Shown here: in pieces, positions 1-64,000 of the stretch
Layout of the letters: every line of letters starts with the position of its first letter
How positions within the stretch are numbered: the first letter of the stretch is position 1
Source of the DNA: an uncultured Clostridia bacterium
GTDB taxonomy: Bacteria > Bacillota > Clostridia > Christensenellales > UBA1242
Assembly (NCBI GenBank): GCA_934757825.1
Contig: CAKVLP010000001.1
Span: 366,869-430,868 of the forward strand
Direction of reading: 5' to 3'
DNA: 64,000 bases
Position numbers and translations under genes: made by a program
Notes under the pieces: model-generated
The model's database searches: none
What the model saw: the letters and a program-made list of their open reading frames with translations, nothing else
Told to the model about the DNA's origin: nothing

Positions 1-558
1 AAGATATGCGTAACTTTCGTACATAAATACAAAAAGTTGTTTAAATCGGTGTCGAGCGTGTTTTACGATAGGTATCTAAGCGAACCTATTACATCGGACG
101 CTTCCCTTTTGGAAAACATCGTAAAAATTCACTCGCTCAAAGATAAAACCACTCCAACTGGAGAAAAACTTAACTTTGTTACGAGTTTTGAAAATTACTT
201 TGGCGACGATATTGTAAGTTCGGACTGTGTGCTAGAAAAATTCAGCCGAAACCAGTTTGACGAAGCGCACCAGCACATTGTGGAAAACAAACAATATATG
301 GTGGTTGAAAAACTTACCGACAAACAAGTTGCCGACTATATATATTACACCTATGGCATTAAGGCAAGCGATATGGAAAAAATTAGCAAACCGCTTTTAA
401 ACGAAATTTTGACGAGCGTGGTTGGTATTACCAAAGCGTCGGCAAGACAGATTGGAAGAGTGACCAAAATATCGCTAAGATACCTATGGGGATTGTTTAA
501 GAAAAAAGACAAATCAGAAAAAGAGATTGAAAAGGAAGTTGTGAAGGAGACTAAATGA
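1..558 (+). CDS. hypothetical protein, probably 5'-truncated by the window edge
   Basis: Frame 1 is open from nt 1 (no stop in nt 1-36), so the TTG at 37 is probably not the true start. Stop TGA 556-558 overlaps the next ATG (ATGA coupling). Lys/Glu-rich C-terminal tail. No family recognised. Confidence 0.5.
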   Translation, partial: KICVTFVHKYKKLFKSVSSVFYDRYLSEPITSDASLLENIVKIHSLKDKTTPTGEKLNFVTSFENYFGDDIVSSDCVLEKFSRNQFDEAHQHIVENKQYMVVEKLTDKQVADYIYYTYGIKASDMEKISKPLLNEILTSVVGITKASARQIGRVTKISLRYLWGLFKKKDKSEKEIEKEVVKETK

Positions 559-1418
559 AAAAATTCGGAAAGAGATTTTGGATAAATCTAGTGGTCATCA
601 TAGTGGTGGGCATTTTTTCCGGTGTTTTTGTAGGAAACTTTTACGTGAGCAGATATATGGGCGGTCTTAAAGTGGACGCACTGCCAGACGAAACAGCAAT
701 TCGCGACAACATTGGCACAGTTATGCGTGACACCAAGAATAAGTCGGTTGCACAGATTTCTGCTACCAACAACTACATATTGGCAGAGTACTACCTAAAC
801 CAAAAATCGTATGTTAAGCGAAACACCTACGGCAAGGTTGTGGCAGCGGGCGTTGCACAAAACCTTGTAAGCACCAAAGCGCTTGTGGGTGGCGAGTATT
901 ATAGCGAAGAGGTAAGCCAAGGAATGGTTAACCTTGCAACAAAATACTACTACGTTAAAAACTCCGACACTGTGAGTTTGTATAAAGGTAGCGTTGATAA
1001 ATCGCTAAAAACCGATTACTCAAAAGCCAAAGAAGAGAAGATGACTATTGATGACTTTAATAGCAAAAATGGCGTTAAGGCGAATTACTTCTTGAATTAC
1101 ATAGTTAGTTCTAATACAGTTTTGTCGGAAAAATACAACGGCAAAGTGGGTGATAGACATTCGTTTAGCCTAAAACTTGAAACCAGTTATTCGGTTAAAA
1201 ACTATATGTACAAAATCAAACAAACCTCAAACAGTAGCGAGTTCCCAGTTTTTGAAAGCATTGATTTGACGTTTGAGATTGGCGACGACTTTACACTTTA
1301 CAAGATTGAATACAAAGAAGTGTACAAGGTTGCAATTGCAGTGCTTGGTCAGGTTACAACCACCGGCACGCTTACCGACGAGTTTACTTATGATAATAGT
1401 TTTGTGATACCTAGATAA
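555..1418 (+). CDS. N-terminally membrane-anchored hypothetical protein (287 aa)
   Basis: RBS GAAGGAGA at 544-550. One N-terminal TM helix (FWINLVVIIVVGIFSGVFVG) followed by a beta-rich Tyr/Lys/Ser-rich ectodomain. Translationally coupled to flanking genes. Confidence 0.6.
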   Translation: MKKFGKRFWINLVVIIVVGIFSGVFVGNFYVSRYMGGLKVDALPDETAIRDNIGTVMRDTKNKSVAQISATNNYILAEYYLNQKSYVKRNTYGKVVAAGVAQNLVSTKALVGGEYYSEEVSQGMVNLATKYYYVKNSDTVSLYKGSVDKSLKTDYSKAKEEKMTIDDFNSKNGVKANYFLNYIVSSNTVLSEKYNGKVGDRHSFSLKLETSYSVKNYMYKIKQTSNSSEFPVFESIDLTFEIGDDFTLYKIEYKEVYKVAIAVLGQVTTTGTLTDEFTYDNSFVIPR

Positions 1419-1426
1419 GGAGAAAA

Positions 1427-4400
1427 ATGAAAAATCCAGCATTAAAAAAGAAAAGGAATTGGAGAAATATACTTACATATATTGCTACATATATTGTAGT
1501 AACTTTTTCCGTTGCTTTTGTGGTTGTTTCGTTTTCCAACAAAACTTATTCGGCTGGAAACACCGAACTAAAACCTAACACCAGTAGTTCGAGCGCGCTT
1601 GGAATGATGGTTACGCGCCTTATGGAAATGCAGGACGCCAACCTTGTGCTCAATGTAGACGCCGATAGAGGTGAGGACGAGATTGGGCTACAAGCCGACA
1701 TAAACCTTGTGATGTATCCGGGTTTGGAGGGCGCCGAAGTTAATGTAAACGCCGGACTTACCTACAACGATATATACTTTGATGTTAGTTTGACATACAA
1801 AGACGGAATGGCATATGTGTCGATTGGCGACAAAAATTATAGTATGAGCGCGTCGAGCATTATGTCGGCGACAATGAGCGTGTTGTCACTATGCGGAATT
1901 GACATTGACCTTAGTGGCGACCTTATGTCGAGTTTCGATATGAGTTTGCTAGATAGCCTTGGCGAGATTAAAGAGGAAAAACTTGATAATGGCGCTAAAT
2001 TAACAATCGCCCTTAACGACGCTATTAAGGTAGTTATACTTACTGACAAAGACTATAATATTAAAAATGTAAACTTAGACCGCATTACACTTAGCGGAAT
2101 GAATGTGGGTGCAAACGTGGTTTTCAATTCCACAAATAAGGGAACAAAAGTTAATGTTCCTAGCAAAGAATTTGTGGACGTAAGCGAAAGCGTTGGGCTT
2201 ATTGAAACCCTTTACAATACAGTTGCTGGCAAGAAAATTGGATTTAACTTTGACGCATTTGAAAGCCAAGTAAGCGTTGCGCTTGACCTTGAAAACAACA
2301 GTATGCAAGCAAAAGTTAACGCGCTTGACAACGACTTTGCACTTACTTTTAAAGACAACAAAATTTATTTGGACGCGGGTGTGCTAAAATTAAAATCCGA
2401 CCTTCCAAAGTTTGATTTACAACAACTTACTGGCGTTGTGGGTGCTTTGAGCGACGAGCAAGCGGACAAAATTAAAACAGTTTTGACTAAGGCTTACGAC
2501 GCGGTTAAAAATATTAACCTTAAAAATATCACCAAAACTGAATATGGATATGCTGTTAACTTTAACGATACACTAATTAAGTTTAAAGTAGTAGATGGCA
2601 AAGTAAATAGCATTGAAGTGGACGATACTTGCATTATCAACTTGTTTAGCGACGTTGCAATTTCGGTGGCAGACGAAAACTTTACAAATGTGACCAACTT
2701 AAAGTTCTTGCTACAACCTATTAGATCGCTTCTTAACGACAAGCAGTTTAGTGCTAATGTAGAACTTAGTGTATCCGACTTTACTCTTAACGGCATACTT
2801 AGCGTAGACTTTAAAGACAACAAACTTGTGCAGTTTAAGGCAGAGGTTATGGGTGTTGAAGTTATGCTAACCGTTACAAAAGACGGCGTGTACTTAAAAG
2901 CGGACGACATTAAGGTTATGACCGATTTTGCGTCGATTAGCAATGTGCTAGACGAGTTAAAATCGGACAGCGACAAGACAGATATTAACGACACACTTCA
3001 AAGAATTTTGAAAAAAACTATTGAGTTTGTAAAACCTAGCGCGAGCCAACTTGACGTAAAATATGGCGACTATACAATTAGCGTTGTTGCCGACGCGGGC
3101 AAATTTGATAGCATTAAAATTGCAAGCGACAAATTAAACGCAAACGTTAAATTTGCGGACGAATTTACAGTTGAGCAAAACTTTGAAGATTATGAAAAAA
3201 TAGACATCACAAAAGAAAAAATTGAAAGTATCAAAAACGCTGTTACTGGTAAAGTATATTCCTTTGACGGCACAGTAAATATTGGCGACACCACAATTGG
3301 TATCGAGGCAAAAGCGGATTTGACCGATTTACAAGACATCAAAGCCGAAGCGAAAATTGTGGCATATGACAAAACAATTGAAGTAAATGTTCAAGACAAC
3401 ACAATCTATGTAAAACTTGACGGTATTAAAATTAGCGGTTCGTTTAATGAAATAGTAGAACTAATAAACGCTGTTATGGATAGAATTAACGTCGTGCAAA
3501 CATACAGCCTAGAAGCCCCAAGCGGACTAGAAATTAAAGACATTCATCTAAGCCTAGTGGACGAGGAAATCGTGGTTTCGCTTAGCGTTAATGATAAAGT
3601 AATTTCGGCGGTACTTGACCTAAGCGAGTTAAGCCTTGACCTTAGAGCGGGCGAGGTTGTGGCAAGTGTGGCAGTCGATAAAGCAAGCGAGGTTAATACG
3701 CTTAGCCCAGCCGAAACGAGCGAGTACACCGCACAAGCGACACGCCTTTACGACTTGGCTGTTAGCGCCCTTAACACAGCAAAGGCCGAGCGGGTTCACG
3801 CAATTGCAACGCTCAATATCGCGGGCGAGATAATTGAGGTGGAATTAGGACTTGTCCACACCGACACAATCACAGTAAAATTTGAAACCACATTCAAAGG
3901 CATTAAGGTTGTGGGTTATGTGGCAGACAACAAAGTTTACATCAACGTGTTTGATATTTGCTTTATGTTTAACCTTAACAATTTGGATAAAAACCTAAAT
4001 CAAATAGCCGAAATATTCGACCTTGACCTTGGCGCAACTAAGGACATCGCTACAATTATTGAAACAATAAAACTTAACAATATTACAAAATTTGAGACCG
4101 ACAAAAACTCGTTTAAACTTACTTACAACGACATTGCATTAAAAGTGTTTACCTACAACGAGTTGATTTCAAGAGTTCAAGTAAACTATAACGATATTGA
4201 CGTAAATTTCTCAATAACATATCCAAACAATTATAGAATTGTTGTGTCCAACAACCGCGTTATCGAACTTGACAACTTGGCACCTGTTGGCAACGCGTTC
4301 TACAACACATTTAAGTCGCGCTCAATTTCTGGCGACATCGACTTGACGTTTGACCTATTTAAAGAGACCAACAGAATTACTGTAAACTATGGCGTTAAGA

Positions 4401-7400
4401 TTGGCGAAAACTTGACCGACATTTCGGGATATATTAAGACCACATTCAAAAATCTTGACATCAATATTTACTACATTGATAAGACATTCTATCTAGACGT
4501 TATCGGACTAAAATTAAAACTAAAATTTGACGATATTCCAAGCCTAGTAGATTGGATTAACGAAAACTTTGGCACGGATATCAATGTTGATAAATTGTTT
4601 GAAGACTTTAACATTGACGACCTTAGCCTTGACTTTATCACAAACGCGCACTTCGGCGACGACACCGTGACCGCAACTCTAATGGACAATATTCGCATAA
4701 CGGCCGAATACACCGACGTGTTTAATAGGGTTACTTTTGAAAATGGCACAACTAAGGCGATTTTGAATTGCACAAGGTTTGACGACTTTACGCTTAATGC
4801 GGTTGACACCGCCGACTTCGATAATTACACAGTTATTACCGATATTGTGGACGCTATCTACAACACCGCAAAACTAAGACAGTTTAACATCGTGGCAAAT
4901 AGCAAAGTGTTTAGAAACAATGCGGATTATCTAAATATCGACCTAAATCTAGCGCTTGATATTATTGAGAACACATTGGCTGACGGCACTAAGTCTACTA
5001 AGTTAAACGCAGGCGGAAGCGCGCGCGTTAGTGGCGAGACAAATGTTGCCCTAGATGTAAATTATCAAAACGAAAAACTTTATGTAAATTGGGAAGGCTT
5101 AAAACTAAGTATTCACAAAAATAGTATCAAAGAGATTTTGGGAATTGTGTTGCAAGTATTGAATGTAGACACTTCGGGCATTCCTGCACTTGAAAAAATC
5201 AAGAAAGAATTTGACATCGACACCGACAATTTGGGACAAATCGTTCCTACGTTATCGAATATCAATCCACTAAATTACTTGGAGTATATTAAGGGAATTG
5301 ATGTGACCGACGGCAAACTTCAAATTGTTATGAACGGTCAAAAACTTAACGGCGACCCTGACTTCAACCCAGCTATCACATTTGAAATGGCTGGCGGAAA
5401 ACTAGCAAACGTTGAGATTGAAAAACTTTACACTGGCGTTACTGCGGACGAAAATATCACTGTTAGCGTCCAACTAAAAGACTTCAACGGTGTGACCCAA
5501 GTATACGACAACGACTACATTGATATTTCAAATAGTTCGGATATTATAAGGGCATTTGTTAATACTTCGAACATGAACGACTATCATGTAAATGGTAGCG
5601 TTATAATGAACCTAAAACTTGGAAGTCTTGCAATTGATGCTGCAAAACTTAGTGTGGATATTAAAGTAAAACTAGATAATGATAAAAAGCCTATAATTGC
5701 GGTTGAAATTGGAAACTATCCTTTGATTGGTCTTGTTAATAATAAAAACACCAACGGTGTTGGAGATACGGGAATAGGTTTGATAAATCAGCGACATCGC
5801 ACGATTTATATTTATTATCGTGATGGAGAGATGTATCTTCAAACATCGGACGAACAGTGGGGATGGGGATTGATGTCTTATAAACAACTTGATCGGGTTA
5901 CCAAAGTTACACCAAGTTATTTGATGAATAATCTTAATTATTATATGCAGTGGTTGTTGGGCTTTACTGATAAAATTCAATCAAAAATCAACGAGGCAAT
6001 TGAAACAAGTAATAAGAATAAAGAAAAGGCACTTTCGGAAGGTTCTTTTGATTATAGCAATATTATCTTAAACTATGTAAAAAATGGTAACACTCATTCA
6101 TTTGATGTAAACATTGGAAAACTTGCTTACAATGACGACCTTGGCACTCTTCATGTTGATCTATCGACAGTTAATAATGCAAACACCGGAAACAAAGATT
6201 ATTTAGGCACAATCAACTTTAATCTTGATTTATTAAACAGCCTAATAATCTTAAAAACAGATAACAATAACAATTTAAAACTAACCGATATTGGTAGTAG
6301 TGTGGATATTTCTAACGCGTTAGTTGCTCTAAGTGATTCAAGATTCCAACTTGACGGGGAATACGAGAAAGAGGGCACTGGGAAATGGAATATGGCAAAT
6401 CAAGGAGATCGCACGGTTGTGTTGTATGATGGCGAAACATATGTTGCAACACTTACTGGGGCAATTGGTACTGCCATCAATCTTCCAGCATATTCTAATA
6501 GAGTGATTGACGATGGCAAGTCCGAAAAAGTTTATGTGTTCTTAGGCTGGTTTACAGCGGACGGAACGAAGTATACATCTACGGCATATCCTAGATATGA
6601 TACGACATTGTACACTAAGTGGAATTTAATAAGTGAAAGAACATACCATACAATTGAGTTTGTAACTAACGAAAATATTTCAGTAGAAAGTATTACGCGT
6701 TTGAATGGTGAACAGATAAATTTACCAGTGCTTAAAAACATTGAAATGGAGTATGATGATAATACGTCAATTCTAAAAGTGTTTAAGGGTTGGTACTTGG
6801 ATGAAAACTTTACGGAGTTGTATACCTCGGATACAATGCCAGACAGCGATGTTACTTTGTATGCTAAGTGGGAGACTCTGGAAACAAAGACTTACCATGT
6901 AAGTATATTTAGTGCTGGGACAGAGGTGTATAGCGGAAAAGTTCAGGCAGGTGTAAGTTTTGAATTCCCAGTAAACAATTTCTTTAAGAAAGATACTCTG
7001 TATTACTTGGATGCTGACTTTACGACACAAGTGACAAATTTTGTAATTAACAATGATACAACTTGGTATGCTAAAAACAAATACAATTACACAATCTACT
7101 CCAAATATACAACATTAAATGGTGCAGAATATAACAAACTTGAAAATGTTTACGAAGGAAGTACGATTACACTTCCTACATACTCAAATTACGAAATCGA
7201 TAATTTCTCTTATACTACTGAATACCATTTTATGGGGTGGAGTAAAGATGGAGATGCTACACTTATTAAAGGAAACACTGTTGTAGTCGCTGGCGATAGC
7301 AGTTATGTTGCAGTGTGGGAAGTAAAAGAGTATTGTGTTGTGACCTTTAATCCTAAGGGTTGGGCAAATCCAGCATGGTGGACTATCACTAAGAATATTA

Positions 7401-7672
7401 GATACATCTCTAATAGTTCGGTTTCGGGCACCAACAATAATACACTTAAAGTAGAGCGTGGTAAGAGTATTGATTTGACAATTTACAAAGCAACTTGCGT
7501 GTATGGCTATAAATTTGGCATAGAAAAGAAATACAGTTTTGAAACTGTAGCTTGGGCTGAAAATGCGATAAATCTATACGATGTTGCTGGTAGTTCACAG
7601 AAGTATAGCGGTGATACTACAATGACGATTGACAGCAATATTACTTTACAACCAGTATGGAAACATGTTTAA
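1427..7672 (+). CDS. giant (2081 aa) N-terminally anchored surface protein with C-terminal Listeria-Bacteroides (Flg_new / InlB B-repeat type) repeats
   Basis: RBS AAGGAGAA at 1418-1425, 9 nt after the previous stop. N-terminal TM helix (ILTYIATYIVVTFSVAFVVVSF). Uninterrupted 6.2-kb ORF. C-terminal units such as FLGWFTADGTKYTS...TLYTKWN and FKGWYLDENFTELYT...VTLYAKWE. Confidence 0.85.
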   Translation: MKNPALKKKRNWRNILTYIATYIVVTFSVAFVVVSFSNKTYSAGNTELKPNTSSSSALGMMVTRLMEMQDANLVLNVDADRGEDEIGLQADINLVMYPGLEGAEVNVNAGLTYNDIYFDVSLTYKDGMAYVSIGDKNYSMSASSIMSATMSVLSLCGIDIDLSGDLMSSFDMSLLDSLGEIKEEKLDNGAKLTIALNDAIKVVILTDKDYNIKNVNLDRITLSGMNVGANVVFNSTNKGTKVNVPSKEFVDVSESVGLIETLYNTVAGKKIGFNFDAFESQVSVALDLENNSMQAKVNALDNDFALTFKDNKIYLDAGVLKLKSDLPKFDLQQLTGVVGALSDEQADKIKTVLTKAYDAVKNINLKNITKTEYGYAVNFNDTLIKFKVVDGKVNSIEVDDTCIINLFSDVAISVADENFTNVTNLKFLLQPIRSLLNDKQFSANVELSVSDFTLNGILSVDFKDNKLVQFKAEVMGVEVMLTVTKDGVYLKADDIKVMTDFASISNVLDELKSDSDKTDINDTLQRILKKTIEFVKPSASQLDVKYGDYTISVVADAGKFDSIKIASDKLNANVKFADEFTVEQNFEDYEKIDITKEKIESIKNAVTGKVYSFDGTVNIGDTTIGIEAKADLTDLQDIKAEAKIVAYDKTIEVNVQDNTIYVKLDGIKISGSFNEIVELINAVMDRINVVQTYSLEAPSGLEIKDIHLSLVDEEIVVSLSVNDKVISAVLDLSELSLDLRAGEVVASVAVDKASEVNTLSPAETSEYTAQATRLYDLAVSALNTAKAERVHAIATLNIAGEIIEVELGLVHTDTITVKFETTFKGIKVVGYVADNKVYINVFDICFMFNLNNLDKNLNQIAEIFDLDLGATKDIATIIETIKLNNITKFETDKNSFKLTYNDIALKVFTYNELISRVQVNYNDIDVNFSITYPNNYRIVVSNNRVIELDNLAPVGNAFYNTFKSRSISGDIDLTFDLFKETNRITVNYGVKIGENLTDISGYIKTTFKNLDINIYYIDKTFYLDVIGLKLKLKFDDIPSLVDWINENFGTDINVDKLFEDFNIDDLSLDFITNAHFGDDTVTATLMDNIRITAEYTDVFNRVTFENGTTKAILNCTRFDDFTLNAVDTADFDNYTVITDIVDAIYNTAKLRQFNIVANSKVFRNNADYLNIDLNLALDIIENTLADGTKSTKLNAGGSARVSGETNVALDVNYQNEKLYVNWEGLKLSIHKNSIKEILGIVLQVLNVDTSGIPALEKIKKEFDIDTDNLGQIVPTLSNINPLNYLEYIKGIDVTDGKLQIVMNGQKLNGDPDFNPAITFEMAGGKLANVEIEKLYTGVTADENITVSVQLKDFNGVTQVYDNDYIDISNSSDIIRAFVNTSNMNDYHVNGSVIMNLKLGSLAIDAAKLSVDIKVKLDNDKKPIIAVEIGNYPLIGLVNNKNTNGVGDTGIGLINQRHRTIYIYYRDGEMYLQTSDEQWGWGLMSYKQLDRVTKVTPSYLMNNLNYYMQWLLGFTDKIQSKINEAIETSNKNKEKALSEGSFDYSNIILNYVKNGNTHSFDVNIGKLAYNDDLGTLHVDLSTVNNANTGNKDYLGTINFNLDLLNSLIILKTDNNNNLKLTDIGSSVDISNALVALSDSRFQLDGEYEKEGTGKWNMANQGDRTVVLYDGETYVATLTGAIGTAINLPAYSNRVIDDGKSEKVYVFLGWFTADGTKYTSTAYPRYDTTLYTKWNLISERTYHTIEFVTNENISVESITRLNGEQINLPVLKNIEMEYDDNTSILKVFKGWYLDENFTELYTSDTMPDSDVTLYAKWETLETKTYHVSIFSAGTEVYSGKVQAGVSFEFPVNNFFKKDTLYYLDADFTTQVTNFVINNDTTWYAKNKYNYTIYSKYTTLNGAEYNKLENVYEGSTITLPTYSNYEIDNFSYTTEYHFMGWSKDGDATLIKGNTVVVAGDSSYVAVWEVKEYCVVTFNPKGWANPAWWTITKNIRYISNSSVSGTNNNTLKVERGKSIDLTIYKATCVYGYKFGIEKKYSFETVAWAENAINLYDVAGSSQKYSGDTTMTIDSNITLQPVWKHV
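6407..7330 (+). repeat. about 5 tandem protein-level Flg_new-like repeats inside the 2081-aa ORF
   Basis: Recurrent pattern [FY]xGW[FYS]x(15-25)[LV][YW]A[KV]W at roughly 70-80 aa spacing (GWFTADG..YTKW, GWYLDEN..YAKW, YYLDADF..WYAK, MGWSKDG..VAVW). Boundaries approximate. Confidence 0.6.
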
Positions 7673-7680
7673 AAAAATAA

Positions 7681-7709
7681 AGACCCTGATTAAATTCAAG
7701 GTCTTTTTT
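7681..7709. terminator. intrinsic terminator shared by the convergent 2081-aa gene and the CYTH gene (copy A of a duplicated hairpin)
   Basis: AGACCCTGA-ttaaat-TCAAGGTCT (one C/A mismatch) followed by TTTTTT and preceded by an A-run. Located 9 nt after the stop at 7672. Confidence 0.7.
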
Positions 7710-7838
7710 ATTATAATGATTTAATATAATATAGTTTTATATCCGCTATGTTGTTTATAGCATATGTAATAGGACTTAATGATATTTTAAGTTGGCATAT
7801 TTGAGGTCGGAGTGTTTTATGTGAGTTATAAAACAACA

Positions 7839-8411
7839 TCAATTTTTGCAGTACTCGTCAATAACGCTATTTAATGCGTTTGTGTAAGTTTCTTTAAACT
7901 TAGGGTCTGTGCTAATGCGTGACCTTACAATACTGCCGTAAAGGTCTTGCTCGTCGCCAGTAATGTTTGCATCCCTTAAAAACTCGCTTAGTTCTTGCTT
8001 TGCGTCAAGCGAATCCTGATATTCTATTTCCACAAAGTTGCCTAGTATTTCCATTTCGTCTATAAATATTTTTAGCCCTTTATACAGCCTTACTTCTCTA
8101 AAACGTTTGAAAAACATATTTGGCTTCATTCCTATAAGTTGTAAGTAGTTTATGCCGTCGCCAAGGTTGTTTAGTGTGATTTCTTGTTCTAGCCAGCCGT
8201 CTGAGGTTTGCTTTTTAACTTCCATAGTTTTCTTGTCGGCTTTTTGCCTAATGCGACAAATGTATCCTTGTTTTTGTAAAGATTCTAGTCCGTGATATCC
8301 AAATATAATGTCCAACATATTGGTGCGCTGTTTGTATGGTTTTGTAAGTTCAATTATTCGGCTGATTGTTTGTTCGCTAATTTCGTAGCGTACTTCTTTT
8401 TCTATATTCAT
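7839..8411 (-). CDS. CYTH-domain protein (class IV adenylate cyclase / triphosphate tunnel metalloenzyme family)
   Basis: N-terminal EKEVRYEI (ExExK-like start of the tunnel), internal CRIRQ...MEVKK, and KIFIDEMEILGNFVEIEYQ resembling the CyaB/CYTH signature v.lD.v..LG.FvEiE. Confidence 0.6.
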   Translation of the reverse strand: MNIEKEVRYEISEQTISRIIELTKPYKQRTNMLDIIFGYHGLESLQKQGYICRIRQKADKKTMEVKKQTSDGWLEQEITLNNLGDGINYLQLIGMKPNMFFKRFREVRLYKGLKIFIDEMEILGNFVEIEYQDSLDAKQELSEFLRDANITGDEQDLYGSIVRSRISTDPKFKETYTNALNSVIDEYCKN

Positions 8412-8615
8412 ATTTTCCCTTCCTTTTAGTAAAGTATATCATAAAGTAAAAAAATATTAAATTAAATAATCCACATTAAAGAGTAAATGTATGCAAACTT
8501 GATATGAGACTTTTAATTTTGTTTAACTTAAAGAATAAATAAAAGTTGTAATAGTCCTTACTAAAATGGACTAGGCGCTATTTTAATATGAAATAATATA
8601 ATTAAACAAAGAAAG

Positions 8616-8645
8616 GACCTTGATTAAATTCAAGGTCTTTTTTTT
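8616..8645 (+). terminator. orphan intrinsic terminator (copy B of the duplicated hairpin), no + strand ORF upstream
   Basis: Perfect GACCTTGA-ttaaat-TCAAGGTC stem followed by 8 T. Identical to 7681-7709 apart from one base. Confidence 0.6.
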
Positions 8646-8737
8646 GTGGTTGTTGTAAATTATGTTAATTTTGGCAAAAATTGTAAACAAATAACACCAA
8701 ATGTGTATATTTACTTTGTCGTAGGCAAGTAGTTTGC

Positions 8738-8767
8738 TTGACTTAAAAAACAAATAAAAGTTATAAT
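8738..8767 (+). promoter_or_regulatory. sigma-70-type promoter candidate for the acyltransferase-like operon
   Basis: TTGACT (8738-8743), 18-nt spacer, TATAAT (8762-8767), about 25 nt upstream of the ORF. Confidence 0.4.
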
Positions 8768-8789
8768 ATTTTATATTAAACTCGACTAA

Positions 8790-10085
8790 GTGTCGAAATT
8801 GGACGAAAAATATATGAAACGTAAAAATTGGTATCCGCTAGACAATGCGGCAAAAATATATCCACCCATCTCCAACCCGCGCAGAGCGAGTACTTTTTCC
8901 TTGACTGCTGTTTTGACAGAGGACGTAGATAAAGACACGCTTCAACAAGCTACAAACGAAATCCTAAATAGGTTTGTAAGTTTTAATGTAAAACTTAAAC
9001 GCGGAATTTTTTGGTATTATTTGGAGGAAAACAACCGCCCATTCACAGTGCAAGAAGAACCACCATTTTTCCTAAAATACATCGACCAGATTGAAAACAA
9101 CGGCTATCTATTTAGGGTGTTTTACAAGCACAACCACATCACAATGGAGGTGTTCCACTCGCTTGCCGACGGGACGGGCGCACTAGACGTGTTTAAAAGT
9201 TTGGTGTTTGAATACTTGCTGTTGTCGGGCAAAAAGGTTGAGGGCGAAAACAAAATTCTTACTTGCTTTACTCCTTATACGTCCGACGAATCCAACGACG
9301 CATTTATGAAACTTTGCGACAAAACAAAACTAAAACCAGAAAAAGAGAAAAACGCGTTTCATACCGACGGCACGCCGTTTAATTACGACGGGTGCGGAAT
9401 AATAACCGGGAAGATAAACACCGCCGAACTTAAAACGGAATGTAAAAAATACGACGCAACAATCACGGCATATTTAAGCGGGCTTTATATGTACTGCATT
9501 TACGAAAACTTTATAAAAGGCAAAAAGGTTAACAACAAACTTGTAAAACTGCTTGTACCTATAAATATGCGCAAAATCTACGACACAAAAACGCTTAGAA
9601 ACTTTGCGATGTTTTGTAGGCTTGGCCATAACTTTGAAGAAGAAATCACTTTGGACGAGTGCATTGAGATCTGCAAAAACGAATTGAAAAGCGGGCTTGA
9701 CAAGAAAAAACTTGACGCCACTGCATATAGCAACGTAAAACAAGAGAAAAACTGGTTTTTGAAAATCGTCCCATTGTTTTTAAAAGTTATTGTGCTAAGG
9801 CTTGCTTACAATTATGTGGGCGACAATCTTCACACCGCAAACGTGAGCAATTTGGGACTTGTGGATTTGCCAGAATCTATGAAGCCTTATGTGACCGACT
9901 TTGTGTTTACGCTAGCACCTAGTTATTCGTGCAAAACACACTTGGCACTTATTGGCTACGACGACCACATAACCGCAAGTTTTAGTAGGTTGTTTGTTGA
10001 AAATGATTTGGAAAAAATGTTTTTCACAACACTTACCAGCAAGGGCATTAGTGTAGAAATTAGTAGTAATTATTGGGAGAAATAA
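8790..10085 (+). CDS. condensation-domain-like / alcohol-acetyltransferase-like acyltransferase (HxxxDG motif)
   Basis: N-terminal WYPLDNAAKIYP and catalytic-type motif HSLADGTGAL (HxxxDG) about 115 aa in. Size about 430 aa fits stand-alone C-domain-like acyltransferases. GTG start at 8790, alternative ATG at 8814. No clear SD for either. Confidence 0.55.
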   Translation: MSKLDEKYMKRKNWYPLDNAAKIYPPISNPRRASTFSLTAVLTEDVDKDTLQQATNEILNRFVSFNVKLKRGIFWYYLEENNRPFTVQEEPPFFLKYIDQIENNGYLFRVFYKHNHITMEVFHSLADGTGALDVFKSLVFEYLLLSGKKVEGENKILTCFTPYTSDESNDAFMKLCDKTKLKPEKEKNAFHTDGTPFNYDGCGIITGKINTAELKTECKKYDATITAYLSGLYMYCIYENFIKGKKVNNKLVKLLVPINMRKIYDTKTLRNFAMFCRLGHNFEEEITLDECIEICKNELKSGLDKKKLDATAYSNVKQEKNWFLKIVPLFLKVIVLRLAYNYVGDNLHTANVSNLGLVDLPESMKPYVTDFVFTLAPSYSCKTHLALIGYDDHITASFSRLFVENDLEKMFFTTLTSKGISVEISSNYWEK

Positions 10086-10087
10086 AT

Positions 10088-10762
10088 ATGAAACACTGTA
10101 ACAATTGTAATGTTGATGTTAACACCGAAAGCACACATTGCCCATTGTGCTACAACAACCTTGAAAACAAAACTGGCAAGAAAACTGCACCCTTATATGA
10201 TGTTTGTGACAAAAAACCCCGTTCTGATGTCAAAAGCCACTTTGTGCTAAGACTTTTTACCCTTATTTCGCTTGTGGTGATAGTGGGGTGTGTGTTTATA
10301 AACTTTCTTGTTAAGGGGCGCCCTTGGTCGCTTATTGTAATAAGTTCGATTCTTTACTTGTGGGTTTTGATAAGACACACAATTTTGTCGCTTCGCAATA
10401 CGTTTGAAAAAGTGTTTCTTCAACTTATCTGTATTTCATTTATTCTTGTTTCCACAAGTTTTATGTCGGTCGACAAAGGCTGGTTTTTAAACTATGTTTT
10501 GCCGTCGGTGTTGTGCGGGGCAAGTTTGACACTGCTTATGGTTTTGTTTTGTAGCAGTAAAAGACGCTTGTATCTTTTCAGTTTTTTAATAATATTTTTG
10601 ATTATGATAATTGTGGGAATAATCTTTTGGTGCACAAGTCTTGCGACCTACAACTTATTATATATGATTTGCGTTGTGCTAAATTCGCTAATTGTGCTAG
10701 GAATATTCCTTATGGATTTTAAGACCGTAAAGTCAGAATTTTTAAAGAAATTTCATTTGTAA
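10088..10762 (+). CDS. zinc-ribbon plus polytopic membrane protein (DUF6320-like)
   Basis: Start moved to ATG 10088 (RBS GGGAGA, 3 nt after the upstream stop). N-terminal CNNC...CPLC zinc ribbon followed by about 5 hydrophobic helices. Confidence 0.55.
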   Translation: MKHCNNCNVDVNTESTHCPLCYNNLENKTGKKTAPLYDVCDKKPRSDVKSHFVLRLFTLISLVVIVGCVFINFLVKGRPWSLIVISSILYLWVLIRHTILSLRNTFEKVFLQLICISFILVSTSFMSVDKGWFLNYVLPSVLCGASLTLLMVLFCSSKRRLYLFSFLIIFLIMIIVGIIFWCTSLATYNLLYMICVVLNSLIVLGIFLMDFKTVKSEFLKKFHL

Positions 10763-10772
10763 AAGAGGTGTT

Positions 10773-12551
10773 ATGTTGAAAAAGAGAAGTCAGATTTCAG
10801 CGGAGTACAAGTGGGACACAACCCACATTTACAGCACATTTGAGGATTTTCAAAAGGATTTGAAAACCTTAGAAAAAGGCGCTGACGAGATAGCGTCGTT
10901 TAAGGACAAACTTGGGGATAAGGAAAGTTTAAAAAAGTACTTTAACAAAATGGAAGAACTTTCTAAGATTGGAGAAAAACTTGGCGCTTATGTTTATCTT
11001 AATCACTCCTCGGATATGGAAGACCAAAAATACGTTGGGCTTCTAAACACGCTTGGCGATATCGAAACAAAACTAAGCGTTGCGGATAGTTTTTCGGATA
11101 GCGAACTGCTTAAATTAGGCGATAAAAAAATTGACGAATACATCGCCGACCCCGATTTTAAAAACTTCAGACTCGACTTAATAGAGTTAAAACGTGGCAG
11201 AGCACACGTGCTTAACGAGGAGTTGGAGAGAGTGATTTCGGCAAGTGGTGATTTTGCGGGCGAGTTTAGCAATGTGTTTGATAACATCGACACAATCGAC
11301 GTTAAGTTTGACCCAATCACTGTGGACGGCAAAAAGTATGAGGTTAATAATAGCAATTACTCGTTATTACTTGAAAACAAAAATGCCGAAGTTAGAAACA
11401 AAGCATTCAAAAGCCTTATGGGCGGATATATGCGACTTGGCAACACGATTGCAACCACATATATCGCCAATGTGAAAAAAGACAAATTTTATAGCACGGT
11501 CTACAAGTTTGACGACACGCTTTCGCAAAGTTTGTTTGGGAATAACTTGCCAATTACGCTTTACGAAAAACTGGTTGATGAAGTAAGGCTTAATGTGAAA
11601 TATTTACACAAATACTTGCACCTTAGAAAAAAGGCGCTTGGGCTAAAAACGCTAGAACACAGCGACCTAAGAGTTGCGATTACTAAATCGCATCAGAAGC
11701 CTAAGTACTCCGAGATGTGCGATACAATTCTTAAAGCACTAGCTGTTTTGGGTGATAAATACACTTCGGTTGTGAAAAGCGCTATCAAGCAAAACTGGAT
11801 AGACGTGTATCCAACGCTTAACAAAGATACGGGCGGATATTGCTTGGGTGTGTACGGGGTTCACCCATACATTTTGCTTAACACCGTTGACAATTTGGAA
11901 AGCGAATTTACACTTATTCACGAGATGGGTCACGCAATGCACTCGTATTTTAGCGACCTTAGCCTTCCATACAACTTGTCTCAATATCCAATATTTTTAG
12001 CCGAAATAGCCAGCACCACAAATGAGGTTTTGCTACTAAAATATTTGTATAACAACGCTAAAAATAAGGACGAAAAGATTTATTTGCTAGACAAATATCT
12101 TCAAATGTTTCGCACTACAATATTTAGACAAACAATGTTTAGCGAGTTTGAGGACTTTGCTCACAAGGTGGTCGAAAAAGGCGAGCCTATGAGTAAGGAC
12201 GTGCTAGTTGAAAAGTACGCTAGCCTTGTGAAATTCTATCACGGCACCGCTGTAAAACCAAACAAAGAGATTGCTCACGAGTGGCTTAGAATTCCACATT
12301 TTTATAGAAGTTATTATGTGTTTAAATATGCTACTGGGCTAATTAGTGCAATAAGCCTTGCTAATCATATTTTAAGCGACAATAGTTTTAAAGATGACTA
12401 TATTAAGTTTTTAAGTTCGGGCGGAAGCGATTATCCGCTAGAAATTTTAAAACGTGCTGGGGTGGACTTGACTACCGCAAAACCATATGAGGACGCGTTT
12501 AAAGAAATGCGTTGGGCGCTAAGCGAACTAGAAAAAGCACTTAAAAACTAA
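10773..12551 (+). CDS. pepF: oligoendopeptidase F (M3B metallopeptidase)
   Basis: HEMGH zinc motif in FTLIHEMGHAMHSYF. Length 592 aa and overall PepF-like layout. RBS AGAGG. Confidence 0.9.
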   Translation: MLKKRSQISAEYKWDTTHIYSTFEDFQKDLKTLEKGADEIASFKDKLGDKESLKKYFNKMEELSKIGEKLGAYVYLNHSSDMEDQKYVGLLNTLGDIETKLSVADSFSDSELLKLGDKKIDEYIADPDFKNFRLDLIELKRGRAHVLNEELERVISASGDFAGEFSNVFDNIDTIDVKFDPITVDGKKYEVNNSNYSLLLENKNAEVRNKAFKSLMGGYMRLGNTIATTYIANVKKDKFYSTVYKFDDTLSQSLFGNNLPITLYEKLVDEVRLNVKYLHKYLHLRKKALGLKTLEHSDLRVAITKSHQKPKYSEMCDTILKALAVLGDKYTSVVKSAIKQNWIDVYPTLNKDTGGYCLGVYGVHPYILLNTVDNLESEFTLIHEMGHAMHSYFSDLSLPYNLSQYPIFLAEIASTTNEVLLLKYLYNNAKNKDEKIYLLDKYLQMFRTTIFRQTMFSEFEDFAHKVVEKGEPMSKDVLVEKYASLVKFYHGTAVKPNKEIAHEWLRIPHFYRSYYVFKYATGLISAISLANHILSDNSFKDDYIKFLSSGGSDYPLEILKRAGVDLTTAKPYEDAFKEMRWALSELEKALKN

Positions 12552-12587
12552 CCGATTAAAAATTTTTTCTACCCTTAAAAAAGAAAT

Positions 12588-12617
12588 TTGACAAACTTGT
12601 GTTTTACGATTTATAAT
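12588..12617 (+). promoter_or_regulatory. sigma-70-type promoter candidate
   Basis: TTGACA (12588-12593), 18-nt spacer, TATAAT (12612-12617), about 30 nt upstream of the MazG-like gene. Confidence 0.45.
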
Positions 12618-12645
12618 ATCTTAAAAACTGCAAGAGGAAGAAAAT

Positions 12646-12966
12646 ATGGATCTAAACAAAACACAAAAAAGGGTGATTGACAACAAAATTAAACACAACT
12701 TTAATACAACAGACATTCCTTTCGAATTTGCTTTGCTTCACGGCGAGGTGTCGGAGGCATTCGAAGCATATTTAAAGAAGAAAGACGATTTGGGAAGCGA
12801 ACTAGCCGATGTTGCGATATACCTACTTGGTATATCCGAACTGCTAGGGTTTTCGCTTGAAGATGAAATCAACAAAAAACTTGCAATCAATGAAAAACGA
12901 GTTTACGAAAGAGTAAACGGCGTTTTGCTAAAAAAATCACAAAATAATGGAGAAAAAAATGGCTGA
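12646..12966 (+). CDS. small MazG-like nucleotide pyrophosphohydrolase
   Basis: Single MazG-type four-helix unit: LLHGEVSEAFEAY and ELADVAIYLLGISELLG (metal-binding Glu/Asp pattern). RBS AGAGGAAG. Confidence 0.6.
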   Translation: MDLNKTQKRVIDNKIKHNFNTTDIPFEFALLHGEVSEAFEAYLKKKDDLGSELADVAIYLLGISELLGFSLEDEINKKLAINEKRVYERVNGVLLKKSQNNGEKNG

Positions 12967-13987
12967 TAAATTGAAAATTGGAATTGTCGGTGTCGGTGCT
13001 ATTGGTACAGTTTTCGCGTTGCTACTTAAAGACAAGGGCTACGATGTGGAAATAACCAAGAAAAACACAATGGGACTTACAATTGACAACTGCGTAAACT
13101 TGGAAATCAACGGCGCATTTGGCGACCGAAGTTACCTTGTGCCATATGTGCAAAACAACAAGTTTTCCAGCAAAAAAGACGTGCTTTTGATACTTACAAA
13201 ATCCTACGCGACCTTGGACGCCTACAACGACGTTAAGGAATATCTTAGCCCAAACGGCGTAATCGTTACACCGCAAAACGTGTTAAGTTATGGCAAGTTT
13301 TTGCCCGTGTTTCCAAAGGATAGATATGTCCCAATTGTAATTGATTTTAGCGCTGCAAGAGTGGACGAAAACCACGTAAACGTGTTACACGGTGGCGGAA
13401 TTCATGTGGGTGCAATCACACAAGGTTCAAATGTGTATGTGCCATTTTTAAAAGAAATTTTTTCGTGTATTAGCGATGTTAAGGTTGAGGACGATATGCT
13501 AGGATTTATCGCAAGTAGGTTTATGCTTAGCAACGCGATTTCCAGTGTGTGCGCCATCACAGGCTACAATCTTGGTAGAACACTACAATACAAAACCGCT
13601 AAAAAGTTGTTTATAGGGCTAATCAGAGAAGATGTGGAGTTGTTTAAAAAAATGGGTGTAAAGATTATGCCTTACAACGACACATTTGATTACGAGCAGT
13701 TTGTTGAAAACTCCTTTGCGGGCATTAGATATCGAAGCAAGATGTTTAGTAGGCTTATAAAACAAAACGGCGAAATGGTGAGCAGTGCCCTTCGCTCGCT
13801 AGAAAACAAACAACCTACCGAACTTGATTCGATGTGTGCTCGTGTTGTGGAACTTGGCGAGGGAGCGGGATTAACCGTGCCATACAACAAAGCAGTTGCA
13901 GAATTTTTGGACGATGTTGAAAAGGGACGTCGCGGAATATATATTGAAAACCTAGAAGACAAAAAGTTTAAAGAATTGGAGATGTAA
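12959..13987 (+). CDS. ketopantoate reductase (ApbA/PanE) family oxidoreductase
   Basis: N-terminal Rossmann motif KIGIVGVGAIGTVFALLL. Length about 340 aa. Start chosen at ATG 12959 behind GGAG at 12949-12952. The ORF-track start 12947 would sit on top of the RBS. Confidence 0.6.
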   Translation: MADKLKIGIVGVGAIGTVFALLLKDKGYDVEITKKNTMGLTIDNCVNLEINGAFGDRSYLVPYVQNNKFSSKKDVLLILTKSYATLDAYNDVKEYLSPNGVIVTPQNVLSYGKFLPVFPKDRYVPIVIDFSAARVDENHVNVLHGGGIHVGAITQGSNVYVPFLKEIFSCISDVKVEDDMLGFIASRFMLSNAISSVCAITGYNLGRTLQYKTAKKLFIGLIREDVELFKKMGVKIMPYNDTFDYEQFVENSFAGIRYRSKMFSRLIKQNGEMVSSALRSLENKQPTELDSMCARVVELGEGAGLTVPYNKAVAEFLDDVEKGRRGIYIENLEDKKFKELEM

Positions 13988-13988
13988 T

Positions 13989-14411
13989 ATGATAGTAGAT
14001 GAAATTAAAAAAGCAAATATTGAGGCGCTTAAAAATCACGACGCAAACCTAAGAAGCATTTATAGTGTTATTATGAACAAAATAATGCTAGCCGGCATCA
14101 ACGCGCGCGCCAACGACACCGAAGTGACCGATGTGGACGTTGTTAAGATTATCCAAAAGACCATTAAGGAACTTGACGAAGAGGCTGAAAACTACAAAAA
14201 AGTTGGCAATATGGAAGAGTGCAATAAAATTGGACTTCAAAGAAAAGCAATCGAAAAATACTTGCCAGCAATGCTAAGCAAAGAGAAAATTAAAGAAATT
14301 ATTATGGGCTTAGACGACAAAACAGTGCCTAGCGTTATGCGTCACTTTAAAACAAACTACGCTGGTCAGTGCGACATGAAAGAAGTTAGCGAAGTTTTAA
14401 AATCACTTTAA
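13989..14411 (+). CDS. GatB/YqeY domain protein
   Basis: 140 aa. N-terminal IKKANIEALKNHDANLRSIYSVIMNKI and helical repeat layout typical of YqeY. 1 nt after the upstream stop. Confidence 0.6.
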   Translation: MIVDEIKKANIEALKNHDANLRSIYSVIMNKIMLAGINARANDTEVTDVDVVKIIQKTIKELDEEAENYKKVGNMEECNKIGLQRKAIEKYLPAMLSKEKIKEIIMGLDDKTVPSVMRHFKTNYAGQCDMKEVSEVLKSL

Positions 14412-14463
14412 TTTAAATGTTTTATATCCACTTTACTCAAAACTTAATAAGTATTATAAAAAA

Positions 14464-14490
14464 AACAACTCCTGGTGGGGTTGTTTTTTT
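14464..14490 (+). terminator. intrinsic terminator of the MazG-like/PanE-like/YqeY operon
   Basis: AACAACTCC-tggt-GGGGTTGTT (one G-U pair) followed by TTTTT. Confidence 0.7.
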
Positions 14491-14720
14491 ACTCATTTTG
14501 TGTGAAATATGTACAATTTGTAATTGTTGTTTTAAGTTTTAAACTATGTGATTATCAAAATTTGTTTCGACAAAAAACAACATTTTCTACTTTTTACCTA
14601 AAAATTACGACTTTTTGACAATAAGTGTATACTTGTTGGAAAAGTCGAAAAACAATTTAAAAATTTTCAATATTTTTGTTTGACACCCTATTTTTGTTAT
14701 GATAGTATCGAGGTAATAAA

Positions 14721-14768
14721 GCACAATTTGTTGTAGTTGTGGCAAAACACAAACACAATATATTGATT
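14721..14768 (+). promoter_or_regulatory. tandem NrdR-box candidates upstream of nrdD
   Basis: ACACAATATATTGATT (14753-14768) matches the NrdR-box consensus acaCwAtATaTwGtgt at about 14/16. GCACAATTTGTTGTAG (14721-14736) matches about 11/16. The start-to-start distance is 32 bp, the usual phasing of paired NrdR boxes. Confidence 0.5.
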
Positions 14769-14797
14769 GCCTTTATAATATATAAGGAGAGTATGTT

Positions 14798-17179
14798 ATG
14801 ATTACTAAAATTAGAAAAAGAGATGGTAGACTTGCAGACTACGACATCACGAAGATTGAAAATGCTATCGCAAAGGCTATGATGAGCATTGGCGACGGCG
14901 AAATTAAAGACTGCAAAAAGATGGCAAAAATCACCGAACTGTATTTGACCGAAAAATTCGTTGACGCTGTTCCATCTGTTGAAGACATTCAAGATATTGT
15001 TGAAAATGTTTTGATGAAAAATGGCTACGAAGATGTTGCGAAGGCTTACATTATATATCGTAGAGACCACGAAAAAATTAGAAACATTAGCAATACTTTC
15101 CTAGATTATAAGGCGACTGTTGATAAGTATCTAAAACTTGCCGATTGGCGTGTTAAGGAAAACAGCACTGTTACTTATTCGGTGGGTGGGCTTATTTTGT
15201 CCAACAGCGGTGCAATCACAGCCAACTACTGGCTAAGCGACGTGTACGACAAGGAGATTGAGCAAGCGCACAAAAATGCCGATATTCACATTCACGACCT
15301 TAGTATGCTTACAGGCTATTGCGCTGGCTGGTCGCTAAAACAACTTATCAAAGAGGGGCTTGGCGGGGTTCCTGGCAAAATCACAAGTAGCCCAGCAAAA
15401 CATCTAAGCACTCTTTGCAACCAAATGGTTAATTTCCTTGGCATTATGCAAAACGAATGGGCTGGCGCACAGGCGTTTAGTTCGTTTGACACATATCTTG
15501 CGCCATTCGTAAAGATTGACAACCTAAGTTATAAAGAAGTAAAACAAGGGCTTCAATCCTTTATTTACGGTGTTAACACTCCAAGCCGTTGGGGAACTCA
15601 GGCGCCATTTACAAACATCACGCTTGACTGGGTTGTTCCAAACGACTTAGCCGAACTTAACGCTATTGTTGGTGGTGTTGAGCAGGATTTTAAATATAAA
15701 GACTGCGTTAAAGAAATGGCGATGATCAATAAGGCGTTTATCGAAATTATGATTGAGGGCGACGCAAACGGCAGAGGATTCCAATATCCTATCCCTACAT
15801 ATTCTATCACCAAGGATTTTGATTGGTCGGACACCGAAAATAACCGCTTGTTGTTTGAAATGACCACCAAATATGGCACACCATATTTCTCCAACTACAT
15901 CAATAGCGATATGGAACCTAGCGATGTTAGAAGTATGTGTTGTAGGTTAAGACTTGACCTTAGAGAACTTCGCAGAAAATCGGGCGGATACTTTGGAAGT
16001 GGCGAGTCGACCGGAAGCGTGGGCGTTGTTACAATCAATATGCCACGTATTGCGTACTTGTCGAAATCGGAAGAGGAGTATTTTGACCGCCTTGGCAAAA
16101 TGATGGATATTTCCGCACGAAGCCTAAAAATAAAACGTGACACAATCACAAAACTTCTTGAAAATGGATTGTATCCTTACACCAAGAGATATCTTGGAAC
16201 ATTTGCAAATCACTTCTCCACAATCGGTCTAGTTGGTATGAACGAGGCATGTTTAAACGCCGTGTGGATTGGACAAGATTTAACACACAAGGAAGCACAA
16301 GAATTTACTAAAAAGACCCTTAACTTTATGCGCGATAGACTATCGACCTATCAAGAGGAATATGGCGACCTTTATAACTTGGAAGCAACTCCTGCTGAGA
16401 GCACATCATATCGTCTTGCTAAACACGACAAAGAGCGCTGGCCAGATATCATCACTGCCAACGACGATAGCAAGGTGCCATATTACACCAATTCTAGCCA
16501 CTTGCCAGTTGGATACACCGACGATATTTTCAAAGCACTTGACGTTCAAGACGAACTTCAAACCTTGTACACTTCGGGCACGGTTTTCCACACGTTCTTG
16601 GGTCAACGCCTAGAAGACTGGAAAGCAACAATGAATTTGGTTAGAAAAATTGCTGAAAACTACAAACTTCCTTACTACACAATGAGCCCAACTTATTCGG
16701 TTTGTGCGACTCACGGCTACTTGGACGGCGAACAACACACTTGTCCACATTGTGGCGGGCCAACTGAGGTGTATAGCCGAATTACCGGATATTATAGACC
16801 GGTTGCAAACTGGAACGACGGCAAGAGCCAAGAGTTTAAGGATAGAAAAAATTACAATATCGCAACATCTAAAATGGAACATTGCCACAAAAAAGATTGC
16901 GAGTGTGCTTGCCACGAAGAGGAACATCACGTAGACGAAAAGTTTGCAAAACCAGTGTTGTTTACATCTCCAACTTGTCCAAATTGCAAAATGGCAAAAA
17001 CCATAATGACTAATGCAAAATTCGATTTCGATACGCTTGACGCTGTGGAAAACCGAGAACTTTGCGAGCGACTTGGAATTAAAAAAGCACCTACGCTTTT
17101 AATTCAAAAGGGCGATATGCAAATGATGTTTGATAATGTGAGTGACATTAAAAAATATATAGAAGGATTGAAAAAATAA
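14798..17179 (+). CDS. nrdD: anaerobic (class III) ribonucleoside-triphosphate reductase with fused C-terminal thioredoxin-fold domain
   Basis: RBS AAGGAGAG. ATP-cone-like N-terminus (ITKIRKRDGRLADYDITKIENAI). C-terminal Cys cluster VCATHG...CPHCG and glycyl-radical motif SRITGYYRPV near aa 664. Then an extra ~130 aa. Confidence 0.9.
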   Translation: MITKIRKRDGRLADYDITKIENAIAKAMMSIGDGEIKDCKKMAKITELYLTEKFVDAVPSVEDIQDIVENVLMKNGYEDVAKAYIIYRRDHEKIRNISNTFLDYKATVDKYLKLADWRVKENSTVTYSVGGLILSNSGAITANYWLSDVYDKEIEQAHKNADIHIHDLSMLTGYCAGWSLKQLIKEGLGGVPGKITSSPAKHLSTLCNQMVNFLGIMQNEWAGAQAFSSFDTYLAPFVKIDNLSYKEVKQGLQSFIYGVNTPSRWGTQAPFTNITLDWVVPNDLAELNAIVGGVEQDFKYKDCVKEMAMINKAFIEIMIEGDANGRGFQYPIPTYSITKDFDWSDTENNRLLFEMTTKYGTPYFSNYINSDMEPSDVRSMCCRLRLDLRELRRKSGGYFGSGESTGSVGVVTINMPRIAYLSKSEEEYFDRLGKMMDISARSLKIKRDTITKLLENGLYPYTKRYLGTFANHFSTIGLVGMNEACLNAVWIGQDLTHKEAQEFTKKTLNFMRDRLSTYQEEYGDLYNLEATPAESTSYRLAKHDKERWPDIITANDDSKVPYYTNSSHLPVGYTDDIFKALDVQDELQTLYTSGTVFHTFLGQRLEDWKATMNLVRKIAENYKLPYYTMSPTYSVCATHGYLDGEQHTCPHCGGPTEVYSRITGYYRPVANWNDGKSQEFKDRKNYNIATSKMEHCHKKDCECACHEEEHHVDEKFAKPVLFTSPTCPNCKMAKTIMTNAKFDFDTLDAVENRELCERLGIKKAPTLLIQKGDMQMMFDNVSDIKKYIEGLKK
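16946..17179 (+). other. thioredoxin/glutaredoxin-like CPxC domain fused to NrdD
   Basis: PVLFTSPTCPNCKMAKTIM...ELCERLGIKKAPTLLIQKGD: beta-strand, CPNC (Cys codons at 16976 and 16985), helix, then a cis-Pro-type APT loop. Preceded by the linker MEHCHKKDCECACHEEEHH (16874-16930). Confidence 0.65.
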
Positions 17180-17181
17180 TT

Positions 17182-18090
17182 ATGTTTGATATAACAATAA
17201 TTGGCAGTGGGGTGGCAGGAATGACTGCTGCCCTTTATGCTTTGCGAGGTGACAAAAGCGTGCTTGTGCTAGAGCGTGAAACCTACGGCGGACAGATCGC
17301 CAAGTCGCCAAAAGTGGAAAATTACCCTACCATTAAGAGCATCTCGGGCTACGAACTTAGCGACAAAATGTACGAGCAGATAATCGACCTTGGCGCAAAT
17401 TTCGAACTTGAAGAGGTCGAAAAACTCGAAAAGGACGGAGATATATTTAAAATAACCACCGATTATCACACATACGAGTCGAAAAGTGTGGTTATTGCCA
17501 ACGGTGTAAAGCCAAGAATGTTGGGGCTAAATAGGGAAGACGAGTTGCTAGGCAAGGGCGTGTACTATTGCGCCATTTGCGACGGTCCATTCTATAAGGG
17601 CAAAGACGTTGTTTTGGTGGGTGACGGCAACAGCGCTATGCAGTACGCGCTACTTCTAGCCGGATTTTGCCATAAGGTAACAATGGTCACAATGTTTGAT
17701 ATGTTCTTCGGCGAAAAAGCGCTTGAAGAAGCAGTGAGAAATAACAAAAAAATTGAAATTATCCCGAATGCGGTCGCTAGCAAGTTGATTGGCGAGGAGT
17801 CGCTTGAAAAGGTTGAGTTTAAAAGGACTGATGGCTCAACATTCGAGATAGCCACCCCTGCACTTTTTGTTGCGATTGGTCAGGTGTCAGACAACGATAA
17901 GTTTAAGGATTTGGTCGACTTAGATAATGCCGGCTATATTTTGGCGGACGAAAGTTGCACCACCAAGACCGCTGGGCTTTTTGTCGCTGGGGATTGCCGT
18001 GCGAAAAGGGTTAGACAGGTCGCAACCGCAGTAGGCGACGGTGCAGTGGCTGGCACGCAAGCGGTTAATTATGTAAATTCGCTTAAATAG
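17182..18090 (+). CDS. trxB: low-Mr thioredoxin reductase homologue, atypical pyridine-nucleotide site
   Basis: FAD motif IIGSGVAGMTAA, redox-active CAICDG, second GxGxxA (GDGNSA), C-terminal GDCR...AVGDGAVAG. The HRRxxxR motif is replaced by TMFDMFF. Confidence 0.8.
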   Translation: MFDITIIGSGVAGMTAALYALRGDKSVLVLERETYGGQIAKSPKVENYPTIKSISGYELSDKMYEQIIDLGANFELEEVEKLEKDGDIFKITTDYHTYESKSVVIANGVKPRMLGLNREDELLGKGVYYCAICDGPFYKGKDVVLVGDGNSAMQYALLLAGFCHKVTMVTMFDMFFGEKALEEAVRNNKKIEIIPNAVASKLIGEESLEKVEFKRTDGSTFEIATPALFVAIGQVSDNDKFKDLVDLDNAGYILADESCTTKTAGLFVAGDCRAKRVRQVATAVGDGAVAGTQAVNYVNSLK

Positions 18091-18098
18091 GAAAAATT

Positions 18099-18782
18099 AT
18101 GAAAATATATGGATTAGAAAAGTTGTCAATGGTCGATTTCGGAAGCCTTTGCTCCGCAGTGATTTTCACGGGCGGGTGCAATTTTAGGTGCCCGTTTTGC
18201 CACAACTCTGGACTTGTGAATTTGGACGTAACTCCGCTTGACGAACAAGAGGTTTTTGATTATCTAATCTCTCGAAAAAAACTACTCGACGGCGTAGTTG
18301 TTAGCGGAGGCGAGCCTACACTTTATCCCGATTTGCCCGAGTTTATTAAAAAAATTAAGGATTTGGGATATAAAATAAAACTCGACACCAATGGCACAAA
18401 CTATGCGATGCTAAAAAAACTAATTGACGAAAAACTTGTGGATTTTGTGGCTATGGACATTAAAAACTCGCTTGAAATGTATCCGCTCACTGCGGGCACA
18501 ACTTGTGGGCAAGAGGATATTGTAAAAAGCATAGAACTTTTGAAAACCAACGTGGTTGACTACGAATTTCGCACAACTCTTGTGGACGGTTTGCATACTA
18601 ATGCGTCCATTAAAGAAATGGGCGAAATTGTTAAGGGCGCTAAAAAAATGTATCTTCAAAAATTTGTCGATAATGGAACAACAATAAAAGGCGGTTTAAA
18701 AGAAGTGCCAAAAGACAAAGCCGAGGAATATAAAAATATCCTTTCAAATTATGTGACCTCTGTTTCCCTCCGCGGATACTAA
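18099..18782 (+). CDS. nrdG: anaerobic ribonucleotide reductase activating protein (radical SAM)
   Basis: CxxxCxxC cluster in GGCNFRCPFCHN, SAM-binding GGEPTL. 227 aa, directly downstream of nrdD and the trxB-like gene. Confidence 0.85.
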   Translation: MKIYGLEKLSMVDFGSLCSAVIFTGGCNFRCPFCHNSGLVNLDVTPLDEQEVFDYLISRKKLLDGVVVSGGEPTLYPDLPEFIKKIKDLGYKIKLDTNGTNYAMLKKLIDEKLVDFVAMDIKNSLEMYPLTAGTTCGQEDIVKSIELLKTNVVDYEFRTTLVDGLHTNASIKEMGEIVKGAKKMYLQKFVDNGTTIKGGLKEVPKDKAEEYKNILSNYVTSVSLRGY

Positions 18783-18910
18783 CACCTCACTTGGGACATT
18801 AAAACTTTGATAAGGTCTATACGTAAAAAAGACCTTATATAACAAAACTAATTAACGCTATCAAGTCTTGCAGAAAAAAATTTTTATATTAAATGTTTAA
18901 AATAATAAAT

Positions 18911-18947
18911 AAAAAACTTTGTAGGTTATGCAAAGTTTTTTCTTTTG
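18911..18947. terminator. hairpin/terminator, copy A of a second duplicated hairpin
   Basis: A-run, CTTTGTA-ggtta-TGCAAAG (one U-G pair), T-run. Confidence 0.5.
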
Positions 18948-19079
18948 TAACAAACTTGAAAATTTTTTAATTTACAATTAACACAATTATCATTTAAACA
19001 AATCGTAACTATACTCATCTTGTTGATTTGACTTGTACGCTCTTTCTTTGTTATCATAAAAACAAGATAAGGAAGAGTT

Positions 19080-19442
19080 ATGAAAATTAAAGATTGGGAA
19101 AAGTATGTAACTGAAAAATATGGTGCAGTAAAAGTAACAGAATTCGACGATTTAAAAAACTATTTAAGTGACCAGCGAAACTATGCACACAATTTTACAC
19201 CAGAGGAAATCACGGAAACAGAGATTATGAACGATGAATATTATGGCGCATACATTTTCGATGAAAATAAAATCGCTGGCAGAGAAGTGATAACCAAATA
19301 TGAATCTTGTTGGAATAGATTGATTGTTGTATTGGCATCAGATGATAAGGTCAATATTTCAAACTATTGTATTAATGCTGCTGGTGGTTTAACCGATGAG
19401 GAAAGTAGCAGGTTCTATAATGACATTAACCCATTAAAATGA
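19080..19442 (+). CDS. hypothetical cytoplasmic protein (120 aa)
   Basis: RBS AAGGAAGAG. Acidic, no TM segment or signal peptide. No family recognised. Bracketed by the duplicated hairpins. Confidence 0.55.
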   Translation: MKIKDWEKYVTEKYGAVKVTEFDDLKNYLSDQRNYAHNFTPEEITETEIMNDEYYGAYIFDENKIAGREVITKYESCWNRLIVVLASDDKVNISNYCINAAGGLTDEESSRFYNDINPLK

Positions 19443-19448
19443 TTGTGT

Positions 19449-19487
19449 AAAAAAAACTTTGCAGGTTATGCAAAGTTTTTTTGTCAT
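19449..19487. terminator. bidirectional intrinsic terminator, copy B of the second duplicated hairpin
   Basis: A-run, perfect CTTTGCA-ggtta-TGCAAAG, T-run. Lies between the convergent genes ending at 19442 and 19503. Confidence 0.65.
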
Positions 19488-19502
19488 CTTTTAGAGAGTT
19501 TG

Positions 19503-19946
19503 TTATTTGTTTCTTGCTTCTCTAACTGGTGTACGATTAAGTTTTGCGTTGATGTTTCCCACGCAGAAAATAACGATACTAAGAATGTTGATTGCAAGAA
19601 TGTTGCCCACCTCAAATAGGTAAAGAGATAGGTCGCCAGTTGGTATAAGGCCGTTGTTGATGGTAAGGCGAGCGTACAACACAAAGCATACTATCACAAC
19701 TCCAACCGTCAAAGCGTATAGAATAAATCCAGCAATGTAGGTTGAAGCGCCCATATACAAGCTTACGCAATCGTATATCACAACCGCAACAAGTAGTCCA
19801 GCAAGTGCGATATAACAAATCCTAACCCATAGCGCCACGTTGGTTCGAAGTAGCCCGATAATAAGCGTTACAACAAGTGCAAGCATAATTAGGACGCACC
19901 CAAAATAGGCGATGGTTAGCAAGGTTTTGTTGGCGTTGGTTTTCAT
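19503..19946 (-). CDS. polytopic membrane protein (about 4 TM), unknown function
   Basis: Start moved to ATG 19946 (MKTNANK) behind AAGGAGGA. Four long hydrophobic segments. The longer ORF-track start lacks an RBS. Confidence 0.6.
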   Translation of the reverse strand: MKTNANKTLLTIAYFGCVLIMLALVVTLIIGLLRTNVALWVRICYIALAGLLVAVVIYDCVSLYMGASTYIAGFILYALTVGVVIVCFVLYARLTINNGLIPTGDLSLYLFEVGNILAINILSIVIFCVGNINAKLNRTPVREARNK

Positions 19947-20092
19947 TTTAATCCTCCTTAAAAACAATTTTGTTATTATATTTTTTGCAAAATTTGTCGG
20001 AATATACATCTTGCAAAACACTTAATAGTGTTGTCAAACTATTGACTTAAAATGATATTTGGTATAATATAGTTTTGTTTTTAGGAGGACGT

Positions 20093-21055
20093 ATGTGGGA
20101 AGCGATACTCGATGCAATACTCGACGCACTTAAAGTATTTCCAATATTGCTACTTTGCTATGTTTTGATAGAACTCATTGAGTTAAAAACTGCAAAATCA
20201 CTGCAAAATAGCCGATTTTTGAAGGGGAAATTTGCCCCTTTGTTTGGCGCAGGTGTTGGGCTTGTTCCGCAGTGTGGATTTTCGGTTATTGCAACCGATT
20301 TGTACACTAAAAAATCGCTTTCGCTTGGCACGCTTATGGCAATCTATATTGCGACTAGCGACGAAGCAATCCCAATACTTTTGTCCAATTCGTATAGCGC
20401 GGGCAAATTGTGGCTAATACTACTTATCAAATTTGGTCTTGCAATTGTTGTGGGCTACTCGGTTATGCTACTAGGCCATTTTGTAAAACCGAAACAAGAT
20501 TACATCGAAAAAATTGAATATATTGACGATAAAAAGTCGTCGAAAATAAATGTGACTGATAGTGATTGCGAACATGATTACTTGATGGGCGAGATGAACG
20601 CCCCAGATGGAGAGCACCACACAGGCTGCTGCGGCCACGAGATAGAAGAAGAGGGTGGGAAACTTACATTTTGGCAGTTTATAAAACATCCGCTTTTGCA
20701 TAGCGCAAGGATTTTTGCATTTATCCTTGGCATAAACCTTGTGGTCGGACTGCTAGTTTATTTCATAACCGAGGACGCAATTTTATCTTTTCTAAACACC
20801 ACAACTTGGCTTCAACCGATTTTTGCGGGGTTAGTTGGGCTTATCCCAAACTGTGCATCTAGCGTGGTTATTAGCAAATTTTTTGCAATGGGTGGGCTTA
20901 CACTTGGCGCGTGCGTGGCAGGGCTTTCCGCCAACGCAGGTCTTGGACTAATGATGCTTATAAAACAAAACAAAAACAGAAAACAAACCATTTTGATTAT
21001 CCTATCGCTATATTTAATAAGTGTAGTTGCGGGATATATAATCACTTTAATATAG
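20093..21055 (+). CDS. polytopic membrane protein resembling the putative 10-TM heavy-metal exporter (ArsP_2-like) family
   Basis: Start at ATG 20093 behind AGGAGG. N-terminus MWEAILDAILDALKVFPILLL. Two hydrophobic halves separated by a His/Cys/Glu-rich loop (DSDCEHDYLMGEMNAPDGEHHTGCCGHEIEEEGG). Confidence 0.5.
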   Translation: MWEAILDAILDALKVFPILLLCYVLIELIELKTAKSLQNSRFLKGKFAPLFGAGVGLVPQCGFSVIATDLYTKKSLSLGTLMAIYIATSDEAIPILLSNSYSAGKLWLILLIKFGLAIVVGYSVMLLGHFVKPKQDYIEKIEYIDDKKSSKINVTDSDCEHDYLMGEMNAPDGEHHTGCCGHEIEEEGGKLTFWQFIKHPLLHSARIFAFILGINLVVGLLVYFITEDAILSFLNTTTWLQPIFAGLVGLIPNCASSVVISKFFAMGGLTLGACVAGLSANAGLGLMMLIKQNKNRKQTILIILSLYLISVVAGYIITLI

Positions 21056-21064
21056 GAGGAAAAC

Positions 21065-21601
21065 GTGGAAAGGTTGTTGCTACATAGTTGTTGTGGTCCT
21101 TGCAGTAGCGGGGTGCTGGACCAACTTACCGCAAACTACGACGTGACCGTTTATTTTTACAATCCCAATATCTACCCTGAGGAAGAATATCTAAAAAGGG
21201 CTAAGGCTCAAAGCGATTTCTTGACTCAAATGGGCATATCGTGTGTGATAGAAGACTATCACCCCGAAGAATACGAGGCTGTTGTTAAGGGCTTAGAAAA
21301 CCAACCCGAAGGCGGAAATAGATGCCTAAAATGCTTCGAACTTCGCCTTGAAAAAACCGCTAAGTATGCAAAACAAAAAGGCTACGATATATTTACTACG
21401 ACCCTGTCGGTTAGCCCACATAAGGACTACATTGCCATAAACAAAATAGGCAAGGCGATGGAAGAAAAATATGGTGTTAAATTCTTGGAAGCCAATTTCA
21501 AGAAAAATGACGGATATTTAAAGAGTATCCAGAACAGCAAAAAATATGGCATCTATCGTCAAAACTATTGTGGGTGTAAATATTCACTTCCAAAAAAATA
21601 A
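21065..21601 (+). CDS. queH: epoxyqueuosine reductase QueH (DUF208)
   Basis: GTG start behind AGGAGG. LLHSCCGPCS near the N-terminus and NYCGCKYS near the C-terminus, the conserved QueH cysteines. 178 aa. Confidence 0.8.
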   Translation: MERLLLHSCCGPCSSGVLDQLTANYDVTVYFYNPNIYPEEEYLKRAKAQSDFLTQMGISCVIEDYHPEEYEAVVKGLENQPEGGNRCLKCFELRLEKTAKYAKQKGYDIFTTTLSVSPHKDYIAINKIGKAMEEKYGVKFLEANFKKNDGYLKSIQNSKKYGIYRQNYCGCKYSLPKK

Positions 21602-21629
21602 AAACCATACAATTTTGTATGGTTTTTTT
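21602..21629. terminator. bidirectional terminator between convergent queH and uppP
   Basis: ACCATACA-attt-TGTATGGT flanked by an A-run and a T-run. The two stop codons are only 26 nt apart. Confidence 0.7.
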
Positions 21630-22527
21630 AAAACACAAATTTAATAAACAATATTACAAAAACTAGGGCAAGTAGATAATATGAAAAATAACTTAGTTTT
21701 TGTTTTTTTACAACTTTCATAAGTAGCCCTATGCTTAATATTCCTACAAAGAAACTTACTAAGCACGCTACGATTAACGACCCCGTGCCAATGTAAAGAC
21801 CTGCACCATTTACTTTTACTAGTGCTAGTATTAGCGACCCGACAATGGTAGGAATGCTTAGTAGAAAGGAAAATGTTGTGACTTCGCTTTTGTCACATTT
21901 AAGCATAAGCCCCGTCGCAATTGTGCTCCCGCTTCGGCTTATTCCAGGAAAACACGCTAGCCCTTGTGCCAATCCAATTACTATTGCTTGCCAGTAATTT
22001 ATGTCAATATTTGTGATGTCGCCACTTACTTTTAGCATTGGATTGGAGTGGATTATTGTGTTGTCTTTAGTCGTAATCTTCGGGGCGTTTAATGCGGATA
22101 AGTTTGAGTTATTTGCCGACGCGAGTGTGGTTTTTGACAATAACGCCCGCTTTTCTGACAAATAGTCGGCAATTCCCAAAAGTAGTGCTGTTATGATAAA
22201 TCCGAATAAAATAAAGTTTAGATTAAACGAACCTTCAATAAAAGTTTTTAAAACAAGCGCAAGTATCACAGTGGGGATAGTGGCTACGACAAGCAATTTA
22301 TTGGTTTTGCAAAGAGGGTGTTTTATAAGGTTTAGGATATCCTTTCTATAAACATATAGGATTGAGCAGAGAGTGGTTACGTGCAAAAAGATTGTTAGCA
22401 CTAGCGTGTCGCCCGTGATGTTAAAAAGTTGGTACACTAACACCAAGTGACCGCTACTGCTTATTGGTAAAAATTCGGCGACGCCTTGCACGAAGCCTAT
22501 TACGATTGCATTAAAAAAATTTAACAT
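21628..22527 (-). CDS. uppP: undecaprenyl-diphosphate phosphatase
   Basis: Signature motifs VAEFLPISSSGHL and FPGISRSGSTI. Multi-pass membrane protein. Contains an extra hydrophilic loop (aa ~127-177). Confidence 0.85.
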   Translation of the reverse strand: MLNFFNAIVIGFVQGVAEFLPISSSGHLVLVYQLFNITGDTLVLTIFLHVTTLCSILYVYRKDILNLIKHPLCKTNKLLVVATIPTVILALVLKTFIEGSFNLNFILFGFIITALLLGIADYLSEKRALLSKTTLASANNSNLSALNAPKITTKDNTIIHSNPMLKVSGDITNIDINYWQAIVIGLAQGLACFPGISRSGSTIATGLMLKCDKSEVTTFSFLLSIPTIVGSLILALVKVNGAGLYIGTGSLIVACLVSFFVGILSIGLLMKVVKKQKLSYFSYYLLALVFVILFIKFVF

Positions 22528-22711
22528 AATTTCACCTTTTTAACATTTTATTACTTGCCCCTACAAAGTATTACAAATTTCGACTAATTGCGGGCAAAGT
22601 ACAAGGTTATAGTAATTTATTGTCCCCAAAAGATTAAAAAATACTTTTAATTACTTTACTAATGTTGTATAATCTAAAAGTAACAAAATAAGCAATATAA
22701 AAGGACAAAAA

Positions 22712-23806
22712 ATGAAACTAGGAGTTGTAGGTCTTCCAAACGTTGGAAAAAGTACATTATTTAACGCAATCACTAAAAATAGCATTCCGAGCGAGAACTA
22801 TCCGTTTTGCACAATCGAGCCAAACACAGGCGTTGTTGCTGTGCCAGACGATAGGCTAATAAAACTTGCCGAAATGTATAACACCAAAAAGGTTACGCCA
22901 GCCACAATTGAATTTGTGGATATCGCGGGGCTTGTAAAGGGCGCATCAAAAGGCGAAGGGCTTGGAAACAAATTTTTAAGTCATATAAGAGAGACTGATG
23001 CAATTGTGCATGTGGTTAGGTGTTTTGAAAATTCTAAGATAATTCACGTTGACGGCAACATCGACCCCATAAGGGATATTGAAGAGATAAATATGGAACT
23101 TATCCTTGCCGACTTAGAGAGTGTTGTCAAAAGATTGGAGCGGGTGTCAAAAGGCGTAAAAGCGGGCGACAAAACCGCTGTTAAGGAAATGGCGCTTCTT
23201 GAAAAACTAAGGACACTACTCGAACAAGAAAAGCCAGTTAGAAGTTATCTGGCAACCGAGGAAGAACGCGATATGATTAAGGGCTTTTTCCTAATAACCA
23301 GCAAGCCAGTTATATACTGCGCAAATGTTAGCGAGGAGCAAATTCGTAATCAAAACTCCGACGAAAACATTGCAAAAGTAAGAAACTATGCTGTTTTGGA
23401 TAATGCCGAGAGTATAGTTGTTTGCGCAAAAATTGAGGAGGAATTATCCCAACTTGGCGACGACGAACTTGAAATGTTTAAGGAAGAACTTGGGCTAGAA
23501 GAGTTTGGTCTTGGTCAACTAATTGTCGCAAGTTATAGGCTACTAGGGCTAATAAGTTATCTTACAGCGGGCGAGCCAGAAGTTAGGGCTTGGACGATAA
23601 GGCGTGGCACCAAAGCACCTCAGGCAGCGGGCAAAATTCACACCGATTTCGAAAAAGGTTTTATTAAAGCCGAGGTTGTTTCGTATAACGACCTAATCGA
23701 AGCGGGTGGAATGACACAAGCCAAAGAAAAGGGCAAAGTGCGCATTGAGGGCAAAGATTATGTGGTGCAAGACGGCGACGTAATGCTATTTAGATTTAAT
23801 GTATAA
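22712..23806 (+). CDS. ychF: ribosome-binding ATPase YchF
   Basis: P-loop GLPNVGKSTLFNA, 364 aa, C-terminal YchF/TGS-like FIKAEVVSYNDL...DGDVMLFRFNV. Confidence 0.9.
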   Translation: MKLGVVGLPNVGKSTLFNAITKNSIPSENYPFCTIEPNTGVVAVPDDRLIKLAEMYNTKKVTPATIEFVDIAGLVKGASKGEGLGNKFLSHIRETDAIVHVVRCFENSKIIHVDGNIDPIRDIEEINMELILADLESVVKRLERVSKGVKAGDKTAVKEMALLEKLRTLLEQEKPVRSYLATEEERDMIKGFFLITSKPVIYCANVSEEQIRNQNSDENIAKVRNYAVLDNAESIVVCAKIEEELSQLGDDELEMFKEELGLEEFGLGQLIVASYRLLGLISYLTAGEPEVRAWTIRRGTKAPQAAGKIHTDFEKGFIKAEVVSYNDLIEAGGMTQAKEKGKVRIEGKDYVVQDGDVMLFRFNV

Positions 23807-23817
23807 GGAGAACAATA

Positions 23818-24345
23818 ATGGAAACAAAATATAACACTCCCAACGAACTTAATCTTAAAGTAACTGGTGTCAACAATCAAGTTTTGATTAACGAGGAATG
23901 TTGTACATCTATAAACATAATTTTGCGAAACGACGGGCAAATCCAAACAAGTTTTTTGGGCGCCCATAACCCCGAGATTTTGCACAACTTGGAAAAGGCA
24001 ATGAAAGCATATTTTAAGGGAATTAAGAAAACCCTTAAAGCGCATTTTGTGGAACTTGACGAAGAAGAGTGTCACGACAAATGTTGTCACGAGCACGAAG
24101 ATATTGAGAACGACAAGAAAAACTGCTGTTGCCATAGTCACGACGAGGCTTGCGATGGGCAAAATAAAGACGATTTTAAGCAGTCGGAAGAATGTTGTGG
24201 CGACAAAAAAGATAAAAATTGTTGTCAAAAAGAAGAAAAACACGGCGAGTGCTGTCAAGGCAAAAAGGGCAGTAATTGCAAGGGCGAAGGCAAACACGGC
24301 TCAAAACCAAAAGTAGGCAAAAGCGGAAAGAAAAAGGAAAAATAA
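23818..24345 (+). CDS. Cys/His-rich protein (possible metal-binding protein)
   Basis: RBS AAGGAGAA. About 80-aa ordinary N-terminal domain followed by a ~95-aa tail with about 17 Cys, mostly as CC/CCC next to His/Glu/Lys (ECHDKCCHEHED, NCCCHSHDEAC, ECCGD, NCCQKE, ECCQGKKGSNC), ending in a Lys-rich tail. Confidence 0.65.
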   Translation: METKYNTPNELNLKVTGVNNQVLINEECCTSINIILRNDGQIQTSFLGAHNPEILHNLEKAMKAYFKGIKKTLKAHFVELDEEECHDKCCHEHEDIENDKKNCCCHSHDEACDGQNKDDFKQSEECCGDKKDKNCCQKEEKHGECCQGKKGSNCKGEGKHGSKPKVGKSGKKKEK

Positions 24346-24347
24346 AA

Positions 24348-25400
24348 ATGGCTAAAAAGGTTTTACTAGGAATGAGCGGAGGCGTGGATAGTAGCGTGTC
24401 TGCTGTGTTACTTATGGAGCAAGGCTACGAAGTAGTGGGCGTTACGATGCGACTTTACGACGACCCTAAAAAATGCGTCGCCGACCCTTCGATTGACGCA
24501 AAAAAAATGTGCGATTTTCTCCATATTCCGCATTATACACTTGACCTTACTCACGAGTTTCACAATTGCGTGATTAAGGATTTTATCGAAAGTTATGCTA
24601 GCGCGAGGACACCTAATCCTTGCGTGGAATGCAACAAATATATGAAGTTTGGGTTAATGTACAGCAAAGCAAAAGAGCTTGGCTGTGACTACTTCGCCAC
24701 AGGACATTACGCCAACGTTGAATATGACGCCAGATATGGCAAAACGGTTCTAAAAAAAGCCGACTCCGAGCGAAAAGACCAAAGTTATGTGCTTTACACA
24801 ATGCCACAAAAATTGTTAGACAAAGTGCTTTTCCCGCTTGGAAAATTTCATAATAAGGAAGAAATTAGGAAGATTGCTCACGAGCACAACCTTCCCGTTG
24901 CGTCCAAGCCGGATAGCGAGGATATTTGCTTTATCCCCGACGGCGACTACGCAAGGTTTTTGGAGGAAAACTCGGACATCTCGGCAAAACCGGGCGACAT
25001 TGTGCTAAACGGCAAAGTTGTTGGCAAGCACACTGGACTATATCACTACACAATCGGTCAGCGAAAGGGCATAGGCGTAACTCACGCCACCCCGCTATAC
25101 GTAATCGGATTTGATGTTAGGAAAAACCAACTTATCGTTGGAGAGGAAAAGGACTTATACAAAAACGAGATGATTGTAAAAGACCTAAACTTCTTAATTG
25201 ACTTTGATCACTCAAAACCGCTAGAAGTCAACACAAAAATTCGCTATCAAAGTAAGGATAACCCTGGCGCAATCGAGTTTTTGGACGACGAGACAGTTAA
25301 GGTCAACTTTGCTCACCCCGTTGCGCGCGTTACCCCTGGACAATCGGCTGTGTTTTATGTGGACGACGTTGTTATCGGTGGCGGAAAAATTGTGAAATAA
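24348..25400 (+). CDS. mnmA: tRNA 2-thiouridine(34) synthase
   Basis: Start moved to ATG 24348 (MAKKVLLGMSGGVDSS PP-loop). NPCVECNKYMKF catalytic Cys region. The ORF-track extension reads through the Lys-rich tail of the upstream gene. Confidence 0.9.
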   Translation: MAKKVLLGMSGGVDSSVSAVLLMEQGYEVVGVTMRLYDDPKKCVADPSIDAKKMCDFLHIPHYTLDLTHEFHNCVIKDFIESYASARTPNPCVECNKYMKFGLMYSKAKELGCDYFATGHYANVEYDARYGKTVLKKADSERKDQSYVLYTMPQKLLDKVLFPLGKFHNKEEIRKIAHEHNLPVASKPDSEDICFIPDGDYARFLEENSDISAKPGDIVLNGKVVGKHTGLYHYTIGQRKGIGVTHATPLYVIGFDVRKNQLIVGEEKDLYKNEMIVKDLNFLIDFDHSKPLEVNTKIRYQSKDNPGAIEFLDDETVKVNFAHPVARVTPGQSAVFYVDDVVIGGGKIVK

Positions 25401-25470
25401 ACAAAATGCAATAAAAAACCATAGAAAAGTATAAAAATCTATGATATAATAAATTACGGAGGAAAAGAAA

Positions 25471-25968
25471 ATGTTTAAAAAATTACGCGATACAATTATT
25501 CAATTAAACTCGGACGTTAACAATGTTGCAAATTGCGAAAAAGCAAAAAAGTTGAGGAAAAAACTAATGACTATTGGTCTTATTTTGACCATAATCGGCG
25601 GTCTTGGCGTATTTGGTTGTTTTGCTGGATTTGCAATCTCAGAAATGAGTTTTGGAAAAAGTGCTAGCGTGGGAATACCTACTGGGACTATCGTTTGCTT
25701 TATATTGTTTTTGCCATTTGGTGCAATACTTGGAATTGGCAGTTCGATATTGTCGCTTGCATTGAAAATTGTTATCACTGGCTACACCACAAACCTAATT
25801 GACGAAACAGTCGGCAACAACTGCCCAAAATGTGGCGCAGATATTGCTGTTGGCGCAAGTTTTTGTGCAAAATGCGGTGCCAAAATCGTTAAGGAATGCC
25901 CAAATTGTAAACACGTTAGTTCGCACAAGTCTGCTTTCTGCGAAAAGTGCGGAACAAAACTAGACTAA
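25471..25968 (+). CDS. membrane protein with C-terminal double zinc ribbon
   Basis: RBS GGAGGAAAAG. Two to three TM helices, then CPKCG...CAKCG...CPNC...CEKCG. Confidence 0.6.
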   Translation: MFKKLRDTIIQLNSDVNNVANCEKAKKLRKKLMTIGLILTIIGGLGVFGCFAGFAISEMSFGKSASVGIPTGTIVCFILFLPFGAILGIGSSILSLALKIVITGYTTNLIDETVGNNCPKCGADIAVGASFCAKCGAKIVKECPNCKHVSSHKSAFCEKCGTKLD

Positions 25969-25987
25969 TTGTTTCTTAAAATTGAAC

Positions 25988-26021
25988 AAAAAAAATAACC
26001 CTTGAATAGGGTTATTTTTTT
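25988..26021. terminator. bidirectional intrinsic terminator
   Basis: A-run, ATAACCC-ttgaata-GGGTTAT, T-run. Lies between convergent genes ending at 25968 and 26020. Confidence 0.7.
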
Positions 26022-26358
26022 ATTTGCTATTTTGTGATTCAGTTTCAGTTTGAGATTTTTCTTGTTCCTCAATCTGAGTTTCTTGTTTGTGCTTGTTGGC
26101 AAGCCAGTTGTTGTATTCCTCTTTGGATTTTAAAGCGATTGGTAGGAAAATTGCAACGCAAAGAATAATGCTAGCCACACAAGACGCAATTATTGGCACA
26201 ATACTGCGTTTTTTGTTGTGCTCGTTTATGACAACAATGTTTTTGTTTACTACGCGCTTTGGCACAACATTTGTAGACTTAATCTGTTCCAACATATCTT
26301 TTGGCATAAGTAAATCAACTTCGCGTTTCAACTCTTCTTTAAGTTGTTTCTTTTTCAT
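26020..26358 (-). CDS. single-pass membrane protein, putative anti-sigma factor
   Basis: Start ATG overlaps the sigma-factor stop (ATGA). One TM helix (IVPIIASCVASIILCVAIFLPIAL). Assignment is by position only. No zinc-binding anti-sigma motif seen. Confidence 0.4.
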   Translation of the reverse strand: MKKKQLKEELKREVDLLMPKDMLEQIKSTNVVPKRVVNKNIVVINEHNKKRSIVPIIASCVASIILCVAIFLPIALKSKEEYNNWLANKHKQETQIEEQEKSQTETESQNSK

Positions 26359-26882
26359 TTTTTTCCTCCTTCAATATATTTCTTTAATTTTTTAAGTGAA
26401 TTATTGTACGACCACAGCACGCTTCCCAAAGGTCTGTTTACTATCTGCGCAATCTCGCGATGTTTGTATCCGCTTACGATGTGAAGCATAACAATGGTCA
26501 GTTCGTCGGCGTTAAGCACGCGCTTTGCCACCTTGAACACGGGAATGTCGTTGTTGACATCTTCGCTTGACGCCACAAACTCGTTTTCCTGAAAATCGGT
26601 TGGGGTCACGCGACTAAGTTTTTTGTTTTCGTTTATGCTAAGGTTTTTAGCGATTGTAAGTATCCAGGCATAACCATTGGTGCCGGCCTTAAAGTAATTG
26701 ATTTTTTCTTGTACAAGTATGTATGTACTTTGCATCAGGTCGCGTGCATCTTCGTTGTTGTTTACGATGCTTAGACAAACAGAAAATACTGCTTTGTTGG
26801 TCAGTTCGTATATTTCGTCAAGCGCGTTTTTGTCGCCCAGTTGCAGGCGTATAAGTGCTGTGTTTAGTCTGTTTTTGTCCAT
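26355..26882 (-). CDS. RNA polymerase sigma-70 family, ECF-type sigma factor
   Basis: Start moved to ATG 26882 (MDKNRLNTALIRLQLGDKNALDEIY). Region-2-like DARDLMQSTYILVQEK. Region-4 HTH YKHREIAQIVNRPLGSVLWSYNNSLKKLKKY. Confidence 0.7.
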   Translation of the reverse strand: MDKNRLNTALIRLQLGDKNALDEIYELTNKAVFSVCLSIVNNNEDARDLMQSTYILVQEKINYFKAGTNGYAWILTIAKNLSINENKKLSRVTPTDFQENEFVASSEDVNNDIPVFKVAKRVLNADELTIVMLHIVSGYKHREIAQIVNRPLGSVLWSYNNSLKKLKKYIEGGKK

Positions 26883-27147
26883 AATACTATACAACTTTTC
26901 CCTTTTTTTGTGGTAGTATACCATACCGCAAAAAATCTTGCAAGTTTTTGTGACAGGGTAGTCTTTCCTCTTTTTGTAAAATAGCGCAAAACCCCACAAT
27001 TTCTACCCGTCTAAATATTAACACCTTATTCGTTATATAAACAAAATCCGTAAATTTTTTATTTGAATGTTGTAAAATTATTTTTTAGATATTGACAATT
27101 AGGTTAATATAATATAAAATAGTGGGTGAAATTTAAGGAGAATTATT

Positions 27148-27318
27148 ATGAGTAAAAAGATTTTCAACATTTTGCTAGTGTGTTTGGTTATATTTATTGC
27201 GATTTACTTTTCATTGAAAATCAGCAACTATGGCGACGAACTAAAAAATGCCGACGATAAATTTAATAATTCCAGAACCGCTATTACATATAGCATTACT
27301 GCTAGGTATTCTAAATAG
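27148..27318 (+). CDS. unannotated small membrane protein (56 aa)
   Basis: Below the ORF-track cutoff. AAGGAGA RBS 7 nt upstream of the ATG. Reads MSKKIFNILLVCLVIFIAIYFSLKISNYGDELKNADDKFNNSRTAITYSITARYSK. Has its own promoter-like TTGACA (27092-27097) and its own terminator. Confidence 0.5.
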   Translation: MSKKIFNILLVCLVIFIAIYFSLKISNYGDELKNADDKFNNSRTAITYSITARYSK

Positions 27319-27333
27319 GTTGGTTAGTTTAGG

Positions 27334-27360
27334 TCACCCAAAATTAGGGTGATTTTTTTT
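27334..27360 (+). terminator. intrinsic terminator of the 56-aa ORF
   Basis: TCACCC-aaaatta-GGGTGA followed by 8 T. Confidence 0.7.
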
Positions 27361-27489
27361 GAGTAAAACGAATTTAGAGTAGAGTTTTTAAGTAGGAAAA
27401 ATGTACGTACAATTTTAAGTTGCTAAAAAATAAATTTCGTGTTAATAATATGATATAGGAAAATTGAGAATTTTTTAAGGGAGAAAATT

Positions 27490-28521
27490 ATGCAAAATAG
27501 AATGCTTAAAGAGGGCAATTTGCTAGACGAAAACGGGCACTTGGTGGAATGCGGATACGCCACGCACCTAATAAAAAAATACGACCGCAGTGCGATTAAA
27601 GCGGGCAAACTTAGGATAAAGGAGTGGGATTATTACCTTATCTACAACGACGACTATGGCGTAGCGCTTACAATCGACGACAACTCGTATATGGGGCTAT
27701 ACTCCGTGAGTTTTTTGGATTTTAAAAATAGGAGCGAAACTACAAAATCGCCAATGACATTTATGCCAAAAGGCAAAACAAATATGCCACCTACAAGCGA
27801 AGTGGGCGATGTGACAGTATCGCATAAAAACTACCGCTTTTCTTTCAAAAACGACGGCAAAGTTAGGACCCTTTCGGTTTGGCTTAAAAACTTTAAAGAT
27901 AAAAAAGACATAACAGTCGACTTTACGTTGACCGACGAACCAAAGGATAGTATGGTTATCGCCACACCGTTTAGAGAGAAAAAGACCGCATTTTATTACA
28001 ACCAAAAAATTGTGGGACTTAAAGCAGTTGGCAAGGTCACTATCGGCGACGAGCAGTACGATTTTAAGGATAACACCCGCGCAATCCTAGACTGGGGACG
28101 AGGCGTGTGGACATACAAAAACACGTGGTTTTGGGGCGCTGGCTGTGGCGTGCAAGACGGCCACGAAATTGGCTTCAACATTGGCTATGGCTTTGGCGAC
28201 ACCACAAATGCTAGCGAAAATATGGTGTTTTTCGATGGAGTCGCGCACAAACTTGACCGCTTGAACTTTAATATCCCAAAACTTAAAAACGGCAAAGACG
28301 ATTTTATGTCGCCATGGACATTTACGTCGAGCGATGGCAGATTTGAAATGAACTTTGAGCCGATTTTGGATAGGCACGCCAATTCCAATGTATTAGTTAT
28401 CGCTAGCAATCAGCACCAAGTTTTCGGTCGCTTTAATGGATACTTTGTGCTAGACAACGGCAAAAAGGTTGAACTTAAAAACTTCTTAGCATTCGCCGAA
28501 AAAGTAGTAAATAAGTGGTAA
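27490..28521 (+). CDS. DUF2804-like protein
   Basis: RBS AAGGGAGAA. Cytoplasmic beta-rich 343-aa protein with IKEWDYYLIYN and WFWGAG motifs, which I associate with DUF2804. From memory, not verified. Confidence 0.45.
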   Translation: MQNRMLKEGNLLDENGHLVECGYATHLIKKYDRSAIKAGKLRIKEWDYYLIYNDDYGVALTIDDNSYMGLYSVSFLDFKNRSETTKSPMTFMPKGKTNMPPTSEVGDVTVSHKNYRFSFKNDGKVRTLSVWLKNFKDKKDITVDFTLTDEPKDSMVIATPFREKKTAFYYNQKIVGLKAVGKVTIGDEQYDFKDNTRAILDWGRGVWTYKNTWFWGAGCGVQDGHEIGFNIGYGFGDTTNASENMVFFDGVAHKLDRLNFNIPKLKNGKDDFMSPWTFTSSDGRFEMNFEPILDRHANSNVLVIASNQHQVFGRFNGYFVLDNGKKVELKNFLAFAEKVVNKW

Positions 28522-28632
28522 GATTACTACCTTGAAAATTACTTTGAGTAATAAAGTACTTGCTTAAAAAACCGCTATGATGTAAACTATTATAAAATTA
28601 TCATAATATATAAATTATTTAAGGAGAATATT

Positions 28633-31600
28633 ATGAAAAAGAAGTTAACATATATACTTTCAATCCTTATGTTTATCCCTTGTATGTTGGGACTTGTGGC
28701 CTGCGGAAGCAATAAGGGCGACGGAAAAGGGAATGGAGGCGGAAGTGGAGATGGTGGCAAACAGCCGTCCAATCCTAGCAGTTTGACTGAGGAAGAAATA
28801 AAGTCATATATCCCAAATGAGTTTTCATTCAAATCGGGCGTTAAAATGACGATTTCCACAAATAGCACGTTTAATGGACAAACAGCCGAAACTGTTTTGA
28901 CCTATTACAAAACTGGTAACAACGAAATCGTTTCGACGCAAAACCAGTTCGATTCCATATCAGACGGCGAAGTTATAAAAAACGACAACGATAGGATATT
29001 TATCAAAATCGGCGATAAATACTACGAAAAAACTCGCGACAACTTGCGTGACAAGCAATACACCACTGAGGAAACAAGCAAGGGCGGTTATCAAAGATTT
29101 ATTGCACAAGAAATGAAATATCTAAGCGATTTGACTAAGTACATTGATTACGCCGAAAACCTAAACGTAGAGATGTCAAAAGACATTTTGGGCTCGGACT
29201 ACAAAACCACATATTCTGGCAAACAAGTTAAGGAATATGATGAGGATTTAAGAAAAAATGTAATTACATACGACATTAAAATGAGCACAATATTTGTGTT
29301 GTCGTTCCCTGAGGATAATTGGTATCCTACAAAAATTGAAGATGCTTTCTATGCACCAACCGAACTTAAAGCATATTCAGTGGACGTAAAAGTTATCCTT
29401 AACGAGGACAAAACTTACAATCACGTAGAACTACTTGTACAAAGACACAAAGATTACACTCCAGCTAGCTTAGAAGACGAAAAATATGAAAAAACCGTAA
29501 TCGACTTTGAATACGGTAAAAAGGTTAATTTCAATAATCCCGACTTGCTAGAAGGATTAAAGAGCACTCCATCTTTTGGCGAAGTTACATTTGACGGCGC
29601 CGAAATTGGCGATTTCAAAAGTAGATATAGCAATGGCGAAAAAGTTACTCTTCCTACTCCAACCAAGGACGGCGCAACATTCTTGGGTTGGTACTATGAT
29701 GCGGGTTATACAATGCCAGTTGAAAATAATGTAATAACAGTTGTGGGAAGCACAAGCAACTACACCAATAGAGTGTTTGCAAAATGGAGCAACGGCGGCC
29801 GCCCAACACTTGTTATGAACGGCGGAAAGTTCTCTGCAAACGCAGAAGAGAATTTCAACGAAGCAGTTTCGGTTGGAAATATGCGTAGTGTTGTGCTAGA
29901 GCAATATGGCAAGGCGTTTGTGGGCTTCTACAAAGACGCCGAATTTAGCGAGATGATAGACTATTACAGCGAAGAGCCACTTACTTCCGATATGACATTC
30001 TATGCAAAATGGGTTAACTTAGAAAGAGTTACTATCAACACTAGCCACTTTACATACAAGACAATCGACCAAATGGGAAAACCTGGCTACAAACTTTACG
30101 CCCCAGTGGTTGAAACCGAAGCGGGCTGGATTTTCAAAAACTGGATTGACAACAATGACGTGACTTACACCGAGTCGACGGTCAACAACATTAAGTTTGG
30201 CGAAATCACATCATTGACCGCTGTTTTCGAACAAGGCACAATCGTGCGAGTTCACGACATCGAAACCGTGCTAGGTTGGGTAGAGACCGAGGGCGATGAC
30301 AAAGACGGCAAAGAACTAGATACTTACTTTATTTACGGCGAAGACACCGAAAAATCTATAAAATACAACACAACAAGATATAACGATTGGCTAAACGAAA
30401 ATAAAGGGCAAGAAGCAGATGATTCCCAATTCCCTGTTAACAACGACCTTATATACACAGTGACAGTCCCAACAGGAAAATATATAACTAACGAATGGGG
30501 AGGGGGAGGTTTTTCGGATATGTGGGATCAATTGCCTAAGGACATGAAGAACAAATATCGTAGCACCGTTCCAGTACCTGGCTGGACTATCCCATATATG
30601 GGCTTTACTGTACCGCTATATTACTACGGCTTGTCCACAAATAAGCCAACAGTCGATAACCCATGGCAAAGATCTAACAATGTTATGGCAACGGGAGAAC
30701 CGATTGATATGTGGGTGCTTGTTAAGCCACACGATATCGTTAACTTCCAAATCAAAATATATGGCTTTGATGAGCCTATTAAATGTAGGGATTATTTTGA
30801 TACAGAAGCCGAGCCAGTTGGTGGCAAATACGGCAGAGATGACGAAGTGTTCTTCCCATCGTACTGGTACGAAACATACAATTTCCCAGCAGGCACAACT
30901 TACAAAGATTGGGTTTTGGAACCTGATCACATTAAGTACTATGATTACAATTGGTGGGAAGATAGAGTTATAGGCACAGCAGGTGACTTCCAAGCATTGA
31001 AAGAGGCGATTATAAGAGAAAAATTATGGTTGGACGGCGACACTCCTACGCTATATGTAAAACTAGAAAGATACACCACAGTTAATGCTCATGTGGGCGA
31101 TACAACAACAAAGTTATATCCTATTTTCAAAGACTTTATGGAAGAAAATGATAGTGCACTTATTAGATATTTGAGTTATGGATATTCGGAAGACGAGGGC
31201 GAGACTCAATATGTTCCGCTTCCTGCGAAATACTATTTCGATATGCCTTTCAATGGTATTTACTATGCTCCTGTATCCACGCTTGGAGTCCCAGCGGGCA
31301 AAATTATTGAGGGTTATTACTACGATGCCCAGTTTACAAATCCTTGCGACCTATTTGGCACTATGATGTTTGATAGACTCTATGCTGGCGAAAATATTGA
31401 CATTTATGCTAAGTTTGTTGACGCCGATTCTATACAAGTTCGTGTTGAAAACAAATCATATTTCTATGACAAATCTTACTCTTTTATAAGGAAGGATGAA
31501 ACAACTGAAAATGGCACAATTAAGAAATATGGGACAGTAACACAAAATGATAATTCGGAGTATTTCTTCACATTTACTTCTCCCGTGGGTCTTTATGACG

Positions 31601-32301
31601 GATGGAGAGAAAACCTAACGGAAATGAACAATGCAGACTATAAATATCTTGATGTGCTTTTGGAACTTGGATATTTAAGGAAAGTGGATTTACTTCAAAA
31701 GACTGCAAAATATGACTTCGTTACCGACGGCAATGATGCTATGAAAAACTACACTGTTGAAAACACTTCTGGCACAAAAATTGGCGACTTGTACAATGGT
31801 TACAATAATCCCGATAAAGACGAATCAGAGGGTGGAGAAACAACCACCACTACTGGCAGATACTACTATGTATATGAGTTTACGAATGTCGACTCAAACG
31901 GCACACTTGTGTTTGATTATAACGACCTTATTGCAATTTGGCAAAGATTTATGGAAAAATATGATGGGACACTTATGTTCAAAATTTCACTTAACGACGT
32001 ATTCAATTATGTAAATGTTACCGAAGTAAGGTACTTCACACAAAATACTTGGAGCCTTGATTCTGATGGCAACATTGACCTAAATGGTTTTAGTGACGGT
32101 GAATGTAATGTTGTTATTGGAAATAATTGTTATTTACATTATAACGACAAAGATGGGAATGGCAACTCAGGTTACATCCGTGTGATTTTAGGGGCTTATG
32201 ATAATGATGATACACGAAGAGAAGAGCAAGATGTATTTTATCTTGACAAAACATTCACAATGTGCACAGAACTTGATCATAGAAACAATAGTAATTCATA
32301 A
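28633..32301 (+). CDS. large (1222 aa) surface lipoprotein with Flg_new-type repeats
   Basis: RBS AAGGAGAA. Lipoprotein signal MKKKLTYILSILMFIPCMLGLVAC followed by a Gly-rich linker (GSNKGDGKGNGGGSGDGG). Repeats FLGWYYDAGYT...VFAKWS, FVGFYKDAEFS...FYAKWV, WIFKNWIDNND...AVFE. Confidence 0.85.
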   Translation: MKKKLTYILSILMFIPCMLGLVACGSNKGDGKGNGGGSGDGGKQPSNPSSLTEEEIKSYIPNEFSFKSGVKMTISTNSTFNGQTAETVLTYYKTGNNEIVSTQNQFDSISDGEVIKNDNDRIFIKIGDKYYEKTRDNLRDKQYTTEETSKGGYQRFIAQEMKYLSDLTKYIDYAENLNVEMSKDILGSDYKTTYSGKQVKEYDEDLRKNVITYDIKMSTIFVLSFPEDNWYPTKIEDAFYAPTELKAYSVDVKVILNEDKTYNHVELLVQRHKDYTPASLEDEKYEKTVIDFEYGKKVNFNNPDLLEGLKSTPSFGEVTFDGAEIGDFKSRYSNGEKVTLPTPTKDGATFLGWYYDAGYTMPVENNVITVVGSTSNYTNRVFAKWSNGGRPTLVMNGGKFSANAEENFNEAVSVGNMRSVVLEQYGKAFVGFYKDAEFSEMIDYYSEEPLTSDMTFYAKWVNLERVTINTSHFTYKTIDQMGKPGYKLYAPVVETEAGWIFKNWIDNNDVTYTESTVNNIKFGEITSLTAVFEQGTIVRVHDIETVLGWVETEGDDKDGKELDTYFIYGEDTEKSIKYNTTRYNDWLNENKGQEADDSQFPVNNDLIYTVTVPTGKYITNEWGGGGFSDMWDQLPKDMKNKYRSTVPVPGWTIPYMGFTVPLYYYGLSTNKPTVDNPWQRSNNVMATGEPIDMWVLVKPHDIVNFQIKIYGFDEPIKCRDYFDTEAEPVGGKYGRDDEVFFPSYWYETYNFPAGTTYKDWVLEPDHIKYYDYNWWEDRVIGTAGDFQALKEAIIREKLWLDGDTPTLYVKLERYTTVNAHVGDTTTKLYPIFKDFMEENDSALIRYLSYGYSEDEGETQYVPLPAKYYFDMPFNGIYYAPVSTLGVPAGKIIEGYYYDAQFTNPCDLFGTMMFDRLYAGENIDIYAKFVDADSIQVRVENKSYFYDKSYSFIRKDETTENGTIKKYGTVTQNDNSEYFFTFTSPVGLYDGWRENLTEMNNADYKYLDVLLELGYLRKVDLLQKTAKYDFVTDGNDAMKNYTVENTSGTKIGDLYNGYNNPDKDESEGGETTTTTGRYYYVYEFTNVDSNGTLVFDYNDLIAIWQRFMEKYDGTLMFKISLNDVFNYVNVTEVRYFTQNTWSLDSDGNIDLNGFSDGECNVVIGNNCYLHYNDKDGNGNSGYIRVILGAYDNDDTRREEQDVFYLDKTFTMCTELDHRNNSNS

Positions 32302-32326
32302 CAATAGTAAATTTTAAGAAACAAAA

Positions 32327-32356
32327 AGCGACACTATTATAGTGCCGCTTTTTTTA
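32327..32356. terminator. intrinsic terminator between convergent genes
   Basis: AGCGACACT-attat-AGTGCCGCT (one mismatch) followed by TTTTTTT. Confidence 0.6.
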
Positions 32357-32375
32357 CTGCTATTTTAAGGTGTTG

Positions 32376-32858
32376 TTATATCACTTTCAAGTCAGATGTT
32401 TTTACCGAAATGCAATCGCCACGGATTTCGCCATTTTCGTCCACAACCGTAAAGTCAACAAGTACATGGTCGTCAACAGCGTAATCTTCTACCACCGTTC
32501 CACGGTCGCCTTTGTGAACACCTTGTTTTGCGTAACCATCTCGCTCAATCATAAGTTCCACAACGTCAAATTCTTTTACGCTAGGCTCTTTTAAATATGG
32601 CTTAGATTTTTTTAAAATTGTGTCTAGTTTTTCAACCAATTCTTGAAGTATTTCGTTTGGCAATTTTTCGTTTTTAACTTCAATGTCTTGATTGTTAACA
32701 CTCAAAACCGCATAGTCGCCCATGTTTTGAGAGTTGAAAAACAATATTGTTGAAAAAGGATTACCTGCTTCAACGACAAGCCCAAAAGTACCCTTGTGCA
32801 AATTGTGCACTATGTATGGGCTGTCGATTTTAAGTTCAACTAAATCATATTTTTTCAT
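32376..32858 (-). CDS. hypothetical protein with two similar small beta-rich halves (DUF4926-like)
   Basis: Internal duplication: KYDLVELKIDSP...HKGTFGLVVE...AVLSV versus EFDVVELMIERDG...HKGDRGTVVED...VLVDF. Confidence 0.5.
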   Translation of the reverse strand: MKKYDLVELKIDSPYIVHNLHKGTFGLVVEAGNPFSTILFFNSQNMGDYAVLSVNNQDIEVKNEKLPNEILQELVEKLDTILKKSKPYLKEPSVKEFDVVELMIERDGYAKQGVHKGDRGTVVEDYAVDDHVLVDFTVVDENGEIRGDCISVKTSDLKVI

Positions 32859-32876
32859 TGAGACCTCGGGTGGAGT

Positions 32877-33446
32877 TTATTTCGTTTTTGGAGTGTTAAG
32901 TTTTGTGGATTTGTCGTCGCACCAAATTTTTCCGTTTACAAATTGGGTTAGAGCCATTGTAAAGGCTTGTTTGTTTAGGTCGATGCGGGTTATTTTGTCG
33001 TGTGTTAGTAGCCCGATTCCGCCTGTCGAACTGCGAAGGTCTGACTCGTGGAATAGGTTGTCCATCACTGTGGCAAGTGTGTTTTGTTTTATATCCTCCA
33101 CATACTTTTCTGGCACTGGGAAACTTGCGCTTAGCCCCGTGCTAAAATTGCCGTTATTGTCGCTCACAACAGCCACATTTGTGATGTACCAGCGCCCAAA
33201 GTTGGACACAAGCCCCGATTCAATCGCCATAAATAGGTCGGCTTGAATGTTGTTTTCTTTTGCGTACTTCATCGCGTTTTTAACGCGGTTTACTGCGCCC
33301 ATATATGTCTCGTCGTTTACAGGCTGGTCGTTTACCTCGCTTGGCGCGTTTACGCCCTCAATGTTTACGTCCTTAAAATATCCCTCCAAGGCTTGTTTTG
33401 CCCCGTTAATTTTCCCTGGATTTTTTGTTCCAATTATTACTTTCAT
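32877..33446 (-). CDS. inosine/xanthosine triphosphatase (YjjX / DUF84 NTPase family)
   Basis: N-terminal MKVIIGTKNPGKINGAKQAL and internal FMAIESG motif typical of non-canonical purine NTP phosphatases. 189 aa. Confidence 0.65.
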   Translation of the reverse strand: MKVIIGTKNPGKINGAKQALEGYFKDVNIEGVNAPSEVNDQPVNDETYMGAVNRVKNAMKYAKENNIQADLFMAIESGLVSNFGRWYITNVAVVSDNNGNFSTGLSASFPVPEKYVEDIKQNTLATVMDNLFHESDLRSSTGGIGLLTHDKITRIDLNKQAFTMALTQFVNGKIWCDDKSTKLNTPKTK

Positions 33447-33899
33447 AATTTTCTCCCTTGTTTAGTAAATTTTTTTTCTGCTGTTTAAAAAAATAACCTC
33501 CTTAATTTACAACAATAAAACACAGCAAAGAAATATTGTATGTGTTATTGCCATTCATAAGAAGATTTCCTTTAAAAAATATTCCCAAAACTTACCAATC
33601 TGGAATGGACATACGAGATTGTTATCTCTATAATACCCAATGTTTTGCTCGTTGTCAATATTTTTTTGTTAAACTTTTTTCATTTTTGTGCTTCGTTTAA
33701 GGTCGTATATATTTCGCAGACAAGTATAAACTTTTCCATTGTTTTTAGATTGAAACATTGGATTTGTGATGTTTTATATATATTTTTGAAACATTTTGTT
33801 CGTTATTGGGCTAATTTCTCACACTTTAAACGGCAACCTTCATAATAAATTAAAGAGGCATTTTATCTGTTTACTAAATTTTGATTTTATGGAGTTGCG

Positions 33900-35192
33900 A
33901 TGAAAAATAATTGTTTTCACGATACGTTTAAGAAAAGGGGTTGTTGTAGTGGCGGGTCTGACCAAATTTGCACCGAAAAGATTGTAAACGGCCCACGCGG
34001 GTTTATGGGAAACACCGGTGTCACAGGTGCAACAGGTGCTACGGGAGTGACTGGTGCCACAGGGCCAACTGGAGCAACGGGGCCAAGCGGAGTGACAATA
34101 AATGCGCGTTCTACCCAAACCCTTACGCCCGACCAAGACGCTTTTGTTATGTCCACAATAGAAGGTGACACTGTTCATCTTGACTTTTATATTCCACGTG
34201 GATTTGACGGAGCGCTAGCAGACATTACAGTGGGAGATGTGCGACAAGTTGATAGCGACCAGCCTGCGCGAGTGACCGATAGATATGTCGAGGGCACACA
34301 TTATATTGATTTTGATATCCCAAAAGGCGAGGTCGGCGCACAAGGTCCACAAGGAATTAAAGGCGACAAGGGCGACCCAGGAAGTGTTGGCGAAAAGGGC
34401 GAAAAAGGAGACAAGGGAGATACTGGACCAAGAGGGTTTCCAGGCGAGATTGGTATAAGCGAAATGATTTCTATCGACCTTACCGAAACCGTCGACGCTG
34501 GCGAAGATGCGCAAGTTTTGGACGACTTTGAGCGAAACGTGCACCACCTTACATTCTTTATCCCGCGTGGCGAAAAGGGTGAAAAAGGAGAGAAGGGGGA
34601 AAAGGGTGACGAGGTGATTGTGGCGGGCATTACTACCCAAGTTGATTCCACTCAGCCAGCAAAAGTTGAGGATAGATACGAGGGCGATGTGCACTTTTTA
34701 GACTTTGAAATTCCCAAAGGAGAGAAGGGTGAAACCGGAGGACAAGGTGAGGTTGGGCCAAGGGGACCTGCGGGGGTTGCTGGACCTCCTGGCTCAACGT
34801 TGAATATAAACGCAACAATTTATAATCCAAACGCTGTGCAAATTGCAAGTGGTAGGCCTATTGTTATGGATCAAGTTTTAACGAGAAATGGTATGGCGGT
34901 TAATGATAGTGGCATTACAATTCCACGAACTGGCACATATATAATTTCATTTTCCATTAACAACGGCGCTTCTGCAACGGCGGGTGACTGTGTGGGTATT
35001 TATAGGAATAATAGCCTTATCATCGGCACAACGCGCCCGCTCACTACAAGCACAAATGTGAGTGGAACTATTGTGTTTTCACTTGCCCAAAATGACATAA
35101 TCACGCTTGTTCCTACATTGTCCACTGGCAGGACAATAACTGCTTCAGGTGCACCGAGCGCTATGCTTACTGTTATTCAAATTGCGACCTAA
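33900..35192 (+). CDS. collagen-like repeat protein with C-terminal C1q/BclA-like globular domain
   Basis: GXY tracts (GNTGVTGATGATGVTGATGPTGATGPSG; GAQGPQGIKGDKGDPGSVGEKGEKGDKGDTGPRGFPGE; GEKGEKGEKGEKGD; GEKGETGGQGEVGPRGPAGVAGPPG). These alternate with four modules ending in h-x-F-x-IP[RK]G. The last ~125 aa are a beta-rich head. No signal peptide. Confidence 0.8.
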   Translation: MKNNCFHDTFKKRGCCSGGSDQICTEKIVNGPRGFMGNTGVTGATGATGVTGATGPTGATGPSGVTINARSTQTLTPDQDAFVMSTIEGDTVHLDFYIPRGFDGALADITVGDVRQVDSDQPARVTDRYVEGTHYIDFDIPKGEVGAQGPQGIKGDKGDPGSVGEKGEKGDKGDTGPRGFPGEIGISEMISIDLTETVDAGEDAQVLDDFERNVHHLTFFIPRGEKGEKGEKGEKGDEVIVAGITTQVDSTQPAKVEDRYEGDVHFLDFEIPKGEKGETGGQGEVGPRGPAGVAGPPGSTLNINATIYNPNAVQIASGRPIVMDQVLTRNGMAVNDSGITIPRTGTYIISFSINNGASATAGDCVGIYRNNSLIIGTTRPLTTSTNVSGTIVFSLAQNDIITLVPTLSTGRTITASGAPSAMLTVIQIAT

Positions 35193-35292
35193 TAATTATT
35201 ATCGCAATTTAAAGGGCTCAAAGTATAGGGTAATGGATATGTTTTTATATGGTTTTTTATATGGTTTAAGTAAAACAACCATAGTATAATAT

Positions 35293-35326
35293 AAAAAAGG
35301 CTTTACTTTGCGTAAAGCCTTTTTTA
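35293..35326. terminator. bidirectional intrinsic terminator
   Basis: A-run, AAGGCTTTAC-tttgc-GTAAAGCCTT, T-run. Confidence 0.7.
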
Positions 35327-35440
35327 CTTTTACTTTTAACCTTTTTTTATTTAATTTGCTTATTTAATTTATTTAAGTTTAAGTTTTTAACTTAAATTTT
35401 TATATTTAACCTTATTACTTAAAATACGCATTAAACTTCA

Positions 35441-36247
35441 TTAAAAATCGTTTCTGTAATGTTTGCCAGTTGCAATAATTTCGCCGTTGTGTAATACTTT
35501 GAAGCGGAAACTATTTTGTATATCGTCTGTCATACTTATGGTTGCGGTGCTGGTGTTTTTGTCAAACCAATGTGTGTTGTGAATGGTTGCGTCTTTGACT
35601 ATTTTGCCGTTAATAACTAGGTCAAATTTGTTGTAACTAGCGAAGGGGATAAGTGGCGAGGTTAGGTCGATTTTCCACCAAATTTCAGTGCCGTATTTTA
35701 TTGTCCTTACTTGGGTGTACTTCTCTTCATGATAGTTTTTAAGGTTGTCGGAATTGTCCTTAATTGCAAGTTCGGCGTCGGCATAAAGACTTCCGTTGGA
35801 TTCGTCTAGTGGTTGCCAATATGCGAAGTCGTATGTCCATATTTTCGACTCGTCGTCGTGATATACTATTTCCTCAAATGTTATCTTTACGCCGTTGCTT
35901 TCTTGTACAACAACGCATCTTTTTGTGTCGTCGCTATTGTAAAATAGTTTTAAGATTTTGCCTGAAATGTTGTCCAATCCGTCATAGTGATATGCTTTTT
36001 TTATTTCGTCTAGGCTCATTGGATTTTCATAAACAGTTGTTTTTAAAAGGTTAAATACTGAGGCGTTGTCGGGCTTTCTGGTGTAAATAAAAACAATCAT
36101 TCCAAGCCCCAAAAACGATAGTAGTAGTAAAAAAACAAATGCCCAGTCGTAGTCTATAAAACAAAACATAAGCGAATAGCAAAGTACGCTAAAAGCAAGG
36201 CATACTAATCCCTTAATATGGCGGTTCATTTTTTCTTTGTGTGACAT
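35441..36247 (-). CDS. membrane-anchored hypothetical protein (2 N-terminal TM helices)
   Basis: 268-aa ORF 3 nt downstream of the preceding gene on the same strand. Hydrophobic segments VCLAFSVLCYSLMFCFI and FVFLLLLSFLGLGMIVFIY. Confidence 0.55.
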   Translation of the reverse strand: MSHKEKMNRHIKGLVCLAFSVLCYSLMFCFIDYDWAFVFLLLLSFLGLGMIVFIYTRKPDNASVFNLLKTTVYENPMSLDEIKKAYHYDGLDNISGKILKLFYNSDDTKRCVVVQESNGVKITFEEIVYHDDESKIWTYDFAYWQPLDESNGSLYADAELAIKDNSDNLKNYHEEKYTQVRTIKYGTEIWWKIDLTSPLIPFASYNKFDLVINGKIVKDATIHNTHWFDKNTSTATISMTDDIQNSFRFKVLHNGEIIATGKHYRNDF

Positions 36248-36250
36248 ATT

Positions 36251-36892
36251 TTACCCCTTTTTGCTTTTCAAATATTCTATCCATTCGGATAAAGTTTTTA
36301 ACAATAATTTGTATTTTTTAAAGTTTTCTTTTTTGTTTGTTATCGCGCAATTGACCTCAATCTGTATCGTCCAAATGTGAGGAAACATTAGTCTCATACT
36401 CCCCGCGATAGTTTGGTTTCCGCCCATAAACGGCTGGTCGATTGTTGTTACGAAATTGTTTTTCACTAGGGTGTTGTAGAGCGTATCGAATGCGTCCTTG
36501 TCTACGCTTATGTTTTCGCTAAGGTGTGTGCCAAGGTTAACATCGCAGTCGCGTTTTGATGCCAATCCGTGTAGGTCCACAACATAGTTTATGTCGTTTT
36601 TCTCAATAAGTCGGATAAGGGCGTCTTTGTATCTCGATTTTGTGTCAAAGTTTGCATCGTCAAAGTTGTTTTTGGTTTTTGCTATTAGGTAACAATTGTG
36701 GGTTTTTTGCAAGTATAGCGCCGTGCTCAGTGTGCCTATTTCGGCTTGTTTTGGTCTGCCCAGCCTTACTTGCGATACGGCGTGTGGCGTGGACAAAACA
36801 ATGTGGTTTTGACCTTTAATAATTACGTGGTCGCGATTTTTGTTTTCCTCCAAAAATTGACGCCTATATGATTGCAATTGTTCAAATCCCAT
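36251..36892 (-). CDS. N-formylglutamate amidohydrolase-fold (FGase-like) protein, tentative
   Basis: Start chosen at ATG 36892 behind AAAGGAAAA (the ORF-track GTG 36922 has poor RBS spacing). LSTPHAV...DDANFD...VVDLHGL pattern is reminiscent of the FGase / zinc-hydrolase family. Confidence 0.4.
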   Translation of the reverse strand: MGFEQLQSYRRQFLEENKNRDHVIIKGQNHIVLSTPHAVSQVRLGRPKQAEIGTLSTALYLQKTHNCYLIAKTKNNFDDANFDTKSRYKDALIRLIEKNDINYVVDLHGLASKRDCDVNLGTHLSENISVDKDAFDTLYNTLVKNNFVTTIDQPFMGGNQTIAGSMRLMFPHIWTIQIEVNCAITNKKENFKKYKLLLKTLSEWIEYLKSKKG

Positions 36893-37128
36893 TTTTTTCC
36901 TTTGTTCGCGTTTTATTGTCACTCGTTTTCTGACTTTTTCCGCCTAGCCCGTGTATGCTATATACTATTTTCATTATATCCTACTTTTGATGTTTTGTCA
37001 ATATAATAACGGAAAGCGGGCTTTAAGACGCCAAAATGTTTGCGATTTGGCAAAGGGTTGTGATAGAATATAATTCATAAATAAGGTCAAAGTTTTTTGA
37101 CCAAAGTGCTAAAGAAAAAGGGGAAAAT

Positions 37129-37950
37129 GTGCTAGAAGTTGGGATAAATACAAATTGCGAGGCGGGCAAAAATTACAAAAATATCTGCAAAAATATCGCA
37201 AAAGCGGGATTCAAAAACGTAATGATTGCTTTTGTGAGAGGACAAGAAGAGGAACAGTTAAAGTACGCTAAAAAACTGGGTCTAAATGTGTGTTATGTTC
37301 ATCTTGACCATAGTGTCGGCAATTCAAAACTTTGGGTACACGGCAAAACACACAACGCTCAAATGGCACTTATGATGAGCCAGATTGACCTTTGTTTTAA
37401 GTATGGCGTTAAGATTGCGGTTTTGCATTCCTCCTATGGCGATCCTCGCGAAAAACTTGCTCCACCTAACGAATATGGGCTAAGCGAATTTAAAAGGCTT
37501 ATGGAGTACGCCAAGGCTCGTGGTGTAAAACTTGCCCTTGAAAATGTCGACGATGGGAGTATTGGTCATATTAAATATTTGCTTAACAATATTAAATCAA
37601 GTTATTTCGGATTCTGCTACGACTCGGGGCACCATAACTTGTATGCCAAGGATTTGGATTTGCTAAAACTTTATGGCAAGAGGCTTTTGGCAGTTCACTT
37701 GCATGACAATTTGGGGGATTACAAGCCGGGTGACGATTATTTGCGCGATTTGCATTATCTTCCACTAGATGGCACAATCGACTTTGCTAGCCTTATGGCA
37801 AAACTAAAACAAGTGGGTTACAACAACGTAGTTTTACTTGAAGTTCACAAAATCTCCGCCAACAAAACTAGCATCTATTCCGACCTAACTCCGTCGCAAT
37901 TCCTTGCCAAAGCCCATTCCGTAGCCACAACCCTCCGCGATATGATGTGA
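37129..37950 (+). CDS. sugar phosphate isomerase/epimerase (xylose isomerase-like TIM barrel)
   Basis: GTG start behind AAAGGGGAAAA. VKLALENV, CYDSGHHN and AVHLHDN metal-ligand motifs of the AP-endonuclease-2/xylose-isomerase-like TIM barrel. Confidence 0.7.
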   Translation: MLEVGINTNCEAGKNYKNICKNIAKAGFKNVMIAFVRGQEEEQLKYAKKLGLNVCYVHLDHSVGNSKLWVHGKTHNAQMALMMSQIDLCFKYGVKIAVLHSSYGDPREKLAPPNEYGLSEFKRLMEYAKARGVKLALENVDDGSIGHIKYLLNNIKSSYFGFCYDSGHHNLYAKDLDLLKLYGKRLLAVHLHDNLGDYKPGDDYLRDLHYLPLDGTIDFASLMAKLKQVGYNNVVLLEVHKISANKTSIYSDLTPSQFLAKAHSVATTLRDMM

Positions 37951-38004
37951 GAAAGTATTTAACGTTATATAGCAGTATGTGTAATATGAAATGAAACAAT
38001 ATAT

Positions 38005-38031
38005 AAGCCACTCAAATATGGGTGGCTTTTT
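38005..38031 (+). terminator. intrinsic terminator candidate
   Basis: AGCCAC-tcaaatatgg-GTGGCT followed by TTTT. Confidence 0.45.
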
Positions 38032-38235
38032 AGGTTTAATGATTTTTATGGTATATCTGATCAAAGTTTTTTAATTATAGTCTTTGCGTTGTTATTTAAG
38101 GAAAAGTTGGCGGGTCGTGTTATAGTCGGATTAAGAATTAAATAATCATGTGTGATGTTGAGCAATATGTCTTTTAGTGGGTAGGGCTTAGAATAAAACT
38201 TATGGTTGGAAAAGGATTGTTGTGGAAGAATTGTT

Positions 38236-38263
38236 TTGATTGTGTTAAAATATTTGATATAAT
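38236..38263 (+). promoter_or_regulatory. sigma-70 promoter candidate with extended -10
   Basis: TTGATT (38236-38241), 16-nt spacer, TGaTATAAT (38255-38263), about 20 nt upstream of the FAD-protein operon. Confidence 0.45.
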
Positions 38264-38281
38264 GATTGTGGGAGAAAAATT

Positions 38282-39394
38282 ATGTACGATGTAATAGTGA
38301 TAGGCGCGGGAGCCAGTGGCGCAATGTGTGCAATTCAGGCGTCCAGTAGGGGAAGAAGGGTGTTGTTGCTTGATAGTGGGCTAACACCAGCAAAAAAACT
38401 AATGGTTACTGGGAATGGCAAATGCAACCTTACAAACGTTCACGCTGATTCAAGTAAGTATAATGTAAATATTGATAAGTATCTAAATAGATTTGGAGTA
38501 AATAACACAATAGATTTTTTTGAGAATTTGGGGCTTGTTGTGCATGTTGACGATGAGGGAAGAGTATATCCTTTTTCCAATTCTGCTCGAAGTGTGATAG
38601 ATGTAATAAACGCAAAACTTAAAGAAAATGGTGTAGAGTTCTTAGGCGATAGTAGTGTTGCAAAAGTTATAAAAAAGCCAGATAGTTATGCTGTATTGAC
38701 AGAAAATGAGGAGTTTTTGACAAAAAGTGTGGTTTATTCTTGTGGGGGTCTGTCGTCAATTGGTTTACTAAAAACTGACACTCTTTATCCAAGCCTTTGC
38801 GCTTTAAAGACTATCGAAAATACAAAAAAACTATCTGGGTTGAGACTTAGTGATGTGGGTGTGACTGCTAGATGCGGTAAAAAAACTATGTCCGATCGTG
38901 GCGAGGTTTTGTTCAAAGACGATGGTCTTAGCGGAATTGTGGTGTTTAATTTGTCCAGTTTGTTTGCTCGTGCAAAAAAGTATGATGGAACAATTTTAAT
39001 TGACCTAATGCCAGACAACAATTTAAATGAAGTGGAAAAATTGATACAGTCAAGAGCGAAGAAATTTAAACAAAACTTGTTTGTAGGGTGGTTGTGTAAT
39101 GAGGTGGCAAAGTTTGTAATGGCTCAATCGGGTGTAAAAAAACTTGACGACATAGGGTGTAAAAAACTAGCAAGCACAATAAAAGCCCTAACATTTAATG
39201 TGTGCGGATATTATGATAACGCGCAAGTTATGTCAGGCGGAGTGGAATTAAAAAAATTGGACGACAACCTTCAACTTAAAGACCAATCGGGCGTGTATGT
39301 AATAGGCGAACAATGTGATGTTGATGGCGAGTGTGGTGGATATAACCTTCAATGGGCGTGGACAAGTGGCTGGATTGTGGGAAGTGCAGTATGA
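38282..39394 (+). CDS. HI0933/YhiN(BaiN)-like FAD-dependent flavoprotein
   Basis: DVIVIGAGASGAMCA dinucleotide motif and the family-typical TGNGKCNLTN. C-terminal YNLQWAWTSGWIVG. Confidence 0.75.
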   Translation: MYDVIVIGAGASGAMCAIQASSRGRRVLLLDSGLTPAKKLMVTGNGKCNLTNVHADSSKYNVNIDKYLNRFGVNNTIDFFENLGLVVHVDDEGRVYPFSNSARSVIDVINAKLKENGVEFLGDSSVAKVIKKPDSYAVLTENEEFLTKSVVYSCGGLSSIGLLKTDTLYPSLCALKTIENTKKLSGLRLSDVGVTARCGKKTMSDRGEVLFKDDGLSGIVVFNLSSLFARAKKYDGTILIDLMPDNNLNEVEKLIQSRAKKFKQNLFVGWLCNEVAKFVMAQSGVKKLDDIGCKKLASTIKALTFNVCGYYDNAQVMSGGVELKKLDDNLQLKDQSGVYVIGEQCDVDGECGGYNLQWAWTSGWIVGSAV

Positions 39395-40962
39395 TTAAGG
39401 TTGAAAATATAAAACTAAAAGTTGGTTTTAACGAAAACGACGTGAAGCAAGCAATCGCCAAAAGCCTAAGAATACAAGCAAATGATGTGAAAGGGTACGA
39501 ATTTTTAAGATTATCCATTGATGCTAGGAAAAAGCCAACTGTATATTATGTGGCGACCATTGGCGCGAGCCTTACTTTGCGTTTGGAGGAAACACATAAG
39601 GACAAAGCGGTAACGATTGACCGTAGTCCTAAAAAATACGAACAAATTAAATCAAGTTCTCGTCCAGTGGTTGTGGGATTTGGGCCATCAGGAATGTTCT
39701 CGGCGCTAATGCTTGCACGAATGGGATTAAAACCTATTGTGATAGAGCAAGGTAAGTGTGTGGACGATCGCGAAAAAGATGTGCAAGAATTTTGGTTAAA
39801 AGGAAAATTAAATACTTACTCAAATGTGCAGTTTGGTGAAGGTGGCGCGGGCACATTTAGTGATGGAAAACTAAATTCGACCGCACATAGTGGATATGTA
39901 GGCGATGTGTTAAATGAGTTTTATGTGCACGGTGCACCTAAGGAAATATTATATTTGTCAAAACCTCATATAGGAAGCGATATTCTAAAAACTGTTGTAA
40001 AAAACATTCGAAACGAAATAATTTCACTAGGTGGAGAAATAAAATTTAACACCAAGTTAATCAACATTGATGTCAAAAATAATAATGTTTGTGGCATAAA
40101 ACTATTGGATATTGTCAAAAACTCGGAGTTTGATTTAAGTTGCGACCGTTTGATTTTAGCAGTGGGACATAGCGCTCGTGACACATTTAGTTTGCTAAAA
40201 ATTATGGGTGTTACGTTGGAAAAGAAACCTTTTGCTATGGGTGTTAGGATTGAACAAAAACAAACGGATATCAACATAGCCCAGTATGGCGAAAACTACG
40301 ACAAGCGTTTGCCTAGCGCTGATTACAAACTTGTTGAGCATTTGGACAATGGTAGGAGCGTGTTTACATTTTGTATGTGCCCTGGCGGAGTTGTGGTCTC
40401 GTCTACAAGCGATGAGGGGAGCATTGTCACAAACGGAATGAGTTATTTTGCGCGCGACAAAGAAAACGCAAATAGCGCGGTGCTAGTAAATGTTATGCCG
40501 TCGGACTTTGGCGGGGACGACGTGCTAGCGGGCGTGGAAATGCAGAAAAAGTACGAGCGTCTAGCTTTTGAACTTGGCGGGAGAAATTATAATGCGCCCG
40601 CTGAAACGGTCGGTGAGTTTTTAGGAAAGGGTAAAACTTTTCCGCTAAAAACTTCCTATCTCCCAAACATTACTTTTTGCGATATAACTAAGTGTTTACC
40701 TAAATTTGTGACGTACGCAATAAAGGAAGCACTGCCTAAATTTGATAAACGCCTTAAAGGTTTTGCGGACGATAAAAACTTGCTTATCGCAATCGAAAGC
40801 CGAAGCAGTAGTCCAGTTACGATTGTGAGAGACGAGCAGTTTCAAGCGAGTGTAAAGGGGCTTTATCCTATTGGCGAAGGCGCGGGATATGCGGGTGGAA
40901 TAATGACCAGTGCAATAGACGGCATTAAATGCGCCGAAAAAATATACCTTAGTTTAAAATAA
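39391..40962 (+). CDS. uncharacterised FAD-dependent dehydrogenase (COG2509-type)
   Basis: Start moved to ATG 39391, overlapping the upstream TGA (ATGA). VVVGFGPSGMFSALMLARMG Rossmann motif. C-terminal GEGAGYAGGIMTSAIDG. Confidence 0.7.
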   Translation: MIKVENIKLKVGFNENDVKQAIAKSLRIQANDVKGYEFLRLSIDARKKPTVYYVATIGASLTLRLEETHKDKAVTIDRSPKKYEQIKSSSRPVVVGFGPSGMFSALMLARMGLKPIVIEQGKCVDDREKDVQEFWLKGKLNTYSNVQFGEGGAGTFSDGKLNSTAHSGYVGDVLNEFYVHGAPKEILYLSKPHIGSDILKTVVKNIRNEIISLGGEIKFNTKLINIDVKNNNVCGIKLLDIVKNSEFDLSCDRLILAVGHSARDTFSLLKIMGVTLEKKPFAMGVRIEQKQTDINIAQYGENYDKRLPSADYKLVEHLDNGRSVFTFCMCPGGVVVSSTSDEGSIVTNGMSYFARDKENANSAVLVNVMPSDFGGDDVLAGVEMQKKYERLAFELGGRNYNAPAETVGEFLGKGKTFPLKTSYLPNITFCDITKCLPKFVTYAIKEALPKFDKRLKGFADDKNLLIAIESRSSSPVTIVRDEQFQASVKGLYPIGEGAGYAGGIMTSAIDGIKCAEKIYLSLK

Positions 40963-40986
40963 CTAAGGTATATTTTTTCTGACTAT

Positions 40987-41421
40987 TTAGTTTCCCTTAG
41001 GCGCGTTGTCGTATCTTATCCAACCCCACCAGTGAGGCATCAAGTCAATTAGTTTTATGGTTTTTCTTGAATTGTAATCCAACATTATTTCCATATCCTT
41101 GTTTTTGTCGGAAAGTTGCATAAAAAACTCTCTGCACGCCCCGCAAGGCATTCCTCCGTTTCCAGTTGGCGGCTCGTTTCTAAACGCGATTAGTCTCTTC
41201 ACAACTGTTTGTCCGCTTTGAATGTACATATTTAGCCATGCCACGCGTTCTGCACATAGCGCAATCACGCCACTTGCGCCTTCAATGCAAAACCCAGTGT
41301 ATATTTCCCCGTTTTCCGCTTCAATTGCGCAAACAACGTGATGAGCGTCTATAAATGGTGAGACCGTCTCGGGGTGATATTCCTTCTTTGCTTCGTTGTA
41401 TAACTTTTCCCAAATGTCCAT
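40987..41421 (-). CDS. cytidine/blasticidin-S deaminase-like zinc deaminase
   Basis: CAERVA (C/H-A-E) and PCGACREF zinc motifs. Start chosen at ATG 41421 (7 nt after AAAAGGAGA) rather than 41427. Confidence 0.7.
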   Translation of the reverse strand: MDIWEKLYNEAKKEYHPETVSPFIDAHHVVCAIEAENGEIYTGFCIEGASGVIALCAERVAWLNMYIQSGQTVVKRLIAFRNEPPTGNGGMPCGACREFFMQLSDKNKDMEIMLDYNSRKTIKLIDLMPHWWGWIRYDNAPKGN

Positions 41422-41606
41422 AATCATTCTCCTTTTTTTTATTCTATCATACTTGTAGGAAAATACAAAATTTTTAACAGCAATAGTTGTGCTCTAAATA
41501 GCGGTTTTAGAAATTATCTTAAAGATGACATTAGTTTTAGCCAAATACTAGAAAAATGTCGGTTTTTATGTTATACTTATGTCAAATTTACGCTTAGGAG
41601 AAAAAT

Positions 41607-41867
41607 ATGATCTTTGTTTGCAAGCCAGATAAGTTTGTTAAGGGAAAACCGATTAACATAAACGAAAAGAAGTCTTTTAAAGGCACCATAGACGTCGAAA
41701 AACTTAAACAACAACACGAAAATATGTGCAATGTTTTGAGTAAATATGACGATGTTAAGTTTGCTGAAATGGAGGACGGCTTGCCAAAACAAACCTTTGT
41801 AAGGGATACGGCGTTTTTCTTGGACGACAAAATTTTCGGTTGTAAAATGAAGGAGAATGTTAGATAA
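41607..41867 (+). pseudogene. N-terminal fragment (~86 aa) of an amidinotransferase/DDAH-fold enzyme
   Basis: Good RBS (TAGGAGAAAAAT). KLKQQHENMCNVL...GLPKQTFVRDTAFFLDDKIFGCKMKENVR parallels the N-terminal third of DDAH/arginine-deiminase-fold enzymes (..QH..y...L....PD.vFv.D.......i.....R). The ORF stops where about 170 more residues are expected. Downstream DNA is stop-rich in all frames. Confidence 0.45.
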
Positions 41868-42130
41868 AAGACTTTATTACTGGGCACCGTACTGATACAA
41901 AACTTGTCGATATTAAGTCGTTTGACATACCCTTTATAGATAAAAACCTTGTTGATGGGGGATTTAACAATATAAAATATGCCAGCATAAATCTTTGCTA
42001 GCATAAAAAAATCAACCAAAAAAAATTCATAAACATAAAAAAAGACATCGAATTAGTTGGTGTCTTTTTTAAATACGGCACTTCCAGCGATTCCAATTCA
42101 CAAACCCCTTAAAAATTTAATCATCATCAT

Positions 42131-42168
42131 AAAAAACAAAAAAAATGGCTAAAACTAGCCATTTTTTC
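42131..42168 (-). terminator. intrinsic terminator downstream of tRNA-Ser
   Basis: On the minus strand: ATGGCTA-gtttt-TAGCCAT followed by a long T-run (the + strand shows the A-run at 42131-42145). Confidence 0.6.
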
Positions 42169-42169
42169 T

Positions 42170-42260
42170 TGGCGGAGAAAGAGGGATTTGAACCCTCGCG
42201 GCGTGTTACCGCCCTACACCCTTAGCAGGGGCGCCTCTTCGGCCTCTTGAGTATTTCTCC
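42170..42260 (-). tRNA. tRNA-Ser (anticodon GCU), CCA encoded
   Basis: The reverse complement reads GGAGAAA-TA-CTCAAGAGGCCGAAGAG-G-CGCCC-CTGCTAA-GGGTG-(long variable arm TAGGGCGGTAACACGCCG)-CGAGGGTTCAAATCCCTC-TTTCTCC-G-CCA. It has a 7-bp acceptor stem, a TPsiC loop GGTTCAAATCC, the anticodon loop C-T-GCT-A-A, and a type II variable arm. Confidence 0.9.
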
Positions 42261-42581
42261 GAATGTGCAAGTTAATAAAAAGAGGGGATTTTTAACTTGC
42301 AAGGATATTTTAGCAAAATGGCGGGCTGATGTCAATAAATAGTCCGAAAGTTTTTTAAAAACAATTTTTTTTATTTTAGGGCGCCCAAAATGGCGGGTTA
42401 ACAATTTTCAGTCAATTTTGATTTGGATTAGAGTAAGCATTGCAAACAAAATCATTGTGATTATGTACAAGCGTAACGCGGTTAATAAAAAAGCCGAATT
42501 AGCACAACGAAAAAATAATAGCGATAAATCATTTTGAAAATTTCGCGGAAAATAGTATTATATAAAAAAGGCGAAAACGAA

Positions 42582-43955
42582 ATGTTAACAAAAAGAAAAA
42601 AGTTTAAGAGCGTATACTCTTTGATAATTTTAATATTGAGCGTAGTCGTGTTGTTTGGAGTGTTCACACCACGGGCGGAAGTTCACGCAGACACGCCAAA
42701 AACGACGGTTGACGAAACAAAAATAGGCGACTCGGCGCTGTACAAAAGGCTAAGACAGATTGCGGGAAGAGGTGGCACAATCCTTTACGATGAGGATTTC
42801 AACAAGGAAACCGAAAAGTGCGTCAACTTGGATTTAAGCGGGACAACATCGTCCAAAATTGCGGATTTGAGCGGTCTTAAAAACTTTAAATTGAACTACA
42901 CAAAAACACTTAACGTGTCCAACAACTCGCTTACTACAATTTCAACCGAGGTGCTTAACTGCATTCCGAAACTTGAAACGCTTATCGTAAGCGGAAACCA
43001 ACTTACTAGCCTTGACCTAAGCGGGTGTTACAACCTAAAAGTTGTGGACGCTAGCGGAAACTTACTTACAAGTTTCAATGGCTTTGATATGCTTAGTAAT
43101 AGTTGTTTAATTGACCTATCGAAAAATAGTTTTACAAGTATGAACCAGATTACATTGCCAGAGAGCACAACTGGAACAAACGGAATAATCAAACTTTACA
43201 ACAATAACATTAGCGACTTCAAGGCGGTGGAAAATTACACCTTCCACTTGGGGCTACAGGGCCTTTCTTTTGACGAGACAAAAGTAATCACAAAAGCAAA
43301 GGTCGTGAAATATTACAAATCAAGCGAAGTACACCGAGTTAAGATTGTGATAACCAAGGGCGAAGAAATTGTGTACACGCTAAAAGACTGGGAAGTGACA
43401 GAGGACGAAACAAGTCTGCCATTGCAAGTGGGCGAGTATCAAGTGGAATATTACTACATTGCAAACGACAACACCGAATATCCACTTTCCACAAAAAGGC
43501 ACCAGGAAACAATTGACTCGGATTCTTATTATAATGAAGTAAAAAACATAGTTAAGTATTACGATAATCAATTTTCAAAGTTTACGGTTATCCCAACATC
43601 GCCTACATTCAAGTATGTGATTAAGGGCAAAACCTACAACGAAGAAGACATTGCAAAACTAAAATCCAAAGCGCAGATTGTGCTTACAGCAGATGACGAC
43701 GCAGAGTGTTACTACAAGTTTGGCGAAAACGGAACATGGAAAAAGGGAAGCACCATTGACATTACACGTGGCGGAAGTTATTTTATTGAAGTGAAAGCGG
43801 TTGTGGGTGACTACGAGAGCAAAACCTCAATGATACTTATCGATGCTAGCGCAAACCTTACCATTCCTAGCATTTTGCTAATTTTACTAATTGTGCTTGG
43901 TGCTGGATTACTATTTGGAGCGGGATATCCACTAATTAAAAAATATGTACTTTAA
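42582..43955 (+). CDS. leucine-rich-repeat (internalin-like) surface protein with signal peptide and C-terminal TM anchor
   Basis: Start moved to ATG 42582 (MLTKRKKFKSVYSLIILILSVVVLFGVFTPRAEVHA). LRR units LNVSNNSLTTIS, LETLIVSGNQLTSLDLSG, LKVVDASGNLLTSFNG, LIDLSKNSFTSMN. C-terminal helix IPSILLILLIVLGAGLLFGAGYPLI. No LPXTG. Confidence 0.75.
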   Translation: MLTKRKKFKSVYSLIILILSVVVLFGVFTPRAEVHADTPKTTVDETKIGDSALYKRLRQIAGRGGTILYDEDFNKETEKCVNLDLSGTTSSKIADLSGLKNFKLNYTKTLNVSNNSLTTISTEVLNCIPKLETLIVSGNQLTSLDLSGCYNLKVVDASGNLLTSFNGFDMLSNSCLIDLSKNSFTSMNQITLPESTTGTNGIIKLYNNNISDFKAVENYTFHLGLQGLSFDETKVITKAKVVKYYKSSEVHRVKIVITKGEEIVYTLKDWEVTEDETSLPLQVGEYQVEYYYIANDNTEYPLSTKRHQETIDSDSYYNEVKNIVKYYDNQFSKFTVIPTSPTFKYVIKGKTYNEEDIAKLKSKAQIVLTADDDAECYYKFGENGTWKKGSTIDITRGGSYFIEVKAVVGDYESKTSMILIDASANLTIPSILLILLIVLGAGLLFGAGYPLIKKYVL

Positions 43956-43972
43956 AGTAAATGCAAAAGTGT

Positions 43973-44001
43973 TGACAATGACGAGCATTAGGAGTAATAT
44001 A
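43973..44001 (+). promoter_or_regulatory. sigma-70 promoter of the glycine T-box leader
   Basis: TTGACA (43973-43978), 17-nt spacer, TAATAT (43996-44001). Confidence 0.55.
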
Positions 44002-44004
44002 TTA

Positions 44005-44167
44005 TAAATCCGAAAAGGCAAGTGGCGATTGCTTAGGAGATGATAAAATGTCATACGCGAGAGTTTGGCGTAACAGAACAAATTAAGGTGGGTGTTTACC
44101 AATTAGGGTGGAACCGCGGTTTTATAAAAATCGTCCCTATGCAAGTTTTTTTGCATAGGGTTTTTTG
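44005..44167 (+). promoter_or_regulatory. T-box riboswitch leader (glycine-specific by context)
   Basis: Conserved T-box sequence AATTAGGGTGGAACCGCG at 44101-44118. Its UGGA bulge is complementary to the UCCA end of a tRNA with a U discriminator (tRNA-Gly). GGC triplets at about 44033 and 44075. Terminator CCCTATGCA-agttttttt-TGCATAGGG plus T-run at 44135-44166. Confidence 0.8.
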
Positions 44168-44358
44168 TTTTTAAAAATGACCGATAATTGTGAAAAGAGT
44201 TTTAAAAGGCGCATAACAATTATAAAAAACTGTACAGTTTAAATATGCGGTTATAAAATCACAAAAAAAATTTTGCGATAAAAAACAATGATTAAAAAAT
44301 GGTAATTGTAAAATAAAAAAAACGGAAAAGTAAAATATATGCAAAAATACTGAATTAT

Positions 44359-44417
44359 GGTTATTGTCTTGAATAACATATGTGGTGTCACATATAATGA
44401 AGTTTTTGACAATAACC
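44359..44417 (+). repeat. nested inverted repeats in the spacer between the T-box and glyQS
   Basis: GGTTATTGTC (44359-44368) and GACAATAACC (44408-44417) are perfect reverse complements. Between them, ATATGTG-gtgt-CACATAT forms an inner hairpin. Confidence 0.6.
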
Positions 44418-44464
44418 ACACACTTTTTGACAAAAACAAAAATATAAAATATAAGGAGATATAT

Positions 44465-45841
44465 ATGGAACAAAAAGCAACGATGGACAAAATATTAAAT
44501 TTATGTAAAAACAGGGGTTTTGTTTTCCCGGGTAGTGATATCTACGGCGGGTTTGCAAACACTTGGGATTTTGGGCCACTTGGAGTAGAACTTAAAAACA
44601 ATATTAAACGCGCGTGGTGGAAGAGATTTGTGCAAGAGGACAAAAACACTTATGGCGTAGACGCAGCAATTTTAATGAACCCAGTAGTATGGGAAGCAAG
44701 CGGTCACATTGCAAGTTTTGGTGACCCTAAGATGGATTGCAAAAACTGCAAACAAAGATTTAGAGCCGATACACTTATTGAGCAACACAGCAAGGGCGCA
44801 GTGGCAGCAGAGGCTATGACAAACGAGGATATGGAAAAGTACATTGCCGACCACGACATTAAGTGCCCACATTGCGGAGTGAGAGATTGGACTCCTATTA
44901 GAAAGTTTAACCCAATGTTTGTTACATCACGTGGCACACTAGAAGCAGATGCCGACAAAGTGTATTTGCGTCCAGAAACTTGCCAAGGCGAATATGTAAA
45001 CTTCCTTAATGTTCAACGCACAATGAGAGCGAAAGTCCCTTTTGCTATTGCACAAATAGGAAAATCCTTCCGAAACGAAATCACTCCTGGAAACTTTCTA
45101 TTTAGGACAATTGAGTTTGAACAAATGGAACTTCAAAAGTTTTGCCGTCACGAAGATGGAATGAAATTTTATGCTGATTACAAAGAAAGAGCACTAAAAT
45201 TTGTAGAGGACGTAGGCCTTAACGCTGAGCATTTGCGTTTCCACGACCACGACAAACTTGCTCACTATGCAAAAGCCGCTTGCGACATTCAGTACTTGTT
45301 CCCAATCGGTTGGCAAGAACTTAACGGAATCCACAATCGTGGCGATTGGGATTTGTCGCGCCACCAACAATATAGTGGAAAGAGTATGTTGTATATGGAC
45401 CCATATACAAACGAGAAATTTCTGCCAAACGTTATCGAGTACTCGATTGGCGCCGATAGACTAACACTTGCAATTATGTGCGAGGCGTACGACGAAGAGA
45501 CGCTTGAGGGGGGAGACTCTCGTGTGGTTATGCACCTAAATCCAGCAATCGCACCCTTTAAGGTGGCTGTTTTGCCATTGCAGAAAAACTTGTCTGAAAA
45601 GGCAAACGAGGTGTTTGCGCTACTTTCCAAAACATTTATGTGTGATTACGACGAGGCGGGAAGTATTGGCAAACGTTATCGCCGTCAAGACGAAATTGGC
45701 ACACCATATTGCGTAACAATTGACTTTGATACACTTGAAGATGGCACAGTTACTGTTCGTGATCGCGACACTATGCAACAACAAAGAATTAAGATTGAAG
45801 ACTTGACCGAATATGTAAAAAATAATGTTCAATTCAACTAA
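44465..45841 (+). CDS. glyQS: glycine--tRNA ligase (dimeric GlyQS type)
   Basis: Start moved to ATG 44465 behind AAGGAGAT. NRGFVFPGSDIYGG near the N-terminus, class II motifs, C-terminal anticodon-binding domain. 458 aa. Confidence 0.9.
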   Translation: MEQKATMDKILNLCKNRGFVFPGSDIYGGFANTWDFGPLGVELKNNIKRAWWKRFVQEDKNTYGVDAAILMNPVVWEASGHIASFGDPKMDCKNCKQRFRADTLIEQHSKGAVAAEAMTNEDMEKYIADHDIKCPHCGVRDWTPIRKFNPMFVTSRGTLEADADKVYLRPETCQGEYVNFLNVQRTMRAKVPFAIAQIGKSFRNEITPGNFLFRTIEFEQMELQKFCRHEDGMKFYADYKERALKFVEDVGLNAEHLRFHDHDKLAHYAKAACDIQYLFPIGWQELNGIHNRGDWDLSRHQQYSGKSMLYMDPYTNEKFLPNVIEYSIGADRLTLAIMCEAYDEETLEGGDSRVVMHLNPAIAPFKVAVLPLQKNLSEKANEVFALLSKTFMCDYDEAGSIGKRYRRQDEIGTPYCVTIDFDTLEDGTVTVRDRDTMQQQRIKIEDLTEYVKNNVQFN

Positions 45842-45904
45842 TTTGTTTGACAAAAACTAAGGATTTTTAATATTATTTTATAGAATTTTAAGGAGGAATA
45901 GAAA

Positions 45905-46198
45905 ATGGCAGAAAAGAAAAATAATTCCAGAAACAGTGGTTGGGGTATCAACAAAATTTCAATGTACACAATGTGCGCTGTTGCAATATTATATTTGGTT
46001 TCAATGGTATTGTCGCTATGTGGCGTAAACTTTAAAGTTGTGACCGCTCTTAAAGACCTTGCAACCGCAATTATGATTTGCATTGTTGCAGTTTTGGCTT
46101 GGAGATATGTGGCTAAAAAGCAAACCGTTTGGAAAGTTTTGTACATCGTTTGCTTGCTACTTGTCGTTGTCGGAATAATCGTTCCACTTGTTAAATAA
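45905..46198 (+). CDS. small membrane protein (97 aa, about 3 TM)
   Basis: Strong RBS AAGGAGGAA. Three hydrophobic segments. Own terminator downstream. Confidence 0.6.
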   Translation: MAEKKNNSRNSGWGINKISMYTMCAVAILYLVSMVLSLCGVNFKVVTALKDLATAIMICIVAVLAWRYVAKKQTVWKVLYIVCLLLVVVGIIVPLVK

Positions 46199-46226
46199 TT
46201 TGATTTAATGAGGGCTTTAAAAACAT

Positions 46227-46258
46227 AAAAAAACGACCTAAAATAGGTCGTTTTTTTG
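46227..46258 (+). terminator. intrinsic terminator
   Basis: A-run, ACGACCTA-aaa-TAGGTCGT, 7 T. Confidence 0.7.
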
Positions 46259-46399
46259 TTGTACTCATCAATATAGATTTGTCAAATTACACTTACTAAA
46301 TTGCGCTCATCGTTTTGTAATTGCTAAGTTTTGTTTATCAAAGTTGTGGGCCAATTAAGTTGTATTCAGGCTGTATTTATTAAATTTCCATTTAACAAA

Positions 46400-47056
46400 T
46401 TATTGTGCTCTAAATAGTGTGTATGCTGTTGCTATAATTCTAACAGTTGTGTTGTTGCCGGTGGTCGTGATTGCTTTGTTAAATTTTATTTCAATTGTGT
46501 AAGTTGCCTTAGATAGTTTGCTTGATTTTTCGCTAGAACTGTCAAAACTTGATGTGTAGTAAAAAGTGTCGTTAGTGTAATGTTTTAGCGAAATTACTTC
46601 GTTTTCGCTATCGTCGCCTGATGGGATTGTTATAAGATAAACGGCTGGTTTTGTCTCCGCCTTTGTAGCAACAGCGTATTTTGTTTTGTTTATGGTCACG
46701 GTGCCTTTATCGGAAAATGCAAAGGTCAAACTTTTAAGAGTGCTGGTTTTTAGTTGGTCGCTTGCCTTGCCGTTGATAAGCGACAATGCGTTTGCGCCGT
46801 CTTTTACGCTTCCTGGTTGTTTTCCAAGCGTTGATTTCCAGTCGATGTCGTCAAAGTATTTAACTAAAAGTTTGTCAAGCGTAATTTTTTCATTGTTAAG
46901 GGTGTATTCGGTTTTGCTTAGGTCGCTTATACCGGCATATGATAGGGTTTTGCCCCACGGTTTTACATATCCTCCGCAAGATGTAAGTAGCACTGCCGAC
47001 AACATCACAAGGCATATCGCAAAACTCACACCAAGGATTCTCTTTAAGTTTTTCAT
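46400..47056 (-). CDS. lipoprotein, unknown function
   Basis: Signal peptide with lipobox MKNLKRILGVSFAICLVMLSAVLLTSCGG. RBS AAGGAGAAAAG on the minus strand. Confidence 0.7.
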   Translation of the reverse strand: MKNLKRILGVSFAICLVMLSAVLLTSCGGYVKPWGKTLSYAGISDLSKTEYTLNNEKITLDKLLVKYFDDIDWKSTLGKQPGSVKDGANALSLINGKASDQLKTSTLKSLTFAFSDKGTVTINKTKYAVATKAETKPAVYLITIPSGDDSENEVISLKHYTNDTFYYTSSFDSSSEKSSKLSKATYTIEIKFNKAITTTGNNTTVRIIATAYTLFRAQ

Positions 47057-47342
47057 GTCTTTTCTCCTTATAGTATCTACATTATATCCGAAAAAACAAA
47101 AAACGCAAACTTTTTACCCAAAATTGTAATTTTGTTTGGCGCGCATTGAAAATAGGGTGTTGTTTGCCAATCTTTTTCAAAATAAAAGGCTGTAAAAAAA
47201 AACACTATAAATGTTATGTTGCCTTTTTAAGATAAGGTTAAAATTCCAACTTTAATAATTGGTGTGAGGCTGTAATTTTTGATTGTAATAAGGATAAATC
47301 TTTGCCCACTAAAAAAATCATAAAGAAATATACAAAAAAAAC

Positions 47343-47397
47343 TTGACAGTTGAATGGTCGTTCAATTATAATACGAACAGTTGAATGTAAATTCAAC
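47343..47397 (+). promoter_or_regulatory. promoter with two ArsR/CadC-type operator palindromes
   Basis: TTGACA (47343-47348), 18-nt spacer, TATAAT (47367-47372). Palindrome TTGAA-tggtcg-TTCAA (47350-47365) lies within the spacer. GTTGAAT-gtaa-ATTCAAC (47380-47397) lies just downstream of -10. Confidence 0.55.
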
Positions 47398-47428
47398 CAT
47401 TTGCATATAATAATTTAGGAGAAATTCA

Positions 47429-47797
47429 ATGGGAAAATACGAATCGATGTGCGATTGTGAGATAATCCACAAAGAAAAAGTTGATATTGCAAAAGATACA
47501 ATGCTTGATGAAGAGACGCTTTTGATTATCGCAGATTTTTACAAGGCGTTGTCGGATAGTACGCGTATAAAAATAATCAATTTGTTGGAGAAAAACGAAC
47601 TATGCGTTTGTGATATTTCAAGCGTTTTGAATATGACAAAATCCGCAGTTTCGCATCAGTTGAAAAATTTGAGAGAACTAAACCTTATTAAGAGTAGAAA
47701 GGTGGGCAAAGAAGTGTGGTACACGCTTGCTGACGACCATGTAAAACAGGTTTTTGATATAAGTTTGGAACACGTTTTGGAGTCGGAAAATGAGTAA
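47429..47797 (+). CDS. ArsR/SmtB-family metalloregulator (CadC-like)
   Basis: ELCVCD metal-site motif and HTH SAVSHQLKNLRELNLIKSRKVGKEVWYTL. 8-nt overlap with the ATPase gene. Confidence 0.8.
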   Translation: MGKYESMCDCEIIHKEKVDIAKDTMLDEETLLIIADFYKALSDSTRIKIINLLEKNELCVCDISSVLNMTKSAVSHQLKNLRELNLIKSRKVGKEVWYTLADDHVKQVFDISLEHVLESENE

Positions 47798-49859
47798 AAA
47801 ATATGGAATTGAAGGGCTAGATTGCCCTAATTGTGCAAAGAGTTTGGAGGCAAAGCTTAACGAACTAGAAAGCATAAATAGCGCAAAAATAAACTTTGTA
47901 AAATCATATATCGAAATAGACTCAGACGATGAAGAGCGCGCCCTAAATGACGCGGTTTTGCTTACTAAAAAACTCGAACCTGACGCAATAATTGTAACCA
48001 AAAAAACGAGCAAAATTTCAAATAAATCGTTGTGGATTGATGTAAGTTTGCTCGCAGTTGGATTGATTTTTGCGGTGTTAATTTTCACAATAAAAATGCC
48101 AACGTGGCTATTCTGGTCGATGTTTGTGGTAAGTGCGCTACTTATGGGATACAAGACCTATTACAAGGCGCTTATGCTACTTTTAAAGGGTGTTGTAAAC
48201 GAAAATTTGCTTGTTACAATCTCGGTAATTGGTGCGACTGCCGTGGGAGAACATTGCGACGGGCTGATGGTAATTGCCCTTTATTCAATCGGAAAAATTT
48301 TAGAAAGCCTTGCTCTTAACAAATCGAAAAAATCTATCGAAGCCCTTACAAATATTAAGCCCGAGTATGCGGTTTTGGTTAATGGTGACGAAGAGGTTAG
48401 GGTGACACCTGCTGAGATTAAAATTGGCGACAAATTGGTGGTTAAAGCGGGCGAAAAAGTGCCGGTAGATGGAGTTGTGGAGAGTGGGGAAGTAAGCCTT
48501 AATACACAAAGTTTGACGGGCGAGAGTTTGCCACAACTTGTAAAACCGTGCGACGAGGTTTTGTCTGGCTCTATCGTGTTAGACGGCGCGGTTTACATCA
48601 AAGCGACAGCAACTTATATGGATAGCACCGTAAGCAAAATTTTGGACTTAATAGAAAATGCGAGCGATAAAAAAGCCAAAGCCGAAACAGTTATTTCCAA
48701 AATGTCTAAGTGGTACACGCTAGGTGTTATGGTGCTTGCCGTCATCGTTTGGGGCGTGGTTTGGGCTGTTAGCGGAAATATTAACACCGCAATCTATCGC
48801 GGACTAATATTCCTAGTTGTTTCGTGCCCATGCGCTTTTGCAATTTCGGTTCCGCTTGCATATTTTTCGGGCATCGGAAATGCGTCGCGTAATGGAATCC
48901 TAATTAAGGGCTCAAATTACTTAGACGTGTTGGCAAAAATAGATACAATCGCATTTGACAAAACAGGCACCTTGACTACGGGCGAATTTGAAATTGTGGA
49001 CGTTAACGCTTTGGACAACGACCTAGATAAGGACGACATAATTTATCTTGCTTCGCTTGGCGAGAGATACTCCAACCACCCACTTGCAAAGGCAATTGTT
49101 AAGGAAAACAAAAAAGACCTAACTAAGGTGGAAAAACTAAAAGAAATCGCCGGAAAAGGCGTTGAATTTGAATACGACGGCGACAAATATTTTGTTGGCC
49201 GATTGAATAAGGACAACAAAAACACCCTTGTAGAACTTTACAAAAACGACGCGTTGATAGGGGAAATAAAACTGAGAGACGCGGTAAAAGAAACGAGCGA
49301 ACATATGCTAAGTCACTTAAAAGAAATGGGCATTAAGACAGCGATGCTTTCGGGCGACAACGAGGAGATTGTAACAAAAGTTGCAAGCGAAATCGGGATA
49401 GACGAAGCGCACGCTAAGATGTTGCCGGAAGATAAATTTAAGTGGATTGAAGAGCAGAAAAACGCTGGTTTTAGCGTGGGATATGTGGGCGACGGTATAA
49501 ACGACGCACCATCGCTAACCCTAGCGGACGTGGGCATAAGCATGGGGCTAAACGGCGCCACCGCAAGCATTGAAGCGTCCGACATCGTTATCGCCAACGA
49601 CAACCCTCAAAAAATTGTCGAGGGCATAAAAATATCGAAATACACCCGCAAAATAGTATGGCAAAACATCGTGGCTTCCGCGGTTATTAAGGTCACGTTC
49701 TTGACCCTTGGCGCATTTGGCGTAACAGGAATGCTAAGCGCGGTAATTGCTGACGTGGGTGTAACACTCCTTGCAATCTTAAACAGCCTAAGAGCACTAA
49801 AATACTCGCCAAAACATAAACACGAACACAAGTCTTGCGACTGTGGTTGTGAAGGATAA
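47790..49859 (+). CDS. cadA: heavy-metal (Cd/Zn/Co-type) translocating P1B-type ATPase
   Basis: N-terminal HMA-like GLDCPNCA, TGES, CPC in VSCPCAF, DKTGTLT, GDGINDAP. C-terminal HKHEHKSCDCGCEG tail. Confidence 0.85.
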   Translation: MSKKYGIEGLDCPNCAKSLEAKLNELESINSAKINFVKSYIEIDSDDEERALNDAVLLTKKLEPDAIIVTKKTSKISNKSLWIDVSLLAVGLIFAVLIFTIKMPTWLFWSMFVVSALLMGYKTYYKALMLLLKGVVNENLLVTISVIGATAVGEHCDGLMVIALYSIGKILESLALNKSKKSIEALTNIKPEYAVLVNGDEEVRVTPAEIKIGDKLVVKAGEKVPVDGVVESGEVSLNTQSLTGESLPQLVKPCDEVLSGSIVLDGAVYIKATATYMDSTVSKILDLIENASDKKAKAETVISKMSKWYTLGVMVLAVIVWGVVWAVSGNINTAIYRGLIFLVVSCPCAFAISVPLAYFSGIGNASRNGILIKGSNYLDVLAKIDTIAFDKTGTLTTGEFEIVDVNALDNDLDKDDIIYLASLGERYSNHPLAKAIVKENKKDLTKVEKLKEIAGKGVEFEYDGDKYFVGRLNKDNKNTLVELYKNDALIGEIKLRDAVKETSEHMLSHLKEMGIKTAMLSGDNEEIVTKVASEIGIDEAHAKMLPEDKFKWIEEQKNAGFSVGYVGDGINDAPSLTLADVGISMGLNGATASIEASDIVIANDNPQKIVEGIKISKYTRKIVWQNIVASAVIKVTFLTLGAFGVTGMLSAVIADVGVTLLAILNSLRALKYSPKHKHEHKSCDCGCEG

Positions 49860-49871
49860 AAGATTGTGAAC

Positions 49872-49902
49872 AAAAAAAAGACCCAAGTTTTGGGTCTTTT
49901 TT
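49872..49902 (+). terminator. intrinsic terminator of the cadC/cadA operon
   Basis: A-run, AGACCCA-agtt-TGGGTCT, T-run. Confidence 0.75.
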
Positions 49903-49999
49903 GTTTTTGTTTGAAAGGATTTAATTTAGTTTTATCATAAGGGTTTTAACTTCCTTATGACGGGCATTATTCAAATTTGCGTTTTCAAATCGCTAAGTA

Positions 50000-50833
50000 C
50001 TAAGCGTGTTTTTTAGGACGGATAAATCTAATATTCCAAAACCAAGGGGAGCGTGCTTCCTTGCCGGCAAGCGACATAATTATAAGCACAATTTTGGTTA
50101 TGGTAGTAAGTACTAGCAAAACAACTCCGGCTATTAGTGACACCATAAGTGCAAGAGTTAGCCAACTATTTTCGCTTTTTAACACATATCCTACCACAAA
50201 CAACGCTACGCCCAAAATGTCGATTAAGAACACTTCAAAGCCCTCGTTTGCGTGATGTCTAACAAAGTTGTTGTTGCGCTTAATTAGTAGCGGTATAAAG
50301 AATAGTATATACGCAAGCCAAGCCACACCTTTGCCTTCTTTTACTTCCTCATCGGTGCTTACTCTTACATATTGCTTTTTGGCTTTTTTGTTTTTCTTGC
50401 CCTTTTTGCCTTTTTCGCCAACAACATACACTGGCTCTTCTTGTTTTGGCTCCTCGGTGATTGCGGTGTTTTCGCTCACGGTAGGGGTGATATAATTGTC
50501 AGGTTCCATATTCATAGCCTCAGGCGTGTCGGTGGAAACAACATTGTCGTTTTGGAAAATCACTTCGTCGCTTGTAGGCTTAGAACCGTCCTTCTGGATA
50601 TCCTTAGCAAGTATGTAATCGTCTAGACGCACCGTCTCGTCCACTTTGGTCTCCGCTACGGCTTTTGCTTCCGCATCGCTCACTTTTTGCTGTTGGGCGG
50701 AATGTAGGCGATTTATGTTGCCAATGGCAGCAAGTATTTTAAGTTTGTCTTCCTTCATTTTGCTTTTGTCTACAAAGTCGTCACTACTTAGCGGAAGGCC
50801 TCCCTTTATTAAATCGTTGTTTTTTTGATCCAT
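50000..50833 (-). CDS. membrane protein with disordered N-terminal half and DUF4870-like C-terminal membrane domain
   Basis: Start moved to ATG 50833 (MDQKNNDL). Low-complexity acidic/Lys-rich N-terminal region (KGKKGKKNKKAKK). C-terminal WLAYILFFIPLLIKRNNNFVRHHANEGF plus two more TM helices. Confidence 0.55.
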   Translation of the reverse strand: MDQKNNDLIKGGLPLSSDDFVDKSKMKEDKLKILAAIGNINRLHSAQQQKVSDAEAKAVAETKVDETVRLDDYILAKDIQKDGSKPTSDEVIFQNDNVVSTDTPEAMNMEPDNYITPTVSENTAITEEPKQEEPVYVVGEKGKKGKKNKKAKKQYVRVSTDEEVKEGKGVAWLAYILFFIPLLIKRNNNFVRHHANEGFEVFLIDILGVALFVVGYVLKSENSWLTLALMVSLIAGVVLLVLTTITKIVLIIMSLAGKEARSPWFWNIRFIRPKKHA

Positions 50834-50910
50834 TTTTCTTATCCTTAAAAATATTTCTTTTTTGCCATTATATATTATTTGCATTTTTTTGTAAAACAAT
50901 TTTTGCCACC

Positions 50911-50947
50911 AAAAAAAAGAAAGCCGTAATTTTTGTTTGGCTTTCTT
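50911..50947 (-). terminator. intrinsic terminator of the 75-aa gene
   Basis: On the minus strand, immediately after the stop: AAGAAAGCC-(13-nt loop)-GGCTTTCTT followed by 8 T. Confidence 0.65.
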
Positions 50948-51175
50948 TTAATAAAACATTCTTCTTTCCATCACATATGGCAGGGTAGTTTTGCTTACTA
51001 GCCTTAAATTTGTGGTGTTTTTGTTTTGAAAATAACTTATAATAGGGTCCTTTGGTAAAACTTTTTTGATTATCGGTCTGGTCGTTGGCTTTGATGCGCT
51101 AACCTTGGTTTGTTTTAGCCCGTTTATAAAACCCTCTATACGTTTTGCGCGGTCTAGATTGCTCGCTTTATCCAT
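50948..51175 (-). CDS. small basic hypothetical protein (75 aa)
   Basis: Strong RBS GAGGGGGAAAT upstream of the ATG on the minus strand. Own terminator. No family recognised. Confidence 0.5.
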   Translation of the reverse strand: MDKASNLDRAKRIEGFINGLKQTKVSASKPTTRPIIKKVLPKDPIISYFQNKNTTNLRLVSKTTLPYVMERRMFY

Positions 51176-51281
51176 ATTTCCCCCTCTTTAAAATGCATTC
51201 TTATAATATTATGTTTTCAGCCTCTTGTCAATACGTAATTTTTAAAAAATTGCTCTTTTTTATTAAACTATGCTTTTTCTT

Positions 51282-51310
51282 TTGACTTAATCTACATATT
51301 TTGCTAAATT
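51282..51310 (+). promoter_or_regulatory. sigma-70 promoter candidate for the giant gene
   Basis: TTGACT (51282-51287), 17-nt spacer, TAAATT (51305-51310). Confidence 0.4.
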
Positions 51311-51417
51311 ATTTATAAAATAAATAAAAAAGCCCTTTGCAGATAGACCATTTTAACCATAAATATTTGAAGTGAAATGGTCTTTTACTTTGTAATACGG
51401 GAGAAAAGGAAACACAT

Positions 51418-54400
51418 ATGACAAGTGGGAAAAAGTTTTTATCATTTTTACTTATTGCGTTAAGTAGCGTTCTTTTTATCGGTTCGCTTAACCTAAAACC
51501 AAGACAAACTTACGCCGAAGGCACGGAGACCAAAATTTCTAGATCTTACTCGACTAGTAATATAGGTGTGGGCGACTACCTGGAATTTGGAGAATATCCT
51601 CAGACCGAACTTAAGAATTTTACCTTTAGAGGTGCCGATTTTGATTTTGAAGAAAGTACTGGCTATTATAAGGCAAAATATAACATTGTGAAAAATGGAG
51701 AAACAATTCTAAAAGAGGGTGAAAAAATTCACATTCTTAGCATAGCCAATAACTACAGTGAAAAATATCCAGTATATATGGCAAACGCCAATGGAGATAA
51801 AATTTCTGGCTCCTCCTATGTCAATGGTGGAACAAAAGGTGAGCGTAATCCTAGAGGGTATGTAAATGATGTGTATAGTACGGGTAGTAAGTGGTATTAT
51901 CAATCCTACTATCATAGCACTAACGAGTATAATACTAGCACCAATTATTATTTTAAAGTAGAACCTATTAAATGGAAAGTTATTGCTAGAGATAGAGACA
52001 ATGGCACTCTTACACTCGCTTCCACTATTGTTCTAGATGCTATGGACTTCAATCTTTTTGATAGTAATGGTAATATGTGGGCAAGTAGTTACCTTAGAAA
52101 CTGGTTAAACTATGGTAGCGAGTATTCCAATTCTATTTATTATTATATGAGTCAAGCGCAAGGAAGAAAATCTGTTTATCGAGTTTATGATGACTACTGG
52201 AGAGCATATTTTACTGAATGGCACGATTGGGGTGCTTATGGAAATGGCAATACGAATTGTGGCAGTTCTAGATACCAGTACAGGAATTCGGCAGCAAACA
52301 CTGACAACTACTTGCCGGCTGGAAAGGGAAGTAGGGGTTCTGTTAAGGATAATTATAAATCGACAGGGTCTTTCTTTAACAGAGCGTTTGTAGGCGCAGG
52401 TGTTGCTGATCGTTTAGTGGCAACAACAACCACAAGCTATGGAAATGCACCAGGCGTGGGTGATTACGCTGTGAAATATAATGACCAAAATGATGTCAAT
52501 AAGAATGGAGTAAAAAGTCAGCAAGTGCAAGACTATGTAAGACTTGTTACCATGGATCAAAAGACTTATAAGGCGGTATCAGGTTATTCAGATTATGCCG
52601 TAGCAAATGGTTTTGTCGCAAACTTTGACACTACTACTCAAGCGAAAAAGACTAGAAAGGTTGTCGAAGGTGGTAAGCGTGGTTACATTTGGACTATGAA
52701 TACTGATGTCAGTGACACTGGGCATCAATATCAGATCTGGTCCTCTCAAGGTAGTATTCACAATGTAAGAAGTGTAGTGGGAATAGATTTTAGAGATAAC
52801 AACTATGGCTATACAGAATATGCAGAATTTACAAATACAAAATATACAGTATCCACGGGAATAAAGGAAGGTAGCTATACTGCTAGGAATTATGGTAAAG
52901 CTCCAGCATACGCCGTAAACTCAATGCAACAGTCGTATGGTGTTGCGCCTCAAATTACTGTTAGTAAAGAAGCTCTTGGCGATTATTTGCTTATTCGTAA
53001 TGCTAGGGATAATGAAACTATTGAAGTTGACGATGGCTTACATGACGTTGCAACGTCAGAAGTAGGTGTAACTTTCTATGTTGGAAAGTTCTTAGCTCCA
53101 TATGCTCCGGGAGTTACTTTAACTAAAATGGAAGACAATGGTAGTTCATATACGGTGGCTGGTAGACTTAATGGTAACGATAAAGGATATATAAAATATG
53201 TAATTTGTGATAATGACGATGCTACAAGAGATTATATTCAGTACCATAAAAAACACCCAAGTGATATACGTAGTTATGGATATGCAAGTTTAGATTCGGG
53301 CGGTAATTTCTCATTTGATGTGTACCGGGGAAGTGGGAAAATGTATATGTTCTATTTAACCGAAGACCTGAAATACGGTCACTTAATCGAGGATAATGGT
53401 GACGCATTTACGCCTAGAGAAAGACAACTTATTCTTTATACATACAATATTGATAGCGCACTTCCATTGACTCCTGATTCCAGCAAGTGGACCGGTGTCC
53501 CATATAGTTTTTTATCAAATGTAAGTTACACTCACAATTTGGGGGACCCTAATACTGGCGCTAGTGGCACAACTGGTAAGTGGTTTAGGACGAAGGAAGA
53601 TGCGGAGAATTATTTGAGGACAGGAAATCCGGCTAATGCTCTTACAAATTACAATATTACTATTCCTGCAAGCACTAGTACCGAGCCTGTATGTTATTAT
53701 AAGGTGGTGGCTGCTAATCCATTCAATGTAAGTATGGCAGCCATAAGCAATTACGATGGTAGTTATTATATAAAAACAAGTGATGGAAACGTTATTTATC
53801 CGAGTGGTGACAACTCTATGTTGTTTAAGGGTAACACCTCAAGGGATTTAATGTTTACAATTGTAATTAAGTACTCACATTTATATAAGGATGGCGCCAA
53901 CAATAATGGGTATTTTTATGATACTGTCAAAAATGAGTTTAAAGATTTACACTATATAATTACGAGACATACAAACACATCAGGAGATGCAACCACCAAA
54001 AACATGATTAAAATTGATTTTGGTGCTGATCCAACAATTGACACTGACGATACCACTAAGAAAATATATAGTCCAAATGATGGCTTTATAGACGCTTCGG
54101 AAGTGGGAGACAATGTTTTCAAGGCCTCGCCTGTAACAATAAAATTCAACCAGAATTCAACGGATTCTATTGTAAAAGAGGTCGAATATCAAATTATAAT
54201 TCCACAAGTTTGTTGTAATGAAGGATATGACTTCCAACTAAAAAAACAATCTCAAAACAAAAATTTGAGCAAATATACTATTAAATTTGACACATCTGAT
54301 GCTAGAAATGGTGATAATAGTGATAAAGTATACTTTGACACTAAAGCTACTATCAATGGTAATGCTAAGGATCAAACTATTTCTGGAATTTCACATGATG

Positions 54401-57400
54401 TCGCTGTAAGCACTACGCTTAAGTTTAGAGACGGATACTATATTAAGCCAACAGAACAAAAAATTGGAACTAATACTACGCTAGGAATTGAAATCCCTGA
54501 TATGGGCTTTAGTTATGCGGGTATTGTTAGAGACGCGATGGGTTATCGTTTTGCCGATAATAAGGAAGCCGTATACGCTTACGATAGCGCTGAAGAGGCA
54601 AAGTATTCCTATAATGGACAACGTATTAGAATAGACTCACTTGGCAGAAGAATCAATTTCGATAAAAACGGTAACCGTATCTATACGCTACAATGGACTT
54701 TAGGTAGCAACAATATGGAAGTCACTTTGGGGGATAGAAACACCGAAGATGGTACATATTGGTATACGCGAAAGGCCGAAGGTCAAAACCTTAACTCTAT
54801 TGCTGTTTTGTTACGACCAATTTATACTGTTACACTTACAAATAAACTAGAAACACTTGTGTTTGAATTTAAGGAATGGAATGCTGATGAATCTTGTTAT
54901 GAGGGAAGCGAGATAAATGACAGTACTAAAACCGCTAAACTAAAAGTTCAAAAAAATGACAGTATAACTATTTCTTATGGAAGCTTTTCGGGAACAGTGT
55001 TGGTGGACAATTCAAAGAGCCCTACAAAACAAGTTATTACAGGGTATACAGTAAGTGCAACATCTTTGTATGAAATTTACTACACGGAAAGGGACGGCTC
55101 GCAAGATATTACTCAGCCTAAATATGGGGATGATATGACTGGGTGGGATTATCTTGTTGATAACGCTAATCCGGAAGCGGGTCAGGTATTATTGACCCCA
55201 ACAGATGCTAGTTCGGAAGATTATGGATTTAGAGGATCGCTAACAGTTGGCGATAACACCGCAGATTTCACAATGACAATTGCCAACAAGAACACGCGTT
55301 ATTACAATCCTTGGGTTCAGTATGTTGTAAATACGAAATTAAATCTCGTAGCTGGTATTGGCTCTTCAGATGGTATTAAAATATTCCGAGCATTTACCGA
55401 AGCGGGTACAGGTGATAAGTCCACAGTACTTAAATTGAGTGATGGAACAACTTTCACCGGTAAAACTAATCAATATTTGCAGTTTACAAATGGCTTTGCT
55501 AATACATCCAAATGGTTTGGAAATAAAGTATGGTTTGTAGAGAAAAAAGACGGGACAATAGTGCAATTGACAAGTTTGTATGGTGATATGCCAGCATATA
55601 ACAATCGAGTTATGGTAATGGAAAGTGATACAGGCTTGGGGAAAGTTGAATACGTTGATGAAAACGGAAATACTAGTTGGTTAACATGCTTTTCAATTGA
55701 TGCTATTGATATGGCAATTTCATATAATTTGGATACCAATGTAATTTACTTTGATTATGTGTTTGATCATGTATTGAGTAATATGGTACTTAATTTCAAA
55801 AACATTGCTAAATATGACTACACTATTGAGTTTAATACAAGGCTTAGTAGGGATAGTGGTAAGCTTAATCCTTATGTGGTTAATAGTTTGATTGCGCACT
55901 ATGGTGAGCAGGGTATGTATATCAATACCGCAGGAGTGTATAGTTTATTTAATCAAACTGATGCGCTAGCATTAAATAACAATCTTAAAACATATATAAA
56001 TGCTTCCGTTAACCAAGTGGTTAATGGTAGGCTTACAAAAGAATATGTAATGATATTCGTTCCTTTCACAATTGGAACTACAGATTATTATTTGTGCCAA
56101 GGTGGTCCTGATTGGACTGCAGAGAAGCTTGATTCGCAAATGCAATACAAAGGTATCGATTACGATGTAATCAAATTAACAAGAGGAAGTGACCTAACGG
56201 TTAACTACATACTGGTTGATCCTAATAAGGCACAGATAGATCAAGGCACTTCTAAATTGAAGTATAAAGAAGGTGTGTTAAACTTCATTAGTACTGCCAA
56301 AGAAATGATTGGTTTTGAACTTGCTGATTATGGTAATAAGAGACGTTGTATTACCAAAGACGGAAATCCAATACAGGCGACTCACATACTTTTGGGTGGA
56401 GACAGATATTATTACACCATTGAGCAACTTATGGGTGCAACATTTGTATTTGAAGGAAACAACACAAAACTAGAATTCACAGCACTTTATGATACTTGTG
56501 GTATAAACGTTTCTGTTAATTATTGGACCGCTAGTGATGGTGAGCGTGATCTTATTGTGGATTATTTGGGCAATCATACAACTGAGGAAGTTAATTTCAA
56601 AACCGAAACCGAAAACGAATTGAAATATTATTATTTAAAAAACCAGACACTTGGTACAAATGAATATGTAAACTTAAAATATGGCGATATAATCAATAAT
56701 GATTATATGAAAAGCAATGGTGCATTTGAAGAATGGCTTAACGGTAAAGTGGAAGGATATGCTACGCTTAAAGGATACTATTATTCAGTTGATGATGTTA
56801 CATCTATACTAACCGACTCGATCAGCAACGATGGCAATTATACAATTACGAATAACAGATATCAAGAGTTCACTATCAATGGTAAAACCATGTATGTTTA
56901 CGATGGAGATTTTTCTCGACTTATACTTGAACGAGTATTTGATGAAGATGGAGTAACTCCTATTGGAGTGATTGGATATCGAAGATTCGATAATGGTTCT
57001 ACTGCCTATAAGAGCAGTAACGTCCAACTTATTACATTCTTTGAAGTAAACAATTATACAGCAACAGTTGATTTGGGTGACAACACAGACAAAGTTTCGG
57101 TAGATGAATCTAGAAAAACATATTATTCTGGTAATGTTATCGCAGAACCTTTGGAATTCACATTCACTTTAGAACCTGCTTATAGTCAGATAAACCTAAC
57201 AAAAGAAGACTTCACAATTACACGTGGTAGTGAGACAATTACTGACTTCTATGAAGTAACTCCAAGTGGAAACGACGTATTCACCCTAACAATTAAAGCT
57301 GGGGTATTGACCGACAATATTACAATTACACTATCAAAAACACTAGATGTAAATAAGTATACTATAAGGTATACTAACCCTACTACTTCTGAGGCAAAAC

Positions 57401-60400
57401 CTAAAAATAACGATGGGACAGCGTACGATGTTGGTGTTTTCAGTGGATTTGGTGCAACAAATGCTAACGAAGTTGATTATAATGACAAGGTTAAATTCTC
57501 ATTCACTCAAAGCTCCGCTATTCAACTAAACGCAGTAGAACTTAGCATTTACGTTGAGGGAGAAAACAAGACATATCCATTTGCTCTTAAAAATGACAGT
57601 GTAAAAGAACTTGATAATAAGGTGACGACTGTTAGTGCAACTCTAAGTGGAACAACCTATACTATTAAGATTACAGGTGTAGTAGATAATATCGTTGTTT
57701 CAGTAGCACAATATGACGACGGAAAATACAAAGCACCATTAAAAAATTACACGCTTAATGTTGCTAATGATAGCAAGGTTATCGAGAACACAGCCGTTGA
57801 GAAGGATAACCTAGCGAGAATTGTTGCAGAGACCACGGCAGATAAGGGCGCTGCGAACCTATATGGTGACTTTATTACTCTTACTACAACTTTGACAGCA
57901 GGTTATACAAGCAACATTCCTGTGTTCTATATCAACAACACTCCAATATTCCCAGCATGGATTACTGGCGAGGGTACACTTGGAAATGACATTACAGTTA
58001 TAAGTGAAAGCGGAGGTTATACTTACACTCCTAGTGCTGGTGGCACAATTAGAATAAGACCTGTTAGTGGTCAAACTGGTGTTTATACAGTAGAAATAGA
58101 TGGTGCTGGCAATGATTTTGCTACATTTACAGTTTCGGGCAGAACATTCACATTGAAGTTCCCAGCTCAATTCTGTGAAGCGCCACTTACTCGCAACATA
58201 AACGTTCAAGTTAAAGTATTTGAAAAAACTTTAACCACACAAAATGTTATTGATTCGTGCGAACAGACCTTTGCAGATGCAATGGACCCAGCAAATGCTC
58301 ACGGCAACAAATTTACTTATAGTACTGCCACTAGTACTGCCACTATCGGTACTTTGGCTAATGGAAACATAAACAAAGTAGCTTTGGAATATGGCAAAAC
58401 ATTAACTCTAAAATATGTTCCTGATTCAAAATATACCCATACACTTCCTGTATTGAAAGTGGACGGAGTGCCATATTACATTCCTGGTTTGGGTGTAGAA
58501 TATTCTGACTTGGGATTTAAGAATGGCGCATATATTTACGATTATAATGGAACATCCTACAAAGTAGTAGTTGATCTTAATAATTTAACATTTACTTATA
58601 CACAAGAAGTAGATGGTCATACTGTAACAATATTAAAAATCACTATGGATACAAACTATGTGTTTGGTGGAATAAGTGTTTCTGCTGATGACGTAGTAAG
58701 CAAAATATCTCTTGCCAACAGATTAAGCGCAGGCATAACATATACAATTGAGTTGCTTGTAACTGGCAACAAGACTATTGGAAATGATGTTACTTACATC
58801 GAAAATGAATATCTTGTAATATTTGCAAAACGAATTAAACTTGATGAAAACAAATATGATACTAAAGGTACAATGAAATTAGGTGAGGAGCCATATACCC
58901 AGACCGTAGTGCATGGTGGTGTTGCTGTTAACCCATTCGGGGCAGACTCTACATTAACTAACGATCAAAAAGCATTGTTGGGTATCGAAGACGGATACTC
59001 TTACTCGGAAGATTTTAACAAAAATAATGCAGCGTGGGCAGTATATAACTTTAATGAACTTAAATATGATGAAAACTATAATATGTCGACACCAGTTACA
59101 GAAAACTTAGTTTTGGCTGCGACATTTATAGAAAATCAATATAATGTTAAATTTACAAAAATTGATGAATGCTTTGGATACATAACCTCCAACTTGGTGG
59201 CTAATGGAACTATTGGTGAAGATAGTAAAGTGTTTACCTCAGGCGACACCGAAACAGAAAAAACACGCGCTATCTCACATAGTGACATTAACAACAAATA
59301 TACATATACATTGAATGTTTTGGCTAAATACGACCAAACAAAACCAGTATTTAATTTCACTTATGATAATATTGGCGCCCTTCCTCTATTTGACTCGCTA
59401 TCAGTGGATAGTACATATGAGTACAACGGCAATACATATCGTTATCAAGACAGGGGAGACGGCAAAATACTTGTTAGAAAAAGTAATGAGGGTAATTACG
59501 AAAATAGCGACATATATGAATATTTGTACGGCAAACTAACCAATACCACAGATGGTCAAGTATTCACAGTTCTTCTAGGGTTCACTATGGAAGAGGCTGT
59601 AAAAGCAACATCAAATGCAGATCGTCAAAGTGGCGTAGGAAAAACTTACAAAATTTCGTTTAATAAAGTTCTTTCGACATTGAATACAACAACTATCCTA
59701 GCAAGCGATGGGGAATTTGAAATAAGCGTAAGTGGATTTGACGTTAACAATGTTAACAAATACACGGTTACTAGAAAGATAATGCTATTTAAAGATATTG
59801 TTGCTGTTCCTAGCGAATCAACCGAAGATGGCGCAGTAACAACAACTGTTCTAAACACAGCATTGAACAGCATTGGTGCAAATGGCTGGTTGGTTAAAGA
59901 CGAAGTTATGATTTACAATGGCGAGTACTACTTGCTAGAAGTAGACGAAAACGAAAACAATGTATGGTACTTCCTAACAACAACTCCACAAGCAGGCCAC
60001 AACTATGACCGCACAACTTACTATGTTGACTATGAAGGCAATACTAAGGAATATACTCATAACACAATAAGCGCCACAGTAACACTTGATAACTATCGTG
60101 GTTATAAATTTGATGGTTGGGGTACAACAACTGGATTAAATGACGCAAGTAAAGAATCTTATGCAGTTAATAAAGCATTGACATTATATGCTCATTACTC
60201 CGCAGTAATAACAAGAATCGTGTTGCCAAATAGAAGTAAAAAGGCAACAATCATAACAAAACATAACGAAGTAGCTGGCACCAACTATGCTAAGATTGCT
60301 AAGGCTGGCGAAGACGGCACAATAATAGGCGAAATTAGTTTTGTTGCAGAAGGCACCACAATTGGCGAGTCTGGAAACGATAGATATATCGACTTGGCAT

Positions 60401-63400
60401 ATGGTAGCATTGTAAAATTCACTGCAACAATTAACGCAGAATATAGTACTAGCGACAACGACTTTAACTTCTTGTTAGATGAAGATATTACAGTTGATGC
60501 TGGAAACAAAAATGAAAACTACGTTAAAAATATTGAGTCGGTACTTAATGGCTTTGTAGAAGGTGTTGGTAAAACAAGAACATACACAATCACACTTTCT
60601 TATGTTTACTTTAATTCAAATGCAACTCCTTCAACGACAACTCTTCAATGCGAATTGAATGATGTTAAACAAAACACATACAAGGTAAACTTGTATAAGC
60701 CTACGAAATTTGATTACGAGAGTGACGATGTAACATTTGGTTTGGTTACAGCAAACCCAGAAGACGAGACTTCGATTTCGGTAGTTCACGGAAGAAATTT
60801 AAGAGACACTACTGGTGGAGAGAAATTACTTAACGACGCAAATCCAACACTTGAAGGTTGGACACCTGCTGGCTGGTATATCAGCAATGAAAGCTTTAAT
60901 TCGGACGCAGTAAAAGCATTCTTTAAAGAAGGTGGCGATTTGAGCGCAACTGAATTTAATGTATACACAAAAGTTTACGAAGATACAAATGTTTATGCTA
61001 TATTTACAAAGAATACGTTTAGTGTAAATATTTACAATTTCTGTGTTGACACAAATGAATTTATTGACGCAAATCAATCTCTAATTGATGATGTTACAGC
61101 ACCTATTACTCTATCTGAAATTAAATACCACACAACTATTCCGTCTGATGATATTGGCGCAACATTAGAGGGTGGTAAATTTAGCGAAAGCACATTATAT
61201 TATGTTGCAACTAGCGCGTTTAACGATACACTTGATAAATTGAGAAATGGCGAAATTAAACTTGATAATCTAGACGAAAATAGCCCAATTAAAGTGTTTG
61301 AAATAGGCGTAACCCCTGTATTGGAAAACATAACAATTCTAAGAGGTTACACTAGAAATAAATTTACAGTTAAGTTTATTCAAGACGGCGAAGTAGTTGA
61401 AAATTCTACTATTGAAGTATTCTATGGAAGCAAGCTTACTGCTGACCAGATTCCAGAATGCACAAATATTCCATACGGATATTATTTTAATGCATGGATC
61501 AATACAGACGGAAAATCCGGTGAATTAACAGAAAACACTATTATTACCGACAACACTTCGTTTGAAGTTAATGCTTCTGGTTTTGTTGGGTTTAAAGCAA
61601 ATGAGTATGCCTTTAAGTTTACAATTCTTTCTGAAACTGGTGAAGTTGTTGAGAGAGGATATTCGGTTGGTGGAAATACAAATGTTTCATTTGACAATGG
61701 TGTACTTAAAGTACCATACGTACAAGGTAGCGATTCTAAATTGTTAACAGTTATATTCCAACCTAAGACTGGTTATGCAACCGAAGACGCAAATCTTCTT
61801 ATCATAACAGTTAAATACAATGGAAAAGAAATTGAACTTCCATTTGTACCAGAAAAGAGAGGAAATGCTTGGTATATTTCTCTTGGCAATAGCACTTTGA
61901 AAGGCCTAGACATCAATAATAAAACAATTAGTGAACCTGCTGAAATTGACAAAATTGTTGAAAGATTTAATGACGGCGACTTGTTTGAAGTAACTATCGG
62001 AGCAAAGAAAAATGTTTATTCTTCAATCGTTACAGAAACTACTACTTGGCAATATGGTGATTACACTTATACATTAGTTTCTGCCAATGATAGTAAAACC
62101 GGATACAGTTATTCATACATTTATGACGCAAATAGGACAAACAATGTTCCTTTGAAATTGACAGCAAAACCTACTGAGCACGGCGATGCTATGGAGGTTA
62201 TCGTAGAGGTAAGTTCTTTTTACAACTATACTTCGAAATTCTATATCAGCCTAACCGATGGCACAACAACTAAACAGTTTGTTGTTGATAACAGTAGTCT
62301 GAGTGAGAATCGGGTAGGCGATATATTGACGTATTCCTCTATTCTAACATTTGAAAATGTTACTAACAACCTAACACTTACAGTAGATACAAGCTCTACA
62401 AATATTACTAACAACGATTACGACATTACATTCCATATGGTATTCGGTGGTGGAGTAAACGGCTGGTTTGATAGAGAAATATTCTTCAAAGATAATACTT
62501 GGAGTCGAAATAGCAACGGCGCTGATAAAGTACAAGCAAAATATATTCCTAATTCGGAGAATTCACGTAAAATTGAAGGCTTCGAAAAATATAGAATACC
62601 AAATGCAAAAGCATTCTATCCTAGCGCTACTGACGAATGGTGTGAACCTGCTACTGAGATAGCAAGTTGGTACAGATTAAAGAAAGCTTTAGATTCAAAT
62701 AAAGTTAACTTCGCTGATATCACAAAAGATAATTGGAGTGATTATTTCGAAGCAGTTAAATCAAGTGATACCTACGATCGCAACACAAAACTATATGCTA
62801 TATTCTTTGTAAATACTGTCAACGTTACAGTTGAGACTGAACAAGAGGCTTCCAAAGGCAAGTTTGTAGGCGCTAATGGAAAAGCGGATATGATTGATCC
62901 TAAGATCGAAGATATGGCTGGACGCGGATATACATTTAAGTATGTTGTTGCTACTGAATATTCGAATAATATTCCTGTAATTACGATTGGCGGTAACGAC
63001 ATTGTGATTTTGCCGTATTCTGTATTTAGCAATATGGAAGTAGGCAAGGGCGTTGAAGTTAAGAAGAGTGAGAGTGTGGTTTACACTGTTACAAGAACGG
63101 CCGAGGGATACAATTACAGCACTAATGGTGGAAGCACATATACAGTTAAGTATAGTGACGGCAGATATGTGTTTAGTTCGCTTAATGTTGTTGTTATTCC
63201 TAACGGAGCAGAGTACACCATTACTCTAAACAGCATTAGCGGAGCCTTCTCGTTAAGTTCCAACCAGAGTATGTTTACTATCAACAGATACAAAGTTACA
63301 TACGTATTACCTGATGGAACTAAGCAGGTAGAAGAAGTTGAATATGGAAAAACATTAGTAGATATTCCAAAAGTAAGTACAAACTTCTTCCAGAAACTTG

Positions 63401-63711
63401 TTTACAAAGTTAGATATGCTAATGGCAAAACTGAAATTGTAAATGCTAAGTCTGTTAAGAATATTGAATTTACATCTAATGCAACCATAGAGATTGAAGT
63501 TCAGATCAATGTTGTTATGGTTTCGCTTGTGGCTGCTGCTGGTCTTGCAGTAATTGTAACGATTGTAATTGTTGCAATCAACGCAAAGCGTAACAAGGCT
63601 TACAAGAAGAAAGCACAAAGCGAAAACGCTGAGGCTTTCGCTCAATTGAAACAAAAAGAACAGAAAAAATCTGACAAAGATCAAAATGGCGAAAACGGAC
63701 CTAAGATTTAA
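51418..63711 (+). CDS. giant (4097 aa) surface protein with signal peptide, DUF6273-like N-terminal module, Flg_new-type repeats and C-terminal TM anchor
   Basis: RBS GGGAGAAAAGGAAA. Signal peptide MTSGKKFLSFLLIALSSVLFIGSLNLKPRQTYA. YLEFGEYPQ...VEPIKWKVIARD...WASSYLRNWLN...FFNRAF resembles the DUF6273 module. Flg_new-like units lie at roughly nt 60060-62810 (FDGWGTTTG..LYAHYS, EGWTPAGWYIS..VYAIFT, YFNAWINTDG). TM helix VVMVSLVAAAGLAVIVTIVIVAI (63511-63579), then a Lys-rich tail. One uninterrupted 12,294-nt ORF. Confidence 0.85.
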   Translation: MTSGKKFLSFLLIALSSVLFIGSLNLKPRQTYAEGTETKISRSYSTSNIGVGDYLEFGEYPQTELKNFTFRGADFDFEESTGYYKAKYNIVKNGETILKEGEKIHILSIANNYSEKYPVYMANANGDKISGSSYVNGGTKGERNPRGYVNDVYSTGSKWYYQSYYHSTNEYNTSTNYYFKVEPIKWKVIARDRDNGTLTLASTIVLDAMDFNLFDSNGNMWASSYLRNWLNYGSEYSNSIYYYMSQAQGRKSVYRVYDDYWRAYFTEWHDWGAYGNGNTNCGSSRYQYRNSAANTDNYLPAGKGSRGSVKDNYKSTGSFFNRAFVGAGVADRLVATTTTSYGNAPGVGDYAVKYNDQNDVNKNGVKSQQVQDYVRLVTMDQKTYKAVSGYSDYAVANGFVANFDTTTQAKKTRKVVEGGKRGYIWTMNTDVSDTGHQYQIWSSQGSIHNVRSVVGIDFRDNNYGYTEYAEFTNTKYTVSTGIKEGSYTARNYGKAPAYAVNSMQQSYGVAPQITVSKEALGDYLLIRNARDNETIEVDDGLHDVATSEVGVTFYVGKFLAPYAPGVTLTKMEDNGSSYTVAGRLNGNDKGYIKYVICDNDDATRDYIQYHKKHPSDIRSYGYASLDSGGNFSFDVYRGSGKMYMFYLTEDLKYGHLIEDNGDAFTPRERQLILYTYNIDSALPLTPDSSKWTGVPYSFLSNVSYTHNLGDPNTGASGTTGKWFRTKEDAENYLRTGNPANALTNYNITIPASTSTEPVCYYKVVAANPFNVSMAAISNYDGSYYIKTSDGNVIYPSGDNSMLFKGNTSRDLMFTIVIKYSHLYKDGANNNGYFYDTVKNEFKDLHYIITRHTNTSGDATTKNMIKIDFGADPTIDTDDTTKKIYSPNDGFIDASEVGDNVFKASPVTIKFNQNSTDSIVKEVEYQIIIPQVCCNEGYDFQLKKQSQNKNLSKYTIKFDTSDARNGDNSDKVYFDTKATINGNAKDQTISGISHDVAVSTTLKFRDGYYIKPTEQKIGTNTTLGIEIPDMGFSYAGIVRDAMGYRFADNKEAVYAYDSAEEAKYSYNGQRIRIDSLGRRINFDKNGNRIYTLQWTLGSNNMEVTLGDRNTEDGTYWYTRKAEGQNLNSIAVLLRPIYTVTLTNKLETLVFEFKEWNADESCYEGSEINDSTKTAKLKVQKNDSITISYGSFSGTVLVDNSKSPTKQVITGYTVSATSLYEIYYTERDGSQDITQPKYGDDMTGWDYLVDNANPEAGQVLLTPTDASSEDYGFRGSLTVGDNTADFTMTIANKNTRYYNPWVQYVVNTKLNLVAGIGSSDGIKIFRAFTEAGTGDKSTVLKLSDGTTFTGKTNQYLQFTNGFANTSKWFGNKVWFVEKKDGTIVQLTSLYGDMPAYNNRVMVMESDTGLGKVEYVDENGNTSWLTCFSIDAIDMAISYNLDTNVIYFDYVFDHVLSNMVLNFKNIAKYDYTIEFNTRLSRDSGKLNPYVVNSLIAHYGEQGMYINTAGVYSLFNQTDALALNNNLKTYINASVNQVVNGRLTKEYVMIFVPFTIGTTDYYLCQGGPDWTAEKLDSQMQYKGIDYDVIKLTRGSDLTVNYILVDPNKAQIDQGTSKLKYKEGVLNFISTAKEMIGFELADYGNKRRCITKDGNPIQATHILLGGDRYYYTIEQLMGATFVFEGNNTKLEFTALYDTCGINVSVNYWTASDGERDLIVDYLGNHTTEEVNFKTETENELKYYYLKNQTLGTNEYVNLKYGDIINNDYMKSNGAFEEWLNGKVEGYATLKGYYYSVDDVTSILTDSISNDGNYTITNNRYQEFTINGKTMYVYDGDFSRLILERVFDEDGVTPIGVIGYRRFDNGSTAYKSSNVQLITFFEVNNYTATVDLGDNTDKVSVDESRKTYYSGNVIAEPLEFTFTLEPAYSQINLTKEDFTITRGSETITDFYEVTPSGNDVFTLTIKAGVLTDNITITLSKTLDVNKYTIRYTNPTTSEAKPKNNDGTAYDVGVFSGFGATNANEVDYNDKVKFSFTQSSAIQLNAVELSIYVEGENKTYPFALKNDSVKELDNKVTTVSATLSGTTYTIKITGVVDNIVVSVAQYDDGKYKAPLKNYTLNVANDSKVIENTAVEKDNLARIVAETTADKGAANLYGDFITLTTTLTAGYTSNIPVFYINNTPIFPAWITGEGTLGNDITVISESGGYTYTPSAGGTIRIRPVSGQTGVYTVEIDGAGNDFATFTVSGRTFTLKFPAQFCEAPLTRNINVQVKVFEKTLTTQNVIDSCEQTFADAMDPANAHGNKFTYSTATSTATIGTLANGNINKVALEYGKTLTLKYVPDSKYTHTLPVLKVDGVPYYIPGLGVEYSDLGFKNGAYIYDYNGTSYKVVVDLNNLTFTYTQEVDGHTVTILKITMDTNYVFGGISVSADDVVSKISLANRLSAGITYTIELLVTGNKTIGNDVTYIENEYLVIFAKRIKLDENKYDTKGTMKLGEEPYTQTVVHGGVAVNPFGADSTLTNDQKALLGIEDGYSYSEDFNKNNAAWAVYNFNELKYDENYNMSTPVTENLVLAATFIENQYNVKFTKIDECFGYITSNLVANGTIGEDSKVFTSGDTETEKTRAISHSDINNKYTYTLNVLAKYDQTKPVFNFTYDNIGALPLFDSLSVDSTYEYNGNTYRYQDRGDGKILVRKSNEGNYENSDIYEYLYGKLTNTTDGQVFTVLLGFTMEEAVKATSNADRQSGVGKTYKISFNKVLSTLNTTTILASDGEFEISVSGFDVNNVNKYTVTRKIMLFKDIVAVPSESTEDGAVTTTVLNTALNSIGANGWLVKDEVMIYNGEYYLLEVDENENNVWYFLTTTPQAGHNYDRTTYYVDYEGNTKEYTHNTISATVTLDNYRGYKFDGWGTTTGLNDASKESYAVNKALTLYAHYSAVITRIVLPNRSKKATIITKHNEVAGTNYAKIAKAGEDGTIIGEISFVAEGTTIGESGNDRYIDLAYGSIVKFTATINAEYSTSDNDFNFLLDEDITVDAGNKNENYVKNIESVLNGFVEGVGKTRTYTITLSYVYFNSNATPSTTTLQCELNDVKQNTYKVNLYKPTKFDYESDDVTFGLVTANPEDETSISVVHGRNLRDTTGGEKLLNDANPTLEGWTPAGWYISNESFNSDAVKAFFKEGGDLSATEFNVYTKVYEDTNVYAIFTKNTFSVNIYNFCVDTNEFIDANQSLIDDVTAPITLSEIKYHTTIPSDDIGATLEGGKFSESTLYYVATSAFNDTLDKLRNGEIKLDNLDENSPIKVFEIGVTPVLENITILRGYTRNKFTVKFIQDGEVVENSTIEVFYGSKLTADQIPECTNIPYGYYFNAWINTDGKSGELTENTIITDNTSFEVNASGFVGFKANEYAFKFTILSETGEVVERGYSVGGNTNVSFDNGVLKVPYVQGSDSKLLTVIFQPKTGYATEDANLLIITVKYNGKEIELPFVPEKRGNAWYISLGNSTLKGLDINNKTISEPAEIDKIVERFNDGDLFEVTIGAKKNVYSSIVTETTTWQYGDYTYTLVSANDSKTGYSYSYIYDANRTNNVPLKLTAKPTEHGDAMEVIVEVSSFYNYTSKFYISLTDGTTTKQFVVDNSSLSENRVGDILTYSSILTFENVTNNLTLTVDTSSTNITNNDYDITFHMVFGGGVNGWFDREIFFKDNTWSRNSNGADKVQAKYIPNSENSRKIEGFEKYRIPNAKAFYPSATDEWCEPATEIASWYRLKKALDSNKVNFADITKDNWSDYFEAVKSSDTYDRNTKLYAIFFVNTVNVTVETEQEASKGKFVGANGKADMIDPKIEDMAGRGYTFKYVVATEYSNNIPVITIGGNDIVILPYSVFSNMEVGKGVEVKKSESVVYTVTRTAEGYNYSTNGGSTYTVKYSDGRYVFSSLNVVVIPNGAEYTITLNSISGAFSLSSNQSMFTINRYKVTYVLPDGTKQVEEVEYGKTLVDIPKVSTNFFQKLVYKVRYANGKTEIVNAKSVKNIEFTSNATIEIEVQINVVMVSLVAAAGLAVIVTIVIVAINAKRNKAYKKKAQSENAEAFAQLKQKEQKKSDKDQNGENGPKI

Positions 63712-63712
63712 T

Positions 63713-63749
63713 AAAAAAAAGAGTATGAATTTTCATACTCTTTTTTTTA
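63713..63749. terminator. bidirectional intrinsic terminator
   Basis: A-run, AGAGTATGA-attt-TCATACTCT, 8 T. Lies between the giant gene and the convergent XRE gene. Confidence 0.75.
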
Positions 63750-63758
63750 TGTACTTTA

Positions 63759-63998
63759 TTAGCCAGCGATCAACAATGGATTATTAACAATGTCATCAAA
63801 AAACTCTGAAACGGATATATTTAGGACCTTACAAAGTTTTATGATTGTGTTAAGCGTCGCCTTTTTCTCGTCGTTATTAACGATACTTTTTATCGTTTTT
63901 GCCGAGACTTTACTAAGTTTGCTAAGCGCCATAATGTCCAATCCTTGTTCTGCCATCAATTGGTTTATTTTAATTGAAATAGCTGTTTTTACATCCAT
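63759..63998 (-). CDS. XRE-family (Cro/CI-type) helix-turn-helix transcriptional regulator
   Basis: INQLMAEQGLDIMALSKLSKVSAKTIKSIVNN HTH and LCKVLNISVSEFF tail. The ATG at 63998 is 2 nt from the window edge, so the true start could lie beyond it. Confidence 0.65.
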   Translation of the reverse strand: MDVKTAISIKINQLMAEQGLDIMALSKLSKVSAKTIKSIVNNDEKKATLNTIIKLCKVLNISVSEFFDDIVNNPLLIAG

Positions 63999-64000
63999 TT

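Follow-up and report, generated by a model that had tools for sequence, protein, structure and literature searches.

Thioredoxin-dependent class III ribonucleotide reductases (RNRs) have precedent (PMC4390871, PMC9669993). The NrdD proteins of Neisseria bacilliformis and Thermotoga maritima (NrdD2) use a protein dithiol instead of formate as the reductant and, like the enzyme described here, contain a βA Cys, a double-Cys finger loop, and an active-site Glu. Their finger loop reads SCCR and lacks Met, whereas that of our protein reads MCCR; they end soon after the glycyl-radical domain, whereas our protein continues into a redoxin extension; and they are served by free thioredoxin, a general thioredoxin reductase (TrxR), and NADPH, in contrast to the covalent redoxin and the operon-encoded flavoprotein without NADPH motifs found here. 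Wei et al. 2015 reportedly described the operon of Methanosarcina barkeri NrdD3, which is said to encode an NrdH-like redoxin and a ferredoxin:disulfide reductase; this is likewise a class III RNR operon with its own redoxin and a pyridine-nucleotide-independent reductase. In that system the redoxin is separate and the reductase is an Fe-S protein, whereas here the redoxin is fused and the reductase is a flavoprotein. The NrdD3 motif is QCCR/A, and both the Met and the Glu are missing (PMC9669993).

Redoxins or redox-active tails attached to RNR components have also been described. In the Grx::ATP-cone::NrdB protein of Facklamia ignava, a class I system, the redoxin is fused to an RNR component, as it is here, and the fused Grx was shown to be the physiological reductant (PMC6187632); however, there the redoxin is N-terminal and glutathione-dependent (CPWC), and the protein that bears it is the radical-generating subunit of a class I, aerobic enzyme. 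The C-terminal Cys-bearing extensions of class I and class II RNRs resemble the present case in relaying redoxin electrons (PMC4390871, PMC5704485), but those consist of a short Cys pair or a zinc finger fed by free redoxins, whereas the extension found here is a complete redoxin domain and its additional linker Cys residues are not conserved. A "Glutaredoxin:NrdD" protein was once listed for Lachnospiraceae bacterium TWA4 (NrdDd, WP_082039398.1; PMC6187632 Table S1). This protein may share the architecture found here, but it is a table entry only, from one genome, without description or test. Our literature search, which had Wei et al. 2014 outside its range, returned only this entry on Grx:NrdD fusions, with no characterised example, in agreement with a preceding reading of the DNA made from the sequence only, which knew of no characterised class III enzyme with a redoxin fusion.

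The locus lies in a 64,000-nt stretch of DNA from a gut bacterium (the window), and all coordinates are positions within this window on its forward strand. From sequence and structural models we consider it probable that three genes in an operon, nrdD-redoxin, the gene for a TrxR-like flavoprotein, and nrdG, encode a class III RNR that carries its own protein reductant. The features are as follows.

14798-17179, + strand: nrdD-redoxin fusion gene, one reading frame of 793 aa (ATP-cone, NrdD, linker, thioredoxin-fold domain)
14807-15073, + strand: ATP-cone, residues 4-92 (PF03477, E 2.6e-22)
15158-16855, + strand: NrdD catalytic barrel and glycyl-radical domain, residues 121-686 (PF13597, E 7e-191)
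15320-15322, + strand: C175, the βA active-site Cys (GYCAGW), aligned with the Cys of T. maritima "PYCFAY"
15935-15946, + strand: finger loop M380-C381-C382-R383, double-Cys with Met, aligned to SCCR of T. maritima and MGCR of P. copri
16382-16384, + strand: E529 (YNLEATPAE), active-site Glu, aligned with the Glu of T. maritima FNIEQVPAE
16703-16753, + strand: zinc-ribbon ligands C636, H639, C649, and C652, invariant in 59 homologues
16778-16795, + strand: glycyl-radical motif RITGYY (G664), invariant in 59 homologues
16862-16951, + strand: linker, residues 689-718, with the Cys/His-rich segment MEHCHKKDCECACHEEEHH at 16874-16930; pLDDT < 50 in two models
16952-17176, + strand: thioredoxin-fold redoxin, residues 719-793 (Pfam, AlphaFold2, Foldseek)
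16976-16987, + strand: CPNC active site (C727, C730) within the redoxin domain
17182-18090, + strand: TrxR-like flavoprotein, 302 aa, with its ATG 2 nt past the nrdD stop codon
17569-17586, + strand: CAICDG (residues 130-135) of the flavoprotein, the redox-active CxxC
from 17620, + strand: GDGNSAMQ of the flavoprotein, in place of an NADPH motif
17689-17712, + strand: TMFDMFFG of the flavoprotein, in place of an NADPH motif
18099-18782, + strand: nrdG, radical-SAM activase (TIGR02495 NrdG2, 203 bits against a cut-off of 131)

The product of the fusion gene is the class III RNR catalytic subunit NrdD, as indicated by all of its profile matches, by its motifs, and by the proximity of nrdG. It scored 636 bits against PF13597 (NRDD; cut-off 26.2), 524 bits against TIGR02487 (cut-off 326), and 1127 bits against NCBIfam NF006126 (cut-off 548), the last spanning residues 2-688. 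Because the NRDD match extends to residue 686 and the NF006126 match to residue 688, NrdD homology stops some 22-24 residues past the glycyl motif, with approximately 105 residues beyond. The landmarks reported earlier, VCATHG...CPHCG (C636/H639/C649/C652) and SRITGYYRPV (G664), are present as described, and the linker MEHCHKKDCECACHEEEHH lies exactly where it had been placed, followed by PVLFTSPTCPNCKMAK... up to the stop codon. The C-terminal zinc ribbon presumably binds zinc, by homology with related enzymes.

We judged whether the enzyme belongs to the thiol-dependent subtype (NrdD2 sensu Wei 2014) by the criteria restated in PMC9669993, where a double Cys plus a Glu is tied to disulfide chemistry reduced by thioredoxin. 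The alignment revealed the double-Cys finger loop together with the βA Cys, C175, which corresponds to Cys125 of T. maritima NrdD (PMC4493059) and is invariant across 59 homologues, as well as a Glu matching E438 of N. bacilliformis; such a Glu was proposed to be the proton donor of formate-independent class III RNRs (PMC9669993). The finger loop is MCCR in 161 of 162 homologues and the Glu at E529 is kept in 160 of 162. The T. maritima Glu aligned to E529 is residue 495 by chain numbering, and P. copri has Leu there, so that it is precisely at the two diagnostic positions that our NrdD and the formate-type enzyme of P. copri (MGCR/Leu) differ. Overall similarity, in contrast, does not favor a T. 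maritima-type enzyme, with 138 bits to T. maritima NrdD and 150 bits to the formate-type NrdD of P. copri. These alignments support an active site of the thiol type, composed of C175, M380-C381-C382-R383, and E529. The clades considered to depend solely on thioredoxin have no finger-loop Met, and our protein, with MCCR and not SCCR, falls outside them. A Met at this position leaves room for the use of formate (PMC9669993); since Met380 is retained, both formate and thioredoxin are possible reductants by the published criteria. The earlier inference of a redoxin-reduced subtype was supported by the active-site residues, subject to this correction.

The tail had been likened to the small glutaredoxin-like thioredoxins, and it is indeed a thioredoxin-fold module. 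When scanned alone, it scored 33.3 bits against Glutaredoxin PF00462 (curated cut-off 22.9, E 6e-8) and 27.9 bits against Thioredoxin PF00085 (curated cut-off 23.5). AlphaFold2 modelled residues 720-793 as β-α-β-α-β-β-α with pLDDT > 90 (elements, as numbered in the model: E32-35, H40-51, E57-60, H65-71, E78-83, E86-90, and H93-103), and Foldseek matched the model to small thioredoxins with a probability of 1.0. The cis-Pro loop is A764-P765-T766, and C-P-N-C and P-T are invariant in the homologue alignment. The best NCBIfam match was TIGR00411 (MJ0307 family), yet its 28 bits are below the cut-off of 92.75, and structure 1fo5 matched the redoxin profile with E 3e-8. The suggested kinship was thus upheld in that the MJ0307/PDO-type small "glutaredoxin-like" thioredoxins appear from these matches to be the closest relatives, although not the same family. 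The domain does not qualify as an NrdH redoxin: it scored 22.1 bits against TIGR02194 (cut-off 85.75), and solved NrdH structures matched its profile only at E 7e-5. The hallmarks of NrdH are CVQC and WSGFRP, and both are absent from the redoxin sequence. The full-length AlphaFold2 model, built from a shallow alignment, was poor (pLDDT 67, pTM 0.55).

The neighbouring gene had been read as encoding a TrxR homologue, with nrdG following. Both are present, the nrdG ATG at 18099 lying 8 nt past the stop codon of the TrxR-like gene, but the flavoprotein itself differs from canonical NADPH thioredoxin reductases. By the TrxR-family motif criteria of PMC5627308 and PMC10880999, the FAD motifs and the CxxC are present (GSGVAG from residue 8, CAICDG at 130-135, and GDCR from 270), whereas in place of GGGxxAxE and VxxxHRRDx[F/L]R the protein reads GDGNSAMQ and VTMVTMFDMFFG; its score against TIGR01292 (NADPH-dependent low-Mr thioredoxin reductase), 306.6 bits, is below the cut-off of 343.45. 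As both NADPH motifs are replaced, the electron donor of the flavoprotein is probably not NADPH. All of the best 120 flavoprotein homologues contain CxxCDG, GD[GA]NSA, and an FD-x-FFGE-type motif, and nearly all have it in the form T[ML]FD[KR]FFGE; NCBI names these homologues "FAD-dependent oxidoreductase". The same combination, a low-Mr TrxR scaffold that has kept CxxC and FAD and lost GGGxxAxE and HRRDxxR, is found in FFTR (clostridial and cyanobacterial) and in Desulfovibrio TRi. However, TRi has TQ/NGK at the position where the present class, which is encoded beside nrdD, has T[ML]FD[KR]FFGE. Assignment as a clostridial FFTR was set aside on similarity, canonical NTRs being closer (208 bits, against 139 bits for the clostridial FFTR structure 6gnc), though the missing NADPH motifs are a trait of FFTRs as well. 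No conserved ferredoxin or flavodoxin gene was detected near the cassette, the ferredoxin motif CxxCxxCxxxCP occurring in only three unrelated ORFs among 81 loci.

The redoxin is carried by at least 596 species genomes, so the NrdD-redoxin architecture is not rare. It is shared by 120 of 120 homologues among the matches listed (80-100% identity), and it recurs in 21 of the 24 matching viral contigs; deposited phage genomes have the domain in one record only, where it is unannotated. The finger loop is double-Cys in every fusion with a readable loop, nearly always as MCCR, and almost all fusions have the active-site Glu. A TrxR-like gene lies directly downstream in 53 of 81 loci, 12 of the 81 having a canonical HRR-type TrxR, and the remaining 28 lack a TrxR-like neighbour, so that the flavoprotein partner varies among loci. 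We found the nrdD-redoxin/flavoprotein/nrdG cassette again in a different neighbourhood, after rplM-rpsI, with a flavoprotein of 63% identity, and conclude that the cassette is conserved across unrelated genomic neighbourhoods. The sequence-only reading had held that its proposal would fall if the architecture were common and already characterised; it is common, but no characterised example was found in the literature searched.

With the observed domain architecture, active-site residues, fold, conservation, and co-occurrence in hand, we infer the electron-transfer steps and the donor as follows. NrdG would place the glycyl radical on G664, and NTP reduction would then begin from a thiyl radical in the finger loop (C381/C382). 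C175 and one finger-loop Cys would supply the two electrons, with E529 handling the proton, and an active-site disulfide would result. The flexibly tethered CPNC domain, acting perhaps on its own chain or perhaps on that of the partner subunit, would re-reduce this disulfide and would in turn be re-reduced by the flavoprotein through its FAD and CAIC dithiol. Candidate donors to the flavoprotein are NADH and low-potential carriers, for example ferredoxin or flavodoxin. We favor an enzyme with its own reductant in part because in the readable fusions the redoxin was found only on double-Cys NrdD, never on single-Cys MGCR. An arrangement in which the reductant is attached to the reductase and accompanied by a flavoreductase and an activase had been predicted; the architecture was borne out, and the function would follow if the steps above hold.

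The linker between NrdD and the redoxin has an unusual composition. In 123 unique homologous linkers, Cys accounts for 11.9% of the residues (1.7% in the protein body), His for 6.1% (1.9% in the body), and Glu for 16.9%; 68 of the 123 have at least four Cys plus His, and 158 of the 161 linkers of close homologues have at least two Cys, most commonly spaced as CxC, CC, or Cx4C. Positions are hypervariable across homologues and composition is conserved. Low-complexity metal-binding tails typically show variable positions and constant composition, and the Cys, His, and Glu content of the linker is of a kind that makes metal binding plausible. It is possible, if open to some doubt, that the linker is an accessory, metallothionein-like metal-binding segment without a part in electron transfer, which might store or buffer Zn or Fe for the neighbouring zinc ribbon; a metal site in the linker had been suggested in the sequence-only reading. 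This reading has to contend with the lack of a conserved ligand geometry in a segment that is predicted to be disordered, and with the fact that many fusions are missing the segment.

We regard it as unlikely that the linker Cys residues (CxC, CC, Cx4C) form a swinging dithiol that relays electrons from CPNC into the active site. The near-constant presence of at least two Cys in close homologues, their excess over the protein body (about 12% against 1.7%), and the predicted disorder, which is also a property of class I tails (PMC5704485), would suit such a shuttle, but the strong His and Glu enrichment favors metal binding over a dithiol. In addition, linkers with at least two Cys occur in 15 of the 20 loci with an adjacent FDxFF-class flavoprotein, an association that may be mere shared ancestry, but in only 1 of 12 loci beside a canonical HRR-type TrxR and 5 of 28 without an adjacent TrxR. 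Some viral fusions have almost no linker and no linker Cys, and the Cys/His-rich linker is absent from many of the more distant fusions. An essential shuttle in general was rejected on these grounds: since linker Cys residues are missing from many fusions, they cannot be essential to the fusion, and since their enrichment is lineage-restricted, it is dispensable. The Cys/His-rich linker is an accessory and not the core of the system.

Another explanation holds that formate, acting via Met380 and C175, is the turnover reductant and that the redoxin only keeps the Cys residues of the zinc ribbon and glycyl-radical domain reduced for NrdG. A review credits thioredoxin with activating the class III RNR of E. 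coli (PMC4390871), Met380 is retained, and the attachment of the redoxin right behind the glycyl-radical/zinc-ribbon module, as well as the near-linkerless viral versions, would suit local action. Nevertheless, we consider this explanation improbable, given that no single-Cys MGCR (formate-type) NrdD was found among approximately 100 fusion loci and that the residues of disulfide chemistry are retained, the second finger-loop Cys in all fusions and the Glu wherever it is readable; a dedicated flavoprotein also suggests a stoichiometric flux of electrons over occasional repair.

That an assembly or sequencing artefact joined two separate genes has next to no chance of being correct, because the same 793-aa protein, 100% identical and in an identical operon, occurs on 13 independent metagenome contigs from different samples, 161 full-length homologues are fused, and in 79 of the 80 genome loci examined the redoxin and NrdD share one reading frame (in the 80th no CPNC domain was recognised), while the two seemingly free-standing relatives that at first hinted at split versions are broken fusion genes, P0009 (L001) being a gene-caller fragment with a frameshift in an A-run and P0010 (L115) a fragment with an in-frame stop at EVY*RITGYY. 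No stop or frameshift was found in the sequence between 16870 and 16946, where the sequence-only reading had placed a possible artificial junction, and a search for free redoxin copies beside unfused nrdD (a Rosetta-stone test) yielded no true split version. The NrdD-redoxin fusion is thus confirmed as genuine.

An RNR that carries its own protein reductant could be part of a larger scheme, which we put forward as speculative and, taken as a whole, rather doubtful. The cassette would constitute a pyridine-nucleotide-independent dNTP chain, running from ferredoxin or flavodoxin to an RNR-dedicated flavoenzyme class, then to the tethered redoxin and, in the Cys-rich lineages, to a linker dithiol. 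Under this scheme the flavoenzymes would form a class not recognised before, with GD[GA]N[ST]A and T[ML]FD[KR]FFGE as its signatures, and the swinging linker dithiol would be convergent with the C-terminal Cys tails of class I and class II enzymes. If the scheme is correct, thiols and not formate would drive the double-Cys class III RNRs with MCCR and Glu, which are the large majority. Most double-Cys class III enzymes (MCCR) are described in the literature as equipped for formate as well as for thioredoxin, with no decision between the two; that redoxin fusions on enzymes of the MCCR type are so common, and often come with a dedicated flavoprotein, is strong comparative evidence for a thiol drive. 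The question bears on numerous strict anaerobes for which class III RNR is the sole route to DNA precursors, among them a large proportion of the gut Clostridia and of uncultured Bacilli. The self-contained three-protein system makes the reductant used, its route to the glycyl-radical active site, and the electron donor testable, and a flavoprotein class with replaced NADPH motifs would add a donor type to the thioredoxin-reductase family.

The region upstream of nrdD was also inspected. Rfam gave no significant match across 14300-14900, the 5' region, and a riboswitch was rejected on that basis. Two candidate regulatory sites were read from the sequence.

14753-14768, + strand: NrdR-box-like palindrome ACACAATATATTGATT, 30 nt upstream of the nrdD start codon
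14721-14736: second, weaker NrdR-box-like copy

The first of these candidates has two mismatches to the NrdR-box consensus, ACACWATATATWGTGT, and is the best match to it within the window.

The NrdD of the window is encoded by one unbroken ORF of 793 aa, uninterrupted by any stop or frameshift, with an AAGGAG ribosome-binding site 8 nt 5' of its ATG. The relevant features are as follows.

14798-17179, + strand: nrdD-redoxin fusion gene
Residues 4-92: ATP-cone (Pfam)
Residues 121-686: NRDD domain (Pfam, E 7e-191)
Residues 2-688: NF006126 match (NCBIfam, 1127 bits against a cut-off of 548)
17182-18090: TrxR-like flavoprotein gene, starting 2 nt past the nrdD-redoxin stop
18099-18782: nrdG (TIGR02495, 203 bits against 131)

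Because NRDD ends at residue 686 and NF006126 at 688, homology to NrdD reaches 22-24 residues beyond RITG664YY, the glycyl-radical motif, which is the usual length for canonical enzymes (T. maritima NrdD, for one, terminates 30 residues past its own radical glycine). About 105 additional residues follow in the window protein. The sequence-only reading had proposed a NrdD with a C-terminal redoxin, followed by a thioredoxin-reductase homologue and nrdG, and each of these components was confirmed, as was the position of the linker stretch MEHCHKKDCECACHEEEHH, which lies at exactly 16874-16930. An artefactual fusion was ruled out, given that the identical protein is encoded in the same operon on 13 independent contigs, drawn from different metagenomes of the human gut, and that homologues have a common architecture. 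All 120 homologues among the matches listed (80-100% identity) measure 784-950 aa and combine NRDD and ATP-cone with a Glutaredoxin or Thioredoxin domain, and the C-terminal motif xTCPNC[KR] is present in 161 of 162 full-length homologues.

The view that the tail (residues 689-793) ends in a thioredoxin-fold module also held. Scanned alone, it exceeded the curated Pfam cut-offs for both Glutaredoxin (33.3 bits, cut-off 22.9) and Thioredoxin (27.9 bits, cut-off 23.5). An AlphaFold2 model of the tail shows a beta-alpha-beta-alpha-beta-beta-alpha fold at residues 720-793 (pLDDT >90), with pLDDT <50 at residues 689-710. Foldseek matched this model with probability 1.0 to small thioredoxins such as T. 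africanus Trx1, and to B. subtilis TrxA complexed with RNR. The redoxin-family profile first retrieved the MJ0307 thioredoxin (1fo5) and the 'glutaredoxin-like' PDO proteins of archaea and thermophiles; NrdH structures matched it only weakly.

Alignment to solved NrdD structures identified C175 as the beta-A cysteine and M380-C381-C382-R383 as the finger loop, which thus reads MCCR in place of SCCR in T. maritima and MGCR in the formate-type P. copri enzyme. E529 aligns with the Glu of FNIEQVPAE in T. maritima (residue 495 by chain numbering), whereas P. copri has Leu at the equivalent position. When the residues separating formate-type from disulfide-type enzymes were checked, as the sequence-only reading had recommended, C175, the double-Cys MCCR and E529 were all of the disulfide type, with the Met retained. 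MCCR was found in 161 and NLEATPAE in 160 of the 162 full-length homologues. The double-Cys motif and the Glu underlie disulfide-forming, thioredoxin-reduced chemistry, and 83% of double-Cys enzymes retain the Met (Burnim et al., PMC9669993). Judged by these residues, the window NrdD is a member of this Met-keeping majority, for which the reductant was left undecided (PMC9669993); its overall similarity (138 bits to T. maritima NrdD, 150 bits to P. copri NrdD) places it outside the N. bacilliformis / T. maritima subclade.

The finger loops of 79 fused loci read MCCR in 75 and KCCR in 1, with 3 unrecovered from ORFs cut by contig ends; the Glu was present in 78, the remaining locus being a cut ORF without that region. 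The 21 fusions from IMG/VR gave MCCR (19), NCCR (1) and one cut ORF. Across the genome and viral fusion loci examined, the redoxin was attached to CC-type NrdD only, with the Glu wherever readable, and none was found on an MGCR enzyme; this confinement is the main comparative argument for a role in turnover. The best-supported reading, which we consider probable, is turnover by the tethered redoxin fed by the flavoprotein, although its electron-transfer steps are all ones that we infer. NrdG would generate the G664 radical, NTP reduction would leave a disulfide between C175 and one finger-loop Cys, the proton coming from E529, and the tethered CPNC domain would reduce that disulfide and be recycled by the adjacent flavoprotein from a donor other than NADPH. 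The architecture, the residues, the fold and the co-occurrence of the cassette parts are established by this analysis. The main rival holds that the redoxin functions in activation or maintenance while formate is the turnover reductant, as could be envisaged from the activating role of thioredoxin reported for the E. coli class III enzyme (PMC4390871); it is unlikely, however, as the presence of the redoxin on CC-type and never on MGCR enzymes in the loci examined argues for turnover.

The flavoprotein assigned the recycling step in the tethered-redoxin reading retains both the redox-active CAICDG and the motifs for FAD. At the NADPH motifs of TrxRs, GGGxxAxE and VxxxHRRDx[F/L]R (PMC5627308, PMC10880999), it reads GDGNSAMQ and VTMVTMFDMFFG. 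It falls under the TIGR01292 cut-off (306.6 against 343.45), and its homologues are named 'FAD-dependent oxidoreductase' at NCBI. The replacement is not decay, because GD[GA]NSA and an FD-x-FFGE-type motif, nearly always T[ML]FD[KR]FFGE, are kept in 120/120 closest homologues (identity down to 61%). From these motifs NADPH seems an unlikely donor; a low-potential carrier and NADH are candidates, and no conserved ferredoxin gene was found near the cassette. The protein was not classed as an FFTR, since it scores 208 bits against structures of canonical NTRs and 139 bits against those of clostridial FFTRs. The homologues whose loci were inspected belong to this three-gene cassette despite other flanks, for example after rplM-rpsI. 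A census of 80 genome loci and the window detected a TrxR-like gene directly downstream of the fusion in 53 of the 81.

Class of TrxR-like gene adjacent to the fusion
FD-x-FF class: about 31 loci (20 strict, 11 unclassified and mostly close variants)
QNLxxLTGE class, also without HRR: 10 loci
Canonical HRR class: 12 loci
No adjacent TrxR-like gene: 28 loci

The second non-HRR class (GGGNSA...[VL]Q[ND]LxxLTGE) occurs in some Clostridia, Oscillospiraceae among them (loci L025, L034, L061, L063, L066, L069, L070, L072, L079 and L081); since it too lies directly behind fusions, the fusion partners comprise at least three reductase types. The cassette points to a distinct RNR-associated flavoprotein class.

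The linker is the sole hypervariable part of a protein otherwise at least 80% identical among close homologues, which have 123 distinct linkers of 21-39 residues with about 15% identity to that of the window. Its composition is nevertheless conserved.

Residue content, linker and protein body
Cys: 11.9%, 1.7%
His: 6.1%, 1.9%
Glu: 16.9%, 6.9%

At least two Cys were present in 158 of 161 linkers, the commonest closest spacings being CxC (72), CC (26) and Cx4C (16), and both AlphaFold2 models predict disorder. The enrichment of His and Glu favours a putative role in metal binding, which had been raised earlier as a possibility, over a putative pure dithiol shuttle. Linkers with at least two Cys accompany 15/20 FD-x-FF flavoproteins, 1/12 HRR proteins and 5/28 loci lacking an adjacent reductase, a tie that may be functional or merely phylogenetic. 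Because the Cys are sparse in the latter two groups and some viral fusions in IMG/VR have little or no linker, the linker Cys are dispensable for the existence of the fusion.

An exhaustive HMMER search returned 487 cluster representatives matching the tail; most of the 25 that were read are fragments or full-length NrdD fusions. Scanning one genome per GTDB species gave at least 596 confirmed redoxin loci, so the architecture, whose frequency the sequence-only reading had left to a survey, extends far beyond a single genome. The hosts are mostly Clostridia (including Lachnospiraceae, Ruminococcus, Faecalibacterium, Blautia, Acutalibacteraceae and Oscillospiraceae) and uncultured Bacilli, including Erysipelotrichaceae; a few bins with improbable names may be mis-binned. 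The redoxin shares a stop-to-stop frame with the NrdD glycyl-radical motif in 79 of 80 fetched loci and is fused in 21 of 24 matching IMG/VR loci. Two apparently free-standing redoxin genes proved to be broken fusions (an A-run frameshift and an in-frame stop). Since in-frame fusion dominates and these two genes are broken fusions, the family is, within the sample, an appendage dedicated to NrdD. The 150-aa protein P0006 (L114:1195-1647, a contig of JGI 3300024268) joins the first ~66 GatB residues to a CEC linker and a CPNC redoxin; downstream lie a TrxR-like gene and nrdG, the latter convergent, and a glycosidase-like ORF replaces the NrdD body upstream. Protein P0011 has the same junction, which a rearrangement may have left behind or a chimeric assembly created. 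Intein-like insertions were read in some fusions, such as P0163 (1314 aa) and P0176 (a 599-aa fragment). That of P0176 (~157 aa, CPMHKDTYV...GIITHN) lies exactly within the finger loop (RSM / CRLRLD), and canonical splicing would yield one Cys (SMCR) instead of MCCR.

Thioredoxin-dependent NrdD2 enzymes differ in drawing on NADPH through TrxR and free Trx. In the NrdD3 operon of M. barkeri, the NrdH-like redoxin is reportedly a protein of its own and the ferredoxin:disulfide reductase an Fe-S enzyme. A systematic study of RNR extensions treated the class III C-terminus as the glycyl-radical domain only. The F. ignava Grx::NrdB fusion was shown to function as reductant for a class I RNR, and the RefSeq survey in the same paper lists 'Glutaredoxin:NrdD' once, undescribed, in Lachnospiraceae bacterium TWA4 (PMC6187632). 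We found no further report of a NrdD with a thioredoxin-like domain or TrxR operon in the literature searched; as far as that literature shows, the architecture, visible in databases and listed once, has been neither described nor characterised. The cassette offers a ready-made test system for the open question of the class III reductant.

The neighbouring genes are an ordinary Bacillota chromosomal set (oligoendopeptidase F, ApbA/PanE, YqeY, UppP, YchF, MnmA, a class II aminoacyl-tRNA synthetase and a P-type ATPase), and neither a pyruvate formate-lyase gene nor a further RNR gene was found among the ORFs of at least 200 aa that were scanned (about 22 of 28). A palindrome, ACACAATATATTGATT, at 14753-14768, 30 nt 5' of the nrdD ATG, is the best match in the window to ACACWATATATWGTGT, which we take to be the NrdR-box consensus, with 2 mismatches; together with a weaker copy at 14721-14736, about 32 nt further upstream, it suggests NrdR control. 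A 120-aa ORF without a Pfam match (19080-19442) follows nrdG and is similarly placed in 5/5 displayed contigs encoding the identical fusion. About 1.3 kb downstream of the operon, 20075-21055 encodes an ArsP_2-type putative metal exporter (10 TM) with its own Cys/His/Glu-rich loop, DSDCEHDY...GEHHTGCCGHEIEEEGG. Three giant ORFs, 51418-63711 (4097 aa, no Pfam match at E 1e-5), 1427-7672 (2081 aa) and 28633-32301 (1222 aa), the latter two with Listeria-Bacteroides repeat domains only, presumably encode surface proteins. The product of 33900-35192 combines collagen triple-helix repeats with a C-terminal BclA domain and is exosporium-like, which hints that the host forms spores.

Follow-up and report, generated by a model that had tools for sequence, protein, structure and literature searches.

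The stretch of DNA analysed here (the window, 64,000 nucleotides from an uncultured Clostridia bacterium) carries, between the genes of a class III ribonucleotide reductase (RNR), nrdD, and of its activase, nrdG, a gene for a flavoprotein that resembles thioredoxin reductase (TrxR). The locus raises the question of which electron donor reduces this TrxR-like protein, and of what the protein reduces in turn. We propose that it is the dedicated reductase of a CPNC redoxin domain fused to NrdD, that it is not reduced by NADPH and that its donor is probably ferredoxin or flavodoxin, a reading to which we assign a probability of roughly 0.6. The three genes form a tight operon with gaps of 2 nt and 8 nt, and the first-pass annotation, which had seen a TrxR homologue within an nrd operon whose NrdD carries a fused redoxin, described the arrangement correctly, the redoxin domain having been found. 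The features of the locus are as follows.

14459 to 14490: terminator-like hairpin, belonging to the gene that precedes nrdD
14680 to 14708, + strand: promoter-like site TTGACA-17-TAGTAT with TG, 5' of nrdD (consensus scan only)
14753 to 14768, + strand: NrdR-box-like palindrome ACACAATATATTGATT, downstream of the promoter-like site and ahead of the nrdD start codon
14798 to 17179, + strand: nrdD with C-terminal fused redoxin (PF13597, 636 bits; PF03477; NF006126, 1127 bits; aligns with the NrdD of T. maritima and P. copri)
17182 to 18090, + strand: gene of the TrxR-like flavoprotein, the subject of this work (302 aa; ORF, profile, PDB and Foldseek evidence)
18099 to 18782, + strand: nrdG, encoding the NrdG2-type radical-SAM enzyme that activates NrdD (203 bits with TIGR02495, cutoff 131)

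The palindrome is the top NrdR-box-like match in the window, with 2 mismatches, at a window-wide match total that is not above chance, and we treat it as a candidate for regulation, a lead only. An Rfam scan of positions 14300 to 19200 returned no RNA elements, and tblastn found no second TrxR within the 64-kb window. Genes of this kind are at present named 'thioredoxin reductase' or, generically, 'FAD-dependent oxidoreductase'; the latter is the only NCBI name on homologues of the TrxR-like protein.

The nucleotide-binding site of the TrxR-like protein

The protein has the low-Mr TrxR fold, all of its top PDB and Foldseek matches being low-Mr TrxRs, and PF07992 scores 138.8 bits on it; the Foldseek ranking mostly tracks the FO versus the FR conformation and is not discriminating. 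Its best PDB matches are NADPH-dependent TrxRs (~208 bits, 36-38% identity), and the TrxB equivalog profile TIGR01292 gives 306.6 bits, below its curated cutoff of 343.45. Two marks of TrxB, the FAD-binding GxGxxG and the redox CxxC of the second domain, are both in place, and the initial description of GSGVAG and CAIC as intact was accurate. Among 216 family members, every one has CxxC at the CAIC position (C-A-[IVLT]-C in 215), and the window's protein also retains the Trx-docking GKG/aromatic elements. The motifs that bear on the donor are located as follows.

17203 to 17220, + strand: GSGVAG, FAD dinucleotide motif (aa 8-13)
17569 to 17580, + strand: CAIC, redox-active disulfide (aa 130-133)
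17620 to 17646, + strand: GDGNSAMQY, altered pyrophosphate loop (GDGNSA, aa 147-152)
17674 to 17718, + strand: KVTMVTMFDMFFGEK, segment in place of VxxxHRRDxxRA, the 2'-phosphate site (aa 165-179)

A further mark of TrxB, the VxxxHRRDxxRA of NADPH-dependent enzymes, is missing, and the TrxR-like protein reads VTMVTMFDMFFGE at this position. In phmmer alignments against the PDB, VTMVTMFDMFFGEK stands column for column against VTVVHRRDQLRAQK (5uwy), VYLVHRRDHLKAAR (4zn0) and VTIVHRRDTLRAQK (7aaw), with Thr, Met, Phe and Phe for the His, the two adjacent Arg and the downstream Arg; the first-pass annotation had read the same four replacements at these nucleotides, and both coordinates and alignment agree with it. 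Nor does an HRRxxxR equivalent lie elsewhere in the domain, a circumstance that would have spoken against the motif's loss: across the NADPH-type domain (aa 116-246) there is no HRR-like cluster, Arg occurs at 118, 186 and 215 only, and the one His is at 164. The AlphaFold2 model (mean pLDDT 84) shows a strand over residues 165-169, followed by a loop (170-178) and a helix (179-186), and in this layout the substitutions fall where beta-2 ends, the location of the 2'-phosphate site. The same replacement recurs in all 120 of the closest database homologues (61-100% identity), and over the 216 family members the segment takes the form T-[LM]-F-D-[KR]-F-F-[GA]-[DE], T170 being conserved in 95%, F172 in 97% and F176 in 99%. 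Judged by these alignments, the replacement is a family signature, neither chance nor decay.

The pyrophosphate loop has changed as well, and the earlier view that GDGNSA is intact was overstated. The canonical GGG has become G-D-G, within a family loop of the form G-D-[G/A]-N-[ST]-A. Asp148 is invariant in the 216 family members, whereas 100% of the 66 NADPH-type relatives set against them have Gly there; in 109 of the 216 the next residue, 149, is Ala (GDANSA), which breaks GxGxxA; and Y155, again invariant in the family, faces D/E in NADPH enzymes. The window's protein still formally matches GxGxxA, with HRRxxxR absent, while the former motif is broken in half of the orthologues; the TrxB pattern GGGxxAxE is not matched by GDGNSAMQY. 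The residues by which the 216 family members can be told from the 66 HRR-type relatives (D148 vs G, Y155 vs D/E, T170 vs H, F172 vs R, F176 vs R) cluster in the NADPH pocket and are 95-100% conserved on either side. The pattern suggests a pyridine-nucleotide site that was converted and not merely lost: T-[LM]-F...F stands where HRRxxxR has its His and three Arg, a conserved Tyr stands for the acidic residue after the loop, and the loop itself has an invariant Asp and, in every second family member, Ala for the pyrophosphate-contacting Gly.

Relation to other reductases

[quoted passage not shown] The TrxR-like protein resembles them in its low-Mr TrxR fold, FAD and CxxC, in the lost 2'-phosphate motif and the altered pyrophosphate loop, and, as far as its sequence indicates, in its origin from an anaerobic Firmicute and its Trx-fold partner. 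It differs from them in length (~302 aa vs ~290), in having no C-terminal Trp tail, in its family's own signature GD[GA]N[ST]A...T[LM]FD[KR]FF[GA][DE] and in its partner, which is an NrdD-fused domain and not a free thioredoxin. Placement among the TrxR and FFTR clades, as had been suggested with the first-pass annotation, gave no grouping with characterised FFTRs: in a phmmer score ranking CaFFTR2 (6gnc) reaches 138.6 bits at rank ~25, 6gna 121.7 and GvFFTR (5j60) 124.2, against up to ~208 for NADPH enzymes. By this score ranking, the protein lies outside the characterised FFTR clade.

In the trees, the TrxR-like family nests among Firmicute TrxRs of the HRR type, and the loss of HRR looks like an independent event within Firmicute TrxRs. 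Three motif-less relatives (L047, P0199 and P0208) also have NADPH enzymes as their best PDB matches. The phylogeny is only moderately resolved: NJ bootstrap values were near zero for the first, predefined groupings and, with motif columns masked, 43/100 for the clade of the window's protein (GD type) and 71/100 for a second type (QN), these latter groupings having been chosen after viewing the tree. GD and QN types form separate clades. The QN type, a minority of the nrd-linked reductases, keeps GGGNSA, and its QNLxxLT motif is common to the Thermotogae TrxR 7jyp.

Desulfovibrio TRi, which has GEGxxAxN and TQGK for GGGxxAxE and HRRD, is not reduced by NADH or NADPH (PMC5627308). With D. vulgaris TRi (5nii) the TrxR-like protein shares an acidic residue in the pyrophosphate loop (GEG in TRi, GDG here) and Thr for the His of HRRD; both are confined to anaerobes. 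Membership of TRi was considered and rejected, the overlap being limited to the Thr and the inserted acidic residue and 5nii scoring only 96.8 bits: the window's protein has TMFD and GDGNSAMQ where TRi has TQ/NGK and GEGxxAxN, and TRi is monocistronic and serves a general Trx1, whereas the TrxR-like family is almost always found beside nrdD::redoxin.

In C. pasteurianum, Cp34/Cp9 combines an NADH-type TrxR-like enzyme with a Grx-like partner. As in this pair and with the Thermotogae TrxR (7jyp), the window encodes a TrxR-like flavoprotein without HRR and a small Grx-like CxxC partner, and the loss of Arg could have switched the enzyme from NADPH to NADH, as in Cp34/Cp9, Desulfovibrio TR3 and Thermotoga TR. 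Such a reading draws on the GxGxxA that the window's protein still matches, on the GGGNSA of nrd-linked QN-type reductases, with the QNLxxLT that they share with the Thermosipho TrxR 7jyp, and on T. maritima TR, for which PMC5627308 cites a preference for NADH and a Grx-like partner. It is nevertheless unlikely, in our judgement, given that the end of beta-2 has Thr170 and no acidic residue, where the TR3-like sequences L062 and L064 read VEEM, and that Asp148 is invariant beside a pyrophosphate site at which Gly149 has so often become Ala. TRi, which does not respond to NADH (PMC5627308), shows this Gly-to-acidic change too, and the window's protein belongs with its altered loop to the GD-type clade, apart from the QN type and unlike the NADH-using Thermotogae TrxR and Cp34/Cp9 with their GGGxxA.

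The NrdD-fused redoxin as partner

Among 33 genome loci with a TrxR-like homologue of at least 45% identity, nrdD::redoxin lies directly upstream of the TrxR-like gene in all 33, and in none of the more distant reductase loci examined. Sampling from the other side gave the same picture: among 80 metagenome loci for which the redoxin domain was the sole search key, 77 show its fusion to NrdD, the remaining 3 being cut by a contig end, and the TrxR-like gene follows directly downstream in 79. The gap between the two genes has a median of 2-5 nt, and HRR is kept in a single one of 113 paired reductases (L035). This near-obligate pairing supports the redoxin domain as the proposed substrate. When all ORFs of 34 loci were clustered, no gene recurred apart from nrdD, the TrxR-like gene and nrdG, a conserved ferredoxin or flavodoxin gene being absent, and nrdG is frequently on the opposite strand or missing from the locus. 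The cassette is abundant in gut metagenomes, where a relative of the redoxin domain is encoded on 514 of the 600 redoxin-seeded stretches listed, with at least 600 stretches per scan; literature searches for an nrdD-trxB-nrdG module returned transcriptome papers only. Among its carriers are the MAGs CAKVHW01 and CAAGAD01 and the Borkfalkia genomes. One GD-type sister sequence, L051, is not preceded by nrdD, and the wider GD-type group is therefore not exclusively nrd-linked.

The partner itself, NrdD, has the following features.

15314 to 15331, + strand: GYCAGW with the beta-A active-site Cys (GYC, aa 173-175), aligned with Tyr124-Cys125 of T. maritima NrdD
15935 to 15946, + strand: MCCR, double-cysteine finger-loop motif with Met (aa 380-383; motif classes from PMC9669993)
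16376 to 16399, + strand: NLEATPAE (aa 527-534), its Glu sharing an alignment column with that of NIEQVPAE in T. maritima NrdD
16778 to 16792, + strand: RITGY, glycyl-radical motif
16877 to 16930, + strand: Cys/His-rich linker EHCHKKDCECACHEEEHH, from the glycyl-radical domain to the redoxin domain
16949 to 17176, + strand: fused Grx/Trx-fold redoxin domain (PF00462, 30.3 bits; PF00085, 23.8 bits)
16976 to 16987, + strand: CPNC, redoxin active site, invariant in orthologues

A CxC-type motif in the linker recurs in many, not all, orthologues. The Glu of NLEATPAE, present in 31 of 32 fused NrdDs, is one that we take to be the proton-donor Glu of NrdD2; the formate-type NrdD of P. copri has ILATPAE at this position. 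The residue set of a redoxin-dependent, NrdD2-like class III RNR, namely the beta-A Cys, the second finger-loop Cys and the Glu, is present in full, and this set has been linked to redoxin-dependent reduction (PMC9669993, PMC4493059). Because the enzyme combines the beta-A Cys, MCCR and the active-site Glu, a redoxin-driven mechanism is plausible.

The first-pass annotation had gone further and proposed a formate-independent route to deoxyribonucleotides, which is not established, as MCCR keeps the Met implicated in formate chemistry. The 'thioredoxin-only' subclades of NrdD are defined by an absent finger-loop Met (PMC9669993), which is present here, and Burnim et al. see MCCR-type enzymes as equipped for either formate or a redoxin as reductant (PMC9669993). 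Formate might accordingly drive turnover via the retained Met380, leaving the flavoprotein-redoxin pair to repair or regulate NrdD (e.g. adventitious disulfides after O2) or to feed NrdG, for which the position of the TrxR-like gene between nrdD and nrdG could be cited. The pairing is, however, with the redoxin-fused nrdD and not with the often displaced or absent nrdG, neither the reductase's CxxC nor the redoxin's CPNC varies, and NrdD has a third Cys and a Glu associated with disulfide chemistry, for which reasons we regard a purely auxiliary pair as quite unlikely.

To our knowledge, redoxin-type re-reduction of class III RNRs is represented by one thioredoxin/NADPH example and one archaeal example with an Fe-S ferredoxin-disulfide reductase. 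According to PMC9176816, PMC9669993 and PMC4493059, which recount the work of Wei et al. (2014, 2015), Neisseria bacilliformis has NrdD2 with thioredoxin, and Methanosarcina barkeri NrdD3 with NrdH and a ferredoxin-disulfide reductase. The cassette has in common with them a class III RNR whose finger loop carries an additional Cys; in the two known systems a redoxin replaces or supplements formate as the reductant of this enzyme. Its finger loop reads MCCR where theirs read SCCR or QCCR, its redoxin is fused to NrdD, and its reductase is a TrxR-family flavoprotein, unlike the Fe-S, FTR-like enzyme of M. barkeri, and lacks the site for NADPH that the E. coli-type TrxR used with the N. bacilliformis enzyme has; the M. 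barkeri system is ferredoxin-linked, whereas for the cassette such a link is only proposed. Fusions of Grx to RNR subunits are also on record, as Grx-NrdB in Facklamia ignava and as one grx::nrdD listed for Lachnospiraceae TWA4 (PMC6187632). The redoxin of the cassette may likewise act as a dedicated reductant of the subunit to which it is fused. The Facklamia protein is a class I enzyme with an N-terminal CPYC Grx that depends on GSH and NADPH, whereas the cassette combines a class III enzyme and a C-terminal CPNC domain with an adjacent flavoprotein reductase of its own.

Electron donor and implications

Because the replacement is conserved family-wide and the pyrophosphate loop is altered, independence of pyridine nucleotides is the most likely reading: NADPH most likely does not reduce the enzyme, and NADH probably does not either. 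The original observation that the 2'-phosphate site is gone is borne out, and the suggestion that the donor is hence other than NADPH stands at that strength. Continued NADPH dependence through other residues would agree with the greatest overall similarity of the protein being to NADPH-dependent TrxRs and with the single basic residue at position 174 in most of the family (K/R in 193 of 216). We consider it very improbable, since the window's protein has Met at 174, all four 2'-phosphate ligands have become Thr, Met/Leu, Phe and Phe family-wide, TIGR01292 stays under its cutoff, and a single Lys at the same site did not support NADPH use in TRi (PMC5627308). That the gene is a decaying or non-functional paralogue, for which the missing motif alone could speak, can practically be dismissed, being contradicted by the conservation of FAD motifs, CxxC and replacement motif in 216 sequences from many species and by the conserved synteny and tight coupling to nrdD.

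[quoted passage not shown] The donor is most likely ferredoxin or flavodoxin in its reduced form, with a gene in another part of the genome; we propose it by analogy with the FFTRs and on the ground that a low-potential one-electron carrier is needed for the NrdG activase in any case. The analogy would be a functional and not a phylogenetic one, because the protein is not close to characterised FFTRs. Against such a donor, no gene for one is conserved in the module, and regex motif scans found no ferredoxin (4Fe-4S) or flavodoxin signatures in the 64-kb window; against any non-pyridine donor, QN-type relatives keep GGGNSA and have the QNLxxLT of the Thermotogae TrxR 7jyp, and T. maritima TR prefers NADH (cited in PMC5627308), so that a pyridine-nucleotide donor exists in the wider group.

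A more far-reaching picture, which we offer tentatively and would not ourselves bet on, is that the three-gene cassette wires both activation and turnover of the class III RNR to the low-potential ferredoxin/flavodoxin pool, without formate or NAD(P)H. The aromatic cluster of Y155, F172, F175 and F176, filling the former NADPH cleft, might then form a surface for docking or gating of the donor, and the cassette might constitute a third, flavin-based route of re-reduction that is widespread among the uncultured Clostridia and Bacilli of the gut.

The cassette combines a redoxin fused to the enzyme with a private reductase in which the NADPH site is systematically lost, and the finding affects the 'thioredoxin reductase' and 'FAD-dependent oxidoreductase' labels that the family now carries. 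Since it comprises two proteins and a tethered substrate, the cassette is a compact and genetically defined system for finding the donor of NAD(P)H-independent TrxR-like enzymes, a question that also stands for TRi and the Thermoplasma TrxR. If that donor is ferredoxin or flavodoxin, the dNTP supply of these bacteria would be tied to fermentative low-potential electron flow and not to NADPH or formate.

Operon layout and the nucleotide-binding segment

The TrxR-like gene lies between nrdD and nrdG, and the tight packing of the three ORFs, together with a terminator-like hairpin and a promoter-like site upstream, makes them look like a single operon at the sequence level:

14459-14490: terminator-like hairpin, belonging to the preceding gene
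14680-14708: promoter-like site
14798-17179 (+): nrdD, 793-aa ORF
17182-18090 (+): TrxR-like gene, 302 aa, starting 2 nt past the nrdD stop
18099-18782 (+): nrdG, 227 aa, starting 8 nt past the TrxR-like stop

Pfam and NCBIfam assigned to NrdD an ATP-cone, an NRDD core (636 bits) and NF006126 (1127 bits), with a C-terminal Glutaredoxin/Thioredoxin-fold domain (PF00462, 30.3 bits; PF00085, 23.8 bits). The nrdG product matched the NrdG2 equivalog (NCBIfam, 203 bits), and the window protein matched Pyr_redox_2 (Pfam, 138.8 bits) and scored 306.6 bits against TIGR01292, thioredoxin-disulfide reductase, under the trusted cutoff of 343.45. Downstream of the promoter-like site and ahead of the nrdD start codon lies an NrdR-box-like palindrome, ACACAATATATTGATT (14753-14768), the best match in the window, with a weaker one 31 bp upstream (14722-14737) that fits tandem NrdR-box spacing; over the whole window, the total number of such matches is no higher than chance.

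The first-pass annotation had described this reductase as lacking the HRRxxxR motif for the NADPH 2'-phosphate, and its motifs and coordinates are right: GSGVAG at aa 8-13, CAIC at aa 130-133, GDGNSA at aa 147-152 and the replacement segment KVTMVTMFDMFFGEK at aa 165-179 (nt 17674-17718). In a phmmer search of the PDB the protein aligned full length to NADPH-dependent TrxRs, gap-free in the region of the segment, placing VTMVTMFDMFFGEK opposite their VTVVHRRDQLRAQK, VYLVHRRDHLKAAR and VTIVHRRDTLRAQK. No displaced copy of HRRxxxR was found elsewhere in the NADPH-type domain, which holds only three Arg and one His, unclustered. An AlphaFold2 model (pLDDT 84, pTM 0.76) has a strand at 165-169, a loop at 170-178 and a helix at 179-186, which puts the segment at the beta-2/loop position where the 2'-phosphate site is expected. 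Foldseek with this model retrieved low-Mr TrxRs and AhpF only, the best TM-score being 0.76, to FR-conformation or open structures (5mh4, 3r9u, 3cty). The annotation's reading of an intact second dinucleotide motif has to be revised: an Asp invariant in the family stands where NADPH enzymes have 100% Gly, and half of the family has Ala for a Gly that closely contacts the pyrophosphate (PMC5627308).

Elsewhere in the window, the only other FAD-motif protein (38282-39394 (+), 370 aa, MYDVIVIGAGASGAMCA...) is weakly similar to the TrxR-like protein, the match being confined to the FAD motif, and is without CxxC-type TrxR features. A 175-aa ORF adjoining a ychF-like GTPase gene (23818-24345 (+)) has a very high content of Cys, His, Lys and Glu (e.g. 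CCHEHEDIENDKKNCCCHSHDEACDGQ, ECCGDKKDKNCCQKEEKHGECCQGKKGSNC) and may encode a metal-binding protein. Three very large ORFs, 1427-7672 (2081 aa), 28633-32301 (1222 aa) and 51418-63711 (4097 aa), all (+), have signal-peptide-like or transmembrane-like N-termini and presumably encode cell-surface proteins.

Conservation of the remodelled site

The same replacement occurs in 120 of the 120 nearest database homologues (61-100% identity). Pooling database hits, genome loci and metagenome loci gave a family of 216 members.

Residues of the pyrophosphate loop and replacement segment in the 216 family members
147: G, 100%
148: D, 100%
149: A in 109, G in 107
150: N, >99%
152: A, 100%
154: Q, >99%
155: Y, 100%
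170: T, 95%
171: L or M, 99%
172: F, 97%
173: D, 96%
174: K or R, 89% (rare Met in the window protein)
175: F, 92%
176: F, 99%
177: G or A, 99%
178: E or D, 100%

Against 66 relatives that keep HRRxxxR (HRR-type), only 13 columns had a residue that is conserved in the family yet seldom found in the NADPH type. Since the five sharpest (D148 vs G, Y155 vs D/E, T170 vs H, F172 vs R and F176 vs R) all fall in the nucleotide pocket, the alignments point to a remodelled NADPH site as the family's main divergence, with the new residues themselves under selection.

Pairing with redoxin-fused NrdD and origins of the reductases

When one genome per species was scanned with the family alignment, every homologue of at least 45% identity (33/33 loci) directly followed an nrdD that ends in a redoxin domain, as against none of the more distant homologues, and clustering of neighbouring ORFs returned nrdD::redoxin, reductase and nrdG as the only recurrent genes. 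In an independent test, metagenome contigs were sampled by the redoxin domain alone (pattern CPNCK[MTV][AS]K); the NrdD fusion was visible in 77 of 80 loci, the remaining three being cut by the contig end, and a TrxR-like gene lay directly downstream in 79 of 80. The intergenic gap has a median of 2-5 nt. The redoxin is a generic Grx/Trx fold with an invariant CPNC, and the window protein retains the thioredoxin-docking elements of low-Mr TrxRs (GKG before CxxC, and CDGPFY). This near-constant pairing and the retained docking elements make it very likely, on genomic grounds, that the TrxR-like protein is devoted to reducing the redoxin fused to NrdD.

Of the 113 reductases that pair with nrdD::redoxin, about 95 belong to the window protein's type (GD type: GD with T[LM]FD) and about 11 to a QN type, which has GGGNSA and V-Q-N-[LIV]-x-x-L-T-[CAS]-E, with CV[AS]C as the active site (loci L028, L034, L109, L110, L129, L134, L144, L149-L151 and L154). 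A few are degenerate (L004, L091, L103, L122), the first three combining GGGNS[AG] with a non-conserved loop (FVSGNKFSGE, FVWEDYFTGE, FVRSSACSGE). HRRDxxR is retained by one alone, a canonical GGGDTA/HRRDVFR reductase 185 nt from nrdD::redoxin in a Eubacteriales MAG (L035:10001-10903); locus L139 has an HRR-type gene, with nrdD not adjacent. The QN motif is shared with Thermosipho africanus TrxR (7jyp: VQNLPYLTAAK), and NADH is reported as preferred by T. maritima TR (PMC5627308); by analogy, this hints at a Thermotoga-like pair of NADH-type reductase and Grx-like protein.

In neighbour-joining trees with the motif columns masked, GD-type nrd-linked proteins formed one clade (bootstrap 43/100) with degenerate L004, L091 and L103 inside, QN-type proteins formed a separate clade (71/100), and all nested among Firmicute HRR-type TrxRs. 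Because the GD and QN clades do not join (3/100), the NADPH site seems, in this moderately resolved phylogeny, to have been given up two or more times among the reductases of NrdD-fused redoxins.

Other variants were seen. A distant GD-type relative (L051:179-1102; GDGNSAMQYA, LTLTNNLFGE; 33% identity) has AT-rich, non-coding sequence and no nrdD upstream, and may lie in a phage or mobile element, given a dUTPase-like ORF (4688-5176) among its neighbours. A TrxR-like group of Ruminococcus MAGs without nrd linkage (L031, L033, L036-L038, L042) carries a partly degraded [FY]RR[DNE]xPTA[ST] from which the His and fourth Arg are gone. Two 287-aa proteins of Clostridia MAGs (L045, L047) wholly lack both NADPH motifs (SKNGSG/SKKGSG, LDSGN/LDSED) and CDAN follows their CxxC; in length they are like FFTR, whereas NADPH enzymes score higher (175 bits) than CaFFTR (114 bits).

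The module's carriers are uncultured gut or rumen Bacillota, including Clostridia of the Christensenellales (Candidatus Borkfalkia, Stercoripulliclostridium), Acutalibacteraceae and many 'Bacilli' MAGs (Candidatus Onthovivens, Acholeplasmatales-like). The labels Alistipes and Muribaculaceae on two loci probably reflect binning errors or gene transfers. The genome nearest to the window is another uncultured Clostridia MAG (L001; reductase 82% and NrdD core 94% identical).

Electron donor and deoxyribonucleotide synthesis

NAD(P)H-independent TrxR-like enzymes are grouped in the literature by what stands in for the two motifs: clostridial and cyanobacterial FFTR use ferredoxin, archaeal DFTR uses F420, the donor of Thermoplasma TrxR is unknown, and Desulfovibrio TRi (GEGxxAxN, TQGK), inert to NADH and NADPH in experiments, also has an unknown donor (PMC5627308). 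The window protein shares with TRi an acidic residue in the pyrophosphate loop and a Thr at the His position, but is otherwise far from it (96.8 bits); NADPH enzymes reach 208 bits, against 138.6 and 121.7 for CaFFTR and 124.2 for GvFFTR. Scores so clearly nearer to NADPH enzymes place it outside the FFTR and TRi families, and suggest that it arose separately from a Firmicute TrxR and carries a signature of its own. The earlier interpretation is supported in part: a non-NADPH donor remains likely, the pocket being remodelled family-wide. In the PDB score ranking the protein does not group with characterized FFTRs.

We consider it likely (probability about 0.75) that the window protein does not use NADPH. 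Electrons would pass from the donor to FAD, the CAIC dithiol, the tethered CPNC redoxin and finally the NrdD active-site disulfide between the beta-A Cys and a finger-loop Cys. NADH is a possible but less likely donor; our leading candidate, held tentatively at somewhat less than even odds, is a low-potential protein, ferredoxin or flavodoxin, because the pyridine-nucleotide site is remodelled in both of its parts, because experimental precedents without these motifs are ferredoxin-dependent or NAD(P)H-inert, and because activation of class III RNR by NrdG requires a low-potential protein carrier, so that the cell supplies one during RNR use. No donor gene linked to the module was found among the recurrent neighbours or by motif scans for ferredoxin and flavodoxin in the 64-kb window.

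On the NrdD side, the fused proteins have the beta-A Cys in a GYC that falls opposite Tyr124-Cys125 in T. maritima NrdD, a double-Cys finger loop (MCCR) and, in 31 of 32, the Glu of NLEATPAE, aligned with that of T. maritima NIEQVPAE; at this position P. copri NrdD, of the formate type, has ILATPAE. As a third Cys and a Glu mark redoxin-dependent (NrdD2) chemistry (PMC4493059, PMC9669993), redoxin-driven turnover of the fused NrdD is plausible; the Met of MCCR is the one implicated in formate chemistry, and formate may serve as reductant as well. Between glycyl-radical domain and redoxin lies a Cys/His-rich linker, EHCHKKDCECACHEEEHH (16877-16930; NrdD aa 694-711), with CxC-type motifs (CEC, CGC, CAC, CYC, CCC) in many orthologues, not all; it could bind metal or act as a shuttle dithiol, like the C-terminal tails of class I/II enzymes.

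Our literature searches found no paper describing the nrdD::redoxin/TrxR-like/nrdG module, one grx::nrdD fusion being merely listed (PMC6187632). The window protein and its relatives are best regarded as a new and widespread form of NAD(P)H-independent TrxR-like enzyme, wired to a class III RNR that carries its own redoxin. This is not a new sort of system, and the module constitutes a concrete, experimentally tractable lead.
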